Part shown: positions 1 to 64,000 of the stretch, in pieces
How positions within the stretch are numbered: the stretch's first letter is position 1
Layout: every line of letters begins with the position of its first letter
Source: an uncultured Candidatus Saccharibacteria bacterium
GTDB lineage: Bacteria; Patescibacteriota; Minisyncoccia; UBA6257; Colwellbacteraceae
Direction of reading: 5' to 3'
Assembly: GCA_964609135.1 (NCBI GenBank)
Contig: CAZSQQ010000001.1
Location: 56,673 to 120,672, forward strand
DNA: 64,000 bases
The notes under the pieces: generated by a model
Told to the model about the DNA's origin: nothing
What the model saw: the letters and a program-made list of their open reading frames with translations, nothing else
The model's database searches: none
Made by a program: the position numbers and the translations under genes

Positions 1-28
1 CCGATACAGTTAACTGTAGCGCGGCTCT

Positions 29-1084
29 GTGCGAAACAGTAACGCCCGGATTTCTTACATGAAAAATAAATATTTGGGAATCCTCTTAATAATAGTTTTA
101 GCAGTTTTCTTTGCTCGGCCGATTGTAAGCCACATTAAAGTTCTTCTTTTAATTTCTGAAGAATTCCCTCAAATTCCAGTAAAACCCTTAAAAATATTAA
201 CTGCCTCTCCCCGGCACCAAGAAATGGAACTTGATTCCCCCTACGGCAAGATAAAAGCCGACCTTTTCATTCCCAAACAAGGCGGACTGACACCGGCATT
301 GATTTTAGCCATGGCAGTTAAAACTGCGGAAAAAGATAGGCCCATTGTCTTAGGATTTGCCGAAACCATGAGCCGACTGGGTTATGTGGTTATCTGGCCG
401 CGCCTTAAAATTTTAGATGAAGGAGTTTCAAGTTTTGAGGAGCCCGAGACATTCATCACGGCTTTTAAATATGTCGAAGCTCTGGAAGGCGTTGATGAAG
501 AAAGAATTTCTTTGGTGGGGTTTTCTGCTGGTTCATCCGTTGCATTTGCAGGCGCAGCCGACGAGCGGATCCGCGATAAAGTTCGGGGGCTAGTATTTTT
601 CGGCGGTTATTATGACATTTCCGATTATCTGGAAAGCTTAGTTACCAAAAAATCAGCGTTTAAAGATACTACAATTGATTGGCAGTCAGCCGAAGGCGCC
701 GTGAGTCACACCCGAGAGGTTTTGACCGCTAAAAATGCCGAGGGAATTCTTAAAGCTCTCGCATCAGAGACAAGCGAAGAATTTCGAACTCTGTTTAAAT
801 CAGTTAAAAAAGAAGAAATAACTGGTCTAGAGAAGATCAGTCCGTCCGAGAGTATTAATAATTTCAAAGCTAGGATCTTTATTCTTCACGATAAAAGTGA
901 CGTTTATGTCCCCTATCTTGAATCAGCTAAACTCAATGAAGCACTCCCCAATGAAGTAAATAAAACTTACTTATTGGTTAATCTTTTTCAGCATGTCCAG
1001 CCCAAAAAGGGATTTTCTTTTGGGATAATCGGCGAATTCGTGAAGCTCTACGGCTTTTTATACGAGGCGATCAGTTATTTATAG
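29..1084 (+). CDS. alpha/beta-fold hydrolase (esterase/dienelactone-hydrolase-like), N-terminal TM/signal
   Basis: GxSxG nucleophile elbow 'VGFSAGSS'; hydrophobic N-terminus; length ~350 aa. Confidence 0.5.
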   Translation: MRNSNARISYMKNKYLGILLIIVLAVFFARPIVSHIKVLLLISEEFPQIPVKPLKILTASPRHQEMELDSPYGKIKADLFIPKQGGLTPALILAMAVKTAEKDRPIVLGFAETMSRLGYVVIWPRLKILDEGVSSFEEPETFITAFKYVEALEGVDEERISLVGFSAGSSVAFAGAADERIRDKVRGLVFFGGYYDISDYLESLVTKKSAFKDTTIDWQSAEGAVSHTREVLTAKNAEGILKALASETSEEFRTLFKSVKKEEITGLEKISPSESINNFKARIFILHDKSDVYVPYLESAKLNEALPNEVNKTYLLVNLFQHVQPKKGFSFGIIGEFVKLYGFLYEAISYL

Positions 1085-1200
1085 GCCAAGCCCTAATCAA
1101 CACTCACTGAATTTTTATTCCAAATAAACGTCATGGCTGCCGCTTTCTTTGACGGCAGCCGGCGTAATTCTTATAAAAACTGCTTTTTTCTGAAGTTCTC

Positions 1201-2037
1201 TTAAATTGTGAGACCGCCGTAACTTAACCCCGATTTAAGGCCGCCCAAAAGCTCGTTTAAGACATCTTTAACGCTTCCTTTATAAGGAACTAAAGCTGAT
1301 ACGCCCTCGACAATGATTTCTTCTCTCTTAATTTTCTTATCAGGTCTTTCTAAGTTGTTAGCGAACGAGGCCTCGCCTCGATACACCTTAAATTTCTTAT
1401 TGCCTCTTTGTAATAATCCTTCCAGGAGCTTCATCAGTGCCAGCCAGCAAGTTACCAAACATAACTGCGTCGGCCCCAGCCGCCAGGGCCTTCACAATAT
1501 CTCCAGAACTTCTAATACTGGCGTCAGAAATGAGTCCCACCTTCATTTTGCGAGCTACTGGTGTGCAACCCAAAACAGCCGAGAGTTGAGGAACGCCAAA
1601 GCCAGTCACAATCATCGTCGTACAGATCGAGCCAGCACCGATCCCAACCTTAATCACATCCGCTCCGGCTTTGGCCAAATCATAAAAACCGCGACTCGTG
1701 GCTACAGTGCCGGCGATCAAAACTTTTTTAGGGAAATACTTTTAAAACTCCTTAATGGTCTCTATGGTTCTGGTAGAATGACCATGGGCGATATCGAGAT
1801 TTAAAATATCTGCTCTTGCCTTAACTAGTGCTTTTGCTCTCTCGAATTCACCGTCCTGTACCCCAAAGGCCGCACCAACCACGATGCCAGCTTTCTTTGC
1901 CGTTCTAACTTCCTTAACTTGATAGCTGACAGTAGAGTTGTTTTTAAGCTAACGTTTTTCCGTGATAAAACTTCCGAGTATTGTGGAACTAAGAGAACAT
2001 CGTCGAAACTAAAAGTTTCCTGAAACTCCTTAAACAT
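1201..2037 (-). pseudogene. guaB: IMP dehydrogenase (guaB) remnant, fragmented into >=3 frames with internal deletion
   Basis: Pieces 1825-2037 (FSFDDVLLVPQYSEV N-term), 1397-1720 (IAGTVATS...[10 protein letters not shown] catalytic core), 1201-1458 (C-term YRGEAS...SYGG) lie in different frames; CBS region absent. Confidence 0.7.
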
Positions 2038-2047
2038 CTGTGTTCAC

Positions 2048-2956
2048 CTATATGCTTAAATATCGCCTCAAGGCGATGAAGCTGGAAATAATCCCGATAC
2101 CGACTCCAAAGGCCAGCTGATAAGCGAAAAGGGTTAAAAGGTGGGAGTTGAAGTATTGAGTGAGCTCCAGCCCCGGGACAAAAATCCTCGCATAGGGCGA
2201 AATAAAGTAAACAATGGGGGCCAGGATGATGAGGCTAAGAACGGCGGCGAGGCCGCCGTAAATAATCCCCTCAACCAGGTAAGGTCCCCTGATAAACGCG
2301 TTCGAAGCTCCGACCAAGCGCATAATGCCGATTTCCTCCCGGTTGGAATAAATAGCGATGAGAATTGTGTTAAAGGCGACAAAGATGGCAACCAGGGCAA
2401 GGATTAGAGTTAAGGCGAAGCCGGCGACACGACTGACGCTCACAATCTTGGCCAGCCTGTCGATCACGATCTTGTTCTGACTGTAACTGATGTTTTCAAC
2501 CAAGCTGCTTAACGAGGCGTTGTTCAAATAGGCGGCAATCACCTGATAATCCCTTGGATCCTTGGCTTTGATGTTCAAGGATGCCGATAACGGGTTTTCT
2601 TCAAGCTCGCTTATGGCTCGGCTTACAGTCTCCTCCTTTTGATGCCGCGATTGGAAAATCTCAAGCGCTCTATCACGAGAAATATATTCAACGCCCTTCA
2701 CTTCCGCGAGTCCCTCAAGCGAGCGTTTAACTCTTAAAATCTCGTCTTCAGGCGCGTTGGTCTTGAAATAAACGCTGATATCGATCTTGTCCTGAATGGA
2801 ATTCAGGGCGGCGTCCGCCACATAATTGAAAATCCGGAGCCCTCCGAAACCCAAAAGCGTAAGGAGTATGACAACGAGAGTCGCGAAGGAAAGCAATTTC
2901 TGCCTCCAAAAATTCTGAACGCCGTTCCTGATAATTCTGTAAAGTATCGTTGCCAT
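2048..2956 (-). CDS. ftsX: cell division ABC transporter permease FtsX
   Basis: 4-TM FtsX-like topology, large periplasmic loop, immediately downstream of ftsE. Confidence 0.8.
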   Translation of the reverse strand: MATILYRIIRNGVQNFWRQKLLSFATLVVILLTLLGFGGLRIFNYVADAALNSIQDKIDISVYFKTNAPEDEILRVKRSLEGLAEVKGVEYISRDRALEIFQSRHQKEETVSRAISELEENPLSASLNIKAKDPRDYQVIAAYLNNASLSSLVENISYSQNKIVIDRLAKIVSVSRVAGFALTLILALVAIFVAFNTILIAIYSNREEIGIMRLVGASNAFIRGPYLVEGIIYGGLAAVLSLIILAPIVYFISPYARIFVPGLELTQYFNSHLLTLFAYQLAFGVGIGIISSFIALRRYLSI

Positions 2957-2957
2957 T

Positions 2958-3638
2958 TTAAGCTATAGAATACCTCCCGCCTTCCTCGTCTCTTATCAGC
3001 CGACCGTTATCAAGCTGGATGACGCGCCTGCCCAATTGATTTACCACGTCTTTGTTGTGGCTGGCAAGAATGACTGTCGTTCCCAAATCGTTGATCTTGG
3101 TTAAGAGATTGATAATCTCCAGGGTATTCAAAGGGTCCAAGTTTCCGGTAGGCTCATCGGCCACGATAACGTCGGGACGATTGACCATGGCTCTCGCGAT
3201 CGCCACTCTCTGCTTTTCCCCGCCAGCCAATTCATGAACAAAATTCTTCTCTTTGCCGGAGAGGCCCACCAAATCCAGCGCTTCTCTCACCAAATCGTCA
3301 ATTTCTCTCTCGGGACGGCCGGCCACTTCAAGCGCGAAGGCTACATTCTCATAAGCCCGTTTGGTGGGCAAAAGCCTGAAATCCTGAAAAACTATGCCCA
3401 TGTGTCTTCGGAGTTTCGGCAAATCTCCCGGCTTCAATTTATTGACCTCGTACTGGCCGAAAATCACTCTGCCGCTCGTCGGTTTTTCCTCTCCAATCAA
3501 AAGCTTAACTATGGTTGACTTGCCGGCCCCTGATCGGCCCACAATCGACACAAACTCTTTGGGTGAAATCTTGAAAGTTACATCAATCAAAGAGTTATGG
3601 CTGTTGTAACTTTTGGAAACGTTTTGAAAATTAATCAT
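2958..3638 (-). CDS. ftsE: cell division ATP-binding protein FtsE
   Basis: Walker A GRSGAGKST, ABC signature LAGGEKQRVAIARA, Walker B VIVADEPTGNLD; 226 aa. Confidence 0.85.
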   Translation of the reverse strand: MINFQNVSKSYNSHNSLIDVTFKISPKEFVSIVGRSGAGKSTIVKLLIGEEKPTSGRVIFGQYEVNKLKPGDLPKLRRHMGIVFQDFRLLPTKRAYENVAFALEVAGRPEREIDDLVREALDLVGLSGKEKNFVHELAGGEKQRVAIARAMVNRPDVIVADEPTGNLDPLNTLEIINLLTKINDLGTTVILASHNKDVVNQLGRRVIQLDNGRLIRDEEGGRYSIA

Positions 3639-3658
3639 TCGAAACCAAACGCGGCCTT

Positions 3659-4640
3659 CTAAGCGCCCTTTAATTGTAACTCGGCCTGGACAAATTTATC
3701 AAGGTTACCGTTTAGAACCCCTTCGGCGTCGGATACTTCAATATTGGTGCGGTGATCCTTAACCATTTTGTAGGGATGGAGCACATACGAACGGATTTGA
3801 TTCCCCCACTCCGGCTCTACTTTGGTGCGAAGTTCGGAAAGCTCTTTGGCTTGTTTTGTTTCCATAAGTTTCACTAATTTTGAAACAAGCAAAGCCATCG
3901 CCCGCTCCCTGTTTTGGGTCTGGGAACGTTCCACTTGAGAGGAAGCGGAAATTCCGGTGGGCTTATGAACCAGCCTCACCGCCGTTTCCACTTTATTGAC
4001 ATTCTGACCGCCGGGACCGCTCGAACGAGAGAGCTCGAGCTTAACGTCCTCTTCCGGAATTCTAAATTTCATGGCCTCCACGTCAGGAAGTTCCGGCAAA
4101 ACTTCAACCAAGGCAAATGAAGTGTGCCGCAGCCCTTTGGAATCGAACGGCGATATCCTCACCAGACGATGAACTCCGGTTTCGTTTTTCAAAAATCCGT
4201 AAGCATAATCGCCCTTGACTTCCACAACGTTTTTATCAATCAATTTTGTTTTCCACTTCTTCGATTCCGCATATTTCATGAACATTTGAGAGAGCATCCG
4301 CGCCCAGTCTTCCGCGTCCTCTCCGCCAACTCCGGCGTAAGTCGCGACAATCGCGGGCAGTGGATCGTATTTCCCCGAAAGCAGAGATTTGATTTCCAAT
4401 TCATTCAGATCTTCTTCGGAAGAAATGGCATCAAACTTGGAAATCAAATCACGTAAAATTCCAGCTTCCTTTGCCTTCGCTTCAGCAAGCGCGCGGTCAT
4501 CCCTCCAAAGATCGGGATCGGTTATCTCGGCTTCAAGTTCCCGAAGCTTGTTTCTTTTGCCTACTACGTCAAAGACGCTCGCCTAAGCGGCGAGTCTGCT
4601 CTTCCAAATTGTTGTTTTGATTTTCCTTGTTGGTCATATC
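3659..4640 (-). CDS. prfB: peptide chain release factor 2, with programmed +1 frameshift
   Basis: SPF and GGQ ([10 protein letters not shown]) motifs; short N-terminal ORF ends ...GERL-stop at CTT TGA C, and the +1 frame continues into the 262-aa ORF. Confidence 0.85.
4568..4574 (-). promoter_or_regulatory. prfB +1 programmed frameshift site (CTT TGA C on coding strand)
   Basis: revcomp of gtcaaag at 4568-4574 = CTTTGAC; in-frame UGA after Leu CUU, classic RF2 autoregulatory site. Confidence 0.8.
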
Positions 4641-4771
4641 TTTGGAGCCGAAGGCGAGAATCCCCCGCACCAGTCCGCCAACGGCGGACGGTGCGGGACT
4701 AGTCCAGCACCGAGCTTCGCTATGGTGCTGGGGAACCCGCGACCTTCACTTTACCCCTCACCTTTTTCAAG
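4641..4771 (-). other. GC-rich highly structured leader/possible small RNA between tRNA-Thr and prfB start
   Basis: Nested hairpins (CCCGCACC[GTCCGCC-N3-GGCGGAC]GGTGCGGG; CCAGCACC...GGTGCTGG); about 60% GC in an AT-rich genome; six-frame ORF over it implausible. Confidence 0.3.
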
Positions 4772-4845
4772 AGCCGAAGAGAGGAGTTGAACCTCCAACC
4801 TCTCCCTTACGAAGGGATTGCTCTGCCATTGAGCTACTTCGGCGT
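4772..4845 (-). tRNA. tRNA-Thr (anticodon CGU)
   Basis: Hand-folded cloverleaf: acceptor GCCGAAG/CTTCGGC, D-arm GCTC-AATGGCA-GAGC, anticodon loop TTCGTAA, T-arm GGAGG-TTCAACT-CCTCT; no encoded CCA. Confidence 0.8.
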
Positions 4846-4955
4846 AAAAGCATTATAACAAAAGGTGGGGACTCACGAAAGCACTGCCCCCGCCTGACGG
4901 CGGGCAAGTCTGCCACTGCTTGTCCGCCTCTGGCGGAAGCTACTTCGGCCTGAAA
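4846..4955. other. GC-rich hairpin-dense region (possible structured RNA/terminators)
   Basis: Hairpins GCCCGCC-GTCA-GGCGGGGGC and GTCCGCC-TCT-GGCGGA; about 60% GC. Confidence 0.25.
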
Positions 4956-4957
4956 AA

Positions 4958-5323
4958 CTATTTCTTAAACTGTCTCACAAATAGTACAATCGCCACAATC
5001 GCCAGCCCCACGTCCCTGAAGGTTATATCATCAACTCCGTAAAATACCAAGATTGAAGAAACATCGAGAAAGGCGAGAAGAGAAATAATGAGGGGTGCAA
5101 ATCCGGAAAGGAGAAGTACGCCCAGGATTACCTCCCCATAGCCGTGGGCCGTGAGAAAAATCTCTTTGGCTACGACTGTTTCTACCCAACCGGGCACGAA
5201 ACCGATCCAGTCGGTGGGATTCAATATTGATCTTGCCCCCGCCCAAATGATGGGTACACCAAGTGCCAGCCGAAGCAATAAATCTTCCTCACCGGCTAAT
5301 TTGCGAATCAACTTCAATACCAT
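4958..5323 (-). CDS. DoxX-family small membrane protein
   Basis: 121 aa, 3-4 predicted TM helices, DoxX-like pattern. Confidence 0.5.
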   Translation of the reverse strand: MVLKLIRKLAGEEDLLLRLALGVPIIWAGARSILNPTDWIGFVPGWVETVVAKEIFLTAHGYGEVILGVLLLSGFAPLIISLLAFLDVSSILVFYGVDDITFRDVGLAIVAIVLFVRQFKK

Positions 5324-6557
5324 TCTCTCTCACAATTTTCGCATATTCTCTGGCACTTTGTCTAACCCTCCGCCTCATATTTTTATAATTTACTTCGACC
5401 AGTCCGAACCTCGGCCAAAAACCTTTATCCCATTCGAAATTATCGAGAAGCGACCAATAAAAATAACCTCGAACATCGACCCCCTCTGCAACGGCTTTAT
5501 GGACGTTAAATAGAATTGACTTAACATACCAAGCACGATTTTCATCATTGGCATCGGCCAACCCATTTTCAGTGATATAAACCGGTTTCTTATACTTTTT
5601 CAAGTCCATTAAGGTACAGTAAATCCCTTTGGGATACAATTCCCAGCCCAAATCAGAAACAATCTTGTTTTCATTCTTCACCATCCATAAATCTAATAAT
5701 GCCCGGTGATAATAATTCAAGCCAATAAAATCTTGGTATTGGCTAATTTGGTCTATAAAATAAAGGTTCGTTAACCAATTCATAAATTTACTGATAAGTC
5801 GGTTGACCAATTTATTTTTATAAGCCTCGAAGCAGTTGTTAATACTAGCAATACCAACTCTGGCCCCTTTATTGAGGCCTTTTATGACTTTGAAAGCTTC
5901 CTCGTGAGCTCGAATAAGATTCTGCGTTACCAAAAAGCAAGAAATTAAATTCTTCTCTTGCGGAGGCCACCCCCCTGTTAAATAAGATTGCCCTACGAAA
6001 TTCAATGGCTCATTCAAAGTAATCCAAAATTTTATTTCATTTTTAAAAGCTTTGACTATTTTTTCAACATACCGGCTGAAATAATAAGGAGCTTGACTTG
6101 ATTTCCAGCCGCCTTTTTCAGCAAACCAGACGGGGTTGGTAAAGTGCCAGAGTGTGACAAAAGGCTCCAATCCCCTCTCACGAAGAGCTTTTATGACTTT
6201 TCGATAATGCTCAATTTCCTTTTCATTAAATTTACCTTCTTCCGGTTCAATTCTTGACCATTCAATGGAGAAACGATAGGCACTCATACCCAAGAATTTC
6301 ATTAAGTCAAAATCTTTCTCATAGAGGTTATAGTGGTCGCAGGCTTTGTGAGATATATAATTTTCTTCTTGCAACATCTCGGGGAACATTCCCTGTTGCC
6401 AAAACTGCCAATATTTTTTTGCCTTCTCGGCTAAGCGCTTGGCATTCCGCTTCTCCCACTCCGACCAGTCGTTTCTATTCCCGCCTTCAACCTGGTGTGA
6501 AGAAGTGGCCGCTCCCCAAAGAAAATTACCCGGAAACTTCAAGGTCTTTCTCATCAA
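5289..6557 (-). CDS. glycoside hydrolase family 1 (beta-glucosidase/6-phospho-beta-glucosidase)
   Basis: GH1 catalytic motifs TLNEP (acid/base) and YITENG (nucleophile); N-terminal FLWGAATSSHQVEG. Confidence 0.8.
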   Translation of the reverse strand: MMRKTLKFPGNFLWGAATSSHQVEGGNRNDWSEWEKRNAKRLAEKAKKYWQFWQQGMFPEMLQEENYISHKACDHYNLYEKDFDLMKFLGMSAYRFSIEWSRIEPEEGKFNEKEIEHYRKVIKALRERGLEPFVTLWHFTNPVWFAEKGGWKSSQAPYYFSRYVEKIVKAFKNEIKFWITLNEPLNFVGQSYLTGGWPPQEKNLISCFLVTQNLIRAHEEAFKVIKGLNKGARVGIASINNCFEAYKNKLVNRLISKFMNWLTNLYFIDQISQYQDFIGLNYYHRALLDLWMVKNENKIVSDLGWELYPKGIYCTLMDLKKYKKPVYITENGLADANDENRAWYVKSILFNVHKAVAEGVDVRGYFYWSLLDNFEWDKGFWPRFGLVEVNYKNMRRRVRQSAREYAKIVRENGIEVDSQISR

Positions 6558-6666
6558 TCATTGACCAAACATCATATTTATTATACCCTAAAGCATCACT
6601 TGAAAGGCGGTATCACCACAAATCTGGTCCGCCTTACGGGGCGGACCTTGACAACAAAAGAAAGGG

Positions 6667-7056
6667 GTGCAGGGAGGTCTAGCGATGCGTTACCTTCGCG
6701 ACAACTTGAGCGGACTCACAGTCTTCGCAATTGCGGCCATCGCCATCATCTCGGGAATCCCAGCGGGGCGAGCAACAGTCGCCTTCGGAGACTGGCGGGC
6801 AATGCTCCCGCTAGGCCTCGGGGCGGCATCTGCGATTCCGTTAGGAAGCCTCGCCGGCACGAAGTACGAAGATAGGTTCGTCACCACGGTGTTTTACAGC
6901 GTCGTGTTCGGGTCTTTCTTCAGCTTGGGAATGGTGATTGGCGGCGCCTACGATCCGCTCTTCTTCATTCTCGAGGTTGTACTTCTCGTCCTAGCCGTCT
7001 TCGGCGGAGCTGTTCTTGGCTTCACCGTCGTCGACCAGATCCGCAAGATAATGTAA
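6667..7056 (+). CDS. small membrane protein (GC-rich, likely foreign)
   Basis: 3-4 TM helices; GC markedly higher than flanks; start may be the internal Met at 6685. Confidence 0.4.
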   Translation: MQGGLAMRYLRDNLSGLTVFAIAAIAIISGIPAGRATVAFGDWRAMLPLGLGAASAIPLGSLAGTKYEDRFVTTVFYSVVFGSFFSLGMVIGGAYDPLFFILEVVLLVLAVFGGAVLGFTVVDQIRKIM

Positions 7057-7068
7057 AGGAGCGCGAAC

Positions 7069-7359
7069 ATGATTCTGTTTCTATCGGCCACCTGCGTAAT
7101 GGCCCTCGCGATTCAGGCATTGCTCCTCGGTCCCGCCTTCTTCGAGCGAGACCGAGACGCCTCATCGCGGCGATCCTTGGCTACCTTGGCCTTGGGAGCT
7201 GCGATCGTGACCTTCGTCACGGCAGCAATTCTCGTGAGGGGCGCCGACGAGAATGCCGTTAAGCTTCTCGTCATTCTCATCATGGGCGTTTCGGGAGCAA
7301 CGGCACTTCTCTTCGCGCTCTCCTACGGGCGGTTCCGAGGAGAAGGTGACGCACAGTGA
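7069..7359 (+). CDS. small membrane protein (GC-rich, likely foreign)
   Basis: 96 aa, 3 TM helices, same high-GC block as 6667-7056. Confidence 0.4.
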   Translation: MILFLSATCVMALAIQALLLGPAFFERDRDASSRRSLATLALGAAIVTFVTAAILVRGADENAVKLLVILIMGVSGATALLFALSYGRFRGEGDAQ

Positions 7360-7445
7360 GAGGCGGGTGATGCTCCACTGAACCCCTTTCACGCATAACC
7401 TGTGGGGGCGCGGTCCGAAGAGACTGCGCCCCCGCGAACAAAAGA

Positions 7446-7472
7446 AGAGCGTCCCTATGAGACGCTCTTTTA
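7446..7472 (+). terminator. rho-independent terminator (AGAGCGTC-CCTATGA-GACGCTCT-TTTT)
   Basis: 8-bp perfect stem followed by T-run; lies between convergent genes. Confidence 0.55.
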
Positions 7473-7488
7473 AAAAAGATGAAAAAAC

Positions 7489-8139
7489 CTAAACCTTGAG
7501 GATGCCCAATCCCAAGATTTTCACTAATTGCCCGCCCCAGACGAGCGTCAAGGCCGCCGATACAATGAAAGGCACGCCTAATGTGGTGTAAAGCTCTTTC
7601 AGCAATACCAGTCGAAAGAGAGAAATCACAACCACGGACAGAAAAACTAAGGGTACAAAAATCACGAAATTGGGCCAGCCGACGAGGAGAGCCGTTAAAA
7701 ACCCTAACTCCGTCTCATAGGGCTTGAAAAACCTTTCCTTATAGCGTTTGAGAAATTTGAGAAAGAGATAGAAAACAAAAGAGACCGCTAAAACAATGAC
7801 CAAGTTCAGCCAAAATCTGCCCCAGGAATAAAAGAGGAAATAACCCAACTGATTATCAAAGAAAAAACCGGGAATATCGTTTGTGGCGGGTATGTTTTTA
7901 TCAACCGGGGAGTTCAGCAGAGTTTTGGTAAATTCGTTATTTGACCAGACATAATATTGGCCAGTGGTGAGAAAAACAACATAGAATACCCTGAATAAAA
8001 TCGTTCCTGTAACCAACTTAAAAACAGCGCGGCTATTTCCGTGAAAATAAAAAAACGCGGCTAAAGCCAAAATCGTCGCCGTAAAAACTGTTGGCAACCG
8101 ACTCAAAAGCGGACCGACCAAAAAATCAGTTATATCCAT
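7489..8139 (-). CDS. polytopic membrane protein, unknown function
   Basis: Long ORF 7489-8466 trimmed to internal Met (MDITDF...) to avoid overlap with ArsR gene; multiple TM helices. Confidence 0.4.
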   Translation of the reverse strand: MDITDFLVGPLLSRLPTVFTATILALAAFFYFHGNSRAVFKLVTGTILFRVFYVVFLTTGQYYVWSNNEFTKTLLNSPVDKNIPATNDIPGFFFDNQLGYFLFYSWGRFWLNLVIVLAVSFVFYLFLKFLKRYKERFFKPYETELGFLTALLVGWPNFVIFVPLVFLSVVVISLFRLVLLKELYTTLGVPFIVSAALTLVWGGQLVKILGLGILKV

Positions 8140-8259
8140 AGTCTTTTTGAGTGTCTTTAGGACCGCGCTCGAACCTATTTTATCAAAAATTCCTGACCTG
8201 CGGAGAGGATTTATCCACAGTTGACACAGAAGTTGGTTGGGAGTAAGATTTAAGCAATT

Positions 8260-8595
8260 ATGCAAGTGCTTAACATGTTGACAAAAGAACAGGTAAACAA
8301 AATAAAGAAAGAGTTGTCGGGCGATGTAGACCGGATGCCTATCATTCTTGGCGCGTTGGGTGATCCGGGCAGATTCCGGATTTTCAAGCTGCTCATTGAA
8401 CACCACGATATTTGCGTGACGGATGTCGCAAATGTCTTTGACATTACAGTATCCGCGGCATCCCAACAGTTGAGGGTTCTAGAAATGCTGGAACTGGTCG
8501 AAAAAATGAGAATGGGGCAAATGGTTTGCTACGAACTTAAAAAAGAGAATCCCATTGTCAAAAAGTTAATACAATTTTCAAGGTCGGGGGAATAA
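8260..8595 (+). CDS. ArsR/SmtB-family transcriptional regulator
   Basis: wHTH: ...RFRIFKLLIEHHDICVTDVANVFDITVSAASQQLRVLEMLELV... Confidence 0.7.
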   Translation: MQVLNMLTKEQVNKIKKELSGDVDRMPIILGALGDPGRFRIFKLLIEHHDICVTDVANVFDITVSAASQQLRVLEMLELVEKMRMGQMVCYELKKENPIVKKLIQFSRSGE

Positions 8596-8617
8596 ATTAA
8601 AATTAAGTAATAAAAAT

Positions 8618-8854
8618 ATGTCAAAAATAACTATCTATACAACTCCAACATGCGTCTACTGCAAGGCAACAAAAGCGTTCTTCAAAGAAAACAACGTTAT
8701 TTATGAAGAGAGGGACGTTTCCGCGGATGCACAGGCCCGAGACGAAATGATTGCCAAGTCCAATCAGATGGGTGTGCCAGTTATCGATATCGATGGACAA
8801 ATTGTTACCGGGTTCGATAAAGCGAGATTGCAGGAACTTATTGGAATTAAATAA
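8618..8854 (+). CDS. glutaredoxin/NrdH-like redoxin
   Basis: 78 aa, CVYC active site at N-terminus, Grx fold pattern (GVPVI...). Confidence 0.8.
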   Translation: MSKITIYTTPTCVYCKATKAFFKENNVIYEERDVSADAQARDEMIAKSNQMGVPVIDIDGQIVTGFDKARLQELIGIK

Positions 8855-8856
8855 CT

Positions 8857-9831
8857 ATGATTTACGACCTGATCATTATCGGTTCTGGTGCTGCGGGTCT
8901 TTCCGCCGGAATTTATGCCGGCCGTTATCGCATGAAGGTTGCGCTTTTTGGAGGTGAATTTGGCGGCGAGACCGCTAAGGCTGGCGCTATTGAAAATTAT
9001 CCCGGTTTTAAATCGATTGACGGCTACGAGTTAATGGAAAAAATGAGCGAACAAGCCAAAGCTCTCGACATCGACTATATTGATGAAAAAGTCACAAGCA
9101 TGAAGCGAGAGCGACACTGCTTTGAACTAGGAGCCGGTGATAAAACATACGAAGCCAATGCCATTATATTGGCCGTTGGCGCAGAACGAAAACATCTCGG
9201 TCTTCCAAATGAGGAAGAACTTACCGGTCGCGGAGTGCATTACTGCGTCACCTGCGACGGGCCGGTATATAGCGGCAAAACAATCGCCCTGGTTGGCGGC
9301 GGAGACGCTTCGGTCAAGGGAGTAAATCTTGCCGCTGAATATGCGAAGAAGGTTTTTCTTATTGTGAGGAGCAAAGAAGTTGTCGCTGAACCGATCAATT
9401 ACGAGCAGATGAAAAAACTAGGGAGTAAGGTTGAGGTTCTTTTGGAGACAGCGGTTAAAGAAATAGTAGGTAAAGAAAAATTGGAGAAACTCGTTCTCTC
9501 AAAGCCGTATCGCGGCTCGACCGATCTTGTGGTTGATGGGGTTTTTGTCGAGATTGGCGCCGAACCCAGCGTTGAACTCGCAAAATCTCTCGGAGTCGAA
9601 TTGGACGAATACGGATATATTAAAGCTGATAACATGATGCGAACAAATATCGACGGCGTTTTTGCGGCAGGAGATGTCGTTAATCACTTCGGTCGATTCA
9701 AACAAGACATTACGGCGGCGGCGATGGGCGCGGTAGCTGCTACATCGGCATACGAAGATCATAAAATTCACGGCGATCTCTGTATGTTGCACGCAATGCC
9801 GCCAATGCAAACAAAAGTAGAAGTTAAATAA
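8857..9831 (+). CDS. trxB: thioredoxin-disulfide reductase
   Basis: FAD motif GSGAAGLSAG, redox CVTCDG, NADPH motif GGGDA. Confidence 0.85.
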   Translation: MIYDLIIIGSGAAGLSAGIYAGRYRMKVALFGGEFGGETAKAGAIENYPGFKSIDGYELMEKMSEQAKALDIDYIDEKVTSMKRERHCFELGAGDKTYEANAIILAVGAERKHLGLPNEEELTGRGVHYCVTCDGPVYSGKTIALVGGGDASVKGVNLAAEYAKKVFLIVRSKEVVAEPINYEQMKKLGSKVEVLLETAVKEIVGKEKLEKLVLSKPYRGSTDLVVDGVFVEIGAEPSVELAKSLGVELDEYGYIKADNMMRTNIDGVFAAGDVVNHFGRFKQDITAAAMGAVAATSAYEDHKIHGDLCMLHAMPPMQTKVEVK

Positions 9832-9842
9832 CTTTTATTGTT

Positions 9843-10100
9843 ATGCTTATAGATTTTTATGGAAAAGAGTGTCCGCATTGTCTAAGAATGACGCCGCTGG
9901 TGGGCCGCTTAGAAAAAGAGGCGGGCGTTAAGGTTGAAAGATACGAAGTTTGGCACGATGAAGAAAATGCAAAGAAAATGGAAGAATATGATAAGGGTCA
10001 GTGCGGCGGTGTTCCCTTTTTTATTAATACAGAAACTGGAGCCATGATTTGCGGCGAAGCTCCCTATGAAGAGCTGCGGGCTTGGGCTGGTGTAAAATAA
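9843..10100 (+). CDS. thioredoxin-family small protein
   Basis: 85 aa, CPHC active site. Confidence 0.6.
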   Translation: MLIDFYGKECPHCLRMTPLVGRLEKEAGVKVERYEVWHDEENAKKMEEYDKGQCGGVPFFINTETGAMICGEAPYEELRAWAGVK

Positions 10101-10106
10101 TCTTTA

Positions 10107-11158
10107 TGCAACTTAAACCAACATCAATTTTAATACTTTTTATAATCCTCATAGCCGGTTTTTTTGCATGGAGAACTCTTTTCCGAAATGACTTCAACTT
10201 ACCGCGTGGCGGTGAAACCACCAAAGAAACGGTAATTATTCAAAGTAACCAAGATGACAAAACGACAAAAGAAATCATGACTACAAACGGGGTAAAACAC
10301 AGCGTACCGCTTGACCAAATTTTAAGCGGCGGCCCGCCCAAAGACGGAATTCCGCCCATTGATCACCCCAAATTTATTTCTGTTCAGGAGGCAAGCAAAC
10401 AACTATCAGATAAGGAACCTGGGCTGGCTATAGAAATAGACAATGTCAATCGCTTTTATCCCTTCCAAATTTTGGTATGGCACGAGATTGTAAACGATAT
10501 CATAAATGGCAAACGTGTTCTCATCACTTACTGTCCCCTTTGCCTTTCGGGCATCGTCTTTGATCCTTTGGTAAATGGGGAAGGGGTCGAATTCGGCACT
10601 TCCGGCAAGCTTTGGAATTCAAACTTGGTTATGTATGACCGCAAAACTGATTCTTTGTGGTCGCAAATTTTGGGAAAAGCAATCGTGGGAGAAAAAACCG
10701 GAACGCGCCTCGCCGTTTTGCCGTCCGATCAGATTCGATTTGGAGAGTGGAAAAAACTGCATCCTAATGGAGAGGTGCTTTCGCGAGATACGGGAGCAAC
10801 GCGTTTTTATGGACAAGATCCGTACGGGGACTACTATACGACGCCCGGCACTTTCTTCCCGGTCGGGAAGCATGACAGCCGGTTGGGTGAGAAAGAATTT
10901 ATTTTAGGAATAGTAGTGAACGGTAAGGCCAAAGCCTATTGGCCGGCTGCAGTAAAAAAAGCCGGAACCATCGAAGATATTTTTGGGGGTAAGACAATCA
11001 TAGCCAAGTATGAGACAGATATTGATGCTGTACGCCTCTATTCCGCCGAAGGCGGATCCGCCTCTGGCGGAGAAAAGAAATTAGTGCGAATAAATCCGTT
11101 CGGCGCGTTCTGGTTTTCATGGGTGGCGGCGCATCCCGATACGGAACTTTATAAATAA
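10107..11158 (+). CDS. DUF3179-like secreted/membrane-anchored protein
   Basis: N-terminal TM, DGIPPIDHPKF motif typical of DUF3179. Confidence 0.5.
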
Positions 11159-11189
11159 AGGTCGAAAAATAAAAAATAATCAATACACT

Positions 11190-11573
11190 ATGTTTGAACA
11201 ACTAACGCAATACAACGACATCGGGCTCCTGATTCTACGCTTGGCGGTGGCGCTAATCTTTACCCATCACGCATTGCCAAAGCTTAAGAACGCCAAAGGC
11301 ATGGCGCAAATGGTAGGGATGCCTGCTCAAATGATATTTATGTTGGGCGGGGTAGAGTTTCTATCGTCGGTAGGATTAGTGCTCGGCATTTACACGCAGC
11401 TTGCCGCGGTGCTTCTGGGGATCGTTATGACGGGCGCAATCGGAATGAAAATGATGAAATGGCATGTTCCGTTTGCGGCAATGGATAAGACCGGCTGGGA
11501 GTTTGATTTGATACTGCTGGCCGCGAATATCGCAATTCTTTTCGGCGGCGGCGGATCAATCGGGATTCAATAG
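11190..11573 (+). CDS. DoxX-family membrane protein
   Basis: 127 aa, 4 TM, DoxX-like. Confidence 0.6.
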   Translation: MFEQLTQYNDIGLLILRLAVALIFTHHALPKLKNAKGMAQMVGMPAQMIFMLGGVEFLSSVGLVLGIYTQLAAVLLGIVMTGAIGMKMMKWHVPFAAMDKTGWEFDLILLAANIAILFGGGGSIGIQ

Positions 11574-11616
11574 CAAAGGTCGAAAAATTAATAAAGTAAT
11601 TTAGTCAACAAAAAAT

Positions 11617-11775
11617 ATGAACAATCAAAACGATCAACAAAAATTTGTCTGCAAGAGTTGCGGTTCGGAATCGCAAGGAAAGGCAAGAACATGCTGTGGC
11701 GCAGAACAAGAAGAGAAAAAAGAAGCCGGCACATGTATGGCATGCAGTTGCCCTTGTGACGAACACAAAGAGCAT
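11617..11775 (+). CDS. small Cys-rich protein (52 aa; 9 Cys, metal-binding-like), not in ORF track
   Basis: ATG at 11617; MNNQNDQQKFVCKSCGSESQGKARTCCGAEQEEKKEAGTCMACSCPCDEHKEHTHR; sits inside the redox cluster. Confidence 0.4.
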
Positions 11776-11798
11776 ACCCACAGATAAAGTGGGAAAAT

Positions 11799-12407
11799 AT
11801 GTCAGATACAAACACATTAGAACGACATAAACAAAAGAAAGCCGCTCGAGAGGCCGAGGCGCTTAAGATTCGCCGTAAAAAAGTTTTTAAAAAGACCGGT
11901 TATTGGATCGTGGGGCTGGCCGTCGTGATTGGGGGCGGATGGCTATTGATTCGCGGTGCGGGTCCTAAGGGGCCGGATTACAGTCAATCCGTGGAGATTC
12001 TTGGGCGAAACCATATACAGGAAGGAACAACCTTCAACGGCTATAATTCCAACCCACCTACATCCGGCAATCATTATCCCAATCCGGTGCCGGCTCGATT
12101 TTACGATAGAGAGTTGCCGGATGAACAGTTGGTGCATAATTTAGAGCACGGCCATGTTTGGATTGCTTATAAACCGAACTTATCGGGTGAGATTATTGAT
12201 ATTCTTAAAGTTTTCGGTGGCGGAAATATCGTTGTTACTCCGCGATCCAAAAACGATACCGATATTGCCTTGGCGGCTTGGGGTAGACTGGACAAATTCA
12301 ACATCGAAGCTGGCGGTATCGATCAACAACGCATTAAAGATTTCATTTCTCGCTATCAAAACAGGGGTCCTGAAAATGTAAGTATTCCTCGGAGTCATTC
12401 AAGATAA
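11799..12407 (+). CDS. DUF3105-like membrane-anchored protein
   Basis: N-terminal TM; PTSGNHY...LEHGHVWI motif typical of DUF3105. Confidence 0.5.
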   Translation: MSDTNTLERHKQKKAAREAEALKIRRKKVFKKTGYWIVGLAVVIGGGWLLIRGAGPKGPDYSQSVEILGRNHIQEGTTFNGYNSNPPTSGNHYPNPVPARFYDRELPDEQLVHNLEHGHVWIAYKPNLSGEIIDILKVFGGGNIVVTPRSKNDTDIALAAWGRLDKFNIEAGGIDQQRIKDFISRYQNRGPENVSIPRSHSR

Positions 12408-12412
12408 CAATT

Positions 12413-12934
12413 ATGAAAAAAACTTATCTTCTTACAATTATCGTCGCGGCGATTGTGATTGCTGTCTGGTTAGTAATTTCGAGAACGGGACAAAGTCCAA
12501 ATACATCCCCAATCCGTAGCCCAGCGATACCGGATTTTCATCTGCAGGATTATAACGGCAAGACGGTAAATTTTTCGGATTTTGCCGGAAAGCCAGTCCT
12601 CATCAATTCGTGGGCGTCTTGGTGTCCATTTTGCCGACAAGAGCTTCCTCACTTTGCCACTGCCCAAAAAGAGTTTGGCGATAAAGTGGTAATCATTGCC
12701 GTTGACCGGCAAGAGTCATTGGCAGTCGCAAAAGGATACACGGACGAGCAGGGAACGACCGGTAAGCTTGTTTTTCTGCTTGACCCGTCTGATTCCTTTT
12801 ATCAGTCTATCGGCGGATTTTCCATGCCGGAAACAATTTTCGTAGACAAAAGTGGAAACATTGTTGATCACAAACGAGGACCGATGGAAATAAGCGAGAT
12901 ACGTCAAAAAATTCAGAAATTACTCGCACTATAA
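12413..12934 (+). CDS. TlpA/ResA-like thiol-disulfide oxidoreductase
   Basis: N-terminal TM, WASWCPFC active site, redoxin fold. Confidence 0.75.
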   Translation: MKKTYLLTIIVAAIVIAVWLVISRTGQSPNTSPIRSPAIPDFHLQDYNGKTVNFSDFAGKPVLINSWASWCPFCRQELPHFATAQKEFGDKVVIIAVDRQESLAVAKGYTDEQGTTGKLVFLLDPSDSFYQSIGGFSMPETIFVDKSGNIVDHKRGPMEISEIRQKIQKLLAL

Positions 12935-12940
12935 ACAATC

Positions 12941-13606
12941 ATGAAAAATAATTCATTCGTTCCAATTTCAATTGTAGCCGCCGGCGTTATGATCGCGGGG
13001 ACAATTCTTTATACTGGAAGTAACCGCAATATCCAGGGCAGCATAATTCAAGGAGCTGCAAATCCGCCGGATGCGGGACGTAAAATCGAGGTTGTTATAG
13101 GAAACACGGACCCTTCGCTGGGGGAGAACGATGCACCGATTACGCTAGTAGCATTTGAGGATTTCGAGTGCCCGTTCTGTCAACGTTTCAACCAACAAAC
13201 ATTGCCATTGATTATTGACGAGCAAGTCAAAAGCGGCAAGGTTCGTTTTGTTTGGAAAGATTTTCCGCTTTCAATTCATTCGCATGCGGAGAAAGCTCAT
13301 GAAGCGGCTCGTTGTGCCTGGGAACAGGACAAATTTTGGGAGTACCACGATGTGCTTTTCAATAATCAAAACGGCCTTAGCGCCAACAATTTAAAACAAT
13401 ATGCTAAAAATCTCGATCTTAACGAGAGTCAATTTGTTTCCTGTTTAGACTCCGGCAAGTATACGAAACTTATAAGAGAAAAAGTCAGTGAAGGAACCGC
13501 TGCCGGAGTAAACAGCACCCCATCGTTTCTCATAAACGGCAGAATGGTTGTCGGTGCCCAGCCGTACCGAACTTTTGCCGACTTAATCGCCCAAGAAGCC
13601 CAGTAA
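12941..13606 (+). CDS. DsbA-family thiol:disulfide interchange protein
   Basis: N-terminal TM, FECPFCQRF active site. Confidence 0.75.
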   Translation: MKNNSFVPISIVAAGVMIAGTILYTGSNRNIQGSIIQGAANPPDAGRKIEVVIGNTDPSLGENDAPITLVAFEDFECPFCQRFNQQTLPLIIDEQVKSGKVRFVWKDFPLSIHSHAEKAHEAARCAWEQDKFWEYHDVLFNNQNGLSANNLKQYAKNLDLNESQFVSCLDSGKYTKLIREKVSEGTAAGVNSTPSFLINGRMVVGAQPYRTFADLIAQEAQ

Positions 13607-13612
13607 AATATT

Positions 13613-14371
13613 ATGGATTTCTCACTTATCATTCCAGCATTCATAGCCGGTCTTCTAACTTTTCTTGCTCCATGCACGCTGCCTTTGGTTCCTGGATATT
13701 TAGGTTTTATCAGCGGCATACCATTAGAAGATCTGAAAGATCCGACTAAATCCGGTTTGGCTCGCCGCAAAATCTTTATTAACGGCCTGTTCTTTACCGT
13801 CGGCTTTAGCGTCGTGTTTATAATTATGGGCACGTTAGTCGGTTTCGTCGGAGGTTCGCTCTTAGCACCTTATCGCTTATGGCTATCTCGTATCGGAGGT
13901 ATTTTCGTCATCATCTTCGGCCTTTTCATGCTGAATATTTTAAAGCTGCCATTTTTACAGCGTGAATTCCAAATAAAAACTCCTGCTCTATTTGGGAGAG
14001 GGCGTACGGTAAACTCATTTGTTTTGGGTAGCGCTTTCGCATTCGGATGGACTCCCTGCGTAGGACCGATTTTAGGTTCGATATTGTTGCTCGCCTCAAC
14101 ATCAACCACTACCTTGCAAGGAGCTCTTCTCTTGAGCGTGTTCTCTCTGGGATTGGCCCTGCCGTTTTTGGCCATCGCGGCGGGCATAGGTTCTGCATCT
14201 CGCCATGTTAATAATTTGTTGCGCTGGATGAATGCCATCTCCATTATTGGCGGAATATTCTTGATTTTTCTCGGTATACTTTTACTGACCGGCAATATTG
14301 GCCTTCTTATCTCCTACGGATACCAACTATTTCAATTCATTAACTACGAACGATTGCTTGATTATTTATAA
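13613..14371 (+). CDS. ccdA: cytochrome c-type biogenesis protein CcdA / DsbD transmembrane domain
   Basis: Two conserved Cys in TM helices (LAPCTLPLVPGY; WTPCVGPILG), 6 TM. Confidence 0.8.
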   Translation: MDFSLIIPAFIAGLLTFLAPCTLPLVPGYLGFISGIPLEDLKDPTKSGLARRKIFINGLFFTVGFSVVFIIMGTLVGFVGGSLLAPYRLWLSRIGGIFVIIFGLFMLNILKLPFLQREFQIKTPALFGRGRTVNSFVLGSAFAFGWTPCVGPILGSILLLASTSTTTLQGALLLSVFSLGLALPFLAIAAGIGSASRHVNNLLRWMNAISIIGGIFLIFLGILLLTGNIGLLISYGYQLFQFINYERLLDYL

Positions 14372-14444
14372 TCAAGTGAGTGAGTGAAATGAAAATGTCA
14401 ATTTTCATTTCCGAACGAACGCGAGTTATATCCAAGATATAATT

Positions 14445-14708
14445 ATGGTTAGGACAATAAAACAAAGCGAGAAAGATTTATACCAATGCGGGGAGTGCGG
14501 CTTTCATTACGAAGATCGCGTACAAGCCGAGAAATGCGAGGAGTGGTGCAAAGAACATCACAGTTGCAACATAAAAATCACTGCAGGTGACGGGAATCGA
14601 ACCCGCGTATCTTGCTTGCCCCGTGACCATAACAAGGATTGCTTGCTCTTTGTGAGCGGACGATGGGAATGGTTCGACTGCGCTCACCACAAGTCGAACC
14701 CCCTTTGA
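14445..14708 (+). CDS. small zinc-ribbon protein (paralog of 37228-37404); 3' end uncertain
   Basis: YQCGECGFHYED...KCEEWCKEHHSCN; the ORF has no stop until 14708 and runs through the tRNA-like element starting about 14582. Confidence 0.4.
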   Translation: MVRTIKQSEKDLYQCGECGFHYEDRVQAEKCEEWCKEHHSCNIKITAGDGNRTRVSCLPRDHNKDCLLFVSGRWEWFDCAHHKSNPL

Positions 14709-14712
14709 CCTT
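14582..14712 (-). other. tRNA-like element: canonical T-arm but no recognisable acceptor stem (tRNA fragment, unusual tRNA or tmRNA-related)
   Basis: minus strand ...ACGCGGGTTCGATTCCCGTCACCTGCA (T-arm plus 3' acceptor-like); an upstream GGGGGTTCGAC motif; no complementary 5' acceptor strand found by eye. Confidence 0.3.
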
Positions 14713-14740
14713 AGCCCCGCAGCAATTTTGCTTTATCTAA

Positions 14741-14811
14741 AGCGAGATACGAGAATCGAACTCGCGTCTCCACCTTGGGAAGGTGGCATACTGCCACTGT
14801 ACTAATCTCGC
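14741..14811 (-). tRNA. tRNA-Gly (anticodon CCC)
   Basis: Hand-folded: acceptor GCGAGAT/ATCTCGC, anticodon stem CCACC/GGTGG, loop TTCCCAA, T-arm GCGAG-TTCGATT-CTCGT; 71 nt, no CCA. Confidence 0.75.
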
Positions 14812-14818
14812 AAAATTG

Positions 14819-15094
14819 TTAATCCCGCTTCGGGGCGACAATGATCAATTTTTCTGCCGGGGCTTTATAATTTAACTTGCCTCTCGCTTCCTTTTCAAGA
14901 TTGCGGCTTTCGGAGAAATACTGGATCTTATCGTTCAACTTATCGCCGTCCTCAATCAAGGCTTGATATTCAGAGTTGATTTGAGAAAGCTCCTTTTTGA
15001 GATCCCGGCGGACTTTTTCGGTCGTATAAATCTGGTAGCTTATTACAGCCAAAGCCACTATAAAGATGAAGTACACTGGAAGCTTGTTCACCAA
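14819..15094 (-). CDS. septum formation initiator (FtsB/DivIC-like)
   Basis: 91 aa, N-terminal TM then coiled-coil (LKKELSQINSEYQALIE...). Confidence 0.55.
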   Translation of the reverse strand: MVNKLPVYFIFIVALAVISYQIYTTEKVRRDLKKELSQINSEYQALIEDGDKLNDKIQYFSESRNLEKEARGKLNYKAPAEKLIIVAPKRD

Positions 15095-15141
15095 ATTCAG
15101 TTTACCCTGTAAGAGAGGTTAAATTCAATAGGGGTAAGACC

Positions 15142-16896
15142 CTAAATGCTCCCTTTCTTCAATAATTCCTTGAAAATTTCCGCCGGCACAGTCGCTTTTC
15201 CGGCCTCTTCAAGCTTCTTCTTGCCGGCCTTCTGCTTTTTCCAAAGCTTCATTTTTCTGGTTCTGTCTCCGCCGTAAAGTTTGGCGGTCACGTTTTTGCT
15301 TAAAGCCGGAATGGTCTCCCGCGCCATAATTCTTCCTCCCACGACCGCCTGGATCGCCTGGGCAAACTGCTTCCGCGGCAGAAGTTCTTTAAGCTTCACC
15401 GCCATCGTTCTTCCTTCGGCTTCAACGTCCTCTCTATGAATCACGCGGCTAAGCCCCGGCACCAACTCCCCGGCCAGCAAAACATCCAGCCTTTTCACGT
15501 CGGCCTTCCTAAAACCAATAATCTCGTAACTAAAGGATGCAAATCCCTCCGAAGCCGACTTCAATCGATCGTCAAAATCAAGAATCAACTCCGAGAGGGG
15601 CAGAGACGCTTCAATCATAACTCCACTGCCATAGTTTCGCGTTTCAATATCGGTCAGCCGAAAAGAATTGGTGAGCCCCAGTACCGCTCCCAAGAATTTT
15701 TGCGGCGTGAGGACTTTGAGACGAACCATTGGTTCCCGAACCTCTAAATACTCGTCGGGAAAATCCTTGGGATTCTCGATTATATTCTCTCCTGATTTGG
15801 TTCTCACCATATAAGCGACCGATGGAAAACTACTTACAACCGTAAGGCCGAATTCCCTTTCCAATCTCTCAATAGTAATTTCAAAATGAAGCCGTCCCAG
15901 GAATCCGCATTTAAATCCCCTACCCAAAACCAGATTGAAGTCCGGCGTGTAGATGAGCGATGAGTCATGGAGTTTCAACTTGCCCAAAGCTCTTTTCAAA
16001 TCATCGTAGTCGTCGCTCTCGTCCGGATACAACGAAACAAAAACCACCGGGCGGGAAACGGCGAATCCCGGCATTGGTTTTTCCCCAATCGTATCGCCTA
16101 TTTTTATAATTTCCGGATCCTTGATGCCGGTGGCAATGTATCCGATTTCATTCCCCGCCAATTCTTCAGTCGGATTAAATTCAGGAGCAAAGTATCCAAC
16201 CTCCTTGATTTTAAATTCATGATTGACCCCTAAAAGTTTTTGCATGTCCCCCGCCTTAAACTGGCCGCCGAAAACCCGAACAAAAGCCAGCACCCCCTTG
16301 TGATCGTGATAGAGCGAGCTAAATATCAGGGCGGCCTCTTCCTTTATGGATCTCGGGTCCGGAAATGATTTTATGACTGCGTCTAAAAGCTCCGGGACGC
16401 CCTCACCTGTTTTCCCGGAAACACGATAAATCTCGTCTTTCCCGACTGCCAAAAGCCGTGCCAAATCTTCGGTTAAGCCCTCCTGCCCCGGAGGATTGAG
16501 ATCAATTTTGTTCAAAGCTCCGATAACCTTTAATCCCGCGCCCTTGGCCATTTCCAGATTGGCGAGCGTCTGCGCCTGAATGCCCTGGGTTGCGTCAACG
16601 AGGAGTATGGCGCCTTCGACCGCTTTCAAGGCTCTCGAGACTTCATACGAGAAATCGCTGTGTCCAGGCGTATCAATCAAATTTAAAATTGCTCCCTTGT
16701 ATTGCATCCTGACGGGTGCCATTTTAATGGTAATCCCCCGTTCGCGTTCCAAGTCCAGGCGGTCCAAATATTGCGCTTTCATCTTATGGGGAGAAACAGC
16801 TCCCGTAATCTCTAAGAATCTGTCGGCCAAGGTGGACTTGCCATGATCGACATGGGCAATAATTACAAAATTTCTAATACTTTGATTCCTAATCAT
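15142..16896 (-). CDS. lepA: elongation factor 4 (LepA)
   Basis: G-domain AHVDHGKST, DTPGH, NKID; 584 aa with LepA-type C-terminus. Confidence 0.9.
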   Translation of the reverse strand: MIRNQSIRNFVIIAHVDHGKSTLADRFLEITGAVSPHKMKAQYLDRLDLERERGITIKMAPVRMQYKGAILNLIDTPGHSDFSYEVSRALKAVEGAILLVDATQGIQAQTLANLEMAKGAGLKVIGALNKIDLNPPGQEGLTEDLARLLAVGKDEIYRVSGKTGEGVPELLDAVIKSFPDPRSIKEEAALIFSSLYHDHKGVLAFVRVFGGQFKAGDMQKLLGVNHEFKIKEVGYFAPEFNPTEELAGNEIGYIATGIKDPEIIKIGDTIGEKPMPGFAVSRPVVFVSLYPDESDDYDDLKRALGKLKLHDSSLIYTPDFNLVLGRGFKCGFLGRLHFEITIERLEREFGLTVVSSFPSVAYMVRTKSGENIIENPKDFPDEYLEVREPMVRLKVLTPQKFLGAVLGLTNSFRLTDIETRNYGSGVMIEASLPLSELILDFDDRLKSASEGFASFSYEIIGFRKADVKRLDVLLAGELVPGLSRVIHREDVEAEGRTMAVKLKELLPRKQFAQAIQAVVGGRIMARETIPALSKNVTAKLYGGDRTRKMKLWKKQKAGKKKLEEAGKATVPAEIFKELLKKGSI

Positions 16897-18907
16897 TCTT
16901 CTTCAAGGTTAAATTTATAATCAATCTCGCCGGCAATTCTTGAGTTGCATAATGAAAAATTGGACTCTTGGTTTCCTCGAAAATAAAACCGTTTGGGGCT
17001 TCCAAGTTGTATTCAAAATCAGACTCAACACCGGACTGCTTTTCAAAAATAAATTGGTACTTCGCGCCGTCGGAAACGTTTACCCGCCCCTTGCCGGTAT
17101 AAGACAAGCTTAACTCGCCGGTCTTGCCGGCGGCCACATCAAACCAAGCGGCAAAAACTTTCTTGCCGGATTCTTTGTTGGTTTCCGCGCCAAACTTATC
17201 CAAAACTTCCCTTGTATCTTCAATCGCTTTCAGGTTCGCATCTCTCGTGTAACCAGCTTTATCGTAATTGATCCGTGCGGCGATTCTCCTGGGGGTACTG
17301 CCAGCTAAAAAACCGAGACGAGAATCCGGATGGGTAAAAACTTTCAAGAAATTCCGGTTCACGGCCCGATACCAGCTCTCCTTTTCTCTTTGTCCCTGAT
17401 GGGCGCGCCTCACAGTCAAGTCATTGACAACCGTACCGTCGCCTTCAATGCTGGAATTCAGGGAAATATTCTGTTTCATGAAGGCATCGCTCTTGCCGCC
17501 GGAGACGTTGGCGTTAACCACCGCCAGATAATCGCCGCTAAAACGGGCTGGCAAAGACATTACTTCGCCAGAGGCGCCATATTGGCGGGAAAACTTCTCC
17601 AAATTCTCGTCTCGGAAGAAAACCTTGATATCCTTGTTATTCAAGCGATAACTCAAATCTTGCAGGAGCTTTTTTGTATCATCATCGTTCAAGTCTTTCA
17701 GGCGTTCAACTAAAATGGGAGCAATAACACTAAGGATTTTCTTGGGATTAGCCCCTGGCTTTTTATCCCGGCCGGCTTCCACTTCAGACTGAACCTGTTT
17801 CAAGAAATTCGAGTCATCCAAAATAAGCTTGTATTGCTTGACCTCGATCGGGCCCGTTATCCGGAGCAAATCCTCAACCACCCTGATATTCAAAGCTATG
17901 GTCCCCACAAACTTGATATTGGCGTTGCCGTAAACCGGGGAGCTTTCTAAAAATTGCATCATCTTCCCGGCTGAAACCGGAAAATCAAAAAACCAATTGG
18001 CGTCCCTCGCTCCCCAGTCGGTTGTTACCGCTTGGAGCTCTAGAGGCGGCACAACTTTTACTTTCAGGAATCTGTCCGGATAGTAAATGTCGTTCACGTC
18101 GATTTTCTTCACCTTCCCGCCCGCAAAAATCACGTCGGCATAGCTCCCTACGAATCCTCCGGCCGGCCGCATTTCCGAGGGGTTTTCAAAAGCGACAAGC
18201 AGATGTTTTTCTTCGGGACCCTCGACAAGGCTCACAAGCGAGGTGATACCGTCACGAAATCTGGAGAGCTCCGTTGTGAGACTTAAATAATTGGCGTCAA
18301 AATCGGCCGGCAAGGCTCCGAATCTCGATGCCTTGTTTCTTAAGTCCGTGCCGATTGTATCAAGTGAATCGAGGTTCTTTTTAATGTCTTTCAATGTGTG
18401 AGGGAGATCGCCTTCTTCGCCAAAAACCATTTTGAGCCCGTTCTCCTCGAGATTAGCGGCGTCGGCGTTAATCGCCGTCATAACCCGGGTAAGCTCCTCA
18501 AGTTTATCGAACGCTTCCGGAATCTCTTTTAAAATTGGAATAATCTTCAACAATTGAAATCTGCCGTCCAAACTTTCAACTTGGGAGCTGACGGTCGTAA
18601 GCGAATCGGAAACGTTTTTGGTCTCTAAATTGGAAAGTTGTTCCGAGATTTCCCTAAAATTACTGAAAATACCGGTGAGAGACCGCTCAACGTCTCTTTT
18701 CAAATTTACAATCTGAAAGCTTAAAAATATCCCGCCGATAACGAGAACGATAAATGATATCAAGAACGTCCTTTCGAAAAATCGGGAGAGTTTTCCCTGA
18801 CCGATATTCAAGTTCGGAAATCTGTCTTGAGAAATCTTTTTCTTGGGATGCCGGATGTCAATCAAACTCGGGTCAATATTCTTTTTGGAAAATTTTTTAT
18901 TGCCCAT
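16889..18907 (-). CDS. large membrane-anchored extracytoplasmic protein (DUF4012-like), coiled-coil N-region
   Basis: 672 aa, single N-terminal TM, heads a sugar-transferase/GT4 cluster. Confidence 0.4.
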   Translation of the reverse strand: MGNKKFSKKNIDPSLIDIRHPKKKISQDRFPNLNIGQGKLSRFFERTFLISFIVLVIGGIFLSFQIVNLKRDVERSLTGIFSNFREISEQLSNLETKNVSDSLTTVSSQVESLDGRFQLLKIIPILKEIPEAFDKLEELTRVMTAINADAANLEENGLKMVFGEEGDLPHTLKDIKKNLDSLDTIGTDLRNKASRFGALPADFDANYLSLTTELSRFRDGITSLVSLVEGPEEKHLLVAFENPSEMRPAGGFVGSYADVIFAGGKVKKIDVNDIYYPDRFLKVKVVPPLELQAVTTDWGARDANWFFDFPVSAGKMMQFLESSPVYGNANIKFVGTIALNIRVVEDLLRITGPIEVKQYKLILDDSNFLKQVQSEVEAGRDKKPGANPKKILSVIAPILVERLKDLNDDDTKKLLQDLSYRLNNKDIKVFFRDENLEKFSRQYGASGEVMSLPARFSGDYLAVVNANVSGGKSDAFMKQNISLNSSIEGDGTVVNDLTVRRAHQGQREKESWYRAVNRNFLKVFTHPDSRLGFLAGSTPRRIAARINYDKAGYTRDANLKAIEDTREVLDKFGAETNKESGKKVFAAWFDVAAGKTGELSLSYTGKGRVNVSDGAKYQFIFEKQSGVESDFEYNLEAPNGFIFEETKSPIFHYATQELPARLIINLTLKKND

Positions 18908-18916
18908 GTGCTGAAA

Positions 18917-19519
18917 TCATACGGCTGACGGATCCGAAAGCAAAATTTCGAAGGTCTTAAGGATTATTTTGATATCAAGCCAAATTGAGACATGCTTCAA
19001 ATAAAATTCGTCAAGCTCCAATTCTTTGGAGAACGGCAGACTTGATGCGCCGCTTACTTGTGAGAGACCGGTTACTCCCGCGCGAGACTTCGTCAAATCC
19101 TGGTATTCGGGGGGGTATCCTTGAACCTCTTGCGGTTCATGGGGCCTGGGGCCAACCAAGGCCAGCTCGCCCCTTAAAACGTTCAAGAGTTGAGGGAATT
19201 CGTCTATTCGAAACTTCCTTAGGAATCGCCCCGTGGTTGTGAGCCTCGGGTCCTTACTAATCTTAAAGAACGGGCCGTCGGTCCGTTCGTTCAAATGCTG
19301 AAGTTTTTCCTTCATCCGGGGCGCCCCCTCTATCATTGACCGGAACTTATAAACTTTAATGATTTTGCCGTCGCTAATTCGGTCCAACCTTGCGAAAACC
19401 GGCCCCGAACTCTCAATCTTTATGGCAACCGCAATCAAGGGCAGAAAAGGAAGTAAAATTAGGAGGCCAAGGGTGGCCCCCAAAACGTCCTCCACACGTT
19501 TCCAAAAAGGATAATTCAC
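18917..19519 (-). CDS. undecaprenyl-phosphate sugar phosphotransferase (bacterial sugar transferase, WbaP C-terminal-like)
   Basis: PFFKISKDPRLT...RIDEFPQLLNVLRGELALVGPRP. Confidence 0.8.
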   Translation of the reverse strand: MNYPFWKRVEDVLGATLGLLILLPFLPLIAVAIKIESSGPVFARLDRISDGKIIKVYKFRSMIEGAPRMKEKLQHLNERTDGPFFKISKDPRLTTTGRFLRKFRIDEFPQLLNVLRGELALVGPRPHEPQEVQGYPPEYQDLTKSRAGVTGLSQVSGASSLPFSKELELDEFYLKHVSIWLDIKIILKTFEILLSDPSAV

Positions 19520-19536
19520 GATAGAATTATTATAGT

Positions 19537-20655
19537 ATGAAAGTCGCTTTAGTTCACGATTATTTGAATCAGTTCGGTGGAGCGGAAAGAGTTTTGGAAA
19601 CTTTGACAGAGCTTTTCCCGGAAGCGCCTATCTACACCCTCTTCTACGATAAAGAGGGCGTGAGTAATAAATTCTCGGGCAAGGAAATAAAAACCAGTTT
19701 TTTGGACAAGCCCTTCATAAGAAAAAGGCACCGCCTCTTCATTCCTCTCTTCGCCAAAGCCGCCGAAACCATGGATTTGGGAGACAATTACGATTTGATT
19801 ATTTCTGATTCTTACGGATTCGCCAAAGGCGTGAAGTACGCCCGGGGGTTCCATATTTCCTACATTCACACTCCCCTCCGCTATGCTTGGGAGCCGGAAT
19901 TCTTTCTCCACACTCTCTTCCCTAAGCTCTTTATTAAATTGGCTTCCCCAATCGTTAATTATTTGCGGGGATGGGATAAGAAAACCTCCGAGAGGCCGGA
20001 TCTGCTGCTTACCAATTCCGCCCACACGGCTAAAAAGATAAGGAAATTTTACGGCCGTGAGTCCACCCTGCTCTACCCGCCGGTTGACTCAAAAACTTTC
20101 TATCCGGATAAATCCATAAAGGCTAAAAATTATTACTTGGCCTTCGGAAGAATCGTTCACTTCAAAAGATTCGATTTGATTGTCAAAGTTTTTAACGATC
20201 TGGGGTTGCCGCTAAAAATCGCCGGCGTTGGTCCCGAAGAGAAAAATATCCAAAAACTTATCAAGTCTCCGAACATAGAATTTATAAACAGATTCCACGG
20301 TGAAGACGAATTAAGAAAACTTATTTGCGGAGCCAAAGCCGTTATATTCCCTCAAGCAGAAGACTTTGGACTGGTCGCCGCAGAGTCTATCGCCTGCGGC
20401 ACGCCGGTCATCGCTTATGCAGAAGGTGGGGCTTTAGAAATAGTAAAAGATGAAATGAATGGCATTCTCTTTAATGAACAAAACCGCGAATCGCTCATCC
20501 AGGCCATTAAAAAATTCGAAAAAATACCCTTCGACAAACGGAAAGTGGCCAAAACATCGAAGGTTTTCTCTAAAGAGATTTTTGAGAAGGGTTTAAGACA
20601 AATAATTGACTCGATTCAGCCTATAATCCAAGTTCGGGAGCAATCTCCTGCATAG
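19537..20655 (+). CDS. glycosyltransferase family 4
   Basis: GT4 C-terminal motif ESIACGTPVIAYAEGGALEIV. Confidence 0.8.
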   Translation: MKVALVHDYLNQFGGAERVLETLTELFPEAPIYTLFYDKEGVSNKFSGKEIKTSFLDKPFIRKRHRLFIPLFAKAAETMDLGDNYDLIISDSYGFAKGVKYARGFHISYIHTPLRYAWEPEFFLHTLFPKLFIKLASPIVNYLRGWDKKTSERPDLLLTNSAHTAKKIRKFYGRESTLLYPPVDSKTFYPDKSIKAKNYYLAFGRIVHFKRFDLIVKVFNDLGLPLKIAGVGPEEKNIQKLIKSPNIEFINRFHGEDELRKLICGAKAVIFPQAEDFGLVAAESIACGTPVIAYAEGGALEIVKDEMNGILFNEQNRESLIQAIKKFEKIPFDKRKVAKTSKVFSKEIFEKGLRQIIDSIQPIIQVREQSPA

Positions 20656-21223
20656 CTTTTAAGGCCATCTCCACGAATTCCTTTAAGGTGATGCCTAATT
20701 TTTCCTCGCAAAGGGTAATTTGCGCCCTATTAACATTTCTTGCGAAAGCTGGCTCGTCAAACCTGCGCAAAATAAAGTCGGTATCAATCGAATTTAGCTT
20801 TTTATCTGGATGAATAAGAGCTGCAGCAACTATGAGCCCTGTTAACTCATCGCAAGTATAAATCCCCCATTCCATCTTGGACTGCGGTTCAACGCCAGAA
20901 TATTCTTTATTGTGGCTTTTGATAGCCCGCATCACCTCCGGTTCAAGCTCTTTACCAATTCGTTCTTCCAATTCAAGCGTGTGTCTTTCCGGATTATCTT
21001 TGGTTAGTTCGTAATCAGCATCGTGAAGCAAACCAACAAGTCCCCATTTATTTTCATCTTCCTTAAAATGGTGAGCCAGAGCTTTCATTACAGCTTCAGT
21101 CGCCAAATGATGCTTCACCAGATTCTGGTTTTTAACTAAATCGGTAAGGATTTTATAAGCTTGGTCTCTATTCATCAATTTTTCTCCACATGCTTCTATA
21201 AGCGCCTTCTGTAGTAAACCCAA
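20621..21223 (-). CDS. HD-domain phosphohydrolase
   Basis: H...HD metal-binding motif (HHLATE...LLHDADY). Confidence 0.6.
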   Translation of the reverse strand: MGLLQKALIEACGEKLMNRDQAYKILTDLVKNQNLVKHHLATEAVMKALAHHFKEDENKWGLVGLLHDADYELTKDNPERHTLELEERIGKELEPEVMRAIKSHNKEYSGVEPQSKMEWGIYTCDELTGLIVAAALIHPDKKLNSIDTDFILRRFDEPAFARNVNRAQITLCEEKLGITLKEFVEMALKAMQEIAPELGL

Positions 21224-21614
21224 GTTTCTTATACCAATCCTTCAGTTCTTCATTATTATCCTCTACAAATATAGCAATTTCATCGTGTCCATGATCTTTT
21301 AGTCTTTTCATTGCCTCTTCCATTAGCTGTTGCCCTATCCCTTTTCTTCTGAATTCTTTTCTCACAGCTAAGCGGAAGACATAGGGGTAGATATCATCTA
21401 CTAGAAAAACATTTCCAACTACTTGGTCATCAACGACTGCAACAACAATGCTATCTGGTTTTTCTTGAGATCTTTTTCGAAGTCTCTCCTCTCCATCCCA
21501 TTCTTCCCAAAAGAGATTTCCCTCTTGAAGATTTTGTTTAACAGCTGGGAAGTCTGTTTCTAAATTGTAATTTCTTATTTGAGCAGTTTGAATATTTGGC
21601 TCCTTTTCGCTCAT
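21168..21614 (-). CDS. GNAT-family N-acetyltransferase
   Basis: Acetyl-CoA binding motif RRKGIGQQLM. Confidence 0.7.
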   Translation of the reverse strand: MSEKEPNIQTAQIRNYNLETDFPAVKQNLQEGNLFWEEWDGEERLRKRSQEKPDSIVVAVVDDQVVGNVFLVDDIYPYVFRLAVRKEFRRKGIGQQLMEEAMKRLKDHGHDEIAIFVEDNNEELKDWYKKLGFTTEGAYRSMWRKIDE

Positions 21615-21663
21615 AAGTTAATGATAACAAAGTTTGTAAGAATTTTGTAAGCTTGGTTGCGAG

Positions 21664-22128
21664 TCATATTTTATCTACCACTTCTAAAGCTTTATCCAAA
21701 AGACTAAAAGATTTGTCAAAAACAAATCTCCCCCTGAACTTCTTATTTTCTAAAAATAGCGGTATCCAATATTGATCATCCGGCCACATTTCAGAAAAAG
21801 GAATCTCATTAATGTTAAACCATTGCGGCTTCATTTCCTCGGTCTCTACAGGTTCACCCTCGAAATCTAAAACTTTAAACAAATGGACTTCGTCAATATC
21901 GGAGTTTCCTTCAACTGTAAACTCTAAAATACCAACTGGTTCTAGGCCCTTGGTTCGAATACCAATTTCCTCATAAACCTCTCTTTTAGCAGCTTCTTCT
22001 ATTCCTTCTCCATCCTTAATCTTGCCGCCAAAGCCATTCCACTTTTTGTCGCCCCACCCTCTCTTTTTCATACCTAAAAGAATTTGTGGAGGTTTATAAA
22101 TTAAGCAAAGAGTATAAAATTTCTTCAC
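21664..22128 (-). CDS. NUDIX hydrolase
   Basis: Nudix box GGKIKDGEGIEEAAKREVYEEIGI. Confidence 0.65.
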   Translation of the reverse strand: MKKFYTLCLIYKPPQILLGMKKRGWGDKKWNGFGGKIKDGEGIEEAAKREVYEEIGIRTKGLEPVGILEFTVEGNSDIDEVHLFKVLDFEGEPVETEEMKPQWFNINEIPFSEMWPDDQYWIPLFLENKKFRGRFVFDKSFSLLDKALEVVDKI

Positions 22129-22129
22129 C

Positions 22130-23110
22130 TTATAATCTTATCTCTTTTTCCAACCAAGGGATATGCTCATTTTTTCTTCGCCAGAAAAGATCTTCCCAGA
22201 TATAATGAACGGCCAAGTGCTTATATTTTCCGTATCTTTCCAGATATTTTAGAAGCTTCTTTACTGATACAGGTTTTTGCGGATCTCTTCCGAAGAAAAG
22301 CTTGGAATATATCTTCTGCTCCCACGGTGAAATGTGATTAAAGAAATCCCAATGGTGAAAAATATCGAAGAGTAAATACCAAACAGTGGCCGGACCAACA
22401 CCATAGAGTTTTAAGAGTTCCTCCATTTGGGTTTCCCTATCTTTACTCCTTAAATCAGCTTCATCAATTAACTTTTTGGCAAATTGCTCATCTACTTTCT
22501 TAATACGCTTGGCTCTATACCCAACTTTCAAACTCCTTAATTTAGCTTCGGAGACTCTAGCTAGCCTCCCGGGTGCCCAAAAACACCAAAGCTTTTGTCC
22601 ATCGAATTCAACAAGGGTTCCGAAGTTTTCCATAAGAGCCTTAAACATCTGTACGGATCTTCTAACGGAGGCGTTCTGGAGAACCATCCCGATAATCAGA
22701 TATTCATAGAGCGAGCTGGGATGACCCGGCCTCATTCCCCTCCATTTTTTGATGACCGGCCCCAGCAACCTATCATTCTTAAAGCTTTTATAAAAATCCT
22801 TTAAGTCCAACTCTAAGTTATAGAGATATTTAACTTCTTCAATTAAAGAATCAATAAAGCTTTTAGATAACTTTTTCTGACAGTAAATTCTGACTTCAAT
22901 CAAGGGCTTACTAACTGTTCCCTTGTTTATAAACTTCAAACCTAATGGCACTCCTTGCCAATTCCAGGTCTGCCAGCGAATCCCGGGCTGCCACAAATTA
23001 TCTCCAGAAGTGAAATGATCTGGTTTATGGAAAGTCGAGTCAAAAGCAAAGGGAGCTGTTGGTTTTATTTTAACAATCCTCCTTAATTTAAATCTTATTG
23101 GCCCCTTCAT
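22130..23110 (-). CDS. HhH-GPD family DNA glycosylase (AlkA/Ogg-like)
   Basis: N-terminal AlkA-like domain plus HhH (LYGVGPATVWY) and downstream Asp. Confidence 0.45.
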   Translation of the reverse strand: MKGPIRFKLRRIVKIKPTAPFAFDSTFHKPDHFTSGDNLWQPGIRWQTWNWQGVPLGLKFINKGTVSKPLIEVRIYCQKKLSKSFIDSLIEEVKYLYNLELDLKDFYKSFKNDRLLGPVIKKWRGMRPGHPSSLYEYLIIGMVLQNASVRRSVQMFKALMENFGTLVEFDGQKLWCFWAPGRLARVSEAKLRSLKVGYRAKRIKKVDEQFAKKLIDEADLRSKDRETQMEELLKLYGVGPATVWYLLFDIFHHWDFFNHISPWEQKIYSKLFFGRDPQKPVSVKKLLKYLERYGKYKHLAVHYIWEDLFWRRKNEHIPWLEKEIRL

Positions 23111-23801
23111 TGACTGATGCTATCTCGGGATTTTTATTTAGAACAACACACCAAAAATATCTCTCATAAATTTTACCCTCGAATTTACTGGGCGCATACA
23201 ACAACTCTGCCGATTCTATCTTCAATGGGAACCAAAGTTTTGCTATTTCTTCAATGGTAAACGTCCTCTCCATAAGACCGACTTCTGGAATCACATAAGT
23301 ATTCTCTTCCGGACCAGGATGTTTATCTATTAATCCCTTGGCTTCTTCATCCACACTACGATCAAGGGTACACAAAAGGAATCTTCCACTATTCTTCAAA
23401 ACGCGCATAACCTCCTTTACATATCTATAAAAATCCTCCTTGGTAAGAAGCTGAGATGTTAGTATATCTATAACGTAGTCAAAAGATTCATCTGGAAACG
23501 GCAGTCCGTTGGAAACATCACACACTGCGTAATTTACATCAGGAGATCTATCCTTAGCTTTATTAATTGCAACTTCGGACACATCTATTCCAGTAACATC
23601 GAACCCTTGCTTAGCAAGCCAACTAGCATTACGTCCTACGCCGCAACCGATATCAATAAGTTTACCCTCAAGTGGAATTCCTCTTGCTTTTAAATATCCA
23701 ACAAATTTGGGGACTGCTACACTCGGTTTATCAGAAACGAGATCCTGAAAGGCAGGGCCCCTTGAATATTCTTTATCCCAAAATTTAGCCGAATCTCTCA
23801 T
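23088..23801 (-). CDS. class I SAM-dependent methyltransferase
   Basis: Motif I LIDIGCGVGRN, motif post-I DVTGIDVS. Confidence 0.75.
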   Translation of the reverse strand: MRDSAKFWDKEYSRGPAFQDLVSDKPSVAVPKFVGYLKARGIPLEGKLIDIGCGVGRNASWLAKQGFDVTGIDVSEVAINKAKDRSPDVNYAVCDVSNGLPFPDESFDYVIDILTSQLLTKEDFYRYVKEVMRVLKNSGRFLLCTLDRSVDEEAKGLIDKHPGPEENTYVIPEVGLMERTFTIEEIAKLWFPLKIESAELLYAPSKFEGKIYERYFWCVVLNKNPEIASVNEGANKI

Positions 23802-24280
23802 TTCTTATCTATAACCAATCCTCCAATTACTCTATGAAAAAAAACTAATTCATTTTTATAATAAATTTCTTCGTAACCTGAGAATTCTTCTACATCCCCT
23901 TCTTGGTCATATTTATATTCCCAGTCTCCATCTTTTAAATTATGAGGGCCTCTAAAAAATTGAAAATTTCGCTCATCCGTTGACATTGCCTTTTTAAGGA
24001 ACTTGAAGGTTTCATTAGTCAAATCTTCTTTACCCTCAATCATTCCCCCGCCGTATAATGCTGACCATACCGGCTTTCCTTTATAGCGGATAAGTTCCAT
24101 TCCGCGGGATTTAATGTGTCCGGTGTAGCTATCTCTATAATAAAAGTCTCCTTCCCTATATTCTAACTCATGAAAATCTTTTCGTTCTGGTTTTACTTCT
24201 TTACCACCTCCGACATAACTACTGCTGACAGAATTTAGTAGAATTCGCCGAATTGATTTTAGTAAAGTCTTCTTAGTCAT
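23798..24280 (-). CDS. hypothetical protein
   Basis: 160-aa ORF, translationally coupled to neighbours; no motif recognised. Confidence 0.35.
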   Translation of the reverse strand: MTKKTLLKSIRRILLNSVSSSYVGGGKEVKPERKDFHELEYREGDFYYRDSYTGHIKSRGMELIRYKGKPVWSALYGGGMIEGKEDLTNETFKFLKKAMSTDERNFQFFRGPHNLKDGDWEYKYDQEGDVEEFSGYEEIYYKNELVFFHRVIGGLVIDKK

Positions 24281-24764
24281 GCCTTTGCCATTCTTGATTG
24301 ATTCCTTTCCTTTTATTGTCTGCTAATACTAATTCATCGGAAATACCATCAATCAAGTCATAGCTTTTGGCCTCTTCCAAGTTAACCCAGGCAAAGTCGT
24401 CTGATTCTTCTTTTTGAAGGACGACATCATGAGAAACATAATCGGCCAAACAAGAAATGACCAGAGATGGAACGCCGTCCTGGTGAATCGTAGCTAAGCT
24501 GGTCACATATTCAATGTTGTCAATCTCTATGCCAACCTCTTCTTTAACTTCCCTTCTTAAAGTTTTCTCCAACACATTATACCAATACTCTTTGGTATCT
24601 TTTTCTAAATTAACGTAGTCGCTGGTATCAAGTCTGCCTCCTGGTACGGTCCACATTCCTGGAAATCTTTTCTTTTTTGGCGAACGTTTGATAATGAGAT
24701 ACTTACCGTCTTTGACAATAATCGCAGTAATAACTACTTCGTGTAAATATTTATTATTTACCAT
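24273..24764 (-). CDS. NUDIX hydrolase
   Basis: Nudix box G...LRREVKEEVGIEI. Confidence 0.7.
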   Translation of the reverse strand: MVNNKYLHEVVITAIIVKDGKYLIIKRSPKKKRFPGMWTVPGGRLDTSDYVNLEKDTKEYWYNVLEKTLRREVKEEVGIEIDNIEYVTSLATIHQDGVPSLVISCLADYVSHDVVLQKEESDDFAWVNLEEAKSYDLIDGISDELVLADNKRKGINQEWQRHD

Positions 24765-24834
24765 TACACTTATGTCCCTTGCGACTCATCTAAGATAATA
24801 CGATGCCTTAACGACCATGGCAATGCTCGAAATG

Positions 24835-25464
24835 TTAGTTAATTAGGGTACCGCGGAAAAAAATGGAAAGATTACGACTTGATATATCAGGATTGGCCGA
24901 GTCATACAAAAATGTTTGCCACCCAAAATCTTGGGCGGTTTTTACATTGCCAAGACTATTTTCAACAAATAAAATGTCGCGTCCTTTTACTCCCGCCTTT
25001 TCTTCTGCCAACTGAAAAATGCGCGGGTTGGGTTTTCGGACACCTTCAATGCTGGAATCAATAATCACATCCCAGGCAATTTCTGGCAGAAGCCCACGTT
25101 TTTTAATGGCTGCAAACATTCCAGGGTACATGTCAGTCAAAAGACCAACCCGACAGTGCCGGCGGATCTCGTCAATGACCGGCCAAATGGATTTGTTTAT
25201 TTCGAAACGGTTGACAAAACCGTCCAGAAGCAATGAGTATCCGTCAGGAAGTTTTGTACCGAATTTTTCTTTAAACAGCGGAAGTAAGGTATCAACATCT
25301 CGGCCTACGCATACTTCGTCCTCGTATTGCTTCCAAAAATTTTTAAACTCCTCGTCGTTTTCGGCTGTGATGCCAAGCTCCTGTTTCAACTCAGCCCATT
25401 TATCGGTACCACTAAAGTCCAGTTCTACAACTCCGCCTAAATCAAAATATACGAATGAGATCAT
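24835..25464 (-). CDS. HAD-superfamily hydrolase
   Basis: Motif I FDLGGVV at N-terminus; motif IV-like near C-terminus. Confidence 0.7.
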   Translation of the reverse strand: MISFVYFDLGGVVELDFSGTDKWAELKQELGITAENDEEFKNFWKQYEDEVCVGRDVDTLLPLFKEKFGTKLPDGYSLLLDGFVNRFEINKSIWPVIDEIRRHCRVGLLTDMYPGMFAAIKKRGLLPEIAWDVIIDSSIEGVRKPNPRIFQLAEEKAGVKGRDILFVENSLGNVKTAQDFGWQTFLYDSANPDISSRNLSIFFRGTLIN

Positions 25465-25576
25465 TTTATTAATTTGGGTAATGACACTTTATGCTTCGGC
25501 CCTCCGGCCTCGCTCAGGGCGGGCAAGTTCAGGATTGCGCATTGCCTTAACGACCATGGCAAAGCCTTAACTATTT

Positions 25577-26233
25577 CTATACTCGCAGGAATTCTCTTAA
25601 AATTTTTGCCGATTCTCGTGGATTGCCTCTACCAATGGGGAAGTAACAGAGTATAACTGGCACATCTAATCCTGAAATTTTCTCGGATACTATTCTGGTT
25701 ACAGAAAAATTTCTCAAATAATCAGACATCTTTATATTCTTACCGGTAAGTGTCTTAAATACCAATGCTCCAAAGGCAACGATGTATTTCGGATTTACGA
25801 GCCTGACTTCTTCCTTCAAGATGTTTAATTGGTCATGAATCACTTCCCTGCTTGGATATTTACCGTGGCTATAGCAGCATTTCACAATGTTGGTTAGAAA
25901 AAATTTATTTTTAATAAGTTCCTTCTGGATTTGCCTAGTATGGTCAGTATCCCAATCCGATCTTTTCGGCAAACCATACGCCACTTTTTTATTTATCAAT
26001 CCCCCATCTGCTAAAACCCTCCAAAATTGTCTCACACCTATGAATGGGAATCTTATTCCCTTATAGCCTGGCCGCGAACTCAAATTTCTATAGGTCGGAT
26101 TAATCAGGATGAGCATCAATCGAGGATTTATAGCTCCGAATCCGTGAATATGCTGTAATTTATTCCTAGTCGTTTTGCAAAATTTGCAGCCATCTACTTT
26201 CTTATATAAGGTTTCCAGTTTCTTATTTCCCAT
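25577..26233 (-). CDS. uracil-DNA glycosylase superfamily protein (family 4/5-like)
   Basis: N-terminal CxxC...HGFGAINP...ILINPT pattern similar to UDG families 4/5. Confidence 0.45.
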   Translation of the reverse strand: MGNKKLETLYKKVDGCKFCKTTRNKLQHIHGFGAINPRLMLILINPTYRNLSSRPGYKGIRFPFIGVRQFWRVLADGGLINKKVAYGLPKRSDWDTDHTRQIQKELIKNKFFLTNIVKCCYSHGKYPSREVIHDQLNILKEEVRLVNPKYIVAFGALVFKTLTGKNIKMSDYLRNFSVTRIVSEKISGLDVPVILCYFPIGRGNPRESAKILREFLRV

Positions 26234-26247
26234 GACACCTTTTGATC

Positions 26248-26817
26248 TTATTCTTGCTGACGCAGAGATTTATCAAAAGCTATAAATTCTCTGACTATTT
26301 CATCAACGCTCTTTTCTCCATCAAGGATCTTAGCCGGAAGATGCCATTTGTCAGTAAGTTTCTGAAATTCCTTCTCATATTCCATAATATACTGACCATA
26401 CATTTTGTACTCCTGTTCTTTGCTCATCCCCTCTGGGAAAAGTGCCCTATCTCTCAATTCCTTACTTATTCTTTGTAATGCGGTTTCAGGAGAAACCTTT
26501 AATAGAAGTAGGGCGTCGAATCTTTTAACCCAATCACCCGTAACCGAAGTGGTCTTTCCTCGTACTAAATTCAAGTAATGCCCATCGGTGATCATATTTT
26601 CGTGCCTCTTCAGTATGGTTTCCATCATTTCGCTTAGTCTGCCCAATTTATATTCATGGGGAAGACGACGGAGCGTTTCATAACTTCCTCTAATTCCAAG
26701 AAGGGTCATGAACGCTCGGCTGCCCTTTATGATTTCGAACTCAGGCCGGGCTTCCTTAATCTTCAGAAGCAATGTAGTTTTTCCAGACCCATTCACACCG
26801 CCGAAGAAATATTTCAT
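26248..26817 (-). CDS. P-loop NTPase (nucleoside/nucleotide kinase-like)
   Basis: Trimmed from ORF 26248-27117 to Met MKYFFGGVNGSGKTTLL (Walker A) to avoid overlap with secA. Confidence 0.5.
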   Translation of the reverse strand: MKYFFGGVNGSGKTTLLLKIKEARPEFEIIKGSRAFMTLLGIRGSYETLRRLPHEYKLGRLSEMMETILKRHENMITDGHYLNLVRGKTTSVTGDWVKRFDALLLLKVSPETALQRISKELRDRALFPEGMSKEQEYKMYGQYIMEYEKEFQKLTDKWHLPAKILDGEKSVDEIVREFIAFDKSLRQQE

Positions 26818-26824
26818 ATAATTC

Positions 26825-29365
26825 CTACGCCCCATGACACCTTTTATATTTCTTGCCGCTACCACAAGGGCAGGGGTCGTTCCGGCCGACTTTCTTGCCG
26901 GGATCTCGGAGCGGCAACTCCGACTTTTCGGCCGGAGCTCCTCCGCCGCCTTCCGAAACCGACTCCAACTTAAATATATTATTGAAAACCCAACCCTCAA
27001 AATTGGCTCCCATTTCCTTGAAAAGCTCGTAACTGTCCCTACGGTACTCAACCAGCGGATCGTGCTGGCCATAAGCTCTAATCCGCACTGACTCGGATAA
27101 GGCCTCGATGTTCTCAAGGTGGTTCATCCACAGGAAGTCCAAAACCGATAGAATCTGGCCCTTAACCCCGCTAAAGCTCTTATAGTTCGCGATTCTCTCC
27201 TCCGCCAGGTCTTTCGCCCTTATGAAAGCCCTATCCCAGTCGTCGGAGGGTTTAATCTCATCCGAGTCGGGTTTCACCAAACCGACGGTCTTAACCGCGT
27301 TCACCAGCTCCTCAGTGCCGATATTCACTTCTTCCAAACGGTTTAAATAGTTATTAACGGCGTCTCTCACTATTTCCCTCAAATCGTCCTCGCTTAAAGC
27401 GGTCAAAATCCGATGACGCTTGCCGTAAAAATTAAGTCTCTGCTTATTTAAAACGTCGTCATACTCGAGCAAATGATGGCGAGCGTCAAAATTGATTCCC
27501 TCAACCTTGCTTTGCGCCTGCTTAATGGCGTTGCTCACGATTCCGCTCTCGATTGGCACGTCATCGGGCAAATCAAATTTTTCCATGAGTCCTTTGATCC
27601 TGTCTCCGCCGAAGATCCTCATCAGATCATCTTCCAGAGACAAAAAGAACTGAGACGATCCCGGATCTCCCTGTCTGCCGGCCCTGCCGCGAAGCTGATT
27701 GTCGATCCTTCGCGCCTCGTGCCTTTCGGTTCCTATAACGTGGAGGCCTCCTAACTCCTTAACCCTTCGAGTTTCCTCAGAGCTCGGTGGGTTACCACCG
27801 AGAATAATGTCCACGCCGCGGCCGGCCATGTTGGTCGCCAAGGTCACCGCCCCCATTCTTCCGGCCTGCGCGATGATTGCGCCTTCCCGCTCGTTATTTT
27901 TGGCATTCAATATCTCAAAAGGAATTCCCGCCTCTTTAAAGAGTTTCCCCAAAGCTTCGTTCTTTTCAATCGAAACCGTGCCGACCAAAATCGGCTGCCC
28001 CAAGGCATGTCTTCTTTCAATCTCCTCCGCAATCGCCCGATACTTGGCTTTAAGATTCTTATAGACCAAATCGGGTAAACCTTCCCTCACGAGCGGGCGG
28101 TTCGGCGGAATGCTTTCCACTTCCAGCTTGTAAACCTTGTGGAATTCCTCGGCCGAAGTCTGGGCCGTTCCCGTCATTCCGGAGAGCTTCCTATACAGTC
28201 TGAAATAATTCTGGATGGTAATCTGGGCAAGGGTTTTGGTTTCCTCTTGGATTCTCACTCCTTCCTTGGCCTCGATCGCCTGATGAAGTCCGGCCGAGTA
28301 CCGGCGCCCGAAAAGCAAACGACCGGTAAACTGATCAACTATGACAACTTGACCGTCACGCACAACATAATCCTTGTCTCTTTGGAAAAGAGCCTTGGCC
28401 TTCAAACTGGCCTCAAGGTAATGGACCAGCTGCAGGTTCTCCAGGGCGTATAAATCCCTGATTCCCGTCTGCCGCTCAACCTTGTTTATCCCCGGCTCGG
28501 TTATTTCAACCGTCTTAAGTTTCTCATCAAGCGCGTAGTCCTCGCCGGCCTTCAAATATCCCGCGGCTCTGGCAAAAACACGGTAATAATCCGAAGACTG
28601 CGTGTCCGGATAAGAAATTATAAGCGGAGTTCGCGCTTCATCAATCAAAATGGAGTCAACCTCGTCGATAATGGCGAAATTATGGCCGCGCTGGACTTGA
28701 TTTTGAAGGCTGGGAGCCAAGTTATCTCTTAGATAATCAAAGCCGAACTCGTGATTGGTCCCGTAGGTGATGTGAGCGAGATAGGCTTCACGACGTGACG
28801 CTGGGCGAAGGAACTCTTCTTGAACCAAGAAACTGCCGGTCGTATCTCTTTCCTTGTCAGCCAGAGCTTTCCCTTCCTTAGATATATGCCATTCAGGATC
28901 ATAGATGTAGGCGCCTTCGTGAACCAAACAAGCGACCTGAAGACCTAAAAAGCTGTAGATTTGTCCCATCCAGACGGTATCGCGTTTGGCCAGGTAATCG
29001 TTCACCGTAATAATATGAACTCCTCGCCCCGAGAGGGCATTCAGGTAAGCCGGAGAAGTCGCGGCCAAAGTTTTTCCTTCACCCGTTAACATTTCAGCAA
29101 TCGCTCCGCGGTGAAGAACCAGGCCGCCCCAAAGCTGGACGTCAAAATGCCTTTGCCTCAAAGTACGCCTCCCGGCTTCCCTAACCAGTGCAAAAGCCAT
29201 GGGCAAAAGGTCGTCCAGGTTCTCTCCCTCTTCGGCTCTTTTCTTTAATCCCAAACTCTCTTCCTTAAGGCCTTCGTCGCTCAATCCCTTTATTTTTTCT
29301 TCCAAGGAATTCACTGCCGCGATCTCGCCCGGCGGATTACCCCTGCCAAAGTTAAAAAAAACCAT
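26825..29365 (-). CDS. secA: preprotein translocase ATPase SecA
   Basis: DEAD-motor motifs and C-terminal zinc finger CPCGSGKKYKRCHG; 846 aa. Confidence 0.9.
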   Translation of the reverse strand: MVFFNFGRGNPPGEIAAVNSLEEKIKGLSDEGLKEESLGLKKRAEEGENLDDLLPMAFALVREAGRRTLRQRHFDVQLWGGLVLHRGAIAEMLTGEGKTLAATSPAYLNALSGRGVHIITVNDYLAKRDTVWMGQIYSFLGLQVACLVHEGAYIYDPEWHISKEGKALADKERDTTGSFLVQEEFLRPASRREAYLAHITYGTNHEFGFDYLRDNLAPSLQNQVQRGHNFAIIDEVDSILIDEARTPLIISYPDTQSSDYYRVFARAAGYLKAGEDYALDEKLKTVEITEPGINKVERQTGIRDLYALENLQLVHYLEASLKAKALFQRDKDYVVRDGQVVIVDQFTGRLLFGRRYSAGLHQAIEAKEGVRIQEETKTLAQITIQNYFRLYRKLSGMTGTAQTSAEEFHKVYKLEVESIPPNRPLVREGLPDLVYKNLKAKYRAIAEEIERRHALGQPILVGTVSIEKNEALGKLFKEAGIPFEILNAKNNEREGAIIAQAGRMGAVTLATNMAGRGVDIILGGNPPSSEETRRVKELGGLHVIGTERHEARRIDNQLRGRAGRQGDPGSSQFFLSLEDDLMRIFGGDRIKGLMEKFDLPDDVPIESGIVSNAIKQAQSKVEGINFDARHHLLEYDDVLNKQRLNFYGKRHRILTALSEDDLREIVRDAVNNYLNRLEEVNIGTEELVNAVKTVGLVKPDSDEIKPSDDWDRAFIRAKDLAEERIANYKSFSGVKGQILSVLDFLWMNHLENIEALSESVRIRAYGQHDPLVEYRRDSYELFKEMGANFEGWVFNNIFKLESVSEGGGGAPAEKSELPLRDPGKKVGRNDPCPCGSGKKYKRCHGA

Positions 29366-29368
29366 TCC

Positions 29369-29692
29369 TTAATTTCCTTTGTACCGATTATACTTGTTCA
29401 CCTCTTTCTGAAGCTTGTCTCTTACGGCGTCTATGGCGACCCTGACGTCAAAATTTTCATCCTCGGCCCGGAGCATTTTCCCGGGCAGTTTCAGGTCGCA
29501 TTCGGCGCGATAAACGTCGCCTTTGTGGTGATGGCGGGTCGTTCTCGCCACCTCCACCCAGGCCGTGAAATCGGACTCTTTCTCATCCTCGAGACGGGAA
29601 AGGAACTTGTTAAGTCCGCCGATCTTTTCTTCGATGTATTCCTTAAGGGGCGCCGTTAGTTCCAGATCAGTAGCTTTGATATTTATCTTCAT
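29369..29692 (-). CDS. hpf: ribosome hibernation promoting factor (HPF/RaiA)
   Basis: 107 aa, MKINIKATDLELTAPLKEYIEEK. Confidence 0.8.
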   Translation of the reverse strand: MKINIKATDLELTAPLKEYIEEKIGGLNKFLSRLEDEKESDFTAWVEVARTTRHHHKGDVYRAECDLKLPGKMLRAEDENFDVRVAIDAVRDKLQKEVNKYNRYKGN

Positions 29693-29717
29693 GTTCTTCT
29701 ATAGGCACACTCAATGA

Positions 29718-29760
29718 TAAAAAATCCCGCCCGTTTTTTCAAACGAGCGGGATTTCACGA
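29718..29760 (-). terminator. rho-independent terminator downstream of FAD-oxidase gene
   Basis: Hairpin AATCCCGCTCG/CGGGCGGGATT followed by T6 on the minus strand. Confidence 0.5.
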
Positions 29761-30021
29761 GAAGAAGATATTATCTCTTTTTCTTCCCTCCCTTCTTTGC
29801 TTTTTTTCTTGCCATTTATATATGCTTTTTCCAAATCTAACTGGGACTGTCGACCAGTCAATCCCGTTAATTTCTTTTAAATCCTATTCTTATTTTAGAA
29901 CAAATGGATTTTAAAACAACTGTGGATAACTTTGCTTCCTTTAAAGGAGCGGTAAGGGTGTCCTCCTAATTTGTTGTTAAGTGAGTGCTCGTCCTACCGC
30001 TCCACTCTCATTCTAAAGCCG

Positions 30022-31641
30022 CTACTTGCCAATATCAATAACGTAATCCTTTCTAAGTAGTTTCTTTAGAGAATCCACGCTTCCTCTGGTCTTCTTCCCT
30101 GGATTAAATATGTCCCGGGAGTCAAAAGCCGACTTCACGCTCCCGAAAACACTCATCATATCAGGACCAAACTCATCTTCCAAATACGGCAAACGCATCA
30201 AGCCATCGTTATGTTCAGCCGAGAGCGTTCCTCGGAGTTTAATAACTAAGTCGTAAACTTCTCGTGCGACCAGGAAAAGTTTTTCGACGTCCCGTTCGTC
30301 ACCCAAATCTAAGAAGGGCTGCATATGCACATTGCCGTCCCCGGCATGCCCCCAAATGGAAAATTGCAGCTCATGCTTTTCCATAATTCCGTAGAGTGAA
30401 TTGAGATACTTCGCCAGATGCTTCGGATGCACTGCCACGTCTTCAATGAAAGGCAACGCTTTTTTTACGCCCTTAGCTTCCTCGGCAACAACGGCCGCCA
30501 TTCTCCTCGCCTGCCACAACTCTCCTTGCTCCTTCTCGTCGTAAGCCTCGCGCAAATCAGAAGATAAATCTTTTATCAAATTTCTGGTTTCACTTATCTC
30601 TTGTTTTATAAAATCCAAATCATTGCCATCGAACTCTATAAAAAGTGTGAGCCAGGGCGCCTTGCTCCTTCCTGCCATTAAGACATGAACGAGCGCAGGG
30701 CTTTCTCTCTGCATCATTTCAACTAAAAATCTATCAACCATTTCGAAGGCGCTCGGATGTTTCTCTAAAACCAGCGGGACGGCTTCCCCGGCTTTCTCTA
30801 AAGCATCGAACGACGCGAGTAGAAGTCCCGTAAACTTCGGTTTGGGAATAGTTCTCAAAGTTATCTCGGTAATAATTCCCAAAGTTCCCTGACTGCCCGA
30901 CATTAACCTTGATAGATCTAAGCCTCCGTCCTGGAGCAGGTCGTAAAGCCAGTACCCGGTTGAGCTCTTGGTTACATCAAGCCGGGAATTCTGAATCAGA
31001 TTATGCTTACCGACGAGCAAATCTGACATTTTTCTATAAATCTCGCCTTCCAGACTTCCTCGGGCCTGCTTTTCAGCTATCTCTTCCTCGCTTAGTTTTT
31101 TAAACTCTACTTCCTCGCCGTCCGCCAAAATCATTTTCAGCGACAAAACATAATCACGTATTGAACCATACTTAACGGTCTTTTCTCCCCCGCCATTATT
31201 GGCGACTCCGCCGCCCAAGGAAGCGAAATTGGCTGAGGCTGGATAGGGTGGAAGGAATCTTCCCTGGTCACTTTCAAGTTTTCTATTTAGATCGCCCCAG
31301 AGAACTCCCGGCTCCACGCGCACAAAGTCGGGGCCCACTTCCAAAATCTTGTCGAGATACTTCGGAAATCTCAAAATAATGCCTTGATTTAAGGGACCTC
31401 CGGCTTGATCTGTCCCCTTCCCGCGGCAAGTTATGGAAAACCGCGGGTCGTCGGTCTCCTCTCTCTTCTTCACAACCCATTTTACCAAGCTTACTATGTC
31501 CTCACTAGACTTAGGGAGTACAACCGCCCACGGTTTTATGGTAAAAACACTGCCGTCCACGGAGTAGTGACGAAGTGTGGCCTCATCTCCCAAAACTTCG
31601 CCGGAAACAACCGACTGAAGTTCTTTCAGATACTCCTCCAT
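30022..31641 (-). CDS. FAD-linked oxidase (GlcD/D-lactate dehydrogenase-like)
   Basis: FAD_binding_4-type N-domain and FAD-oxidase C-domain pattern; 539 aa. Confidence 0.75.
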   Translation of the reverse strand: MEEYLKELQSVVSGEVLGDEATLRHYSVDGSVFTIKPWAVVLPKSSEDIVSLVKWVVKKREETDDPRFSITCRGKGTDQAGGPLNQGIILRFPKYLDKILEVGPDFVRVEPGVLWGDLNRKLESDQGRFLPPYPASANFASLGGGVANNGGGEKTVKYGSIRDYVLSLKMILADGEEVEFKKLSEEEIAEKQARGSLEGEIYRKMSDLLVGKHNLIQNSRLDVTKSSTGYWLYDLLQDGGLDLSRLMSGSQGTLGIITEITLRTIPKPKFTGLLLASFDALEKAGEAVPLVLEKHPSAFEMVDRFLVEMMQRESPALVHVLMAGRSKAPWLTLFIEFDGNDLDFIKQEISETRNLIKDLSSDLREAYDEKEQGELWQARRMAAVVAEEAKGVKKALPFIEDVAVHPKHLAKYLNSLYGIMEKHELQFSIWGHAGDGNVHMQPFLDLGDERDVEKLFLVAREVYDLVIKLRGTLSAEHNDGLMRLPYLEDEFGPDMMSVFGSVKSAFDSRDIFNPGKKTRGSVDSLKKLLRKDYVIDIGK

Positions 31642-32270
31642 TCTATAAGTTCTCTATCATCAAACTCCCGATAGGTAACACGTCTTACAAAATCTTTGTC
31701 CTTAGATTCAACCATTTTAAAATCCGAAAATGCCGGCTTCATGGCAAAAAGTATTTCCTGCACCCGGTAAGGAGTAGGGGCGGAAACCAATATTCTGAAA
31801 TTGGCTTTTCCTTTTTCTTTGAAAAGCAGTTGTACTACCGCCCCTTCGCCAATTTCATTGATGCGAGAAAAATCTATGTTGGCCAGGTTTAAATCCTTAA
31901 GTGACAGAATTCCTTTAAGAAAAACTCCCGTGTGGCTGCCGCCTTGGTGAAAAATGTTGTAATCATGAGCGGCCTTGGCGTCTTTTAAATTTAAGCCTTT
32001 CATTTTGCCCGCCGGAACCGCCAAATAGTAACCTATATCTCTACCCAGATGCTTAATGGCTATCTCAAAAGCAAAGGGCGGCTCCAGGTTTTTTATAATT
32101 TCGTTTAAATCAAGGAGAAATTTACCGGAGCCCAACTTCAAAAGCTTGAATCTCTTTTGCTCCTTAAGGCTATTCTTCACTGCCATTATGCCCACAGCCA
32201 TATTCCAAGTCGCGAGCAACATAATCGCCAGGAACGAAACTATGATAGTTGGCGTAAAGATTTCTGTCAT
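31626..32270 (-). CDS. hypothetical membrane-anchored protein
   Basis: 214-aa ORF with N-terminal TM; no motif recognised. Confidence 0.35.
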   Translation of the reverse strand: MTEIFTPTIIVSFLAIMLLATWNMAVGIMAVKNSLKEQKRFKLLKLGSGKFLLDLNEIIKNLEPPFAFEIAIKHLGRDIGYYLAVPAGKMKGLNLKDAKAAHDYNIFHQGGSHTGVFLKGILSLKDLNLANIDFSRINEIGEGAVVQLLFKEKGKANFRILVSAPTPYRVQEILFAMKPAFSDFKMVESKDKDFVRRVTYREFDDRELIEWRSI

Positions 32271-32334
32271 TGTAAAATTATATTGACCCTTCGATATGAC
32301 TCAGGGTCAATCCTGAGCCTGCCGAATGGATTGA

Positions 32335-33807
32335 ATGAAAAATTTTTACTGGCTGGTAGTTATAATCATTATAGCTTCCTTCTTACGGCTCGCCAATCTG
32401 GATAGCGTTCCTCCGGGCCTTTATCCCGATCAAGCGATGAACGGCAACAATGCGATTGAAGCTCTGCGAACAGGGGAATTTAAAGTTTTTTACCCCGAAA
32501 ATAACGGCCGCGAAGGCTTGTTCATCAATCTCCAGGCAATACCGATTGCTCTCTTTGGAAATGTCCCTTGGGCATTAAGACTCCCCGGGGCCTTATTGGG
32601 GATATTCACGGTACTCGGCCTGTATTTCTTAACTAAAGAACTTTTCCGCGAATCAAAGTTAAGAGAAGAGATCGCGCTTTTGGGCGCCTTTCTTCTGGCC
32701 ACTTCCTTTTGGGACATAATTTTCTCGCGCATCGGTTTCCGGGCCATCATGGCGCCTTTCTTTCTCACTTGGGCGCTATATTTTCTTTTTTGGACTTTCA
32801 GAAAAGCTGCTCAAGAGAAGTTAGCACCCGTAAAGCCGGCCCTCCTCTCGGGAATAGTTTACGGATTGGGATTCCACTCCTACATCGCCTACCGGGCAAC
32901 GCCTATTTTAATCTTGTTCATTCTGTGGCATTACTTTAGAAAAGCTAAAGCGGAAGGTTGGCATGAGGAATTTTGGAAAATCACCAAATATTTCTCCTTG
33001 GCAGCTTTAATCGTCTTCCTGCCCCTCGGGATTTACCTCTTCGGCCACCCTCAGGATTTCCTGGGAAGAACCTCGCAAATTTCAGTCTTTAGCTCTCAAA
33101 CTCCGATACCGGACTTAATCGGCAATACTCTAAAAACCTTAGGGATGTTTAATTTTATCGGAGATTACAACTGGCGTCACAATTTCTCGGGACGGCCGGA
33201 GCTCTTTTGGCCGGTAGGCATTATGTTCCTCGCGGGCGTTGCTTTGCTTATCAACCAGATTAGAAAATTGGATTTCAAATTTCTTGTTCTCACGCTCTGG
33301 TTTGCGGCCGCTTCTCTGCCAGTTATAATCTCGAACGAAGGTCTCCCGCATGCCTTGCGCGCAATTCTCCTTGCCCCGCCTGTTTTCATTATCGCCGGAT
33401 TGGGAGGAGTCTGGCTTTACCAATATCTAAAGTCAAAAATGCCCATCTTAAAAAAACAATTTCGAATCATGGCGTTACTTTTTCTCACACTTCTCGCATT
33501 CGAAGCTTACAATACTTACTTTATCCTGTGGGCAAAAAATCCCGAGACTGCCGGCGCCTACAACGAAAACTATGTGAAAATCGCGGAGAAACTTAATTCT
33601 CTTCCCAAAGAAACCCCAAAAGTGATAATAGTAACCGCCGGCGGAGTCATAGTCCGGGGGATCCCGATGCCCGCGCAAACCGTCATGTTCTTAACCGACA
33701 CCTTTAGGGAAGAAAATCAAAAAGAAAAGAACTTTTATTACTTAACCCCGGAGAAACTAAGCACTTTCAAGACTCCAGAGAGCGCTTATGTCGTCGAACT
33801 AAACTAG
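32335..33807 (+). CDS. GT39/ArnT-like membrane glycosyltransferase (PMT_2 family)
   Basis: about 12 TM helices with an N-terminal loop motif typical of dolichyl/undecaprenyl-phosphate-sugar transferases. Confidence 0.65.
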   Translation: MKNFYWLVVIIIIASFLRLANLDSVPPGLYPDQAMNGNNAIEALRTGEFKVFYPENNGREGLFINLQAIPIALFGNVPWALRLPGALLGIFTVLGLYFLTKELFRESKLREEIALLGAFLLATSFWDIIFSRIGFRAIMAPFFLTWALYFLFWTFRKAAQEKLAPVKPALLSGIVYGLGFHSYIAYRATPILILFILWHYFRKAKAEGWHEEFWKITKYFSLAALIVFLPLGIYLFGHPQDFLGRTSQISVFSSQTPIPDLIGNTLKTLGMFNFIGDYNWRHNFSGRPELFWPVGIMFLAGVALLINQIRKLDFKFLVLTLWFAAASLPVIISNEGLPHALRAILLAPPVFIIAGLGGVWLYQYLKSKMPILKKQFRIMALLFLTLLAFEAYNTYFILWAKNPETAGAYNENYVKIAEKLNSLPKETPKVIIVTAGGVIVRGIPMPAQTVMFLTDTFREENQKEKNFYYLTPEKLSTFKTPESAYVVELN

Positions 33808-34054
33808 TGAAACCTTCATGGCGCAAAATTTTTTCTTTGAGTCTTGCTCCGCCGGCATAACCACCCAAGCTGCCGTCGGAGCGAATGACGCGATGACAAG
33901 GAACTTTGGGGTCGCGATTCTTATTCATAATATTTCCTACCGCCCGATAAGCCCGCGGGCTGCCGGCGAGACGTGCCACTTCCTTGTAGGTTAAAACTTT
34001 TCCTTTGGGAATTCGCCTTACGACTTCCCTAACTCTTTCTTCGAAACTACTCAT
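33767..34054 (-). CDS. methylated-DNA-protein-cysteine methyltransferase DNA-binding domain (MGMT/Ogt-like)
   Basis: Active-site PCHRVI motif; 95 aa. Confidence 0.75.
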   Translation of the reverse strand: MSSFEERVREVVRRIPKGKVLTYKEVARLAGSPRAYRAVGNIMNKNRDPKVPCHRVIRSDGSLGGYAGGARLKEKILRHEGFTSLVRRHKRSLES

Positions 34055-34604
34055 GGTTTTTCTTAAACTTCGCGCCCATCACAAAAACACTAAAAAGGAT
34101 TGCCGCGGTCACTATGCCCAAATAGATAACCATAATCTGTGAGTATGAAAATGGCACTTTATGCAAACTTCCCAAAACAAGTGCGCCGATCCAAGAAGTG
34201 ATTGAAACGGCGCCGCTCGCAAATAAAACCGGCTGGTTTTTTGTGAATTCTGGAGAATAAGGCAAATGCTTACCCAGATGTTTCTTTAAATGAGGAATAA
34301 GCTTCAGGTGCAAAAGAATGCCGTTTAAAAGAATTACTCCAACAATTGTCATTTTAGCTAAGAATTTCGATGAATCAATGTAATGATCCGGGTCCATATT
34401 AAAAATCAAACCGCCGGAAACAATGATGATTATGAGACCTATCCAAACCATCTTGCTTCCAAGCGTGAGAAACCCCATTTCGGTCTTCGAGATTTTCATA
34501 TCTTTTAACGACTTAAAGAACATAAAATCACTGGCAATGGCTCCACCGGCGCCAAAAACCACGCCCACCAGATGGAAAATGGTGAAGATTTCCTTAATCT
34601 CCAT
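34047..34604 (-). CDS. hypothetical membrane protein
   Basis: 185 aa, 5-6 TM helices. Confidence 0.4.
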   Translation of the reverse strand: MEIKEIFTIFHLVGVVFGAGGAIASDFMFFKSLKDMKISKTEMGFLTLGSKMVWIGLIIIIVSGGLIFNMDPDHYIDSSKFLAKMTIVGVILLNGILLHLKLIPHLKKHLGKHLPYSPEFTKNQPVLFASGAVSITSWIGALVLGSLHKVPFSYSQIMVIYLGIVTAAILFSVFVMGAKFKKNHE

Positions 34605-34613
34605 AGTCTAATC

Positions 34614-35192
34614 TTACAATGAAAACTCTTTCACAACATCATAGTCGGCTCCTGTTTTATATAAATGAGACTCCATAAGTAAAAAGGATTTCGCTTTGTC
34701 GCGCCACTCAATTCTCTCTTGAAGTTCCTTTATCGGAAACGAAGAAAGTCTCTCCGGACGGAAACGGGCAAGCGTGAGATGCAGGCGAAAAGGACGCTTT
34801 TCTTCTTTTTGACCTAAGGATGCCGTGAGTTTGCGCTTGAAATCAATGAGTCTCTCGGGGGCTTGCCCTTCCGCCCAAATCAACCTTGGCTCGCGTTCAT
34901 TAGGACCGTATGTAACGTGATTGAATTCCATATCCCAGCCCACGGCTGGCCCGCCTCGGGCGGGAAATTCTTCTCTAACTGCATTGAGCTTCCGAATCAC
35001 GCTTTCAATATTCTCTTCGTACCAGGGCGGCACAAGCGTGATGTGTAAATTTTTTCCTTCGAGCCATCTTACTCTGCCCTCCGTAGCTCTCGCGAAGGAG
35101 GGCCGGCTACTTAAAATTTTCTTCTCCCATGAAAGTATCTCGTCCTGCAATTCCTTTGAGATACCGACTGCCACAAAAATACGGCGGCTCAT
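34614..35192 (-). CDS. thpR: RNA 2',3'-cyclic phosphodiesterase (LigT/ThpR, 2H family)
   Basis: Two H-x-T/S-x motifs: HITLVPP and HLTLARF. Confidence 0.75.
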   Translation of the reverse strand: MSRRIFVAVGISKELQDEILSWEKKILSSRPSFARATEGRVRWLEGKNLHITLVPPWYEENIESVIRKLNAVREEFPARGGPAVGWDMEFNHVTYGPNEREPRLIWAEGQAPERLIDFKRKLTASLGQKEEKRPFRLHLTLARFRPERLSSFPIKELQERIEWRDKAKSFLLMESHLYKTGADYDVVKEFSL

Positions 35193-35195
35193 GCC

Positions 35196-36599
35196 TTAAA
35201 ACTCTTCAAAAAGTTTTACTAAGAGCCTCACTGGCGCACCGGCGGCGCCTTTGGCCAAATTTTCTCCTTCAACCGAAGTCATGCGGGGCGCCATATCTAT
35301 GTGAACCCAAGGATAATCTTTGGCGAATTGATATAAGAACATGGCTCCGGTCACAGCCCCACCGTACTTTGTCTTCCCTAAATTGGCGACGTCACCAAAC
35401 GTTCCTTTGATTTCTTCTTCATACTCATCCCACAACGGCAGCGGCCAGACATAATCGCCACTCTCCTCCCCCAGTTCTCTAAACAAGTTCTCAAGCTTAA
35501 CATCTTTGGTAAAGATCGCCGAGGCTCTCTGTCCCAAAGCGACCATCGAGGCGCCCGTTAGAGTCGCAATATCAACAACTAACTTAGGTTTATACTTTTT
35601 GGCATAAGTTAAAGCATCGGACAAGATAACCCGCCCTTCGGCATCGGTATTCAAAACCTCGATTGTTTTCCCGGACATTGTTCTTAAAACATCCCCCGGC
35701 CGGTAACTCGATCCCGACGGCATATTTTCAACTGCCGGGATTAGCCCGACAATATTCTTCTTCAGTTTCAACTTGGCGGCCAAGACCGCGGAACAGATAA
35801 CCGCCGCGCCGCCGGACATGTCCATATGCATTTCATACATATGATCCTCCGGCTTTACGTTTAATCCGCCGGTATCAAAAGTAACTCCCTTCCCAACTAA
35901 GACAATGGGTTTCTTTTTACCTGCCTTTAAGTATTCAAGAATAATGAATTTAGGCTCTTCCTCGGATCCCCGAGAAACTCCTATTACTCCGCCCATCTTT
36001 AATTTTTTAATCTCCTTTAGTCCTAAAACCTTGACCTTGACGGCAGTTCCGTGAGCGAGCTCTTTAGCGCGACCTGCCAAAATTTTGGGCGTCATTTCCC
36101 CTCCAGGAGTATTAGCCAGTGACCGACATTCATTAACCCATCTTCCTATGAGCTCGCCCTTCGTAAATCCTTTCTTCGTCACCGCAGAGACTCTTCCCAA
36201 AACAAAAACTTCGTGAACAAAATCCCACCCCTCCTTAGGCTTGGATTTATATTTAACAAATTCGAAGTTAGCCATCTCGAAATTTTCAGCCAAAAATTGC
36301 GCCGTTTCGCCATCCTTGACTCTCAAATTGGGAAAATCAAAATCAGAAAAGTTTATCGCCAATCTCTTTATTTTGTTCGCTTTAGCAAGGGAGATGATCT
36401 TACGAATAAGCACGATTAGCTTCCTCAGATTAAAATCTTTGGCTTCACCCATCCCTACGGCTATCGACTTCCGGCCGCCGGGCATCACTAAAACCTGACT
36501 GTCTTTTTCTCGAGTTAACGAAACCACCGCCACGTCTTTTGGCAACGTATCTACTCTATTGCTTGAATTAAATCTGATCTTCATTTTATCTGCTTCTAT
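35196..36599 (-). CDS. pepA: leucyl aminopeptidase (M17)
   Basis: NTDAEGR catalytic motif; start trimmed to the Met after the GC-rich palindrome. Confidence 0.85.
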   Translation of the reverse strand: MEADKMKIRFNSSNRVDTLPKDVAVVSLTREKDSQVLVMPGGRKSIAVGMGEAKDFNLRKLIVLIRKIISLAKANKIKRLAINFSDFDFPNLRVKDGETAQFLAENFEMANFEFVKYKSKPKEGWDFVHEVFVLGRVSAVTKKGFTKGELIGRWVNECRSLANTPGGEMTPKILAGRAKELAHGTAVKVKVLGLKEIKKLKMGGVIGVSRGSEEEPKFIILEYLKAGKKKPIVLVGKGVTFDTGGLNVKPEDHMYEMHMDMSGGAAVICSAVLAAKLKLKKNIVGLIPAVENMPSGSSYRPGDVLRTMSGKTIEVLNTDAEGRVILSDALTYAKKYKPKLVVDIATLTGASMVALGQRASAIFTKDVKLENLFRELGEESGDYVWPLPLWDEYEEEIKGTFGDVANLGKTKYGGAVTGAMFLYQFAKDYPWVHIDMAPRMTSVEGENLAKGAAGAPVRLLVKLFEEF

Positions 36600-36630
36600 C
36601 ATACAGTTTTGGCGATTTTCTTCAATGAAG

Positions 36631-36661
36631 TGGGCGTGGTGGAGCAATGCTCCACCACGCC
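36631..36661. repeat. perfect GC-rich palindrome GGGCGTGGTGGAGC-AAT-GCTCCACCACGCCC
   Basis: 14-bp perfect inverted repeat immediately upstream of pepA. Confidence 0.6.
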
Positions 36662-36787
36662 CCGCGCTCGCTTTGCGCCTACTTGTGGTTGCGCATCACA
36701 ACCTCCTTCCAAAGAACTTCCGCCGCAAGAAAAAAGCCCCTCTATTCGGGACTCTTTCTCGAGCGGATATAAACTTTTGTTATTCTC

Positions 36788-37102
36788 TTATGCCAAACGC
36801 AGCCTTTTTAACAAAAGCTTATATCCGCCCGCTCCATGATGGAGCCAGTAATTGACCCTACTTATGGTTGCGGAGCTCATCTTGGTTTGATCCACAATTT
36901 CAAGAAAAGACACGCCCTTGGCCAGCATCTTGGCTACCTGCCAGCGTCTGGCCGCTTCCTGGATCTCCTCAAGCGTCAAAAGATCGCGGAAGAACCGCTC
37001 GCACTCGTCAACGCCCTTGAGCTCTAAAACGGCCTTATAAAGATCGTAAACCTCTCTAGTCCCAATAGTTTTCTCTACAGCTTTAGTCATATTCATTTTC
37101 AC
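36788..37102 (-). CDS. TrpR-like YerC/YecD family protein
   Basis: 104 aa, C-terminal HTH ...MSSATISRVNYWL... Confidence 0.6.
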   Translation of the reverse strand: MKMNMTKAVEKTIGTREVYDLYKAVLELKGVDECERFFRDLLTLEEIQEAARRWQVAKMLAKGVSFLEIVDQTKMSSATISRVNYWLHHGAGGYKLLLKRLRLA

Positions 37103-37227
37103 TCTTAATTCTTATTGCCCCTCTCTATCTTATCGCTTTAAAGCGCTAAAGTGGAATACTACAAAGATAGAATAGCAAACGGGTGGGGACCGTCAAGTCC
37201 CTGTGGATAACTACCTACTCCCCGGAT

Positions 37228-37404
37228 CTACCTATTGAAAGCCGACTTGCTCTCCAGAGAATCCTTAATTATGTCCAAATTACAGCTATGATTTTTACTG
37301 CACCAAGTCTCGCATTTCTTAGCCGTTTCTTCATCCTCATAATGAAATCCGCACTCCCCGCATTGATATAAAATTTTTCCTTCCTTCTCGGATTTGTTAA
37401 CCAT
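37228..37404 (-). CDS. small zinc-ribbon protein (58 aa), paralog of 14445 ORF; not in ORF track
   Basis: MVNKSEKEGKILYQCGECGFHYEDEETAKKCETWCSKNHSCNLDIIKDSLESKSAFNR; the antisense ORF 37183-37371 is spurious. Confidence 0.5.
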   Translation of the reverse strand: MVNKSEKEGKILYQCGECGFHYEDEETAKKCETWCSKNHSCNLDIIKDSLESKSAFNR

Positions 37405-37405
37405 G

Positions 37406-37960
37406 TTATTTGTTGCGGCTGTAAAGTCCTACAAGCTCTGCTTTCGCCATAATGTGTCCCCCCATCGCCTGCTCTAACTTTGACTTATCGGATGATGTTG
37501 GAAGATTAAATTCGGTATCAAGTGCGTAAAGCTTGAAGAAATACCTGTGAGTTCCTGATGGCGGGCAGGGACCGCCGTATCCCGGACGACCGAAGCTTGT
37601 CGTTCCTTGGATAGCCCCCGACGGAACACTCCTTTCGTCAACTTCTTTGGTTTCGGGAGAAATATTCCAGACTAGCCAGTGAACCCAAAGACCAACTGGA
37701 GCGTCCGGATCATCCACTATCAAAACCAAACTTTTTGCTTCTTTTGGAATATCGGAAAAGGAAAGCGGCGGATTAATATTCTCCCCGTCACAGGTGTATT
37801 TCGAGGGAATAATTTGGTTATCTTGAAATGATAAACTTGATATTTTCATGTTGCCATTCAAATCTCTGACGGAGGGCTCTTTCTCTCCGTTATTCCTCAA
37901 TACAATAATACCACTCAAGGCAAAAGCCAGTAAAACAATTAAAAAGCCTGCATATTTCAT
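37406..37960 (-). CDS. YbhB/YbcL-family PEBP (Raf-kinase-inhibitor-like) lipoprotein
   Basis: PEBP motifs DPDAP...HWLVWNI...HRYFFKLYAL; N-terminal signal. Confidence 0.7.
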   Translation of the reverse strand: MKYAGFLIVLLAFALSGIIVLRNNGEKEPSVRDLNGNMKISSLSFQDNQIIPSKYTCDGENINPPLSFSDIPKEAKSLVLIVDDPDAPVGLWVHWLVWNISPETKEVDERSVPSGAIQGTTSFGRPGYGGPCPPSGTHRYFFKLYALDTEFNLPTSSDKSKLEQAMGGHIMAKAELVGLYSRNK

Positions 37961-37967
37961 AGTTCCT

Positions 37968-38228
37968 TCACTCTATCGTAAATTCAGTAAAACCTCTCAA
38001 GTTATCGCTAAATTCGCTTTCTATTTTCGTAACCTCCGCAAACTGCGGTCCCCGATTGCACCATTTCAATAACTCGTTCAAACTCCCTTCATCCCCTTCA
38101 GCTTCCATATAGACACTCCCGTCGGGTTCATTTCTCACGAAACCCTTCAATCCCATTCTTATGGCTACCCCCAAAGCCGAGTGTCTGAAAAGAACTCCCT
38201 GCACCCGACCGCAAACCCTGATATCCAT
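37968..38228 (-). CDS. acyP: acylphosphatase
   Basis: VCGRVQGVLFR...GFVRNEPDGSV; start trimmed to MDIRVCG. Confidence 0.75.
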   Translation of the reverse strand: MDIRVCGRVQGVLFRHSALGVAIRMGLKGFVRNEPDGSVYMEAEGDEGSLNELLKWCNRGPQFAEVTKIESEFSDNLRGFTEFTIE

Positions 38229-38315
38229 ATGTTTCACTCCTAACATTTTACTAAGGTGGAGCGCAAAACAAAACCGCCCTTTCGGGCGGTTTTGCGAAAG
38301 CAATACGAATTTCGG

Positions 38316-38489
38316 TTACGCCGGCGGACAGCTACATTTTGGCTCTGCCTCACTGCATCCTCCGCACTTGGGCAGGAGATGCCGAGAACCGCACCGGTGA
38401 TTGGTATCGGGCTCCATTGCTTCGGCACCGCACACATCACACTTGTAACCGTCGGTCGGCATGCCGCAATTCATACAGCTTCCTTCCAT
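38316..38489 (-). CDS. small Cys-rich protein (57 aa, 11 Cys), not in ORF track
   Basis: MEGSCMNCGMPTDGYKCDVCGAEAMEPDTNHRCGSRHLLPKCGGCSEAEPKCSCPPA. Confidence 0.4.
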   Translation of the reverse strand: MEGSCMNCGMPTDGYKCDVCGAEAMEPDTNHRCGSRHLLPKCGGCSEAEPKCSCPPA

Positions 38490-38536
38490 ATACCCTTATA
38501 TTATACAAAATCGGTAATACCAATCAAAGTGAGTTA

Positions 38537-39190
38537 TTAACTTCTATTTAATCCGGCTAAGGGGCAGTTTTCATGATTATGGGGCCTGGCCGGACAATAC
38601 TTTCTCCCGTAGTCGATCAAGAGATATGTTATTTTAAACCAATCTCTCTTGGGAATGATTTGCATTAAATCTTTTTCAATCTTAATCGGATCGGTGTGAT
38701 TTGTTAACCCTAGAAGCTTTGACAAACGTATCACATGAGTATCCACGGCTATACCCTCAACCACTCCGTAGGCGTTTCCCAAGATGACGTTCGCGCTTTT
38801 TCTCCCTATGCCAGGAATAGTTAACATCCCCTTCATTGTCTTCGGCATTCTTCCTCTAAATTTCTCTTTAATTATTCTAGCTGCCGCCAAAATATTCTTG
38901 GCTTTGGCCCGGTAGAAGCCAGTGGGTTTGATATCCTGTTCAAATTCCTTGAGGTTGGCTCTGACATAATCATTCAGGGTCCTGTATTTCTTAAAAAGTT
39001 TGGCCGTCACTTCATTAACCTTTTTGTCGGTACACTGGGCTGATAAAACTACGGCTGCCAGAAGCTCCCAATTATTGCCGTAGCGGAGGACAATCTTGGC
39101 TTCTGGCAAGAGTTTCTTTAGGGTTTCAAGTATTTTGGCTGCTTTTTCCTTGCACTTCTCGAGTTCTTTGGGTGGAATTTGCTTCACCAT
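38537..39190 (-). CDS. nth: endonuclease III (Nth)
   Basis: HhH-GPD with catalytic Lys; 4Fe-4S cluster C-x6-C-x2-C-x5-C (CPARPHNHENCPLAG). Confidence 0.85.
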   Translation of the reverse strand: MVKQIPPKELEKCKEKAAKILETLKKLLPEAKIVLRYGNNWELLAAVVLSAQCTDKKVNEVTAKLFKKYRTLNDYVRANLKEFEQDIKPTGFYRAKAKNILAAARIIKEKFRGRMPKTMKGMLTIPGIGRKSANVILGNAYGVVEGIAVDTHVIRLSKLLGLTNHTDPIKIEKDLMQIIPKRDWFKITYLLIDYGRKYCPARPHNHENCPLAGLNRS

Positions 39191-39192
39191 GA

Positions 39193-39822
39193 CTATAGTT
39201 CTATTTCACCGCCCGCTCCCAAAGAAACAAATTGTATTCCCAACTCACCTAAGATATGTGGACCAAACCGATCTATAGCGCCGAAAGTAATAAAATCATG
39301 GACCGAAAAGCAGGTTTTCGGCTTAATCTCTTTGGCGTAATCAATGGCCTCTGAAATCTTAAGCCAGGGGGCAGAAGTTGGTAAGGCTAAAATATCAACT
39401 GGTTTTCCCGGATTGGTAAATGCATCACCTGGATAAAAAAGTTTGTTTTGGATGAAATAACCAGTATTTGATACTGGTGAAACGGTTGGATAAATCACTG
39501 CATGCCATTCTCCAAACCCTTCGATTAATACATCGCTAACAGTAGTGCTTTGCCCCTGTTCTAAAAGCTCATATTTTATTCCTTCATTATCCAAAATTTT
39601 CTCTACTCCTTTATTAGTTAGTACTCGTGCACCTGGATTATTAGCCAAAACTTTCTTTAAAGATTCCACATGCAAATGATCTTGGTGCTCATGGGTAATT
39701 AAAATCAAATTTATATTCTTTAACTCATTTTGAGCAGTCGTAAAACTACCTGGGTCAGTCAAAATCCTCAAACCCTCCTCTTCAATCACTAAACACGAAT
39801 GTCCTAATTTCTTTATTTTCAT
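39193..39822 (-). CDS. MBL-fold metallo-hydrolase
   Basis: HxHxDH motif (THEHQDH). Confidence 0.65.
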   Translation of the reverse strand: MKIKKLGHSCLVIEEEGLRILTDPGSFTTAQNELKNINLILITHEHQDHLHVESLKKVLANNPGARVLTNKGVEKILDNEGIKYELLEQGQSTTVSDVLIEGFGEWHAVIYPTVSPVSNTGYFIQNKLFYPGDAFTNPGKPVDILALPTSAPWLKISEAIDYAKEIKPKTCFSVHDFITFGAIDRFGPHILGELGIQFVSLGAGGEIEL

Positions 39823-39824
39823 GT

Positions 39825-40787
39825 TTATTCCTCGCAGCCCGAAAAAGTAAAAGCGTAAGCTTGAAAAATTCCTTCCTTGGCTTCGATAGTCAAAAATCCT
39901 CCGATCAGTTTATCACCTTTTATCAAATTATAAAGTTGTGATTTGGTAACCTTAATCTCCCCCGCATCATTCACATCCCTGCCCCTGATTTCAGATAAGA
40001 TGGGTTTGCCATCCATTCTAACAACTGTCGTGGCTTCACCGTTCGGAGCGGCCATTACCAAATTAACTTCGGTCGCGTGAAAATTCAATAAAAGCGTTGC
40101 TCCTTTTTCAGCTGATTCCACATACTCGCCTCTCGCCACAAATTTATGAGCCAAGGCAATAGAATCCTCTCTTATTTTGGCCGGCGCCTGATAATCAAAA
40201 ACTTCATTCTCTTTATAACCGCCTTCATTGCTTAAAAATCCTCTTCCGTATCCGCAGTAAGTTTCCGGCGTGGGAATAAAGCAGACCTGGCCGTGAGCGT
40301 GTTCGCCTGTACGAACTTCCGGCATTGGCTTTGCTCCGCCCTCCGTCAAAAGCTCCTGAATTTTATTTTCAGTTTCGGCATATCCCCCTTCTCCGAAGTG
40401 CGTATAAACGATTTTGCCCGTCTTATCGGCTAAATACTTGGCCGGCCAATAATGATTGGCAAAATCATTCCAGTTTACAAAATCATTGTCCTGAACTACC
40501 GGCCACTCCACCCCCAAGTCCTTGATGGCCGCCTTCACGTTTTCCGGATCTTTTTCGAATTCAAACTCCGGAGTATGGATTCCGATAATCATTAATCCTT
40601 TATCCTTATATCTCTTCCACCACTCCTTTATATAAGGAAGTGTTCTCTGGCAATTGATACAGGAATAAGTCCAAAAATCGTACAAAACAACTTTGCCTAG
40701 TAAATCCTCCGGCGTTAACGCCAGTCCGCCAACCGGCGAATTAAACCAACTATCGCCAATTATCTTTGGTTGCCGCACTGAAAACAT
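39825..40787 (-). CDS. thioredoxin-fold (redoxin) protein with C-terminal extension
   Basis: CINC active site in redoxin context (YDFWTYSCINC...); 320 aa. Confidence 0.55.
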   Translation of the reverse strand: MFSVRQPKIIGDSWFNSPVGGLALTPEDLLGKVVLYDFWTYSCINCQRTLPYIKEWWKRYKDKGLMIIGIHTPEFEFEKDPENVKAAIKDLGVEWPVVQDNDFVNWNDFANHYWPAKYLADKTGKIVYTHFGEGGYAETENKIQELLTEGGAKPMPEVRTGEHAHGQVCFIPTPETYCGYGRGFLSNEGGYKENEVFDYQAPAKIREDSIALAHKFVARGEYVESAEKGATLLLNFHATEVNLVMAAPNGEATTVVRMDGKPILSEIRGRDVNDAGEIKVTKSQLYNLIKGDKLIGGFLTIEAKEGIFQAYAFTFSGCEE

Positions 40788-40791
40788 CAGT

Positions 40792-41061
40792 TTACAAAAG
40801 AGAAATTACCTGCAATCCTTTTTCTTTAACCGTTTCTGCTGAATAAAAAGGCAGCTTATCGGCTTTAAACTTTAAAACGTAGCCGACCTTCTTCTCGATA
40901 CTTCTCCCTGTATATTGCTTAGTTTCTGGATCATACTCTTCTAAAATCAGCGTGTCGCCTTCCTTGACTTCGAAATCGGCTATTCTCAAATCAAAAGTCT
41001 TCTTGCCTCGAAGAACCTGTTCAAAGAGTTCCAGCCAAGCTTTTTTCTTGATTATTGCCAC
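40792..41061 (-). CDS. ASCH/DUF3850-like small protein
   Basis: 89 aa; pattern ...GKKTFDLRIADFEVKEGDTLILEEY... Confidence 0.45.
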   Translation of the reverse strand: MAIIKKKAWLELFEQVLRGKKTFDLRIADFEVKEGDTLILEEYDPETKQYTGRSIEKKVGYVLKFKADKLPFYSAETVKEKGLQVISLL

Positions 41062-41324
41062 TATTTGCCGAACCTAAAAGCCTGTGAAGCCAAGAAACCG
41101 GCAACTACCACCCCCGCATAGCTTATCCACATGGGCACTTCATAGTCACCGATGACTGCCGTCCAACCCAAAACAACTCTTGAAATGTGAAGTAAGGTAA
41201 TAAGAGCAAAAATGATACCGGTTATTTGGAAATAAGTTTTATGAGTCATATTAGTCTTCCTCTTCCGACCTTTATCCCTCAAATTTTCTAACAGATTGTC
41301 TGTATAAGCAATAATCGCAATCAT
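41061..41324 (-). CDS. small membrane protein
   Basis: 87 aa, 2 TM helices; overlaps next gene start. Confidence 0.3.
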   Translation of the reverse strand: MIAIIAYTDNLLENLRDKGRKRKTNMTHKTYFQITGIIFALITLLHISRVVLGWTAVIGDYEVPMWISYAGVVVAGFLASQAFRFGK

Positions 41325-42027
41325 CTCCCGGCGCGGGCATTTCGTCCCTCATCAAACACTTATGCGCCTGAAGAATCGCGTCCTCAACCCACGAGTCGTC
41401 TCCTTCGTAGGGAATGACTTTGATGTCAAACTCCAGTTTGCCGTCAAAAGCCTTCTTATCGGTATCGGCGTTGCAATAGACAAAGTAGCCGGTATTCGAA
41501 ACCTTGAATCCGTTCTTGCGGAATAGCCACTGGTAAACCTCCATCTGTCTCTTATAGCCATCCTGCCACTCGGCATCAAGATTCACCTCTCCGTTCTTGG
41601 AAGTCGCTTTGTAATCAACTATATGCAGTTCACCTTCGGGATTAATCCAGACATCATCAATACCACCTCTTATAAGCATGTTGGTCGGCTGGTGCAAGTA
41701 CTGTATTCCTCTCGTTCGCGAATCTCTCCATTCCTCAAGTCTCTCATCCTGAAAAGGCACGGCATCAATCCCGTAAGCTTTCATCAAAGGATGAGTTGTC
41801 TCCTTCGCCCTATGAATATCAAATTCCTTTTTGAGAAGCGTATCAACCGCATTGTTCAAATTGAAGGGATACCCGGGCGGACGGCCGACTCCCATTTTTT
41901 TCTCCAAATAAAAACACCTGGGGCACTCGATAAAAAGATCAATGCCGCTCCGGCTAAGGCTGAACGGCTCGTGAGAATCTGCCTGAAAAAGGTTTCTTGT
42001 CTTCTGGGGATTATAAAACTGGGACAT
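41272..42027 (-). CDS. PD-(D/E)XK nuclease superfamily protein with Cys clusters (Cas4/RecB-nuclease-like)
   Basis: IDDVW...ELHIVDYK (D...ExK core); N-terminal CPRC and C-terminal CDYC. Confidence 0.5.
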   Translation of the reverse strand: MSQFYNPQKTRNLFQADSHEPFSLSRSGIDLFIECPRCFYLEKKMGVGRPPGYPFNLNNAVDTLLKKEFDIHRAKETTHPLMKAYGIDAVPFQDERLEEWRDSRTRGIQYLHQPTNMLIRGGIDDVWINPEGELHIVDYKATSKNGEVNLDAEWQDGYKRQMEVYQWLFRKNGFKVSNTGYFVYCNADTDKKAFDGKLEFDIKVIPYEGDDSWVEDAILQAHKCLMRDEMPAPGDDCDYCLYRQSVRKFEG

Positions 42028-42056
42028 GGTTCACCGTATTCTACACTATCTTCTGT

Positions 42057-42818
42057 TCAAGCCGCGAGCCATCCGCCGTCAACATAAAAAGTAGCGCCGG
42101 TTACATAACTCGCCTCCTCCGAAGCTAAGAAGATTACCATTGCCGAAACCTCCTCTGGTTTGCCGATTCTTTTCAGGGGAACGCCCGCCAAAAAGGCTTC
42201 CATCGCTTCTTTGGACATATTGGCATCCTGAACCATCGGTGTATCAATCGCTCCCGGAGCAACGACATTCACGTTTATCCCCAAAGGCGCCCACTCAACC
42301 GCCAAAGTTTCTGACATTCCTATAATGCCGCCTTTCGAGGCCGTATAGTGCGCTCCTCCCGCAATCCCTATCCCGACCTGCCCCGAAGCAATTGAAGAAA
42401 TATTGATGATTCTCCCCCACTTATTCTTAGCCATCTCTGCCGCCGCACGCTTAGCGCAAAGAAATTGGCCTTTCAAATTAATATCAATCGTTCTATCCCA
42501 GTCCTCTTCTGTTAAATCAAGCGCCGGCTTCGGAGCATAGATGCCGGCGTTATTAACCAAAATATCCAAGCGACCGAAGAGATTCACGGCTTCGGTAAAA
42601 ACCTTGTCCACTTCATTCGTGTCCGAAACATCCATTTTGAAAGCCGCCGCCTCTCCGCCTTTGGATTTGATTTCCCCCATCACTTTCTCGCACTCTGCGA
42701 GATCAACATCGGTCACCGCCACCTTCGCCCCTTGGGAAGCCAAAGCCAAAGCGTGGGCTCGCCCCATACCGCGGCGGGCGCCCGTGACTAATGCTACTTT
42801 TCCGGTTAGGTCAAACAT
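42057..42818 (-). CDS. SDR-family oxidoreductase (FabG-like)
   Basis: TGARRGMGRA NAD(P)-binding motif; catalytic YTASK. Confidence 0.8.
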   Translation of the reverse strand: MFDLTGKVALVTGARRGMGRAHALALASQGAKVAVTDVDLAECEKVMGEIKSKGGEAAAFKMDVSDTNEVDKVFTEAVNLFGRLDILVNNAGIYAPKPALDLTEEDWDRTIDINLKGQFLCAKRAAAEMAKNKWGRIINISSIASGQVGIGIAGGAHYTASKGGIIGMSETLAVEWAPLGINVNVVAPGAIDTPMVQDANMSKEAMEAFLAGVPLKRIGKPEEVSAMVIFLASEEASYVTGATFYVDGGWLAA

Positions 42819-42885
42819 TTGTTTACAATGAGAGTTTTTCTATGCTTGCTATGTAACCTTTCACGCTTAAATTATACACCTCTGG

Positions 42886-43395
42886 CTAAATAGTCTGCCA
42901 ATTTAACGTCCAGATAACATAGTTAAGATACATCGCAAAGCTTACCCAAAGGATATAAGGAACGAGAAGATATGCGGCCGGGCGGGAGATTTTGTAAAAG
43001 ACGGCGATTGTCCAGAGAATGGTGAGCCAGAGTGCGATGATATTAGCTAAAGCCCAGCCGGGACTTTGCAATCCAAAAAAGACAACCGACCAAAGCGCGT
43101 TTAGGATGAGTTGAAAACCGAATATGTAAATTGCGATTTTGACTTCTTTCTTCTCCCATCCTCCACGCCATATGAAGAATGCCGCAACACCCATCAAAAA
43201 ATAAAGCGTTATCCAAACCGGCCCAAACACCCACGCTGGTGGATTAAGCGCCGGCTTTACAAGTCCAGCATACCAAGTCAGTCCCGAAACGGCTTGTGGT
43301 GAGCTTGTCAAACCCATAAAAACAGAGCCGACAACTCCGGCAAGCTCGGACACAAAGACAGCGATGATTAATTTGAACAAATCATTAACTTTCAC
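42886..43395 (-). CDS. tspO: TspO/MBR tryptophan-rich sensory protein
   Basis: 5 TM helices, Trp-rich; PAWVFGPVWITLY. Confidence 0.75.
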   Translation of the reverse strand: MKVNDLFKLIIAVFVSELAGVVGSVFMGLTSSPQAVSGLTWYAGLVKPALNPPAWVFGPVWITLYFLMGVAAFFIWRGGWEKKEVKIAIYIFGFQLILNALWSVVFFGLQSPGWALANIIALWLTILWTIAVFYKISRPAAYLLVPYILWVSFAMYLNYVIWTLNWQTI

Positions 43396-43422
43396 CTCTT
43401 AGATTTTATCACCTTCCCCGAA

Positions 43423-43644
43423 TTATAAACTAATCTCAAAAATCTTGTTTTTTGATCTGGCTCCTTTAACCAATCTGATTCTTCCCAAAGGAATCCTAAG
43501 GCGTGTGGATAAAGTTTTTATAACCGCTTTGTTAGCCAGCCCTCTTTCCGGCTTGGCCCTAACGTAAACCTCAAAACTATCCTCCGCTTTCTTGATTATT
43601 TTATCCTTTTTAGAGCCAGGATGGGCTTTGACCTTGAAATACAT
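43423..43644 (-). CDS. DUF167 (YggU) family protein
   Basis: 73 aa; VKAHPGSKKDKI...GLANKAVIKTL pattern. Confidence 0.6.
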   Translation of the reverse strand: MYFKVKAHPGSKKDKIIKKAEDSFEVYVRAKPERGLANKAVIKTLSTRLRIPLGRIRLVKGARSKNKIFEISL

Positions 43645-43669
43645 TTGGTCTATTTCACCATTCTACCAC

Positions 43670-43775
43670 TCACGCCTACCCTGAGCGACTTGTCCTGTCT
43701 GCCCTGAAAAACTTGAAGGGAGTCTCATCGAAGGAAGTCGAATGGGACCTGTCCTGAGCCGAGCCGAAGGGTACA
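43670..43775. repeat. GC-rich intergenic repeat cluster of the CCTTCG/GCTCAGG family
   Basis: ACCCTGAGCGACTTGTCCTG ... GACCTGTCCTGAGCCGAGCCGAAGGGTAC; related to repeats inside uvrC. Confidence 0.5.
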
Positions 43776-43826
43776 AAAAACCGCCCCTCCGTTTCCAGAA
43801 GAGCGGTTTTTCGTTTGCGTAGGGTT

Positions 43827-44024
43827 CTAAGCGCGCGAGACGTTCACTGCGGCAGGGCCCTTTTCGGTTTCGCTTACCTCAAAGGTGACCTTATCGCCAA
43901 CCTTCAATTCGTCGAAAGTAACGCCCTTCAACTCGTTAGAGTGAAAGAAAAGATCCTTGTCCTCGCCTTCGCGGGCAATGAATCCAAATCCCTTCTGTGT
44001 AAGAGTCTTGATTGTTCCTTGCAT
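43827..44024 (-). CDS. cspA: cold-shock protein
   Basis: 65 aa; KGFGFI RNP-1 motif, FFHSNEL RNP-2. Confidence 0.85.
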   Translation of the reverse strand: MQGTIKTLTQKGFGFIAREGEDKDLFFHSNELKGVTFDELKVGDKVTFEVSETEKGPAAVNVSRA

Positions 44025-44124
44025 TTGGTTGTTTATATTGTTGCTACGAGAAACTCGACATGTTTTCGCTTCCTAATGGTCTAGATGCAATAGACAAAAA
44101 TGATGCCCTATAAGCCCTGTTTTG

Positions 44125-44325
44125 TCAATTCTGCGACAGAATGTTTTGGACCCGGCCTACCTGGCCATTTGTAAGGCGCACTTTTATGCCGTGCGGGTGG
44201 AATTCGGAGTTGGTTAGGATTTCAGCCACCAGTCCGCGAGTAAGTTCTCCGCCCGCCTGATCGGCTTTTAGAACTACTTCCACTTCCATTCCCGGTTTTA
44301 TATCTTTCCTATTCTGCCCGCTCAT
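44125..44325 (-). CDS. YwbE (DUF2196) family protein
   Basis: 66 aa; VEVVLKADQAGGELTRGLVAEIL...GIKVRLTNGQVGRV. Confidence 0.55.
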   Translation of the reverse strand: MSGQNRKDIKPGMEVEVVLKADQAGGELTRGLVAEILTNSEFHPHGIKVRLTNGQVGRVQNILSQN

Positions 44326-44778
44326 AGTTTCAGGGATTTGGCTTTTTCTGAAAGTTCAAATTTTTCCATCTCCTAATTTTTTCGTTGGCCAAATAGTTAT
44401 TTGTAATTTTGGATTTTATACTGCTGATTGCATAATCTAATAAATCTTTGTAATACTTCTAGGTAACAGACCTTGCATTTTCACTAGCTCCTGTATTTAT
44501 AACTTCTTGGGCCACTTGAATACATTTTTTAGCTTTCACAATTCTCTGCTGCTCTCGTAAAATAATCTCTGTGCTATCGGCTATGTCACCAATTCTACCC
44601 TTTACATACATATCTACAGATTAACTTCTAGTCGTATTGAAAAATTTAGCTCTTTTATCTAAATCGCTTTCAAGTTCTTTTTTGGTGGGAACTTTATATC
44701 GTGCGGAGATTCTTTTTCTACCCATAAATTTATTCCCCTAATTTTTTTGTTGGCTAGTTAGTCAATTTCATTCTCTAT

Positions 44779-45414
44779 CTATACAAAATTCATATTTTCT
44801 TCCTTTAAAAACTTTTGAAGTATAGAATTATTAGAAATAATAAATCTGTTACTGAAACCTAAACCAAATTCATTTTCATCTTTAAGAGGTTTTAGCTTTA
44901 ACAACTTTCTCATTTCGAGTATAAAAAGATCCATATATGATCTTTCTTCCGGTATAAAAAGAGTATACACACTTGGTCCTGTTTTTTTAAATTCTGGATA
45001 CCTACTAATCTCATAAAAAAGGTTATATTTTTTAACTATAAAATCTAGATATTTTGAAGTTAAAACCACGCTTTCTAAATTACTTGCTTCATCTGTACAA
45101 TTCTTTAGTAGTTTTTCCAAATCATGCTCAAATAATCCAATGGAACCCTTTTTAAGAATTAGAAAAGATTTTAAGTAATTTTCTATACTTTGATGGAAAA
45201 GAAATAAAAATGTTTCGATGCCCATTCTACATAAAATTCTACCAGCAAAATATAAATCAGTTCCTTTCTCAGCGTATCCACTAAAACTTTTTCTAGATAT
45301 TTTTGAAATTAATTTATTAGACTTTTTGGGATACAAATTTTGACCAAATTGCAACTCACAATAATTTTTAACGAATTTGTAATCGCTAAAATTTCTTATA
45401 CTCTGATTTGCCAT
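44779..45414 (-). CDS. hypothetical protein in low-GC island (possible HEPN-like helical protein)
   Basis: 211 aa, very AT-rich; helix pattern FHQSIENYLKSFLILKKGS...EHDLEKLL; no firm motif. Confidence 0.35.
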   Translation of the reverse strand: MANQSIRNFSDYKFVKNYCELQFGQNLYPKKSNKLISKISRKSFSGYAEKGTDLYFAGRILCRMGIETFLFLFHQSIENYLKSFLILKKGSIGLFEHDLEKLLKNCTDEASNLESVVLTSKYLDFIVKKYNLFYEISRYPEFKKTGPSVYTLFIPEERSYMDLFILEMRKLLKLKPLKDENEFGLGFSNRFIISNNSILQKFLKEENMNFV

Positions 45415-45495
45415 ACATAATCTTAGTTCTCAATCATTTCTTCGACCTTTTGCTTGAGATTCTAACTGAATTATCAATCTTAAAATAGGTGCCTA

Positions 45496-46674
45496 TTAAA
45501 CCCTGCTCATGACTACAGTTTGATTTTTTATTCTTGAAGTAAGTATTCGCAGAAACTTTAATGGGCAACTTTCTACGAAACTTCTAAATAGCCACGCTTC
45601 TTTATCTTCTAGAACTTTGTCTAGATACTCTGGTTGATACCTCACAAGTTCACTCATAAAAAACATGGTGAGATAAATAACTATATCTTCATGTATTGGA
45701 AATCTCTGATCATCAATAATCATAGGAAGGGTGATATCGAAAGAAGTATTATCTAGCAAATACTTTGGTTCTATTGATGAGTCAAATATCTCTTTTAGTA
45801 TCTTCCAACAATTTATCACTCCGTAGTTAGTCGCCTCCAGAGAAGGATAAGAATCTAAAGATATTACCTTATCTTCCTTAAATTGATAAAAATCTAATTC
45901 TAGCCATTCCATTCTATTAAATTGGAATATATCGCGAAAGGCTAGGTCAGCTTTTGTCGGCATAGATACAAACTCAAAATATTCATCAAATTTTTTAAAA
46001 TTCTCATCCAAGATGGTTTTAGTAATGTCTTTCGGGATAGCTAGAACTGACCAAGCCCTTTTCGTATCCTTATCAAAACAAATACGATGAATTACTGAGC
46101 CTATATTTAGATCTCCGAATTTACACTCTAAGTATTGGTACGAAATTTCTATATTATAACTAAATAGGTCTACTACCTTAAATTTCTTCGGCGGTTCTAT
46201 TTGGAAAACTTCTTTGTAAAATAAATAAAATACTTGATTGTCCCCGTGATTAACATCAAGATACTTGTTAATCAAATCACTTACAAATTGATCTTTACTG
46301 TAATAAATGCCGTGAGATACTTTATCTTGTAGGCTAGGATTTTTTAACAAGATAAACGCCTTAACTAAATTTAAGAAAGAGTAATAATAAAGAAGGGAAG
46401 AAGAGCGAAAGTTAGTTTTGGTTGCTACTTCCCAATAATTATTTGCTTGACGGATAAAGGCTCTAAATCTATGCCACGTATTCTCAAATAATGTTTCGGG
46501 TACATTAAACTTCGAAAACAATTCGTAGGCTGCCGACTTAACTTCTGAAACATGAATCAACAAAAGCCATAGTTCTTGTTCTATATCTAGAGAAGTACCC
46601 ATTTCTATCGTGGAAAAAGGTGGATCGTATCTCCAACTATCTATTCTTCTCAGTTGTGGTGCACCATTTGTCAT
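45496..46674 (-). CDS. hypothetical protein in low-GC island (candidate accessory/defense)
   Basis: 392 aa, no recognisable catalytic motif; about 30% GC. Confidence 0.35.
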   Translation of the reverse strand: MTNGAPQLRRIDSWRYDPPFSTIEMGTSLDIEQELWLLLIHVSEVKSAAYELFSKFNVPETLFENTWHRFRAFIRQANNYWEVATKTNFRSSSLLYYYSFLNLVKAFILLKNPSLQDKVSHGIYYSKDQFVSDLINKYLDVNHGDNQVFYLFYKEVFQIEPPKKFKVVDLFSYNIEISYQYLECKFGDLNIGSVIHRICFDKDTKRAWSVLAIPKDITKTILDENFKKFDEYFEFVSMPTKADLAFRDIFQFNRMEWLELDFYQFKEDKVISLDSYPSLEATNYGVINCWKILKEIFDSSIEPKYLLDNTSFDITLPMIIDDQRFPIHEDIVIYLTMFFMSELVRYQPEYLDKVLEDKEAWLFRSFVESCPLKFLRILTSRIKNQTVVMSRV

Positions 46675-46774
46675 ATTATTCCCAAAAACTAATTTTGGTC
46701 TTTGGAGAGTTTAGTAATCTTTTCTTTTTTCTTTGCTAAAAATTCCTTCAAAACCTCCTTTGGCTCGCGGTGGA

Positions 46775-47347
46775 TCATCTTCTTCCCCTGTTATGAGTAG
46801 CAATAGAAACTATCGAGAAAATGTCTTCTCCCTCTTTTAGAGCATCTAACAACTTCTTAAACATGTAAGCTTTGGGCATATTCGTTTTCTCTTGAATCAT
46901 CAAAAGTTTTGCTAACAATATTAGAAACTCTATGCGATATTCTCCAAAATTACTAATGCCTTGATATTCCTTAATTTTATCCTTGTGTGATTCAAATAAA
47001 TTTTTGATATCTAATGCTATTCCCCGTTCTTTTTCACTATTAACAGGCGAGGTTTCATTCCAAATTTCTATCAAAAAATCCAAAAATTTCTTAATCTTCA
47101 CCTGTTTTGAATTCATCTTAATAAGAAGATCTACTGCCCAGTGAATATGCTTAGGAGTTCTAATATTAGACCAGCCTCCATTTTTCTTAACTTGTCGATA
47201 TTTTATCAAAATATCAAATTTACTTAGTTTACCTTGATATACGCCCACAATTATCTTCGGTTCTGGTTCAAGAATCGTGATGGGCTCAAAAACGCTTCCG
47301 TCTTTATTGAAGGTCATCCACTTCTTTATATCTTCTGGTCTTTCCAT
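46775..47347 (-). CDS. putative type II restriction endonuclease (partner of MTase)
   Basis: 190 aa; start overlaps MTase stop by 1 nt (coupled); no clear PD-ExK identified. Confidence 0.3.
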   Translation of the reverse strand: MERPEDIKKWMTFNKDGSVFEPITILEPEPKIIVGVYQGKLSKFDILIKYRQVKKNGGWSNIRTPKHIHWAVDLLIKMNSKQVKIKKFLDFLIEIWNETSPVNSEKERGIALDIKNLFESHKDKIKEYQGISNFGEYRIEFLILLAKLLMIQEKTNMPKAYMFKKLLDALKEGEDIFSIVSIATHNRGRR

Positions 47348-47348
47348 T

Positions 47349-48191
47349 TCAAAACAATTTCGGGTTCGATTTTAGATCCTTAAATCTTTTTATCGATAGG
47401 TTTAAATATTTTTTCTCTGTATCTATTCCAATGAACTTTCGATCATTTAAAACAGCCGCCAATCCAGTTGTAGAACTGCCAGTGAAGGGATCCAGTATTA
47501 AATCTCCTTTCTTTGTACTAGCTAAAATTATTCTATTCAATAAATCAATAGGTTTTTGAGTAGGATGTTTACCAAATTTCTTTTCTCCGTTTTTTGGAGT
47601 ACCGATAACCCAAACTGATCTCATTTGCTTTCCTGGCTTTTTAATGAAATCTTTCAAATGCCAATTACCTTCCTTAATTAATTTGTAATTAAATGTATGT
47701 TTCGCTTTTTTATCCTTTCTCGCCCATATTAAAGTTTCGTGACTGGCAGTAAAATAGCGACCGCTCAGATTAGGTGACGCATTCGGTTTAAACCAAGATA
47801 TATCGTTCAAAATATGATATCCCAAAGCCTGTAATGCGTACCCACACTGATATATTGAATGATAAGTCCCGCTCACCCAAAGAGTACCACTTGGTTTAAG
47901 AACTCTTTTGCACGCTTTAAGCCAACTATAATGAAAATCATAATCATCTTTAAAGCCTTTACTTTTATCCCAATCTCCTTTGTTAACACTAACTCTTCGA
48001 CCCGCATGCACGGTAAAACCACCGTTGGAAAGATTGTAGGGGGGATCCGCAAAAATCATATCAATTGAATTCTCTGGTATTTTCTCTAAAAGCTTTAGGC
48101 TATCGCCATGATATAAAACAAAATCTCCTTGAATGGAGTAAGGTTTTTGCTTGATTGAGGATAGTATTTTCTTATCTGTTTGGATCATCAA
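47349..48191 (-). CDS. DNA methyltransferase (beta-class N6-adenine/N4-cytosine)
   Basis: Motif IV DPPY (IFADPPYNLS) N-terminal; motif I FxGxG (DPFTGSSTTG) C-terminal. Confidence 0.8.
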   Translation of the reverse strand: MMIQTDKKILSSIKQKPYSIQGDFVLYHGDSLKLLEKIPENSIDMIFADPPYNLSNGGFTVHAGRRVSVNKGDWDKSKGFKDDYDFHYSWLKACKRVLKPSGTLWVSGTYHSIYQCGYALQALGYHILNDISWFKPNASPNLSGRYFTASHETLIWARKDKKAKHTFNYKLIKEGNWHLKDFIKKPGKQMRSVWVIGTPKNGEKKFGKHPTQKPIDLLNRIILASTKKGDLILDPFTGSSTTGLAAVLNDRKFIGIDTEKKYLNLSIKRFKDLKSNPKLF

Positions 48192-48250
48192 AGATACCTA
48201 AATTATGGTCATTTTCCGGCTTAAGACAACTTCTCCACCCTCACCCCGAT

Positions 48251-48293
48251 CCTTCGACGGGGGCTTCGACTGAGCTCAGCCGAATGTCCTCAG
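48251..48293. repeat. GC-rich repeat (inverted copy of element at 59568-59600)
   Basis: CTTCGACTGAGCTCAGCCGAATGTCCTCAG approximates revcomp of CTGAGGACATTCGACCGAGCTCAGTCGAGG. Confidence 0.6.
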
Positions 48294-48304
48294 AACAAGT
48301 TAGC

Positions 48305-49537
48305 CTAAATCAGCTTCTCTATTCTAACACCAATTAACCTTATCTTTTTATTTCGAGGATTTTCTCTTTTATCCAAAAACGGCGCAAGCAACCGCAACGC
48401 CTCAAATTTCAGAGTTCCCAAGTCTGACGCTGGTTTAGCTAAAGTATGCGCCCGGGTTTTAGTCTCAAAGTCCGCGAAACGTACCTTAATCGCCACCGTC
48501 CTAAACCCCCTCAATTCGCCTATTCGCCTATTCCCGCCGGAGGCGGGCAGGCGCGCTTGTCCGCCCCTGGCGGAAATTAGAGAACGGTCCGCCAAACGAT
48601 CAATAACGCTCTCGCAAAGTTCATTCAACCGCTCAGAAATAAATCTCGCATCCTTCGTATCCTCCGAAAAAGTTTCCTCTTCTCCGATTGATTTCGCTTC
48701 ATACTCTTCTACGACCGGTGAATCATCTCTACCTCTTACTTTTTCATACAAATCCAGTCCCCATTTGCCCATCATCTTTTCCATTTCCTCTTTCGAAAAC
48801 TTTTTCATGTCGCGGACCAGTTTCACGCCCAACTTCAAAAACATTTCTTCAGTCTTCGGCCCTATCCCCGGAATCTTCCGAATATGCATAGGCTCCAAAA
48901 ACGCTTCGGCCTCTTCCTCACGCACAATAGTCAGTCCATCGGGCTTATTCATTCCCGAGGCAATCTTCGCAATCAATTTATTAGGCCCCACGCCAACCGA
49001 TACCGTGAGCTTCCGTTTTTCTTTAACTTCCTTTTTTATCTTTTTGCAAAGCTCCCTCGCTTTTTCATACCTATCATCAACCATTCGCCTATTCGCGCGA
49101 ATTAGAGAATGGTCTCCGGCAACGAAACTCAATCCTTCGGCAGACTCAGGATTGACCCTGAACAGAGTCGAAGGGGTCAAATCTGCGTAAGCTTCGTCAA
49201 CACTTGCCTGTTCAACCAGTGCAACATGTGTACGAATGATTTCCATTATCTTTTCGGATTCCTCCGCATACTTTCCCATGTTCACTCCGATGAAAACAGT
49301 CTCTGGCTCGCCCTTCCTCCTTGCAATTTCCGACAACCTCCAAGCTTCCGATATAGGCATGGCCGAATGGATCCCATACTCCCGCGCCTTATAATTCGCG
49401 GTTGAAACAACGCCTCTCCCGCGCCCATCCATCGGATCCGCCCCCACCACAACTGGCAATCCCTCAAGCCGCGGCTTATCCCGCTCCTCAATCGCGGCAA
49501 AGAAAGCGTCCATATCGAAATGAGCAACTATCCTCAT
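48305..49537 (-). CDS. dinB: DNA polymerase IV (DinB), with two in-frame repeat insertions
   Basis: MRIVAHFDMDAFFAAIEERD N-terminus; 410 aa (about 50 aa longer than typical) because of repeat-encoded inserts. Confidence 0.85.
   Translation of the reverse strand: MRIVAHFDMDAFFAAIEERDKPRLEGLPVVVGADPMDGRGRGVVSTANYKAREYGIHSAMPISEAWRLSEIARRKGEPETVFIGVNMGKYAEESEKIMEIIRTHVALVEQASVDEAYADLTPSTLFRVNPESAEGLSFVAGDHSLIRANRRMVDDRYEKARELCKKIKKEVKEKRKLTVSVGVGPNKLIAKIASGMNKPDGLTIVREEEAEAFLEPMHIRKIPGIGPKTEEMFLKLGVKLVRDMKKFSKEEMEKMMGKWGLDLYEKVRGRDDSPVVEEYEAKSIGEEETFSEDTKDARFISERLNELCESVIDRLADRSLISARGGQARLPASGGNRRIGELRGFRTVAIKVRFADFETKTRAHTLAKPASDLGTLKFEALRLLAPFLDKRENPRNKKIRLIGVRIEKLI
48512..48588. repeat. palindromic repeat copy A (expanded variant) inside dinB
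   Basis: CAATTCGCCTATTCGCCTATTC-[CCGCCGGAGGCGGGCAGGCGCGCTTGTCCGCCCCTGGCGG]-AAATTAGAGAA; encodes ...SARGGQARLPASGGNRRIGE... Confidence 0.6.
49081..49112. repeat. palindromic repeat copy B inside dinB
   Basis: CCATTCGCCTATTCGCGCGAATTAGAGAATGG (arms CCATTC/GAATGG; core palindrome ATTCGCGCGAAT); encodes LIRANRRMV in-frame. Confidence 0.65.
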
Positions 49538-49581
49538 GTCGAATAACCTTATACCCTAAGCAACGAGATTTATCCACTCCT

Positions 49582-49613
49582 CTCTATTCGCCCATTCGCG
49601 CGAATTAGAGAAG
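49582..49613. repeat. palindromic repeat copy C (intergenic)
   Basis: CTCTATTCGCCCATTCGCGCGAATTAGAGAAG. Confidence 0.65.
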
Positions 49614-49865
49614 AGAAAGAATGTGACGGACAGCCGGCTTTTGGTTTGGGGCTAAGCGATAAAACATCTGTAAACTCTTCTGATCTCTTTCCACAATATC
49701 AAGAGAATCTAGAATCCTAAGGTGCTTGGAAGTAGCCTTAAATGACAATTTAATCTCGCTGGCAATCTCCCCCACAGCGGCCTCGCGGTTCTGTTTCAGA
49801 TACTTCAAAATTGCCAAACGTCGCCTGTTGGCCAGAGCCTTTAGAACCCTCTCCAATTCTTTCAT
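49605..49865 (-). CDS. ArsR-family transcriptional regulator
   Basis: 86 aa; RRLAILKYL...VGEIASEIKLSFKATSKHLRIL. Confidence 0.6.
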   Translation of the reverse strand: MKELERVLKALANRRRLAILKYLKQNREAAVGEIASEIKLSFKATSKHLRILDSLDIVERDQKSLQMFYRLAPNQKPAVRHILSLL

Positions 49866-49887
49866 GTTGCTGCTTTTATTGTATCAC

Positions 49888-49918
49888 ACTATTCGCCTAT
49901 TCGCGCGAATTAGAGACA
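49888..49918. repeat. palindromic repeat copy D (intergenic)
   Basis: ACTATTCGCCTATTCGCGCGAATTAGAGACA. Confidence 0.65.
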
Positions 49919-50019
49919 TAAGGAAATCGAGGAAACGCTTGCCAAAAGTTCAAGCGGGCTATAAGGTAAACCTAATCCAACCCTGACAGATCTTCGACAA
50001 AAACGAAAGGACAAAACAT

Positions 50020-50595
50020 ATGGGAAAGGTTCGGCATGGCACGATCGAACTCATCGTGGGCGGCATGTACTCGGGGAAGAGCGAAGAGCTTATCCGCCGA
50101 GTCGAAAGGGTCTTGATTGCCAAGCGCGCGGTGCAGGTCTTCAAACCGTCGATCGTCCCGGGTGAAGGGGAGGTTGTAGCCCACAACGGCAGGTCGGCGG
50201 CGGCGATCGCAGTCACGAGTCCTGAGGAGCTTATTCAACTACTCAAGCCCGAGACCGCGACCGTTGCAATCGACGAAATCCAGTTCTTCGACTATCGCAT
50301 CGTGAATGCCGTCCGCGCAATCGCAAAGCAAGGGCGGCGCGTCATCTGCGCTGGTCTTGACCTCGACTTCCGCGGAGAACCCTTCGGCTCGGTGCCGGAA
50401 CTCTTGGCCGTCGCGCAGGAGGTCATGAAGCTCACGGCCATCTGTGTCGTCTGCGGAGAACCCGCTACCATGAGCCAGCGGCTCGTGGACGGGAATCCCG
50501 CGAAGTGGGACGACCCAACGGTCGTAATCGGCGCCGAAGAGAAGTATGAAGCGCGCTGCCCTGAGTGCCACGAGATCGAACGACCGGTACCATAG
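50020..50595 (+). CDS. tdk: thymidine kinase
   Basis: GGMYSGKSEEL P-loop; C-terminal zinc ribbon CVVCGEPA...CPECH; about 60% GC. Confidence 0.85.
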   Translation: MGKVRHGTIELIVGGMYSGKSEELIRRVERVLIAKRAVQVFKPSIVPGEGEVVAHNGRSAAAIAVTSPEELIQLLKPETATVAIDEIQFFDYRIVNAVRAIAKQGRRVICAGLDLDFRGEPFGSVPELLAVAQEVMKLTAICVVCGEPATMSQRLVDGNPAKWDDPTVVIGAEEKYEARCPECHEIERPVP

Positions 50596-50620
50596 AAAGG
50601 CCAGGTGGTACAATAAAGGC

Positions 50621-51508
50621 ATGCGACAGTACTTAGACGTCCTATCCAAAGTCATGACCGAAGGGACTGACCGCTCCGATACGGAGGAAGTTTCAACTCG
50701 CTCCACGACAGCGCAATTCATGCGCTTCAACATGCAGGACGGCTTCCCGGCAGTCACGACGAAACGGCTCGCCTTCAGAACGGCGGTCGCGGAACTTCTC
50801 TGGTTCATCTCGGGGAGTTCGAACGTAAACGAACTCCACAAATTAGGCGTTAAGATCTGGGATGGGGACGCCTATAAGCCCTCCTGGCTTCCAAAAGCGC
50901 AATTTCCCGGAGATGTCGGACGTAATTACTCCAAGCAGTGGCGCGAGTGGCTCGCGCCCGACGGCCGGCATGTGGACCAACTAGGCATAGCGATAAATCT
51001 AATCCAGGAAAAACCGTGGACGGCAAGAGCGCTCGTCTCGGCCTGGAACCCGGGCGAACTCGAAGCGACGGCGCTTCCCGCCTGCCACGTACTCTTCCAG
51101 TTCTACTCGGCCGGCGGAAAGCTCTCGCTAACCATGTACCAGAGAAGCTGCGACATGTTCCTCGGCGTCCCCTTCGACACCGCGGAATTCGCCCTGCTTC
51201 TCCACCTCGTGGCACAGATCACGAACCTCGAACCGTGGGAACTGATTCACGTTCTCGCGGAGCCGCATATCTATGAGGGGCACTTCGAGGCCGTGAAGGA
51301 ACAGCTCACGCGCGAACCATTTCCGCATCCGAAGCTCTGGCTGAATCCGGAGCTAAGGACGCTCGATCAAGTGGTCGCGAAATACCGCGAACTCCTGCAA
51401 AGGGCGGAAGGCGAAGAAAAGCCCCTGAAGCTCATGGATGAAGTGGCCCGGCTCGAGGGCTATAAGTCGCATGAACCCCTGAAGGCCGAAATGGTGGTCA
51501 TCAAATGA
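50621..51508 (+). CDS. thyA: thymidylate synthase (ThyA)
   Basis: MRQYLDVL...RFNMQDGFPAVTTKR...ELLWFISG; catalytic Cys in ALPACHVLFQFY; start trimmed from ORF 50546. Confidence 0.85.
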   Translation: MRQYLDVLSKVMTEGTDRSDTEEVSTRSTTAQFMRFNMQDGFPAVTTKRLAFRTAVAELLWFISGSSNVNELHKLGVKIWDGDAYKPSWLPKAQFPGDVGRNYSKQWREWLAPDGRHVDQLGIAINLIQEKPWTARALVSAWNPGELEATALPACHVLFQFYSAGGKLSLTMYQRSCDMFLGVPFDTAEFALLLHLVAQITNLEPWELIHVLAEPHIYEGHFEAVKEQLTREPFPHPKLWLNPELRTLDQVVAKYRELLQRAEGEEKPLKLMDEVARLEGYKSHEPLKAEMVVIK

Positions 51509-52029
51509 TCGGACGAAGCGTGATCTCCATCGTGGCCGCGATGGACCGGAACCGCGTGATAGGGGTCGAGAACCGCCTGCCGTGGCTCATGCCAGCCGAC
51601 ATGAAGAGATTCCGAGATCTCACGATCGGGAAACCCATCCTCATGGGCCGGAAGACCTTCGAATCCATTCTCGCCTCGCTCGGGAAACCACTCCCCAACC
51701 GCCTGAACATCATTCTCACTCGTGACCAGAACTACAAGGCGCCGAACGGCTGCCGAGTGGTTCATTCTGTAGATGATGCACTCGCAATGGCCAACGGAGC
51801 GGAAGAGGTGATGGTCGCAGGCGGCGCGGACATCTTCCAGCAATTCCTTCCCTACGCCGATTCGGTCTACATGACCGAAATCGATTCTGACTTCGAGGGC
51901 GACGCCTCCTTCCCAGAGATGCCGGAGACGGAGTGGCGGCGGGTTCAGAGCGTCCGACACGAACCGGACGAGAAGAATCCTCATCCCTACTCCTTCCAGC
52001 TCTACGTTCGGAAGGAGAAGCTGAACTAG
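51505..52029 (+). CDS. folA: dihydrofolate reductase
   Basis: ISIVAAMDRNRVIG...LPW...GRKTFESI; ATGA overlap with thyA. Confidence 0.85.
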   Translation: MIGRSVISIVAAMDRNRVIGVENRLPWLMPADMKRFRDLTIGKPILMGRKTFESILASLGKPLPNRLNIILTRDQNYKAPNGCRVVHSVDDALAMANGAEEVMVAGGADIFQQFLPYADSVYMTEIDSDFEGDASFPEMPETEWRRVQSVRHEPDEKNPHPYSFQLYVRKEKLN

Positions 52030-52048
52030 TCCTTTCACCGCAAACGGG

Positions 52049-52080
52049 AGCCCGCACGAGTACTCGTGCGGGCTCTTCAA
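52049..52080 (+). terminator. terminator-like perfect hairpin after folA
   Basis: GAGCCCGCACGAGT/ACTCGTGCGGGCTC followed by TTCAAATTT. Confidence 0.45.
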
Positions 52081-52117
52081 ATTTGTATGCCCTGATTTTT
52101 AGGATAAAATTCATAAG

Positions 52118-52555
52118 ATGACCAAGAAACTAGTCAACCTCCGATACGCCAAAGGAAGCAAATACGGAGAAACGCTAAAAGAAATAAAAACTGCAAAAGT
52201 TTGCCCCTTCTGCCCGAAAACTTTCAAGTGGCATACTAAGCCAACTCTCCGACGAACCAAAAACTGGTTAGTTACAGAAAATTTCAACTCTTACAAGAAC
52301 GCTCGCTACCATTTTCTTGTCATAAGTAAATCTCACAAGGAGGGTTTCCAAGACCTCACTCTTCCCGATTGGCGACAAATTTCAGAACTTGTCCGCTGGG
52401 CTATTCGGAAATACAAAATCAAAGGAGGTGGTTTGATCCTGCGTTTTGGAGACAGTAACTATACGGGGGCAACAGTTACACATTTGCATTTACATTTAAT
52501 AGTCCCGCAACTTAAGCGCGGCAAGGCTCTCAGGGTAGAATTCCCTATCGGATAA
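52118..52555 (+). CDS. HIT-like nucleotide hydrolase/transferase (histidine-triad-like)
   Basis: C-terminal H-x-H-x-H-x-x (THLHLHLIV); N-terminal CPFC. Confidence 0.45.
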   Translation: MTKKLVNLRYAKGSKYGETLKEIKTAKVCPFCPKTFKWHTKPTLRRTKNWLVTENFNSYKNARYHFLVISKSHKEGFQDLTLPDWRQISELVRWAIRKYKIKGGGLILRFGDSNYTGATVTHLHLHLIVPQLKRGKALRVEFPIG

Positions 52556-52556
52556 G

Positions 52557-53381
52557 TTACTTTACGAGAATTAATTTCACTCCGGCCATCCGGAACACCC
52601 GTTCAACGTTCAAGTAAGCGTTGCCGGTCTGGAAATAACATTTCTTGATTCCCGACTGAGAAATAATCTGGGCGCAAGGCACGCAAGGAAAAACATTTAT
52701 GTAGATGCTTGTTCCCTCGAGACTCAAACCCCGTCTTGCGGCTTCACCAACTAAAAGCTGTTCCACGTGAATCGAAGTTGAAAGATCTCTTTTGGTTCCA
52801 GCCTCAATGAAGTCACGGGGATTCCCTTCAATATATGAAATATGGTCGGAGGGCAAATGGTGGCTAACGTCCTCAAGAATCACTTTGCCGTCCTTAACTA
52901 TGACCGCCCCGACCTGCCGCCACCAGTCGGAACTTTTTTCGGCCTGCTTCTTCGCGAGTTCCATTATTTTCCTATCGAAATCGGAGTCGGACACTTCCGC
53001 TTCCTGCGGCAGGTTCTCCGAATAAACATTTTTTTCATCCCAGCGCAGGAAAATGTTGTCATAGAAAACTCTGTTCTTTGGGAAATATTTGTTTACGAAA
53101 TTCAGGGAAATCGCCTCGTCGGCGGTAACGATTTCCGAATCGCCTATTTCGGACAGAGATTTTTTGCCCAGAACCTTTACCGATTTGAATAAGCTAAGAG
53201 ATTCGACAAGCTTTTTTATAGTTTCCGGAGAAAGTGCACGGATTTCCTTGTGGATCCCGGAAAATTCATCGATAAAATCTTCGCCCAAAATATAGAGGAT
53301 ATCAGCGTCATTATGTTTCTTGAAAAATTCGAGATATCCCTCGTGGAGTACCGGAATATAGAGCACGATAACGCGCTTCAT
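52557..53381 (-). CDS. two-domain protein with C-terminal dCMP/cytidine deaminase zinc-binding domain
   Basis: HVEQ...PCVPC zinc-ligand motifs in the C-terminal half; N-terminal about 130 aa unknown. Confidence 0.55.
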   Translation of the reverse strand: MKRVIVLYIPVLHEGYLEFFKKHNDADILYILGEDFIDEFSGIHKEIRALSPETIKKLVESLSLFKSVKVLGKKSLSEIGDSEIVTADEAISLNFVNKYFPKNRVFYDNIFLRWDEKNVYSENLPQEAEVSDSDFDRKIMELAKKQAEKSSDWWRQVGAVIVKDGKVILEDVSHHLPSDHISYIEGNPRDFIEAGTKRDLSTSIHVEQLLVGEAARRGLSLEGTSIYINVFPCVPCAQIISQSGIKKCYFQTGNAYLNVERVFRMAGVKLILVK

Positions 53382-53923
53382 TTTCTCTTTTTCAAAAGAT
53401 GATTTAAGTTCTTTTTAACCGTCTTTTGAATCAGTTTGGAAGTGGAAGTGTCCTTGGCTTGCCGCTTCAAAACCACAACTCTCTTAGAATATTTCCTGAT
53501 GTTACGAAGTTGCTTGGGCGAATAACTCGATTCCTCGGCAATGAAAACGTCGGGGCGAAGATTCCTGATAAGCCCGTACTGCCATTCCCCTTTGCCGTTT
53601 ACATCATCGAGAAGCGCCACAAAATCAACGACGGATTGATAGCTTAACATCTCGCACCGTTCTTTTTGCGGCACGACCGGTCTAAGCGGCCCCTTACTCA
53701 ATCTAACCGCACGGTCACTGTCAACACCCACAACCAGAATATCACCGTGCATCTTCGCTTCATTCAAATAGCGCACGTGACCGATATGAAGGAGATCCCA
53801 AGAACCGATTGTAACCACAATCGTGTGCTTCACCGCCTTCAGGCCATTTATTGCCTGGGTTAGGAGTTCGTAATCGTGAACGATTTTATCCGTTAGTTTC
53901 CTTTTTGGAAAAACGCCATCCAT
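53378..53923 (-). CDS. cytidylyltransferase-like nucleotidyltransferase (HxGH family)
   Basis: GSWDLLHIGHVRYL (HxGH) and VGVDSD. Confidence 0.55.
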   Translation of the reverse strand: MDGVFPKRKLTDKIVHDYELLTQAINGLKAVKHTIVVTIGSWDLLHIGHVRYLNEAKMHGDILVVGVDSDRAVRLSKGPLRPVVPQKERCEMLSYQSVVDFVALLDDVNGKGEWQYGLIRNLRPDVFIAEESSYSPKQLRNIRKYSKRVVVLKRQAKDTSTSKLIQKTVKKNLNHLLKKRK

Positions 53924-53949
53924 AAACTTGCTCGTAATAATAACACCGG

Positions 53950-54957
53950 TCAGCCGTGTTTCACAATAACCACATCTCCATCCTGAACCTCGTATTCTTT
54001 GCCTTCGGTTCTTATTAATCCCTTCTGTTTAGCAGAAACCCAAGACCCTGTTTCCAAAAGTCTCTGCCAATTCACGACATCGAGCCTGATAAATTTGTTT
54101 TCAAAATCGGTGTGAATGACGCCGGAAGCCTGCGGAGCAGCGGTTCCCCTTTCAATCGTCCAAGCCCGAGACTCATCCTCGCCGGTCGTGAAAAAACTTA
54201 TGAGATTCAAAACCTCATAGGCTTTTCTAATCAGGGCCTCAACGCTTTCCTCGCTTCCCAAATCGGCAATAAGATAATCCGAATTAAGGGATTCAATCTT
54301 TTCTTTCAATTCGCTACTCGCATCGGATTCACTGCCGTTCAATAAATAAATCTGCGATTTGGCTGTGAGAAGATTCAATTCGGTGACAGCCGGCCCTGAG
54401 ACAACTTCTTTCCCCAAATTGAAGGCCAGAATTCCCTTATCCAAAGTTTCCTTAACTTTCTTGAGGGTTTCAAAATCATTAATCTTCTGCTTGTCTCCGG
54501 TCCGCGCCTCACCCTCCAGCTTTGAAAGTCTCTTATTAACTGTCTCCAGGTCCTTCAAAATGAGCTCGGTATTTACAATGTCTATGTCCCGCAACGGGTT
54601 AACGTCTTTCTCAACGTGAATGATCTCACCCGCAGGAAAACATCTCACAACCTGAACAATCGCCTTAACGTCCCGGATATGCGATAAGAACTGATTCCCC
54701 AATCCCTCACCTTTGTTGGCCCCCTTAACCAGTCCCGCGATATCATAAAACTCAACCACGGCTGGGATTTTCTTAGCTGACTTACTCATCTCGTTTAACT
54801 TTTCCAGCCTTTCGTCGGGAACAGAAACTACGCCAACATTAGGATCAATCGTCGCAAATGGGTAATTGGCGATATTAACTTGCTGTTTGGTTAAGGCTTT
54901 AAATAAAGTGGACTTGCCGACATTGGGAAGCCCCACGATGCCGATAGAAAGTTTCAT
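53950..54957 (-). CDS. ychF: ribosome-binding ATPase YchF
   Basis: GIVGLPNVGKSTLF G1 motif, Obg-family order, C-terminal TGS-like region. Confidence 0.85.
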   Translation of the reverse strand: MKLSIGIVGLPNVGKSTLFKALTKQQVNIANYPFATIDPNVGVVSVPDERLEKLNEMSKSAKKIPAVVEFYDIAGLVKGANKGEGLGNQFLSHIRDVKAIVQVVRCFPAGEIIHVEKDVNPLRDIDIVNTELILKDLETVNKRLSKLEGEARTGDKQKINDFETLKKVKETLDKGILAFNLGKEVVSGPAVTELNLLTAKSQIYLLNGSESDASSELKEKIESLNSDYLIADLGSEESVEALIRKAYEVLNLISFFTTGEDESRAWTIERGTAAPQASGVIHTDFENKFIRLDVVNWQRLLETGSWVSAKQKGLIRTEGKEYEVQDGDVVIVKHG

Positions 54958-55788
54958 TTACAAAGTGGTAATGGGCCTCGATTGAAGTATATAGATGTTC
55001 TCTTTCTCCAAAGCCCATTCTATATCTTGCGGTGAACCGTAATGATTTTCAATCTTTAGAGCCAATTTAGCCAATTCTATAACCTGATCATCATCTAGGG
55101 CCTGCTCACTCTTTTTATCGTCCGGTACTTCCACTTCTTTTGTCTCACCATTTTTAAAAATCATCATTGTCTCCTGGGTTTTAATGTCACTGTTTTTTAT
55201 CTCCAGCGTTTTCTTATCAACGACAAAACTGTCTGGAGTAATCATCCCCTGGACCATCATTTCTCCCAAGCCGAAGCCGGCCTCAATCATCAACTCGTTC
55301 TCATCTTTTGTAATGGGGTTTACCGTAAAGACAACTCCGGAAACCTCACTATCAATCATTTTTTGAACTACTACAGCTACCGCCAACTGGTCTTCGCTAA
55401 CATTCTTGTCCTCCGCATAGGCCAGAGCTCCTTTAGATTTAATCGAGTTACAGCAATCCTTTATTCTGTTAATCAAATCTTCCCTGGTTACGTTTAAATA
55501 TGTCTCGAGTTGTCCCGCCCAAGAGGCTGACGAGGAATCTTCAGCCACTGCCGAAGATCTAACTGCAACTCTTTCTGCCCCTAACTTGTCAAAGGCGCTT
55601 AGAATCTCTGCTCTAAGAGCCTCATCGACGGAGTCATATGCGAACTTCCTAAAAACATCGGTGGTAACAATAAAACCAGGGGGCACCGGAATGCCAGCCC
55701 TAGTTAACTCGCCCAGCGACGCCCCCTTACCGCCTACGAGAGAGCTATCGCTCAAACTTACCTCTTCGAATCGGAGCAGGTTTGCCAT
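54958..55788 (-). CDS. stand-alone PEP synthase/PPDK N-terminal ATP-binding (ATP-grasp) domain protein
   Basis: LVGGKGASLGEL...GIPVPPGFIVTTDVF ... PQDIEWA...IYILQSRPIT; 276 aa with no swivel or PEP-utilizers_C domain. Confidence 0.75.
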   Translation of the reverse strand: MANLLRFEEVSLSDSSLVGGKGASLGELTRAGIPVPPGFIVTTDVFRKFAYDSVDEALRAEILSAFDKLGAERVAVRSSAVAEDSSSASWAGQLETYLNVTREDLINRIKDCCNSIKSKGALAYAEDKNVSEDQLAVAVVVQKMIDSEVSGVVFTVNPITKDENELMIEAGFGLGEMMVQGMITPDSFVVDKKTLEIKNSDIKTQETMMIFKNGETKEVEVPDDKKSEQALDDDQVIELAKLALKIENHYGSPQDIEWALEKENIYILQSRPITTL

Positions 55789-56635
55789 GACGTGCGACGG
55801 GCAATTTGTATTCTTTACCCTTGATTGTAGTCTCGGTCACTCCACTAGAATCAACAGCGATTCCTATGCCTTCATTATAACCGGCAGAAAAATCTTCTTC
55901 CGGGGCTCCGACAACTCTTTGAACAAAGGGGTCTAGGCCATCGCCGTGAGTTACCATCCAAACGGCTAATTTTCTGCCGGGGTGTTGGCGATGATAAAAT
56001 TCGGCAAACCTAGCGGCGACATTTACGCCCTCATTGACCCTGGTGGCAATCTGGTCTGGGCCTTCGGCCCCTAATTCTTCTCTTTTTTCTCGATAAGTAT
56101 CCCTATTAAAAGCTTGCCAAAAGGCTGGCGGCTGCTTACCGCCGAACTGACCTCGCAAAAATTTCGCAAATTCAGGAACTTGAAACATCAATCCTTCACC
56201 TAACTTAACATCCGGTCGAGAAACGTTACCCTTAAATCTCCCTGAGTTATTTAGAAGTTGACCCTCTGGAAGACCCAATTCCTTAAGTTTTTTAGAGATC
56301 TCTCCAGCTATAATTTCGGCTGTTTCTCTGGCTCTTTGTCCCAGCCTTTCATCATCCAGCCAAAAGGTTGGGCTGTTGAGTATCAAAAAGTCTTTGGTTT
56401 CTGGATGTTCTTCTAAAATGGCGGCAATCCTCTCGTCAGCCCTCTTTCTCGCTTCCTCAATTCCCTCTGCCGTAAGGTGGCCGTAAGCTCTTTCCTCTTC
56501 AGTCAAATTGTCTGGATCAGCCGGCCGGCGGTTATCGTATCTGCCATGCCTTTGGAGAACTATCAAAGTCTCCCAATCCTCACGAGGTATTTCCGGAGCG
56601 ACAACTTGTTCTGGTACACCTTCAAATTTATCCAT
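55745..56635 (-). CDS. histidine-phosphatase-superfamily (phosphoglycerate-mutase-fold) protein
   Basis: RHG motif (LQRHGRY) and second His (VTHGDG); 44-nt overlap with downstream gene. Confidence 0.5.
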   Translation of the reverse strand: MDKFEGVPEQVVAPEIPREDWETLIVLQRHGRYDNRRPADPDNLTEEERAYGHLTAEGIEEARKRADERIAAILEEHPETKDFLILNSPTFWLDDERLGQRARETAEIIAGEISKKLKELGLPEGQLLNNSGRFKGNVSRPDVKLGEGLMFQVPEFAKFLRGQFGGKQPPAFWQAFNRDTYREKREELGAEGPDQIATRVNEGVNVAARFAEFYHRQHPGRKLAVWMVTHGDGLDPFVQRVVGAPEEDFSAGYNEGIGIAVDSSGVTETTIKGKEYKLPVARHGKPAPIRRGKFER

Positions 56636-56662
56636 ATTCCAAAAAGGATAATGCTATAAACA

Positions 56663-57805
56663 CTATAAAGTGTCAAGACTAAAGGGTGTTGGATCTATAG
56701 TAAACACTTTATTTTTCAACTCCATCGGCAAATACCAAACCAACTGGTAGAACATACCAGCATGACCGGTTTTAGCCAACGGAACGTTGGGAGAAACGAT
56801 GGCTCTAACTTTATCGTGAATGCCAAACCATAACGGCAACAGCGTAGGATCCAGTGCGCCCATAATGTCCTTATACATCGAGAAATTTCGCGCCTGTTCG
56901 TATGATAAGATGAATAACTCGTATTCTTCTTGAGTTAGTTTCTCTTTGGCTTGCTCCTTCAAAGATTCAATACGAGATTTCATTTCCTCATATCTTTTCA
57001 CGAGAGATTCGTTTTCACCCCGAAATTCAACCGCGTGAGTTAACATATTGTAAAGTGGCAACATAGAATCACGCATTCTGGTTTGTTCCAACGGTACAGA
57101 CAATTCTTTTTTAAAAGAAGCACTATCGGGGTCCGTTTCATCATTTATTACCTCCTGAATTATTTTGGCTATTTTATTCCAAAGAACGTTAATTTCACTA
57201 GTATTTTTGTGAGTGTGGGCATCTATAAGCATAGTTATCTCGGCAACTGGGTCCTTAGTTTTGGGGTTGTTTGCAAGTAAATGAACAAGTTTTACGCCGC
57301 TTAAGGCCTGACGAAGATATAAGTCGGCATACTCGCTCTGTAGCAGGTCTCGCTGCACGCGAACAACTCGCCCCTCAAAATCCTCTACGTCTTCAGTCGC
57401 ATCAATAAACTTACGTATCAAATTTTTAAGGTTATCAACATAAAAGTCGTGCAGTGGGCCATCAGCAAATAAGTAATTGACTACCCAAAAACGATAACAG
57501 AACAGTTTATTGAATCTCTGATCTGTGTTAACCAAAAACTCCAGATTTTTCTGATCTCCGCTCTCGTAATCCTTTTTAATCTTATCGAATCCGGCAAACA
57601 ACTCGTCGTGTGCCCAATCTCCGTATTCTTGATATTTCTTAGAATCCGCACCAACCTTTTGAGCAATTTCTTCAAAATACGGCACAATGGGAGGAAACTT
57701 TCTAGGGTAAGTAAACATAAACCCCTCGATGTCATTGGGTATATATCTAGGAAACTTTAATAATTGCTCGTCAATCTTCATAAATGTAACCATCATTACC
57801 GTCAA
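56663..57805 (-). CDS. hypothetical protein (operon partner of GHKL/PEP-swivel protein)
   Basis: 380 aa, no recognised motif; 35-nt overlap with upstream gene. Confidence 0.4.
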   Translation of the reverse strand: MTVMMVTFMKIDEQLLKFPRYIPNDIEGFMFTYPRKFPPIVPYFEEIAQKVGADSKKYQEYGDWAHDELFAGFDKIKKDYESGDQKNLEFLVNTDQRFNKLFCYRFWVVNYLFADGPLHDFYVDNLKNLIRKFIDATEDVEDFEGRVVRVQRDLLQSEYADLYLRQALSGVKLVHLLANNPKTKDPVAEITMLIDAHTHKNTSEINVLWNKIAKIIQEVINDETDPDSASFKKELSVPLEQTRMRDSMLPLYNMLTHAVEFRGENESLVKRYEEMKSRIESLKEQAKEKLTQEEYELFILSYEQARNFSMYKDIMGALDPTLLPLWFGIHDKVRAIVSPNVPLAKTGHAGMFYQLVWYLPMELKNKVFTIDPTPFSLDTL

Positions 57806-59039
57806 GAATTACCCGTTGGCCGTCACGCAATAGAGCTGTGGCGGTCTGTGTGCCGACGACTGCGGGTATATTAAACTCTCTAGCCACAATTGCCGCATGG
57901 CATAAATTGCCACCCAAATCAGTAATTATTCCGCCAGCACGTCTAATGGCTAACAAAAAGTGCGGTCGCGTCATTGCTGTTACAATAATATCGCCGCGTT
58001 CTACCCGAGCCATTTCCTTTTCCATATCGCCAGACATAAACATATTTACTTGCCGAACCGTGCCAATCACTTTACCGGCTGAGGCCGGGTAACCACTCAG
58101 AACTCTTTTGGGCTTCTTCTCAAATGGCTTGAAATACTCCCGCATCGTTTCCTCTAGCTCCTTGTACTGATCGGATGATTTTAACCAGCCTTTCTTATCG
58201 TGGGTAATGGGTATGCCTTCAATGTGTAAATCACCGATAATTTGCTTGATATCTTGGTTGGGAGTAAGTCCTATTTTATCGTAGGTAGTAACCAATCGAC
58301 CGCGGCGATAATTATGGAAACCGTAATAACTCTTATTGAGCCCACTTAGTTGGTAACCCCACCATCCCCAAGCCTTACCTCCCTTAAATTCAAAAGCAAA
58401 ATCGTTCTTTTTATCGTCAATAATCTTGGGAACAAACGGCGGACAAACTTCCCCATTGAAAATCAATTCCAGTTCGCCATTTTGAACGAATGGACCGAAC
58501 CTCAAACCAAATTCTTCTTTTATGTTGCTCAATAATTTCTCGGAAAGTTTAACTTTCAACCGCCTAATAATCACTGCCGTCCCACTTTTCTCGGGATCCA
58601 CGCCTCGATTGATAACAAACGGATATTTATACCAGTCTCCGCTCTCCAGCCAATGGTCTTCGTCATACTCCATAACATATTCTTCCTCGGAATTCCTAGG
58701 GCTAGTTATTAAAGTAAATCCTTTCCCCAAAAATGATGTCGAGGTCTTGAGTCCCAGACCAAATTCTCCCAGTTGAGCTTTCTTCTCCGAAAACCCCAAT
58801 CTGATGGATTTGGCGGCTTGCTCCTCGGTCATACCTCTGCCGTTGTCCATCACGGTTATAAGATCAGGAGTTATATCCACAGAAACGCTCAACTTCTCGT
58901 TGGCCAAACGGGCATCTATGGAGTTGTCGATGAGCTCTGACAAGGCCTCCTGAATGGAATAGCCTGTCTGGCTAATCTTGGTCATAATGCTCCGGTGGGG
59001 AGATATGTCTATGTATTTGGTAGTAGATTTATCCGCCAT
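57771..59039 (-). CDS. GHKL (MORC/HATPase_c-like) ATPase fused to PEP-utilising-enzyme mobile phospho-histidine domain
   Basis: Bergerat N-box ELIDNSIDA, G1 DNGRGM, G2 GEFGLGLKTS; C-terminal GGNLCHAAIVAREFNIPAVVG (swivel His). Confidence 0.65.
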   Translation of the reverse strand: MADKSTTKYIDISPHRSIMTKISQTGYSIQEALSELIDNSIDARLANEKLSVSVDITPDLITVMDNGRGMTEEQAAKSIRLGFSEKKAQLGEFGLGLKTSTSFLGKGFTLITSPRNSEEEYVMEYDEDHWLESGDWYKYPFVINRGVDPEKSGTAVIIRRLKVKLSEKLLSNIKEEFGLRFGPFVQNGELELIFNGEVCPPFVPKIIDDKKNDFAFEFKGGKAWGWWGYQLSGLNKSYYGFHNYRRGRLVTTYDKIGLTPNQDIKQIIGDLHIEGIPITHDKKGWLKSSDQYKELEETMREYFKPFEKKPKRVLSGYPASAGKVIGTVRQVNMFMSGDMEKEMARVERGDIIVTAMTRPHFLLAIRRAGGIITDLGGNLCHAAIVAREFNIPAVVGTQTATALLRDGQRVILDGNDGYIYED

Positions 59040-59069
59040 ACTAGAAGTGTAGAATTTTGTTATTTATTT

Positions 59070-60422
59070 TCAAGTGTTTCCCATAAAACCACTGTTTCTT
59101 AACTTCTTGTGGTAGGTGATCGCGAACCGGTGAGCTTCGTCGCGAACTCGAATCAAAACTTTTTTGGTGACGCCCTTGGGAATAGAACCTACAAACCTGT
59201 TTGCTTTCCTATCCGGACCCTTGGCGATCCCGACAGTAGGAATTCTCAAACCCGATTCTAACAAGACCTGTTTAGCCGCGTTCACCTGCCCCATTCCCCC
59301 ATCAACCAAAATCACGTCAGGCAAAGGCCAGGGATTGTGAAACCGGCGGCGCAAAACCTCTTTTAACATTCCCACGTCATTCGCTCCTATTATTGTCTTG
59401 ATCCTGAACTTACGATACTCACCCTTGTCGGGCCGGCCGTCTTTAAAGACAACCATAGAACCCACGGCATAATTGCCAGAGATGTTAGAGATGTCATACC
59501 CTTCGACGCGGCTCAGGGCGAGCCCTCCTCTGCGGCTCAGGGCGAGCCCTCCTCTGCGGCTACCCTCGGCCTGAGGACATTCGACCGAGCTCAGTCGAGG
59601 GCCTCGGGTCGAAGGCAGGGCAGGCCCCTCCACAATTTCTGGCTCGGTAATTAGGGCTATGTCCTGGATGTGCTGAAGAGCAAAAATCTGACCTCGGAAC
59701 TTCACCGCCTCTTCGAATTCCAAACTTTTACTCGCCTTCTTCATATCTTTCTCCAAAGACTTCAAAATCTGTTTTTTCTTGCCGTTAAAGAAAAGTTTTA
59801 TGTTTCTTATATTTTTCAGATAAGTTTTTCTATCGATTGCGCCAATGCAGGTGCCAGGGCAAAGCTTAATTTCATATTCAAAGCATCCCTTGGAAAACTT
59901 GCCTACCCTTCCTGGTTGATGAATGCTGAAAGGAAATATCCTTCTAATTATCTTTAAGGCGTCGCGGATGCTGGTCGCGGAAGTAAAAGGACCGAACCCT
60001 TCGACGCGGCTCAGGGCAGGCCCTCCGGCGCGGCTCAGTGCAAGTCTTTTCTCCTTACTCGTAGCAAGCTCTTTTCCCCGCACAAGCAATACGCGCGGGA
60101 ACTTATCTTTGGTAATCTCTACGTAAAGAAAACTTTTGTCATCCTTTTCCCGGACGTTATAGGGCGGACGACGTTTTTTAATAAGCTCGGCTTCCAAAAT
60201 CAGCGCCTCAATTGCAGTATCAGTTTTCTTGTAATCAATTTTCGCAATTTCACTTACCAACTTCTCCGTTTTCCAATCGCCGGAGCGCAAAAAATAACTG
60301 GAGACTCTCCGTTTCAAGTTTCCCGCTTTCCCGACATAAAGAATGCTCCCCCGCTTATCCTTCATGAGATATATGCCTGGGGTGTCCGGAAGATTTTTGT
60401 ATAAATTCTCCTTACTTTTCAC
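59070..60422 (-). CDS. uvrC: excinuclease ABC subunit C-like (GIY-YIG N-terminus, RNase-H-like C-region), with in-frame GC-rich repeat insertions
   Basis: GIY-YIG GIYLMKD...ILYVGKAGNLKRRV; C-terminal ILVDGGMGQVNAA; inserts encode ALSRVEG-type repeats. Confidence 0.7.
   Translation of the reverse strand: MKSKENLYKNLPDTPGIYLMKDKRGSILYVGKAGNLKRRVSSYFLRSGDWKTEKLVSEIAKIDYKKTDTAIEALILEAELIKKRRPPYNVREKDDKSFLYVEITKDKFPRVLLVRGKELATSKEKRLALSRAGGPALSRVEGFGPFTSATSIRDALKIIRRIFPFSIHQPGRVGKFSKGCFEYEIKLCPGTCIGAIDRKTYLKNIRNIKLFFNGKKKQILKSLEKDMKKASKSLEFEEAVKFRGQIFALQHIQDIALITEPEIVEGPALPSTRGPRLSSVECPQAEGSRRGGLALSRRGGLALSRVEGYDISNISGNYAVGSMVVFKDGRPDKGEYRKFRIKTIIGANDVGMLKEVLRRRFHNPWPLPDVILVDGGMGQVNAAKQVLLESGLRIPTVGIAKGPDRKANRFVGSIPKGVTKKVLIRVRDEAHRFAITYHKKLRNSGFMGNT
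59501..59630. repeat. GC-rich repeat block inside uvrC (tandem GCGGCTCAGGGCGAGCCCTCCTCT x2 plus palindromic tail)
   Basis: Tandem 24-mers at 59508-59555; the tail CCTGAGGACATTCGACCGAGCTCAGTCGAGG is an inverted match to 48264-48293. Confidence 0.65.
59998..60044. repeat. second GC-rich repeat inside uvrC
   Basis: CCTTCGACGCGGCTCAGGGCAGGCCCTCCGGCGCGGCTCAG, same family as 59501-59630. Confidence 0.6.
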
Positions 60423-60505
60423 GGTAAGCTATTATAACACGATTGCTTTGACATTTCCTTTAAATTCTTGTATACAATAGTTGACGTCCTCAAGAAAGGA
60501 GTGTC

Positions 60506-60901
60506 TTGGGCGTGATAAGCTCTCTAACAAGTTGGCCGTTGGGCCACAATGAGCGTAGGCGTCGCTTTCGATCGGCGCGTCGCGTCTTTGGGATCCTTCA
60601 CCGAGCCAAAGCTCAAGGACTCCTTCGCGACGTGAAAAAGGTCAGGCGAGATGGTTGGCAGAGCCGTTTCGTGGACGTTGGCGTCATCGTCGTTATCGAC
60701 CATGACGGCGTTCACTATGAGCTCCGCGTTATCAACTCTACGATCCTTGCCGTCGTCAAAAGATTCTCCGGAACACCAATGGTGCTAGTCGGGGACGGAG
60801 AATCCAGCGAGGAGACTCTCGCAAAACTCGTAAAGATCATCCCGCCCATAAAGGGCGTGAGGCTAAGGAGGAAAGCACCGAATAAGACGCGGCTTAACTA
60901 A
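60506..60901 (+). CDS. hypothetical protein
   Basis: 131-aa ORF, relatively GC-rich; no motif; start uncertain. Confidence 0.25.
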   Translation: MGVISSLTSWPLGHNERRRRFRSARRVFGILHRAKAQGLLRDVKKVRRDGWQSRFVDVGVIVVIDHDGVHYELRVINSTILAVVKRFSGTPMVLVGDGESSEETLAKLVKIIPPIKGVRLRRKAPNKTRLN

Positions 60902-60960
60902 GCACAAATGCTCAAGGAAACACCAAGGCCGGCCTCTCGAGAGGCCGGCCTAACTCATTT

Positions 60961-63489
60961 TTACGATTTATTTTTAAGAACTTTCCTCAAATATGCTCCC
61001 GTAAAACTCTTGGGATTTTTACTCACGTCTTCGGGAGTTCCCGTTGCGACAACCCTTCCGCCCTTATCCCCGCCCTCCGGCCCCAAATCGATAATCCAGT
61101 CGGCGGTTTTAATAACATCTAAGTTGTGTTCGATAACGACAACCGTGTTACCTCGATCTACAAGCTTCTGCAGAACTTCAAGCAGTTTCCGGACATCATG
61201 AAAGTGAAGACCGGTTGTCGGTTCATCCAGAAGATACAAAGTCCGCCGAGTATCTCGCTTACCCAACTCCGAAGAGAGTTTTACCCTTTGTGCTTCGCCT
61301 CCCGACAGGGTCGTTGCCGACTGTCCCAGTTCCAAATATCCCAAGCCTACCTCATCCAGAATCTTAAGTTTCTCGTGAAGCCACGGGATATCTTCGAAGA
61401 ACTTTACCGCCTCTTCTACCGTCATTTGCAACACCTCATAAATATTTTTGCCGTGATATTCAACTTCCAAAGTCTCCCTATCAAATCTCTTGCCGTGACA
61501 GATATCGCAGGTTACAAAAACGGTCGGCAGGAAATGCATTTCAATCGCAATGTAGCCGTGGCCCTCGCAGTTGTCACATCGGCCGCCCTTAACGTTGAAA
61601 CTGAATCGTCCCGGCTTCCAGCCGCGAACCCGCGCGTCTTCCGTTCCGGAAAATAAATCGCGGATGTGAGTCCACGCGCCAACGTAAGTCGCGGGGTTAG
61701 AACGAGGCGTGCGGCCTATCGGCGACTGGTCAATATCAATGACGCGATTGATGTATTCAACTCCTGAAATTGATTTAGCGGGGCCAACCTTGTAATCGGC
61801 ATGATTAAGCCTATTGGCGAGCGCCTTATATATCACATCAACGACAAGCGTGCTCTTGCCGGAACCGGAAACCCCGGTGACAGCGGTAAGGCGCCGCAGG
61901 GGGATATCCAAATTAATATTCTGCAGGTTGTTCGCGGTAACCCCCCTTAATTTCAACGAATCCATTGGGATTTTTACCTTTCTCCGTGTTTCAGGGACAG
62001 GAATCTTCATCGCGCCGCTCAAGTATTTCAAAGTGAGCGAATCAGACCTCTTATCCCTAAATAACTCGGGGAGGGATCCTCCAGTCACGATCTTCCCTCC
62101 GTGAACTCCGGCTGCCGGGCCAAAATCAACAAGGTAATCGCTCTCACGGATAGTTTCCTCATCGTGCTCCACAACCACAATTGTATTTCCCAAATCCCTT
62201 AGCTCGTGAAGGGTTTTTATTAGTTTGGCATTATCACGCTGGTGGAGACCGATGGTCGGCTCATCAAGAATATAAAGAGTCCCCACCAGTCGCGAACCGA
62301 TCTGTGAAGCGAGCCTGATTCTCTGCGATTCTCCGCCGGATAAACTTCCCGCCTTCCTGTCCAGGGTGAGATAATCCAAGCCCACGTCAATCATGAATTT
62401 CAGACGGTTTTTGATTTCTTTCAGGGGGACTTCGGCAATTTCCTTGTTTTTAACGGTGAGCTTGCCAGTCAAGGATTCAAAAAACCTCTGCGCCTCATCA
62501 ATAGATACGGAGGTAATCTCGGTGATGTTCTTGTTGTTAATTAAAACATTCAGGGATTCCGGTCTAAGACGTCTCCCGCGGCAGACTTCACAGATTTTTT
62601 CAGACCAGACGCTTTCCGTTCCCAAACCGTGACATTCCAGACAGGCTCCGTAAGGACTGTTGAAGGAAAATAGCCTGGGTTCAATCTCCGGGAAGGCAAA
62701 ATTATCCCGCGGACAGGAAAATTTGGCAGAGAAACTCACCTCTCTTTTATCAACAATCACAGTTGCCACATCTTGACCGTGCTTCAAGGCGGATTCAACC
62801 GCTTCGCTTAAACGCAAACGATTTTCCTTGTCGGTGAAATCCGTTTTTATTGGGATTCTATCCAAAACCAGCTCAATCGTATGCTGTTTGTATCTGTGAA
62901 GTTCGATACGTTCTCTAAGCGAGTGGAATTTACCGTCAACTCTCGCTTCCCTGAAACCGGAACCCAATAAATCATAAAGAAGCTGGTAGTATTCGCCTTT
63001 CCTGCCGCGAACAATCGGCGCCATTACGACGAGCTCTTTCGCGCTCTCACTTTCGCCGGCCAAGGCAATAATCGCATCCACAATCTCGGCCAAGGTCATT
63101 TTCCTGATTTCCTCACCGCACTCGGGGCAGAAAGGTTTGCCGACTCTCGCGAAAAGAACTCTCAAATAGTCGTAAATTTCGGTGATGGTTGCAACGGTTG
63201 ACCGAGGGTTTGAAGAATGCGCTTTCTGATCAATCGAAATCGCGGGAGAAAGTCCCTCAATTTCATCAACGTCAGGCTTATCAAGACGCCCCAGGAACTG
63301 CCGGGCATAAGCGGAGAGGGATTCGATATAGCGCCTCTGGCCTTCGGCGAAGATGGTATCAAATGCCAAACTGGATTTCCCGGAACCTGAAAGGCCGGTA
63401 AAAACGATCATCTTGTTTCTCGGGAGTTCGAGGTTAATATTCTTCAAGTTGTGCTCGCGGGCGCCTTTGATAACAATCTTATTTTGCAT
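60961..63489 (-). CDS. uvrA: excinuclease ABC subunit A
   Basis: Two ABC modules ([10 protein letters not shown]; [10 protein letters not shown]), zinc-finger Cys pairs; 842 aa. Confidence 0.9.
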
Positions 63490-64000
63490 GGGTTTTTCTG
63501 CTTAATTCTCTGATTTCGTCCCTTAATATCGCCGCCAACTCGAAATCCAACCTCCCAGCAGCTTCCTTCATTTCTCTTTCCTTTTCTCTAAGCAGTTTAT
63601 TAATCGACGTTCGAGATTTGGGAATCGGCTTCATCTCCAACCTCAAAACTTCTTCAACCGGCAGGATGTCGGAAATGTCTTTTTTAATGGTCGTGGGCGT
63701 AATGTGGCGTTTCTTGTTATATTCAAGCTGAATTTTTCTCCGCCTGTTCGTCTCGCCGACCGCGCGCTCTATGGAACCGGTGATGTGATCGGCGTAAATC
63801 AGAACCTGTCCCTTAACATTTCTTGCAGCCCGACCGATAGTTTGGATTAGTGAAGTTTCACTTCTCAAGAATCCTTCTTTATCAGCATCCAAAATCGCAA
63901 CAAGAGATACCTCCGGCAAATCCAAGCCTTCTCTTAAGAGATTTACGCCTACCAGAACATCAAAACTCCCCCTCCTTAAAGCAGTCAAAATCTTAATGCG
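63479..64000 (-). CDS. uvrB: excinuclease ABC subunit B (C-terminal part; gene continues beyond window end)
   Basis: Helicase motif [11 protein letters not shown] and C-terminal UvrB/UvrC-interaction helix ([11 protein letters not shown]); 11-nt overlap with uvrA. Confidence 0.85.

Follow-up and report, generated by a model that had tools for sequence, protein, structure and literature searches.

The minus-strand segment 14582-14740 of the DNA analyzed here (64,000 nucleotides, hereafter the window) probably represents debris from the downstream side of a Russian-doll tRNA-Gly(CCC) locus, in which cassettes carrying the matching tRNA have repeatedly invaded and replaced the gene (probability about 0.72). 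We consider it about an even bet that such cassettes form an undescribed class of miniature hairpin-armed mobile elements in Patescibacteria. These elements would carry a tRNA gene, insert at the fifth nucleotide of the 7-nt loops of a matching tRNA gene and serially replace it, leaving stacked matched halves, and cargo-less hairpins would likewise invade T loops. No published description of the Russian-doll tRNA pattern was found in the literature.

The likeness of 14582-14740 to tRNA is far above chance. A T arm and acceptor-like motifs had been noticed on this strand earlier, and both CGCGGGTTCGATTCCCGTCACCTGCA and GGGGGTTCGAC are present within 14582-14722. The 19-mer GGGTTCGATTCCCGTCACC occurs once in the window and is matched in none of 100 shuffles. 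A tRNA-Gly(CCC) gene lies directly beyond the segment, as originally predicted. From this gene downstream, the pieces of the locus are:

14741..14811, minus strand: intact tRNA-Gly(CCC), innermost and presumably functional (ARAGORN; 64.3 bits with the Rfam tRNA model)
14715..14740, minus strand: right arm 1 (TTAGATAAAGCAAAATTGCTGCGGGG), a shortened linker ending CGGGG (alignment to the L092 arm)
14655..14714, minus strand: orphan tRNA-Gly 3' half #1 (junction alignment, equalled by 2 of 2000 shuffles)
14671..14694, minus strand: 24-nt T-loop insertion of half #1 (MFE -16.6 kcal/mol)
14619..14654, minus strand: right arm 2 (CACAAAGAGCAAGCAATCCTTGTTATGGTCACGGGG), a conserved linker (homologs are the right arms of L092, L096, L097, and L076)
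14582..14618, minus strand: orphan tRNA-Gly 3' half #2 (nhmmer with a tRNA-Gly profile, E=3.8e-6)

Both orphan halves begin at anticodon position 36. Half #1, which right arm 1 connects to the intact gene, reads C(T)AAGGTC-AAA-GGGGG-TTCG[insert]ATT-CCCAT-CGTCCGC-T, and it shares its 3' end exactly with the tRNA-Gly of L076 and L092. The 24-nt insert and the flanking T-arm bases form the hairpin GGTTCGAC..GTCGAACC. Half #2 reads CAA-GCAAG-ATAC-GCGGG-TTCGATT-CCCGT-CACCTGC-A with the T stem GCGGG/CCCGT, and positions 35-70 of the tRNA-Gly profile model match 14583-14618 in a search of the 64-kb window (at the E-value listed). Half #1 and the two arms can be aligned with their homologous counterparts in L092, L096, L097, and L076. 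The pieces qualify as tRNA-Gly(CCC) 3' halves, being homologous to tRNA-Gly between the anticodon loop and the discriminator base and having a T arm that can fold.

The acceptor strands are informative. The intact gene has the acceptor stem GCGAGAT/ATCTCGC, and the 3' strands ATCTCGC, CGTCCGC, and CACCTGC cannot share one 5' strand. Each half therefore comes from a different complete gene. That no 5' acceptor strand pairs with CACCTGC had been seen before, and none is found nearby. The 5'-acceptor lookalike GCGGGGC at 14716-14722 is, by homology, the end of the linker arm (..CGGGG) followed by the start of an orphan half. A left arm complementary to right arm 2 is absent from the window, and since both 5' halves are absent as well, the history of the locus was rebuilt by homology only. 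The last codons of divIC (14823-14836) were considered as a hiding place for a left arm; pairing with arm 1 is marginal there (41 of 1000 shuffles are as good), and these bases encode the conserved ..PK.. end of DivIC. The read set SRR12113420 contains an identical divIC. A promoter and terminator scan gave nothing beyond shuffle expectation. The window is a metagenome-type assembly, and an independent contig (L002) breaks within the same tRNA-Gly. In L003-L009, the nearest relatives by LepA, the tRNA-Gly is plain, and thus the debris is sporadic and not ancestral.

Among the original explanations were an intron-containing or permuted tRNA, a piece of a tmRNA, and a tRNA-like regulatory structure. 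A reduced or permuted tmRNA, an intron tRNA or a tRNA-like regulator of the neighboring zinc-ribbon gene is essentially refuted. To the eye there is some resemblance to tmRNA: GCGGGGC can pair with CACCTGC over 5 bp with a G3:U70-like wobble, a UUCGAC motif is present, and GGGGCU..GGUUCGAC looks like the 5' end of a tmRNA. A pseudoknot could form from two interleaved helices, and in the RNAfold prediction the ends are closed (MFE -55.6 kcal/mol, z=-2.6). However, ARAGORN calls no tmRNA here even at the 70% threshold, no stop-terminated tag frame precedes the T arm, and the Rfam tmRNA model gives an 18-nt T-arm match only (13.9 bits, where the gathering score is 47). The lookalike GCGGGGC also has the other origin given above. 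As for tRNA, neither ARAGORN nor the Rfam model RF00005 finds a canonical one in 14582-14740 at default thresholds, which leaves the 3' halves only, and the window has no 5' halves. The single intron solution, offered by ARAGORN at the 80% threshold (a tRNA-Gly with a 27-nt intron), has a mismatched acceptor stem; other low-threshold calls are spurious. No evidence was found for a regulatory structure. The tRNA-Gly halves account for the entire segment piece by piece, and the puzzle of the window is resolved without an exotic tRNA or tmRNA. As a separate matter, complete tRNA-Gly genes split by an insert do exist at related loci.

The tRNA debris overlaps a small ORF on the opposite strand, which has a relative elsewhere in the window:

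14445..14708, plus strand: DUF7128 zinc-ribbon ORF, copy 1 (87 aa), core to about 14579 (..HSCNIKI)
14580-14708, plus strand: codons 46-87 of copy 1, antisense to the tRNA debris
37228..37404, minus strand: DUF7128 paralog, copy 2 (58 aa), ended by an ordinary stop codon

The small protein is present twice, as originally noted, and both ORFs are DUF7128-like. Copy 2 belongs to Pfam DUF7128 (PF23447) with 29.7 bits, above the cutoff of 25.7; copy 1 stays under this cutoff with 20.3 bits, but its Cys residues are all conserved. The two copies are identical at 27 of 45 residues (60%; BLASTP E=2e-19). When the two are aligned, the likeness stops after HSCN(I/L)xI. Their DNA can be aligned in the coding core only, indicating diverged old paralogs rather than a recent duplication, and they are unconnected to the tRNA debris. 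Copy 2 ends cleanly at 58 aa. Copy 1 indeed has no stop after HSCN, and because its first stop codon is at 14706-14708, it runs on for 42 codons past the conserved core, antisense to tRNA-like DNA.

An integration had been suggested to disrupt the small gene. The apparent insertions struck the tRNA-Gly gene, in its anticodon loop, and not the small protein gene. The conserved core of DUF7128 is intact, and the non-conserved tail alone has been replaced by antisense-tRNA sequence. The tblastn matches of tail residues 42-75 are the antisense of tRNA halves in L076, L092, L096, L097, and L099. A homolog search with the 87-aa ORF found one relative only (P0001, 65 aa), whose tail is unrelated. The tail of copy 1 is incidental read-through into tRNA debris; the gene converges on the tRNA relics and crosses their antisense for the length of the tail. 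In this way the debris, which is easily mis-annotated, lengthens to 87 aa an ORF that would otherwise have about 58-65 aa.

The full arrangement from which the window's debris would derive is seen in relatives. About 25 related Patescibacteria loci consist of an outer 5' half, a left arm, an intact inner tRNA, a right arm, and an outer 3' half. The whole nested architecture is found in L010, L055, and L076, and L022 has it too, except that its 5' half is a degraded anticodon-loop remnant only. It is also found in 17 of the 19 metagenome loci retrieved with a junction pattern (GGGGCAAG followed by a T arm), a sample that this pattern skews to this arm family and to tRNA targets. Every break falls at the anticodon and there are up to three layers. 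Inserts are 103-150 nt long, consist mostly of tRNA and contain no ORF; the L096 unit, an intact nest, measures 218 nt. Like terminal inverted repeats, the two arms of an insert pair with each other in each of the 14 elements examined (dG -20 to -38 kcal/mol), although arm sequences diverge beyond the first ~9 nt. Complementarity between leader and trailer is found only in tRNA-Gly genes with relic halves; "clean" genes are without it. The linker between arm and complete tRNA can be as short as 1-2 nt (L088). CAAG flanks the elements on both sides at anticodon-loop sites, and T-loop sites are without duplication. The outer gene is split and the inner gene is intact with the same anticodon, as seen for Gly CCC, Gly GCC, Glu TTC and Glu CTC. 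The same pattern is found with other matching tRNAs, namely Gly(GCC) in L086, Glu(TTC) in L083, Glu(CTC) in L044, and Thr(CGT) in the window. The inner tRNAs were considered as defective decoys, since 3 of 20 inner genes have an unusual T loop, TCCGA; this was ruled out because uninterrupted genes have it just as often (6 of 41 clean genes). The inner tRNAs appear, from their sequences, as healthy as uninterrupted ones.

The proposed mechanism is as follows. A cassette of ~100-150 nt, made of a left arm, a complete tRNA-Gly(CCC) gene and a right arm, would enter the anticodon loop of a resident tRNA-Gly(CCC) gene. Its arms are complementary over 12-22 bp, ending CCCCG.../...CGGGG. The resident gene would be cut at about position 36, giving an orphan 5' half (..TTCCCAAG) and an orphan 3' half (CAAG..). 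The cassette tRNA would take over the function, probably transcribed from the resident promoter, and the arm helix probably allows it to fold and be excised as a separate domain. The next cassette would invade the new functional gene likewise, and the halves would accumulate in layers. In the window, the intact innermost gene is followed by two arm-plus-3'-half units; both 5' halves and both left arms would have been lost. The orphan halves are probably non-functional relics.

A different reading of the nested loci is that the arm-tRNA-arm insert is a new bacterial tRNA intron. It would be removed at the RNA level, one transcript would yield at least two tRNA-Gly, and the window would hold decayed exons. 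When the insert is excised in silico, ARAGORN calls a tRNA-Gly in all 11 cases, and in 8 of them the acceptor, anticodon and T stems are perfect. The mismatched stems are explained by missing layers, and this reassembly also counts in favor of the cassette reading. Eight of the 11 outer split genes combine flawless stems with canonical conserved bases, which agrees with very recent insertion but also with selection on the spliced product. Moreover, the predicted fold of the L096 transcript is one cloverleaf inside another (MFE -85.9 kcal/mol, z=-5.6), and the arms recall the complementary flanks of Nanoarchaeum split tRNA genes. Against removal at the RNA level, halves are lost or mismatched in the window and in L022, L024, L055, L076, L088, L091, L092, L095, and L099. 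Since this is so often the case, the outer genes are dispensable. An extra 20-nt palindrome is frequent in the outer 5' halves, and no 5' half remains in the window. Bulge-helix-bulge motifs with 3-4-3 bulges could not be drawn by hand at the junctions, where the predicted fold has one 5-nt bulge and a continuous arm helix. The group I intron core (Rfam Intron_gpI) has no match in the window or the nested loci, no other ribozyme or intron family of Rfam is found in the complete nests, and the inserts are too short and mostly tRNA. No bacterial pathway is known that cuts and religates such a transcript. We regard a tRNA intron as very improbable.

Mobility of the cassettes is suggested by comparison among genomes. 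The outer gene of L085 is 94% identical to the inner gene of L099, and the outer 3' half of L099 is 97% identical to the inner gene of L085. Likewise, the outer gene of L010 is 96% identical to the inner gene of L092, and the innermost type of the window is the outermost layer of L092. Thus, the nesting order is reversed between genomes. The layers differ by 10-25% in sequence. The identity of the pieces, where they begin and end, their arrangement in relatives and the complementarity of the arms are shown. We infer mobility from the reversed order and the mismatched layers rather than having demonstrated it, because no transposase, integrase or ribozyme was found inside the elements.

The missing enzyme is also what would be expected of a local rearrangement with no mobile element, in which tandem tRNA-Gly duplications were followed by deletions, inversions and hairpin template switching. 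Tandem duplication is frequent at tRNA genes, and within the 24-nt insert of half #1 the adjoining T-arm bases recur in inverted form, as template switching might leave them. Tandem duplication, however, cannot nest a complete gene between the halves of another at the same nucleotide in about 25 independent loci and five tRNA species. Nor does it fit the divergence of the layers, their reversed order, or arms that are conserved, mutually complementary and missing from uninterrupted genes. Polymorphic presence of identical cassettes in unrelated tRNA-Gly backgrounds, which would also speak against it, is partly seen in the comparison among genomes. Such a local origin is quite improbable.

The cassette reading was also weighed against scars of integrase-bearing islands, in which the 3' end of tRNA-Gly would have been replaced and the island bodies later deleted to short stubs. 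Orphan 3' fragments starting in the anticodon loop are a textbook mark of anticodon-loop integrases (Islander, PMC4383910). In L090, the 3' half of tRNA-Gly(UCC) recurs perfectly over 37 nt about 210 nt after the gene, strains differ in what follows the tRNA (L094 versus L085), and in the window the debris is followed by ~10 kb of lineage-specific genes. In islands, however, the gene is rebuilt with a compatible 3' end, and the fragments are 3' fragments only and lie kilobases away (PMC4383910). Old and new 3' halves should then fit the same 5' half, whereas the three acceptor strands in the window are mutually incompatible and no interchangeable 3' half was found. Relatives have matching nested 5' halves upstream, which 3'-end replacement does not yield. 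The pieces in the window are only 26 and 36 nt apart, and the "stubs" are complementary arms set tightly on a complete tRNA, unlike the product of random deletion. No integrase or recombinase is encoded near the locus (ten ORFs of 4958-13606 in the span 4843-14584), and none of the window's sequence repeats a 3' half in a way that would bound an island. The search for an integrase or att-like repeats, proposed with the original prediction, therefore came out negative, and island scars are unlikely. Of the original idea of a tRNA remnant left by integration, tRNA-gene debris apparently produced by insertions stands; it consists of two stacked 3' halves with arms rather than one remnant.

No integrase or transposase lies beside L094 or L085, no protein family is enriched near the nested loci, and no pair of an empty and a filled site was found within one population. 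In IMG/VR, the right-junction pattern gave 0 hits and the left-junction pattern 71. None of the 71 has a tRNA-Gly half at the match position, and they are therefore taken as chance; the sole tRNA-profile hits among them belong to an unrelated tRNA array elsewhere in L122. A phage database gave generic T-arm or attP-like 35-nt matches only.

Several known systems share features with these loci. In tRNA-dependent lysogeny of actinobacteriophages, it is reported that the phage breaks a host tRNA gene, which is not repaired, and compensates with its own tRNA of the same isotype (Guerrero-Bustamante & Hatfull 2024, PMC10865867). Here too a matching tRNA gene is broken and a replacement is brought. 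The invading units there are entire phages, which have a tyrosine integrase and a common core of ~10 bp. The elements described here are 100-150 nt long with no protein gene and no tyrosine integrase of their own, have complementary arms and an exact anticodon-loop site, are layered and occur in Patescibacteria. Islands at tRNA and tmRNA genes are similar in having orphan fragments beside an intact tRNA, an anticodon-loop breakpoint and arrays formed by repeated events (Islander, PMC4383910); they differ in that the elements here leave incompatible acceptor strands and matched 5' and 3' halves, with tens of nucleotides between the pieces. The annotation pitfall resembles that of tRNA fragments mistaken for genes (PMC9897764).

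The elements are similar to bacterial MITEs in being tiny, non-coding and hairpin-armed, and cargo-less hairpin versions of them exist as well; CAAG may be a target duplication. Bacterial MITEs and elements of the Correia, RPE and REPIN type are tiny and non-coding, have terminal inverted repeats and a long hairpin, and may have a short target duplication. We are aware of no MITE with a tRNA gene as cargo, nor of one that targets the fifth nucleotide of a 7-nt loop in a matching tRNA gene. Group I introns of bacterial tRNA genes are also inserted in the anticodon loop and are frequent in metagenome-derived phyla, but they have a catalytic core that is missing here. In archaeal split and intron-containing tRNAs (Nanoarchaeum, BHB), halves are broken in the anticodon loop and complementary GC-rich sequences follow the 5' half and precede the 3' half. 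The anticodon-loop break and the arms next to the halves are alike in the present loci, which by contrast are bacterial and without a bulge-helix-bulge, often lose halves and have a complete tRNA in between. No bacterial splicing endonuclease is known.

The debris in the window points to recurrent destruction of tRNA genes in Patescibacteria and their replacement by hairpin-armed cassettes of ~100-150 nt. Among strategies of the kind "break the host tRNA, bring your own", none smaller would be known. Where a genome has single-copy tRNAs, the process may newly contribute to the turnover of tRNA alleles and to horizontal transfer, and it offers a testable model for the origin of split or intron-bearing tRNA genes with complementary flanks. 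If the proposed class exists, transcripts of intact nests would include two tRNA halves joined by complementary arms, which would be a bacterial route to split tRNA of the Nanoarchaeum type. Note that tRNA counts and small-ORF calls near such loci can be distorted.

A second example is present in the window itself, at its other tRNA gene:

4771..4843, minus strand: intact tRNA-Thr(CGT), the window's second tRNA gene, with the same kind of debris downstream
4754-4770, minus strand: arm (..GGTGAGGGG), preceding an orphan tRNA-Thr 3' half
4733-4753 and 4646-4661, minus strand: orphan tRNA-Thr 3' half, from position 36 (local alignment to the intact tRNA-Thr)
4662-4732, minus strand: 71-nt double-hairpin insert in the T loop of this half (MFE -49 kcal/mol)

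None of 2000 shuffles aligns to the intact tRNA-Thr as well as the orphan half does. Displacement of the Gly-locus fragment from tRNA-Thr was considered and ruled out, as the 3' ends differ.

The tRNA-like debris beside tRNA-Gly(CCC) in the window reveals what seems to be a recurrent and so far undescribed system of tRNA-replacement cassettes in Patescibacteria. The elements of the original prediction are all present: two small DUF7128 zinc-ribbon ORFs, a T arm with an acceptor-like strand and a GGGGGTTCGAC motif on the minus strand of 14582-14722, and the adjoining tRNA-Gly(CCC). Across the whole window, ARAGORN and Rfam find only this gene (14741-14811) and tRNA-Thr(CGT) (4771-4843). In the odd segment they give nothing beyond an 18-nt T-arm match, which speaks against the proposed tmRNA or permuted tRNA. 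No credible tRNA or tmRNA appears there even with lowered ARAGORN thresholds. A tRNA-Gly profile matches window 14583-14618 as model positions 35-70 (E=3.8e-6). The window was re-parsed by alignment to four related loci (L092, L076, L096, and L097) and exact string mapping. "Arms" are the complementary linkers that flank an intact inner tRNA.

Features of the window tRNA-Gly locus and the DUF7128 ORFs
14741-14811, minus strand: intact tRNA-Gly(CCC), acceptor GCGAGAT/ATCTCGC
14715-14740, minus strand: right arm 1, shortened, end ..GCTGCGGGG (alignment to relatives)
14655-14714, minus strand: 3' half #1, C(T)AAGGTC AAA GGGGG TTCG[24 nt]ATT CCCAT CGTCCGC T (alignment to relatives)
14619-14654, minus strand: right arm 2, ..GCAAGCAATCCTTGTTATGGTCACGGGG (~85-90% identity to L092 arms)
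14582-14618, minus strand: 3' half #2, end CACCTGC-A (alignment to relatives)
14445-14708, plus strand: DUF7128 ORF copy 1, 87 aa (MVRTIKQSEKDLYQCGECGFHYED..HSCNIKITAGDG..) (ORF reading)
37228-37404, minus strand: DUF7128 ORF copy 2, 58 aa (ORF reading)

By this parse, the seeming 5' acceptor strand GCGGGGC spans the junction from an arm into a half. The T arm of half #1 accounts for the GGGGGTTCGAC motif; a 24-nt insertion (14671-14694) interrupts this T arm and makes an 8-bp hairpin, GGTTCGAC/GTCGAACC. Neither 5' halves nor left arms are present at the window tRNA-Gly, and the divIC stop lies 8 nt upstream of the gene. The last divIC codons, ..GCCCCGAAGCGGGATTAA (14812-14845, minus strand), are left-arm-like and pair weakly with right arm 1 (dG -14.7 kcal/mol). 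As 41 of 1000 shuffles were as good, support for a left-arm remnant is marginal, and the likeness is possibly coincidental, the ..PK.. motif being a conserved feature of DivIC. L002, an independent Logan assembly (SRR12113420) with identical DivIC, stops inside tRNA-Gly at position 57 of 71 (5284-5340), consistent with an assembly break at repeated tRNA pieces.

The extension of the DUF7128 copy 1 reading frame into this debris is incidental. The two copies share 27 of 45 residues (E=2e-19), and, as the paralog alignment confirms, similarity stops after HSCN(I/L)xI. Their DNA is alignable within the coding core only, indicating old paralogs and excluding a recent duplication. Both match the 44-position Pfam DUF7128 profile, copy 2 above and copy 1 below the gathering cutoff. 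With the 87-aa sequence as query, only one database relative was found, a protein of 65 aa (P0001) whose tail differs again. The profile length and this different tail put the end of the family core near residue 45 and leave copy 1 with a non-conserved tail of 42 residues. The ORF runs into the tRNA debris at 14580-14582 and stays open as far as 14706-14708, its first in-frame stop; a 42-codon stretch without a stop is not unusual (chance ~0.14, a rough estimate). Since tblastn matches of the tail in other loci coincide with tRNA halves read in antisense, the tail is a by-product. The window feature itself is inert debris. Near copy 2 are an adjoining TrpR-like gene (36788-37102) and a 57-aa Cys-rich ORF, MEGSCMNCGMPTDGYKCDVCG..CGGCSEAEPKCSCPPA (38316-38489, minus strand), possibly another small metal-binding protein.

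Both tRNA genes of the window bear such debris. tRNA-Thr(CGT) (4771-4843, minus strand) is followed by an arm ending GGTGAGGGG (4754-4770) and then by an orphan 3' half, which begins at anticodon position 36. The acceptor strand of this half, CTTCGGC, is identical to that of the intact gene, and its T loop is interrupted by a 71-nt double hairpin (4662-4732). The architecture of the whole (4646-4843) equals that at tRNA-Gly.

When the 142-nt segment was searched against 80 related loci with nhmmer, matches were found directly after tRNA-Gly in L076, L055, and L022. The tRNA-Gly profile places extra half-genes beside the intact gene in many relatives, the break always being at about model position 35, in the anticodon. 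Their layout is nested, most clearly in L010: an outer 5' half (..TTCCCAAG), a short linker, the intact tRNA-Gly(CCC), another short linker, and an outer 3' half (CAAG..). A metagenome scan by the right-junction pattern GGGGCAAGNNNNANACGNNNGTTCGATT gave 19 loci, 17 of them nests; L095 has only a lone arm and 3' half. L101 was rejected as a chance pattern match inside a high-GC ORF. In the consensus unit, the 5' half is followed by the left arm (CCCCGYACC..), 0-15 nt, the complete inner tRNA, 0-15 nt, the right arm (..GGTRACGGGG), and the 3' half. Each of the 14 elements examined has pairing arms (dG -20 to -38 kcal/mol), a conserved bulge of one base being frequent, and the inner arm sequences vary among elements with complementarity kept. 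Upstream-downstream complementarity is found only at tRNA-Gly genes with relic halves (z -2.8 to -5.8) and is absent around uninterrupted ones (z about 0). The arms belong to the insert. The outer genes were once complete: with the insert deleted in silico, ARAGORN accepts all 11 cases as tRNA-Gly, 8 of them having perfect stems.

Layers also accumulate, as 5', 5', intact, 3' in L089 and as 5', intact, 3', 3' in L092. The surviving 5' half of L092 pairs with the outermost 3' half and not the middle one, so single halves can be lost. The same layout holds other cargo, namely Gly(GCC) in L086 and L087, Glu(TTC) in L083, and Glu(CTC) in L044; the smallest cassette is 103 nt (L088). Rfam detects no RNA families besides tRNA in complete nests. 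Insertion occurs at a fixed point: the first nucleotide of the right flank is anticodon position 36 (35 in one Glu case), and CAAG (positions 36-39) occurs on both sides of the insert. Cargo anticodon always equals that of the target, and the orientation does not vary. Inner tRNAs are no less canonical than uninterrupted ones, implying that they are the working genes.

Could the window debris be the usual scar of an integration? Where integration replaces the 3' end of a tRNA gene, one and the same 5' half has to pair with both the new 3' end and the fragment that it displaces. The three acceptor strands in the window (ATCTCGC, CGTCCGC, and CACCTGC) are mutually incompatible and unable to share one; each layer was therefore once a complete, different tRNA-Gly gene. 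Moreover, relatives hold matching 5' halves in nested order, the pieces are only tens of nucleotides apart, and no integrase is found nearby, including at the window locus. The original idea of a tRNA remnant was right in spirit; those of a tmRNA, a permuted tRNA, or a regulatory structure are not supported. We have high confidence in the anatomy of the debris and nests. The one case with the look of a classical attL/attR pair is L090 (100-345 of the locus, minus strand), where an arm-type hairpin and a perfect 37-nt copy of the gene's own 3' half lie ~210 nt beyond tRNA-Gly(UCC).

tRNA-Gly alleles exchange roles from one genome to another. The L010 outer gene is 96% identical to the L092 inner gene. 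The L085 outer gene is 94% identical to the L099 inner gene, and the L099 outer 3' half is 97% identical to the L085 inner gene, a reversed nesting order. The ATCTCGC-type allele is innermost in the window and outermost in L092. In the window, L092, and L076 alike, one kind of right arm lies downstream of the CGTCCGC-type half, indicating that arm and tRNA travel together. In the closest relatives by LepA, tRNA-Gly is uninterrupted. Vertical inheritance or local duplication would fit these observations less well than repeated invasion does, and we put the probability that the cassettes are mobile at about 0.65.

Patescibacteria MAGs (Paceibacteria/Colwellbacteria-like) have LepA proteins with 57-69% identity to that of the window (15142-16896, minus strand). 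The order lepA, divIC, tRNA-Gly(CCC) is common among the 80 related loci, often with tRNA-Thr(CGT) next within 0-3.5 kb. In the window the two tRNAs are ~10 kb apart (4844-14581), with genes for thioredoxin-reductase-like, DUF3179, two DoxX, DUF3105, redoxin, DsbA, CcdA, and DUF7128 proteins and no recombinase between them. The redox genes are missing at the equivalent position in relatives; the stretch is possibly an island sitting in a tRNA hot spot. A GH1 glycosidase gene also lies there, beside the redox/disulfide genes.

A probable route is as follows. The resident promoter would drive transcription of the inner gene, and the arm helix would prolong the inner acceptor stem, setting the inner tRNA apart as a separately folding domain on which RNase P and 3' processing can act. 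For the L096 unit, RNAfold predicts one cloverleaf nested inside another (z=-5.6). Only same-orientation insertions of a matching tRNA would survive, because they replace what they break, and the outer halves would later decay or be deleted. Our confidence in any specific insertion mechanism is low. No catalysing enzyme was found among the window inter-tRNA ORFs, the L094 and L085 neighbours, proteins near nests, or viral contigs, or by Rfam on the nests.

In form, the units resemble MITEs and, having halves with complementary flanks, archaeal split tRNAs. The closest functional match is tRNA-dependent lysogeny, in which an incoming phage disrupts a tRNA of its host and brings a replacement (PMC10865867); there, unlike the cassettes, whole phages with integrases are involved. 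The cassettes share the defining features of these three systems only in part. In the full-text literature, as far as coverage extended, no description was found of a bacterial tRNA gene nested in a matching tRNA gene's anticodon loop.

Relic halves (half #1 and the tRNA-Thr relic in the window, and one in L094) also have cargo-less hairpins with similar ends in their T loops. As in the anticodon loop, these are placed before the 5th loop nucleotide, which hints at a structure-specific target. The L094 insert (9275-9310) has CCCCG..CGGGG ends, as in cassette arms. Orphan 5' halves at the loci listed below contain a 20-nt perfect palindrome, CCTGCCTGCC|GGCAGGCAGG, bordered directly by the 5' strand of the anticodon stem on one side and by TTCCCAA on the other. 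It has grown to ~90 nt in L032, and in L010 the inner tRNA lies within a CCTGCC/GGCAGG helix. A second arm family or a footprint of excision is the probable explanation. Hairpins of 68-79 nt with conserved ends CCCCG(T/C)TAGA...TCTAA(A)CGGGG are also dispersed outside tRNA genes on three unrelated contigs, one shared with the gene of P0001, and possibly make up a family of small palindromic repeats in these genomes.

Palindromes and dispersed hairpins (locus coordinates)
L021, 6719-6738: 20-nt palindrome
L055, 5569-5608: 20-nt palindrome
L085, ~5850-5869 (= L094, L098): 20-nt palindrome
L100: 20-nt palindrome
L032, 6829-6915: 20-nt palindrome, grown form
L089, 6226-6304: dispersed hairpin
L001, 1028-1095: dispersed hairpin
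L055, 2213-2281: dispersed hairpin

The near-identical strains L094 (9250-10790) and L085 (6050-6065) differ by ~1.6 kb directly after the nest, upstream of pgk. The extra L094 DNA encodes a TrpR-like HTH protein and a methyltransferase between repeated GCTTCCATTGANGGAAGC hairpins.

Follow-up and report, generated by a model that had tools for sequence, protein, structure and literature searches.

At least 16 clades of HEPN domains have been linked to restriction-modification (R-M) systems, and some HEPN domains serve as binding domains only (Anantharaman et al. 2013, PMC3710099). The R-M-linked clades, among them RloC and the PrrC of EcoprrI, are encoded in or beside R-M operons and are proposed to act as RNA-targeting back-ups to DNA restriction; PrrC and RloC carry an N-terminal ABC-ATPase domain. 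A variant active site is used elsewhere in the superfamily: AbiV, a stand-alone lactococcal abortive-infection protein reported to be an RNase (bioRxiv 10.1101/2024.05.05.592566), is grouped with AF0298 among the users of an alternative His (PMC3710099). AF0298-like HEPN-T proteins (PDB 2hsb; PF05168) are about 120-150 aa long and are often paired with a minimal nucleotidyltransferase (MNT). Type II R-M systems with CcrM/HinfI-like enzymes combine a beta-class DNA methyltransferase (MTase) with a tightly coupled downstream partner. The YaaC family (PF14175), named for an uncharacterised chromosomal gene of Bacillus subtilis, has no assigned function. YaaC is not among the entries of the survey of R-M-linked HEPN domains (PMC3710099), and no paper in the literature searched ties YaaC or PF14175 to HEPN, R-M or phage defence.

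We examined an AT-rich island in the genome of a Candidatus Colwellbacteria (CPR) bacterium, a host assignment based on its UvrA. The island contains an MTase, a YaaC protein and a HEPN protein. On balance we favour its interpretation as a mosaic, horizontally acquired defence islet, in which an R-M-like module is joined by two stand-alone HEPN-type effectors. What is new here is a further member of the known R-M-linked HEPN theme.

Composition and content of the island

The window, the whole 64,000-nucleotide stretch of DNA that was analysed, contains the following features between dinB and a DUF2196 gene:

44326-44778, minus strand: AT-rich tail of 453 nt beyond the last gene, apparently non-coding, GC 0.32
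44779..45414, minus strand: 211-aa HEPN-domain protein of AF0298-like HEPN-T type (Pfam PF05168), here HEPN-211
45496..46674, minus strand: 392-aa YaaC-family protein (Pfam YaaC, PF14175)
46775..47347, minus strand: 190-aa MTase-coupled protein of a conserved MTase-adjacent family, candidate restriction endonuclease
47349..48191, minus strand: beta-class N6_N4 DNA methyltransferase, 280 aa (Pfam PF01555, PADLOC MTase_II)

The island is foreign in composition. GC content at 44330-48200 is 0.321, compared to a mean of 0.454 in same-size segments elsewhere in the window (sd 0.027, lowest 0.379; z = -4.9). It falls sharply at both ends, near 44300 and near 48200, and the flanking housekeeping genes have GC 0.48-0.51. 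A preliminary description of this DNA had reported a compositionally foreign stretch of roughly 30% GC with four co-directional genes, and it agrees with these values (32.1% vs 45.4% in the rest of the window) and with the four intact minus-strand genes, each found where it had been placed. The HEPN-211 gene has a GC content of 0.259, and the other three genes 0.33-0.35.

A search of the island edges for marks of mobility found no tRNA or integrase. It gave only an imperfect 34-nt direct repeat, D1, inside the left edge (44369-44402 and 44734-44767, 79% identical): one copy lies within the tail, the other just upstream of the DUF2196 gene. Just two very short ORFs, of 34 and 50 aa, occur in the tail, neither with a Pfam match, and a search of island and tail for structured RNA found none. 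No terminator-like sites were predicted within the four-gene block; counts in the promoter and terminator scans were not above those in shuffled sequence, and no operon boundaries are claimed beyond this absence of internal terminators.

The methyltransferase and its 190-aa partner

The MTase begins at a TTG codon, with an ATG one codon further on. It matched Pfam PF01555 (E = 5.4e-59) and PADLOC MTase_II (PDLC03371, E = 1.8e-99), and DPPY precedes FxGxG in its sequence, confirming its earlier assignment to the beta class. Since the enzyme carries DPPY, it is probably N6-adenine specific. It shares its MTase domain, motif order and tightly coupled downstream partner with CcrM/HinfI-like Type II systems; however, its score against the NCBIfam CcrM model was 250 bits, far under the cut-off of 830, which rules out CcrM itself, and the island partner matches none of the known restriction-enzyme families or folds.

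The MTase stop codon had been thought to overlap the start of the 190-aa gene. The junction instead reads TGA-A-ATG, and the 1-nt spacer is compatible with translational coupling. The 190-aa protein belongs to a family of more than 1,100 members, which in the contexts examined always lies downstream of an N6_N4 methyltransferase; in four of four contexts the homolog occurs together with an MTase, with start/stop coupling. At one locus (L163), whose MTase is 59% identical to that of the island, a MutH-family endonuclease gene sits between the MTase and the 190-aa homolog. The preliminary description had called the pair an R-M system. Its coupled, conserved partner stands, and the nuclease is a candidate only: no match was found to nuclease families or folds, nor to PADLOC-DB v2. 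Because of this and of the intervening MutH-like gene, the designation "restriction enzyme" is plausible but unproven, and we regard the protein as a likely restriction component.

The same observations would fit a non-nuclease accessory, a DNA-binding or specificity partner of an MTase that is functionally orphan or regulatory, in which case the island holds no working R-M system. We lean against this reading but consider it a serious one. The lack of a nuclease match and the MutH-family gene at L163 favour it; novel restriction-enzyme folds, however, often have no detectable match, and the start/stop-coupled pairing in all four contexts speaks against it. Two non-orthologous MTase families, alignable over only 46-96 residues, serve as partners of homologs that are 55-68% identical, and at L070 and L159-162 the pair is surrounded by housekeeping genes, both of which point towards an accessory. 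Conservation can be read either way: a mean column identity of 68% is more than restriction enzymes usually show, but numerous charged and His residues are invariant in the family, and highly identical members are scattered over different phyla, as is typical for mobile R-M genes. The absence of matches in viral contigs and plasmids also counts against an accessory. For this large, highly conserved, methyltransferase-locked and unannotated family two identities come into question, a restriction enzyme with a new fold or a methyltransferase partner of a new kind.

Two proteins with HEPN-type cores

The 392-aa and 211-aa proteins had been described as unknown proteins that lack recognisable catalytic motifs. 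Both are members of existing Pfam families: the 392-aa protein matched YaaC at 102.3 bits (cut-off 27), covering nearly the entire family profile (positions 25-306 of 307), and the 211-aa protein matched the HEPN family PF05168 at 31.4 bits (cut-off 22; E = 2.4e-7). The tentative HEPN-type fold proposed for the latter was well founded, with PF05168 matched by all 50 aligned members of the HEPN-211 family (best E = 6.9e-15). No sequence match to a solved structure was found for the 190-aa, 392-aa or 211-aa protein, by single-sequence or profile search.

HEPN-211 is rare, with 3 non-self homologs in a set of 5.8 billion and 86 representatives among 1.84 billion. Invariant in the 50 sequences are Y55, Q75, E78, K82, H97, R138, Y139 and F164, and the motifs are E78-x3-K82 (Ex3[KR], in helix 2), H97 and R138-Y139-P140. 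No His occurs 4-6 residues after R138, making this an AF0298-type variant rather than an Rx4-6H protein; compared to AF0298-like HEPN-T proteins, HEPN-211 has extra N- and C-terminal segments. Its only match in PADLOC-DB v2 was PDC-M01B (E = 0.017).

No nucleotidyltransferase ORF or Pfam match was detected at 44000-48300 or beside the HEPN-211 relatives. A HEPN-MNT (type VII) toxin-antitoxin (TA) system is excluded by the absence of the MNT gene. The missing protein antitoxin would suit a type III TA system, with HEPN-211 as an AbiV-like toxin and its RNA antitoxin in the adjoining, otherwise unexplained 453-nt non-coding tail, since the HEPN RNase AbiV is reportedly neutralised by an adjacent RNA (bioRxiv 10.1101/2024.05.05.592566). 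The tail, however, has no tandem repeats and no Rfam match, and in folding energy its RNA has no advantage over shuffled sequence (z = 0.5). We consider this arrangement extremely unlikely. AbiV resembles the island HEPN proteins in standing alone, but no sequence match between them was found and signs of an RNA antitoxin are absent from the island.

PF14175 was present in all 57 homologs of the 392-aa protein. In the predicted layout, an alpha/beta insert of ~200 aa (about 125-325) divides a HEPN-like four-helix core (helices at about 60-111 and 329-383). The core is preceded by an N-terminal extension of ~58 aa, which marks the close YaaC clade and is missing from most distant members. The up-down bundle of four helices superposes on solved HEPN domains; a Foldseek search of the whole protein against the PDB, insert domain included, gave no match. 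The signature residues are Q76, N102, K105, H121-G122 and R345-Y346-x-P348; across 122 sequences, some with as little as 17% identity, the His and Arg-Tyr do not vary. In profile-profile comparison with hhalign, YaaC aligned to the 50-member HEPN-211 alignment with E = 5.6e-4 and a probability of 30% (E = 0.33 with a four-sequence alignment). The match covered only helices 1-2 and the His, and placed K105 on K82 and H121 on H97.

The canonical Rx4-6H is absent from YaaC: R345 is invariant (consensus VRYRPxYLE), and no His follows 4-6 residues later. YaaC instead has the AF0298/AbiV-type alternative, in which an invariant His (H121) lies between helices 2 and 3; the alternative active-site positions of AF0298-like HEPN-T proteins and AbiV match its His and Arg positions (PMC3710099). 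Like YaaC, HEPN-211 keeps the Arg and the alternative His. These results identify the core of YaaC as a HEPN four-helix bundle of AF0298 type, with modest profile-profile support (the 30% probability above). YaaC differs from AF0298-like HEPN-T proteins in its length of 392 aa, its insert and its N-terminal extension, and from PrrC/RloC-type clades in the missing Rx4-6H and the split core. Neither YaaC nor HEPN-211 had a P-loop or ABC Pfam match, which excludes both from membership in PrrC/RloC, although their mode of action may resemble that of PrrC. Neither YaaC nor this HEPN is represented by a PADLOC model, and the 392-aa protein gave no match there. In viral contigs YaaC had two weak matches only, in plasmids none, and a Klebsiella YaaC had no match in E. 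coli.

The YaaC and HEPN-211 genes lie 81 nt apart on the same strand with no terminator predicted between them, and HEPN domains act as dimers. An obligate two-gene system, whether a heterodimer of HEPN proteins or a toxin-regulator pair, could be imagined from this arrangement, the more so as two other YaaC lineages (L073-75 and L108) precede a different HEPN family, DUF4145. Against such a system, the HEPN-211 family profile gave no hit in any of about 149 YaaC loci. The HEPN-211 relatives have DUF5667 or an unrelated gene of 228 aa next to them, and neither YaaC nor an MTase nearby. Of the 81 genes found downstream of YaaC, nearly every one is a singleton, and the two island genes differ in GC (HEPN 0.26, YaaC 0.33). 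We judge an obligate pair to be very unlikely. The candidate accessory or abortive-infection module that the preliminary description had proposed for the 392-aa and 211-aa proteins survives in part: the superfamily is typical of abortive-infection and R-M-linked effectors, but the two do not form a module, as the pair is not conserved. Because HEPN-211 and YaaC do not co-occur at the other loci examined and the HEPN gene has a distinct GC content, the MTase/190-aa pair, YaaC and HEPN-211 are three units that travel separately.

Gene neighbourhoods and the reading of the islet

At 36-50% identity, the nearest relatives of YaaC lie embedded in R-M operons that belong to Types I, II, IIG and III. 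In L001 and L002 the order is Mod-YaaC-Res, the junctions being a 4-nt overlap and a 3-nt gap, and in L006 it is HsdS, a 288-aa gene, YaaC and HsdR, a placement between hsdS and hsdR like that of prrC in the prr locus. YaaC follows an MTase and an EVE/NucS-like nuclease in L003, an MmeI-like fusion in L004 and L005, and an N6_N4-Mrr fusion in L071, L072, L088 and L091. The order in L073-75 is C5 MTase, DUF4928, Vsr, YaaC and the DUF4145 protein, and L030 and L037 are Type I neighbourhoods. The Mod-YaaC-Res and HsdS-x-YaaC-HsdR operons would serve as compact test constructs. In the window, 100 nt separate YaaC from the 190-aa gene, whereas the closest relatives are tightly coupled to R-M genes.

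R-M neighbours were seen in 5/5 contexts at 36% identity or more (the window counted), in roughly 4 of 13 lineages at 30-35% identity, and in 7 of 55 loci among distant members. The R-M link is thus frequent in the close clade only, and we rejected it as a family-wide trait, the neighbours of distant members being heterogeneous. Other neighbours have a flavour of defence or mobility, among them a GHKL-ATPase/SduA_C protein, a helicase-REase fusion, integrases, SLATT and Fic, and many distant loci have ordinary neighbour genes. Since the linkage thins out in distant relatives, YaaC may work without R-M.

The defence islet that we favour would be built of three independently mobile units stacked between dinB and the DUF2196 gene: an N6_N4 MTase with its putatively translationally coupled 190-aa partner, likely a restriction component; YaaC, with its predicted AF0298-type bundle and ~200-aa insert of no known fold; and the rare classical HEPN protein of 211 aa. 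YaaC and HEPN-211 are putative metal-independent RNases or RNA binders, with a putative alternative active site formed by the His from the helix 2-3 insert and the Arg ending helix 3. By analogy to PrrC, RloC and the further R-M-linked HEPN clades, they may act as second-line, abortive-infection-type back-ups beside the R-M module; in this model the two proteins would be inactive as long as restriction works and attack RNA once restriction is bypassed. The YaaC insert domain is a candidate sensor or docking surface.

The two proteins could also be non-catalytic nucleotide or RNA binders with housekeeping or regulatory roles, passengers beside the MTase. The origin of the YaaC name in an uncharacterised chromosomal gene and the ordinary neighbours at many distant YaaC loci lend themselves to this view, as do the absence of canonical Rx4-6H from both proteins and the existence of HEPN domains that only bind (PMC3710099). 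It is difficult to reconcile with the invariance of the His and Arg-Tyr across both families, with the translational coupling of close YaaC relatives within R-M operons, and with foreign GC, sporadic distribution and shifting neighbourhoods in which R-M, integrase and conflict-system genes abound; we think passengers unlikely. A bolder extension of the defence reading, in which YaaC proteins are widespread, unrecognised HEPN effectors that plug into all R-M types, the insert senses that restriction has failed or is inhibited and the 190-aa family is a restriction endonuclease of new fold, is speculative and, in our estimate, somewhat unlikely.

Should a HEPN role for YaaC hold, this uncharacterised Pfam family, which spans many bacterial phyla, would gain a function and a fold, and would count among the RNA-targeting back-ups tied to R-M systems. 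The genomes of CPR bacteria are tiny, and these organisms are believed to depend heavily on R-M for defence. A layered R-M and HEPN islet would show defence stacking within 4 kb of a CPR genome.

Composition and layout of the island

The stretch 44330-48200 had a GC content of 32.1%, and the window mean was 44.8%. Same-size windows elsewhere averaged 45.4% (sd 2.7, minimum 37.9), which placed the island at z = -4.9 and bears out the preliminary description, which had marked it as a low-GC island. Its four minus-strand open reading frames were intact and lay at the positions first assigned to them. The contig, 133,924 bp long, comes from a Candidatus Colwellbacteria (CPR) MAG, an assignment made through its UvrA protein.

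Genes of the island and its surroundings (window coordinates)
41272-42027 (-): 251-aa PD-(D/E)XK nuclease-superfamily protein (PDDEXK_1, E = 1.1e-14)
44125-44325: DUF2196 gene, island flank, GC 0.51
44779-45414 (-): 211-aa protein, HEPN-211
45496-46674 (-): 392-aa protein, YaaC
46775-47347 (-): 190-aa protein
47349-48191 (-): DNA methyltransferase, 280 aa
48305-49537: DinB-type polymerase gene, island flank, GC 0.48

The flanks, which also include a cold-shock protein gene, were ordinary in GC. The methyltransferase stop had been described as overlapping the start of the 190-aa gene; the junction reads TGA-A-ATG, and the one-base spacer means that the two codons do not overlap. Gaps of 100 nt and 81 nt precede the 392-aa and 211-aa genes, and no terminator-like sites were found within the four-gene block. 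Beyond the 211-aa gene comes an AT-rich tail of 453 nt that contains no credible gene.

An imperfect direct repeat of 34 nt occurs at 44369-44402 and 44734-44767, its copies 79% identical; one is close upstream of where DUF2196 starts, and the other is close downstream of the stop codon of the HEPN gene. The copies enclose 365 nt of AT-rich DNA, in which two tiny open reading frames (34 and 50 aa) showed no Pfam match; the repeat may be an insertion scar or a duplicated 5' leader. At the right island edge, between the dinB stop and the methyltransferase start, a 20-nt near-perfect palindrome, TTCGACTGAGCTCAGCCGAA (48265-48284), could be an operator or terminator.

The PD-(D/E)XK gene is some 2.7 kb away from the left edge of the island. 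The window has a second outlier in composition, a GC-rich one. Consecutive genes for thymidine kinase, thymidylate synthase and dihydrofolate reductase (50020-52029, +), on the strand opposite to most neighbours, had a GC of 0.57-0.61 against 0.45 for the genome and look like a horizontally acquired thymidylate-synthesis cassette. A milder low-GC stretch (20000-26000, 0.38-0.40), with all genes on the minus strand, encodes HD-domain, HhH-GPD glycosylase, SAM methyltransferase, DUF5680, NUDIX and HAD hydrolase proteins.

Fold and motifs of YaaC and HEPN-211

The 392-aa protein, first listed as unknown, belongs to an existing Pfam family, YaaC (E = 4.5e-29), and its AlphaFold model was very confident (pLDDT 93.5, pTM 0.92). 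Conservation was scored over 122 sequences with identity down to 17%. Q76, Y98, N102, K105 and G122 were essentially invariant, H121 was kept in 122/122, and R345-Y346-x-P348 in all 118 ungapped sequences. The canonical motif histidine 4-6 residues past R345 was absent. In this YaaC resembles the AF0298-like HEPN-T and AbiV proteins, in which the motif histidine is lost, the arginine at the end of helix 3 is retained, and a second conserved histidine in the helix 2-3 insert has been proposed as an alternative active site (PMC3710099).

The 211-aa protein had been loosely likened to HEPN folds, and the guess was correct: it matched Pfam HEPN over threshold, as did 50/50 aligned relatives. Its invariant residues, E78-x3-K82, H97 and R138-Y139, form the same motif variant as in YaaC and the AF0298-like HEPN-T/AbiV proteins. 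Profile-profile comparison of the two families fell short of significance with 4 sequences (E = 0.33) and gave E = 5.6e-4 at a probability of 30% with 50, an alignment that placed K105 on K82 and H121 on H97. Fold, motifs and family memberships are shown. The HEPN-211 family is rare: a set of 5.8 billion proteins yielded three non-self homologs, and 86 cluster representatives were found in one of 1.84 billion.

Neighbourhoods of the island genes in other genomes

With matches to PF01555 (E = 5.4e-59) and PADLOC MTase_II (E = 1.8e-99), the 280-aa product is an N6_N4 methyltransferase; it is CcrM-like, yet with a score far under the CcrM model's cut-off. Searches of Pfam, PADLOC, NCBIfam and PDB sequences gave no match for the 190-aa protein. 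Its family comprises more than 1,135 proteins, 55-76% identical, from CPR, Planctomycetes, Brocadiales and Ignavibacteria, with many invariant polar residues. An N6_N4 methyltransferase lay upstream of the 190-aa homolog in every independent context read; in L070 and L159-162 (L numbers denote homolog-bearing loci from other genomes) the homolog followed immediately, its start codon overlapping the methyltransferase stop. In L163, from a Planctomycetes MAG (1822-4058), a MutH-family endonuclease gene stands between the two (59% and 67% identical to the window's methyltransferase and 190-aa protein), so the family can coexist with another nuclease. The partner methyltransferases are of two non-orthologous kinds, 280/323 aa and 509/517 aa, which, together with the intervening MutH-family gene, weakens a simple restriction enzyme label. 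Of the likely restriction-modification (R-M) pair in the preliminary description, the methyltransferase and its conserved downstream partner are supported; the missing database match, the two methyltransferase kinds and the MutH-family gene count against the 190-aa protein as a restriction enzyme, a candidate role to which we give a roughly even chance.

The 509/517-aa enzymes (L070 3472-5001; L159 1951-3504) each gave two separate N6_N4 Pfam matches, and by eye the 509-aa L070 sequence contains an internal repeat (ETTTFWSFKK... and ETTTIWKFKK...), which suggests a tandem or duplicated methyltransferase.

Close YaaC relatives were recurrently embedded in R-M operons: at 36-50% identity, all contexts read lay inside such operons. 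At 30-35% identity the link was kept in some lineages, and no R-M genes were found at L076 and several metagenome loci. Among distant relatives, R-M markers occurred within 5 kb in 7/55 genomic loci. Two of the seven, L030 and L037, are Type I neighbourhoods with several accessory genes around YaaC; the L037 ATPase belongs to AAA_13, a family that includes RloC-like proteins.

Gene order at YaaC loci with R-M genes
36-50% identity, L001/2: Mod, YaaC, Res (4-nt overlap, 3-nt gap); Type III
36-50% identity, L003: methyltransferase, EVE/NucS-like nuclease, YaaC; Type II
36-50% identity, L004/5: MmeI-like fusion, YaaC; Type IIG
36-50% identity, L006: HsdS, 288-aa gene, YaaC, HsdR; Type I
30-35% identity, L071/72, L088, L091: N6_N4-Mrr fusion, YaaC
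30-35% identity, L073-75: C5 methyltransferase, DUF4928, Vsr, YaaC, DUF4145 protein; flanked by integrases
Distant, L037 1351-7864: HsdS, AAA_13 ATPase, HsdR, YaaC; Type I
Distant, L030 1084-7064: AbiEii toxin, HsdR, YgjP-like metallopeptidase, YaaC; Type I

DUF4145 is itself a HEPN family and follows YaaC in two distinct lineages (L073-L075, L108); L073-75 repeat the layout of the window with unrelated parts. Further YaaC neighbours were a GHKL-ATPase/SduA_C protein (3 loci), a helicase-REase fusion, integrases, SLATT, Fic and AbiEii genes, and many ordinary genes. YaaC was nearly missing from viral contigs, and neither the YaaC of the window nor one from Klebsiella had a match in a plasmid collection.

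In three unrelated genomes, genes homologous to one another lie 11 nt behind YaaC (L022 2483-4237; L031 7869-8348, where the locus ends within the gene; L109 6869-8623). The 584-aa L022 product, the only copy scanned, carries a GHKL ATPase domain (HATPase_c_3) and a Shedu SduA_C nuclease domain, and the two genes may form a distinct conflict system. DUF2779 proteins occur near YaaC in L004 and near HEPN-211 in L011.

The 392-aa and 211-aa genes had been put forward as a module. A HEPN-211-family profile had no hit across some 149 YaaC loci, and no YaaC or methyltransferase partner lay near the HEPN-211 relatives, which come after a DUF5667 gene in L007 and, in L009-11, after an unrelated gene of 228 aa; the L009-11 island also contains NERD, HicA, Fic and RhuM genes. 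In these loci the two genes do not travel together. Genes downstream of YaaC (81 found) were nearly all singletons, and other loci have the methyltransferase and 190-aa pair but neither HEPN gene. This separate occurrence, with the HEPN gene's GC of 0.26, under that of its island neighbours, shows the horizontally acquired island to be a mosaic of three units.

Possible roles of the two HEPN proteins

Both YaaC and HEPN-211 would be RNA-targeting effectors, acting through the alternative His/Arg site. AbiV, itself a stand-alone defence protein, sets an experimental precedent for RNase activity by a HEPN protein (bioRxiv 10.1101/2024.05.05.592566). By analogy with the second-line logic proposed for PrrC, RloC and a further 16 or more HEPN clades linked to R-M (PMC3710099), the two may serve as second-line, abortive-type defences. 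Neither signs of an RNA antitoxin nor a nucleotidyltransferase antitoxin gene were found at the island. More speculatively, the ~200-aa insert that splits the YaaC core (about 125-325) could be a sensor.

HEPN genes accompanying R-M systems have been an established theme since 2013; in the literature searched, YaaC was described neither as a HEPN-fold protein nor as an R-M associate. As its most useful by-products, the analysis yields two test cases. One is the set of compact Mod-YaaC-Res operons; the other is the 190-aa family, which is large, unannotated and methyltransferase-locked.

Follow-up and report, generated by a model that had tools for sequence, protein, structure and literature searches.

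Autorepressors of the ArsR/SmtB family (SmtB, CzrA, HlyU, NolR, SdpR, BigR) are small winged-helix proteins whose imperfect palindromic site overlaps or abuts their own promoter, and a second regulated gene follows. Extra operators a few hundred base pairs into a regulated coding sequence are exemplified by lacO2 (in lacZ) and galOI (in galE); lacO1 and lacO2 are 401 bp apart. Rickettsia palindromic elements (RPE), which are about 100–150 bp long, specific to Rickettsia and present in dozens of copies per genome, insert in frame and add a surface peptide that leaves the protein fold intact; we know of no protein partner for them. In REP elements with RAYT (TnpA-REP), two copies of a short imperfect palindrome flank a gene, which encodes a Y1 (IS200/IS605-like) transposase.

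The locus described here lies in a 64-kb stretch of DNA (the window), and its features are listed in Table 1. It resembles the ArsR/SmtB systems in encoding a small protein of the winged-helix family, in an imperfect palindrome abutting the promoter of that gene, and in a second gene, dinB, that follows. Our main reading, to which we assign a probability of about 70% from sequence analysis, is that the palindrome is the operator of this 86-amino-acid ArsR-type regulator, the two forming a candidate pair. Compared with the known autorepressors, the putative operator is longer and conserves an asymmetry, a second one is embedded in the stop codon of the regulator gene itself, further in-frame copies are present in the downstream gene, and the pair appears conserved across a superphylum with a near-invariant site.

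Table 1. Positions of the operator-like sites, genes and GC-rich hairpins in the window
Feature	Coordinates	Strand	Remarks
ArsR/SmtB-family winged-helix regulator, 86 aa	49605..49865	-	flanked by copies B and C; putative binding partner of the sites
dinB (DNA polymerase IV), 410 aa	48305..49537	-	Pfam IMS, IMS_C, HHH; NCBIfam PRK02406
Site A	49081..49110	-	intact; intragenic in dinB, sense orientation; encodes SLIRANRRM; PWM 44.9 bits
Site B	49584..49613	-	intact; holds the arsR-type stop codon (TCTC-TAA-TTCG, stop 49605-49607); PWM 46.6 bits
Site C	49889..49918	-	intact operator-like site TGTCTCTAATTCGCGCGAATAGGCGAATAG; PWM 41.7 bits
In-frame 45-nt insert with site A	49076..49120	-	common to the L001 ortholog; residues ~140-154
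Expanded copy	48512..48585	-	operator left arm TCTCTAATT and right arm GAATAGGCGAATAGGCGAAT, nested hairpin between
Nested 41-nt palindrome, 83% GC	48534..48574		CCGCCGGAGGCGGGCAGG-CGCG-CTTGTCCGCCCCTGGCGGA; centre of the operator copy
Window-specific 48-nt in-frame dinB insert	49133..49180	-	LTPSTLFRVNPESAEG; different, CCTTCGAC-type GC-rich hairpin
Solo GC-rich hairpin, second copy of the nested one	4888..4936		adjoins tRNA-Thr; -34.7 kcal/mol, z = -4.3

Re-scanning of the window showed that the repeat copies reported in the preliminary description are genuine, three being near-identical and one expanded. The three copies A, B and C, read on the + strand, share the consensus ACYATTCGCCYATTCGCGCGAATTAGAGA with a mutual identity of 90–97%, and the 18-mer ATTCGCGCGAATTAGAGA occurs three times exactly, against 0.10 occurrences expected from shuffles. 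They were also the only sequences to exceed 12 bits in a position weight matrix (PWM) scan of the 64 kb (41.7–46.6 bits). Neither the mismatch scans nor the PWM scan detected further copies elsewhere in the window, so the motif family is limited there to one locus, and we rejected a multi-copy element dispersed over the 64 kb. The copies had been described as GC-rich, which holds for the expanded one (64%) but not for the plain ones (47–50%, in a window of 44.8% GC). Two copies had been called intergenic, but site B is not purely so, as it includes the TAA stop and the last codons of the arsR-type gene, which that description had missed. Both dinB copies are in frame as described, giving SLIRANRRM and SLISARGGQARLPASGGNRRIGE. 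A different contig of 28 kb from an independent assembly (P0003) agrees with the window over the first 241 amino acids of DinB, inserts included, so that an assembly artefact, raised earlier as a possible objection, is unlikely; the ortholog locus, found with the same features in three independent metagenome assemblies (L001–L003), also led us to discard it.

The 86-amino-acid protein matched Pfam HTH_5 (1.5e-9) and NCBIfam NF033788 (66.7 bits, cutoff 55), and its profile matched the structures of HlyU (1.5e-14), CzrA, NolR, BigR and SmtB. Judged by sequence, it is a bona fide member of the ArsR/SmtB family. The recognition helix LSFKATSKHL is near-invariant among aligned homologs. In contrast to the autorepressors as a group, the protein of the window lacks any recognizable sensor site for metals or thiols: its sequence and alignment revealed no cysteine and no DxHx10HxxE-type motif for metal or metalloid sensing. 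In missing the canonical sensor residues (alpha3 Cys; alpha5 His, Asp or Glu) it is like HlyU and SdpR, which are non-metal members of the family.

Site C precedes by 5 nt the extended -10 (TGATACAAT) that belongs to the arsR-type gene, whose ATG is 12 nt past the -10; this abutment fits autorepression. Between site B and the dinB ATG there are 47 nt; since it covers the regulator stop and precedes dinB, this site would place dinB under the same regulator in this lineage. At this locus the translesion polymerase DinB may accordingly be controlled by the predicted regulator and not (or not only) by LexA. A LexA/SOS box was considered because dinB is the target, and seems unlikely, as the motif is unlike the GAAC-N4-GTTC and CTGT-N8-ACAG types. 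According to the operator model, the regulator would bind the sites as dimers or as a dimer of dimers, repress initiation at site C, and block or loop transcription at sites B and A. Site A, about 430 nt into dinB, could act as an auxiliary intragenic operator or as a roadblock, by analogy with lacO2 and galOI; it is 503 bp from site B, a spacing to be compared with that of lacO1 and lacO2. In contrast to lacO2 and galOI, this intragenic operator would have arrived as an insertion adding a disordered protein loop, and ArsR-family proteins are not known to loop DNA.

The motif is conserved almost to the base over many lineages of the candidate phyla radiation (CPR, Patescibacteria). A scan of contigs from other genomes with the degenerate pattern (ctaT)TCTCTAATTCGCGCGAATAGGCGAATAG retrieved at least 120 loci from many Patescibacteria lineages, where about 2 matches would be expected by chance (uniform base composition), and the titles of the matches listed were almost all of Patescibacteria lineages or unclassified MAGs. 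On this ground we discarded a repeat family private to one genome. The motif is made up of four 8-nt half-sites, CTATTCTC TAATTCGC | GCGAATAG GCGAATAG, spanning 28–32 nt.

Regulator homologs, 50–80% identical to the window protein, adjoin the motif in many CPR genomes (about 39 of the motif loci listed, out of at least 120). Among the matches listed, the core was upstream of 39 of 41 arsR copies and at or after the stop of 34, with both in 33; the site embedded the stop codon in 20 of the 41. An unbiased set was provided by 80 metagenome loci picked by the regulator protein alone: there, 74/79 had the core no more than 160 nt upstream of arsR, 53/81 had it at the stop or beyond, and 49/76 had it at both places. 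A strict -10 box was found between site and ATG in 47 of 66 loci, compared with 10 of 66 control flanks of equal length. This box usually starts 2–5 or 11–17 nt past the site and ends 6–20 nt short of the ATG, which puts the site over the -35/spacer region and ahead of the transcription start; the upstream copies, standing just before a -10 box, look like DNA operators.

The regulator–site pair is apparently conserved across the CPR and undescribed so far: a literature search found no published description of the motif, of a CPR ArsR with palindromes, or of RPE-like inserts in CPR. These bacteria have very few transcription factors and their gene regulation is almost uncharted; a conserved 86-amino-acid regulator with a near-invariant site offers a directly testable entry point, helped by the fact that the site can be synthesized, that the protein is small and that cultured Saccharibacteria exist.

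The sites that stand alone precede heterogeneous genes, including those for ArgRS, GlmS, TsaD, an ABC-F protein, Pif1, Mur ligases, acylphosphatase and a ~580-amino-acid Zn-ribbon protein. Pfam assignment and clustering of about 100 downstream genes gave no coherent regulon beyond arsR itself and the Zn-ribbon protein gene, and this heterogeneity is a weak point of the operator model. Another is that some solo sites are just 11–20 nt from the start codon, which leaves little room for a promoter.

The window DinB exceeds the modal ortholog by 53 amino acids (357 aa in 45 of the best 120 hits), and alignment placed both dinB copies in segments that typical orthologs lack. The 45-nt insert carrying site A was found only in P0001–P0003 among the best 120 homologs. 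Codon alignment defined the expanded copy as a 66-nt in-frame insert (48515-48580) that is missing from the closest ortholog, L001 (71% identical DinB), from which it follows that coding sequence has gained copies. The preliminary description expected surface loops, and this was borne out at the level of models: in solved DinB structures both segments fall between blocks that are conserved, and AlphaFold2 pLDDT falls below 50 only at residues 127-151 and 320-341, the two insert regions. Both dinB copies are thus predicted to lie in lineage-specific insertions forming disordered loops. The intragenic copies may be tolerated because these two DinB surface loops accept insertions in many CPR lineages; the motif has a single open sense frame, which would give the hydrophilic peptide SLIRANRRI/M. 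Operator copies would then be able to persist in frame, as disordered loops, in the very gene that they regulate.

The L001 locus has the same three-site layout, in the same places. Site A and its counterpart (L001:6382) are identical over 28 nt, and 8/8 synonymous-capable third positions are kept, compared with 53% synonymous-site identity gene-wide. The two intergenic sites of L001 have diverged (ATTCGTACGAAT, ATTCGTGAGAAT). Positions kept while intergenic sequences diverge argue for vertical inheritance under constraint and not for transposition.

This bears on the rival view that follows the preliminary description, namely that the motif is a mobile palindrome, short and non-autonomous (RPE-, MITE- or REP-like), that copies itself into intergenic DNA and in frame into genes, the ArsR-type gene being merely its usual companion. 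Part of it stands: as with RPE, the dinB copies are in-frame insertions relative to orthologs, and the 66-nt copy is a lineage-specific gain. Moreover, about 12 of 135 sites (~9%, among the matches listed) lie in coding sequences of unrelated genes, such as those for Mur ligases, GT1, AlaRS, UvrC and DinB-like proteins, and always encode SLIRAN(R/K)R(I/M); contexts vary widely between genomes and the sequence hardly at all. The new copy in dinB and the sites in coding sequence are left unexplained by the operator model alone. However, the unit is 28–32 nt long, promoter-associated and coupled to a regulator gene, unlike RPE, and is present at low copy number, with three intact copies and a split one at a single locus in 64 kb and about 2–5 strict matches in each recurring genome. 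It is a single palindrome, with no target-site duplication around sites A, B and C and no terminal inverted repeats beyond the palindrome itself, in contrast to the separate 48-nt insert of dinB, which does carry TTGA on each side. A gene between two copies recalls REP-RAYT, but the flanked gene encodes a winged-helix DNA-binding protein, no transposase adjoins the sites in the inspected loci, and the copies lie at promoters and inside genes and not at operon 3' ends. Lastly, the sites keep the same place with respect to the promoter and the stop codon of arsR across dozens of loci that are phylogenetically distant. We consider the mobile repeat improbable as an account of the motif, and retain the operator model.

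Folding confirmed the bulged hairpins previously described, the copies having energies of -7.6 to -17.6 kcal/mol and z-scores of -0.6 to -3.95. An element acting at the RNA level would be a hairpin of the sense strand, located in 5' leaders, coding regions and the gaps between cistrons; it would affect mRNA stability, processing or translation, might be bound by a protein, and would account for the direction of the sites: 49 face the gene downstream and 6 face away from it (P ~2e-9), and 10 intragenic sites are sense and 1 antisense. Site B folds well (-17.6 kcal/mol, z = -3.95), but site C folds no better than shuffles (z = -0.57). At one symmetric position T·G is the most frequent state, which forms a wobble pair in the sense RNA only, but two stem mismatches are conserved, the commonest pairs at two positions being the non-pairing A·A and T·C. 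Outside the conserved core, symmetric positions and the outer flanks covary above independence, in an alignment that pools lineages, which alone can cause this. Copies upstream of arsR precede the -10 box and are therefore not transcribed from that promoter, and the unit is best seen as four direct and inverted 8-nt half-sites, typical of protein–DNA recognition. Rfam 15 gave no family match, which excludes a known RNA family; the sole sub-threshold chance hit was mir-BART2 (25.7 bits, gathering threshold 60). A function in RNA thus seems to us quite improbable, even more so than a mobile repeat. For the operator model, the conserved directional asymmetry is a weak point, being needless for a simple symmetric operator, and the covariation at symmetric positions is also compatible with hairpin selection.

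Palindromic sites such as parS are often intragenic and few per genome, and the motif could likewise serve the chromosome (parS-, NBS- or matS-like sites, or recombinase sites) and not gene regulation. We hold this to be very improbable: no gene of the ParB, Xer or Noc type adjoins the sites, which surround, at promoter distance, a small gene of the autoregulator type and are scattered on many contigs, with no clustering in one chromosomal region.

A broader scheme would keep the site as the cis-regulatory module of a pan-CPR master regulator and add that it is occasionally copied, sense-wise, into loops of coding sequences and into new promoters, the CG-rich centre of the site being a preferred landing place for small GC-rich hairpins; such a two-level system of mobile micro-elements would remodel, in the reduced genomes of CPR, both regulation and the loops of proteins. 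We regard this scheme as unlikely in its entirety, though less so than the alternatives above. 

In our main reading, the expanded copy is a putative operator whose centre took up a GC-rich hairpin module: the nested palindrome forms one long hairpin inside the composite element and is the reason why this copy alone is GC-rich, and the same split-operator architecture, with a hairpin at the centre, recurs in at least nine other CPR loci.

Other GC-rich palindromes lie in frame in the window, in dinB (49133-49180 and 48534-48574), in uvrC (59498-59570 and 59996-60044) and in another gene (11042-11071), and the idea of an in-frame palindromic element fits these separate hairpins better than the operator-like motif. 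In CPR, such inserts have repeatedly been taken up at the same loops of proteins such as DinB and UvrC, which bears on gene calling, alignments and structure prediction in CPR genomes. The 48-nt dinB insert is missing from L001 at a clean codon boundary, and relatives of its hairpin were found at 48241-48300, 59498-59570 and 59996-60044. The near-match to the expanded copy noted earlier beside tRNA-Thr was likewise recovered (CTTGTCCGCCCCTGGCGGAA / CTTGTCCGCCTCTGGCGGAA at 4919-4938; 0 expected).

Three copies of the palindrome ACYATTCGCCYATTCGCGCGAATTAGAGA, starting at 49080, 49583 and 49888 and sharing 90-97% mutual identity, are present in the window; the 18-mer formed by the core plus an arm occurs exactly three times, against 0.10 expected. 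A fourth, expanded copy lies at 48512-48585, and a second occurrence of its inner segment CTTGTCCGCCCCTGGCGGAA, differing by one mismatch, adjoins tRNA-Thr at 4919-4938. A position-weight scan of the 64 kb detected no motif copies beyond these. The preliminary description is confirmed in its observations, including the near-match beside tRNA-Thr and the in-frame position of the copies at 49081 and 48512 within dinB. Its statement that all elements are GC-rich holds for the expanded copy only (plain copies 47-50% GC, window 44.8%), and of the two copies it considered intergenic, copy B holds the stop codon of an ArsR-type gene that it had missed.

Coordinates of the genes, inserts and palindromic sites
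Feature	Position	Strand	Sequence or remark
dinB, DNA polymerase IV	48305..49537	-	ORF
ArsR-type gene, 86 aa	49605..49865	-	stop codon within copy B
48-nt in-frame dinB insert	49133-49180	-	LTPSTLFRVNPESAEG
CCTTCGAC-type relative	48241-48300		intergenic, downstream of dinB
CCTTCGAC-type relatives	59498-59570, 59996-60044		in-frame in uvrC 59070..60422(-)
P0002-locus palindrome	5' of arsR		ATTCGTGAGAAT
P0002-locus palindrome	arsR/dinB gap		perfect 32-nt palindrome CTATTCTCTTATTCGTACGAATAAGAGAATAG
P0002-locus palindrome	within dinB		
Split-operator locus	L126:739		
Split-operator locus	L147:4584		
Split-operator locus	L153:597		
Split-operator locus	L167:687		
Split-operator locus	L099:6916		
Split-operator locus	L109:4166		
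Split-operator locus	L120:6314		
Split-operator locus	L128:166		
Split-operator locus	L097:1842		

The dinB copies sit in insertions relative to homologs. DinB of the window has 410 aa, compared with a modal length of 357 aa among the best 120 homologs, and in the protein alignment (A1) the surplus falls at two points, past the catalytic DEAY strand and, in the little finger, between first helix and strand. Alignment to the solved DinB 7yll falls into three blocks, interrupted at exactly these points. The AlphaFold2 model averages a pLDDT of 84.7 and drops under 50 nowhere but in residues 127-151 and 320-341; the prediction for the inserts is thus disordered loops, the remainder of the fold being confident. 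Unrelated inserts occupy the same points in other CPR DinBs (P0021, P0037, P0071, P0057, P0045 and P0023 in A1); both loops are therefore generally tolerant of insertions.

The closest DinB ortholog, P0002 (71% identity, 372 aa), has SLIRANRRM at the first insert point and lacks the adjoining 16 residues and the entire second insert (A1). Its locus, recovered from three independent assemblies, shares the window's order of an arsR-type gene followed by dinB and has three core palindromes, no more, at matching positions. Nucleotide identity between the two dinB genes is 75%, and 53% of third positions agree at identical residues (n = 280). Despite this divergence, the intragenic site matches in all nine of its codons, with agreement at 8 of 8 synonymously variable third positions (chance about 0.006); this copy is thus inherited and under DNA-level constraint, whereas in the intergenic copies the motif sequence has drifted between the two loci.

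A scan for TCTCTWATTCGNNCGAATNRGMGA in one genome per species returned at least 120 loci, where about 2 are expected under uniform base composition. Among the matches listed, almost all carry the title of a Patescibacteria lineage or of an unclassified MAG; lineages named include Saccharibacteria, Paceibacterota and Kaiser-, Nomura-, Sung-, Doudna-, Uhr-, Moran-, Kerfeld-, Lipton-, Vogel- and Jorgensenbacteria. The aligned matches listed give the consensus (ctaT)TCTCTAATTCGCGCGAATAGGCGAATAG(t), with flanks unrelated from locus to locus, and the motif is best read as four putative 8-nt half-sites. In about 39 of the loci listed, a 50-80% identical homolog of the window ArsR-type protein adjoins the site. 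Of 41 arsR copies from these motif-chosen matches, 39 have the core upstream, 34 at or just after the stop codon and 33 at both places; in 20 of the 41 the site encloses the TAA stop codon, as in the window. Because that sample had been chosen by motif, the test was repeated on 80 metagenome loci chosen by protein alone, allowing up to one mismatch in the core: it was present no more than 160 nt ahead of the gene in 74/79, at the stop codon or beyond it in 53/81 and at both in 49/76, and some stop sites counted as missing are split sites. The family (86 aa, 66% mean column identity) has a near-invariant recognition helix, LSFKATSKHL, and scores as ArsR/SmtB, with HlyU, Lmo1102, CzrA and NolR as nearest solved relatives.

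Some CPR genomes have two neighbouring ArsR-type paralogs, and sites flank each of the two separately (L033, 2576-2833 and 7016-7273; L139; L144; L146). The commonest non-arsR gene directly 3' of a site, also the commonest arsR neighbour, encodes a protein of about 580 aa with an N-terminal double zinc ribbon (MKSEIKNCQNC...; L021:2366-4099, L048, L055, L064, L089, L091 and others), for which no Pfam or NCBIfam match was found.

In 47 of 66 loci the stretch from the upstream site to the arsR ATG contains a strict -10 box, compared with 10 of 66 control flanks of equal length. Its usual start is 2-5 or 11-17 nt past the site, with 6-20 nt left between its end and the ATG; in the window, 5 nt separate site C from TGATACAAT, and the ATG comes 12 nt further on. 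Since the -10 box follows the site, the latter covers the -35/spacer region, ahead of where transcription starts, as is classical for the operator of an autorepressor. A purely RNA-level role of the arsR-upstream copies is incompatible with this position; the motif hairpin is of modest and uneven stability (z -0.6 to -3.95), and no Rfam family matching it was found.

The expanded copy reads, in gene orientation, TCTCTAATT + TCCGCCAGGGGCGGACAAG-CGCGC-CTGCCCGCCTCCGGCGG + GAATAGGCGAATAGGCGAAT, and appears to be an operator divided centrally by an 83% GC palindrome. This split architecture occurs in at least nine other CPR loci, several times at the canonical arsR-stop position. Left of the central CG(C/T)G there is a hairpin CC(C/T)(G/C)CC-N4-GGCGGGCA(A/G)G; its mirror, CTTG(T/C)CCGCC..., occurs on the right in addition or instead. 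Either insertions favour the operator centre, or a split variant has been propagated. The hairpin module also occurs solo in the window, at 4888-4936 and 11042-11071. The latter, a CCGCC...GGCGG palindrome (TCCGCCGAAGGCGGATCCGCCTCTGGCGGA), is in-frame in ORF 10082..11158(+) and encodes AEGGSASGG close to the C-terminus of a 358-aa protein.

Functionally, the system most resembles an autorepressor of the ArsR/SmtB type that has an inverted-repeat operator and an auxiliary intragenic one, the dinB copies being likened to lacO2 and galOI. The window protein and its promoter-overlapping palindrome place the putative pair in the ArsR/SmtB family, although the canonical metal-sensor residues are absent. 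We consider the likeliest explanation, with a probability of roughly 0.7, to be a conserved CPR regulator-operator pair to which dinB would have been recruited in a particular lineage, operator copies coming to lie in-frame inside dinB; every functional step here is drawn from comparative sequence evidence. In the literature covered, which is incomplete, no description of the motif, of the regulator in CPR or of in-frame palindromic CPR inserts was found.

The operator model leaves several features unexplained. Among the matches listed, 49 of 55 asymmetric intergenic copies are oriented toward the downstream gene, a conserved directional asymmetry. About 12 of 135 listed copies lie inside genes, 10 in sense and 1 in antisense, yet the motif has two open frames in antisense and one in sense. 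The genes bearing them in these matches are unrelated (Mur ligases, GT1, AlaRS, UvrC, a DinB-like protein), and no functional theme was found among the listed genes downstream of solo sites; arsR neighbours vary widely between loci. The second copy inside dinB is a gain in the window lineage. It follows from these observations that copies of the site have arisen at new places in the course of evolution. The interpretation as mobile, RPE/MITE-like repeats is in this respect partly supported; the motif itself does not qualify as RPE, MITE or REP/RAYT by size, copy number, target-site duplication or the nature of the flanked gene.

That description fits better a distinct CCTTCGAC-type family. The 48-nt dinB insert, a CCTTCGAC...CGAAGG hairpin, is missing at a clean codon boundary from L001, the locus of the 71%-identical ortholog, has TTGA on both sides and looks like a genuine small mobile palindromic element. 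Related GC-rich repeats (ACCCTTCGACGCGGCTCAGGGCGAGCCC...) in UvrC yield peptides such as LALSRVEG, PALSRVEG and RRGGLALSRRGGLALSRVEG; one repeat array of these relatives is a 24-nt tandem duplication.

The 5' end of tRNA-Thr starts with 12 nt (AGCTACTTCGGC, + strand, near 4832-4843) that recur at 4940-4951 (region 4771-4951); the two copies bracket about 95 nt including the GC-rich hairpin 4888-4936, and look like an attachment-site or target duplication. In the gap separating site B from the start of dinB, at 49565-49575, there is a DnaA-box-like TTATCCAC, probably by chance. GC content falls to 29-35% across 44-48 kb (44000-48200; window average 44.8%), a stretch that is probably a restriction-modification island, with an N6/N4 DNA methyltransferase (47349..48191(-)) and an unannotated 190-aa ORF. 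It rises to 58-59% across 50-52 kb, where thymidine kinase and thymidylate synthase are encoded; both stretches, which flank the arsR-dinB locus, were likely acquired horizontally.
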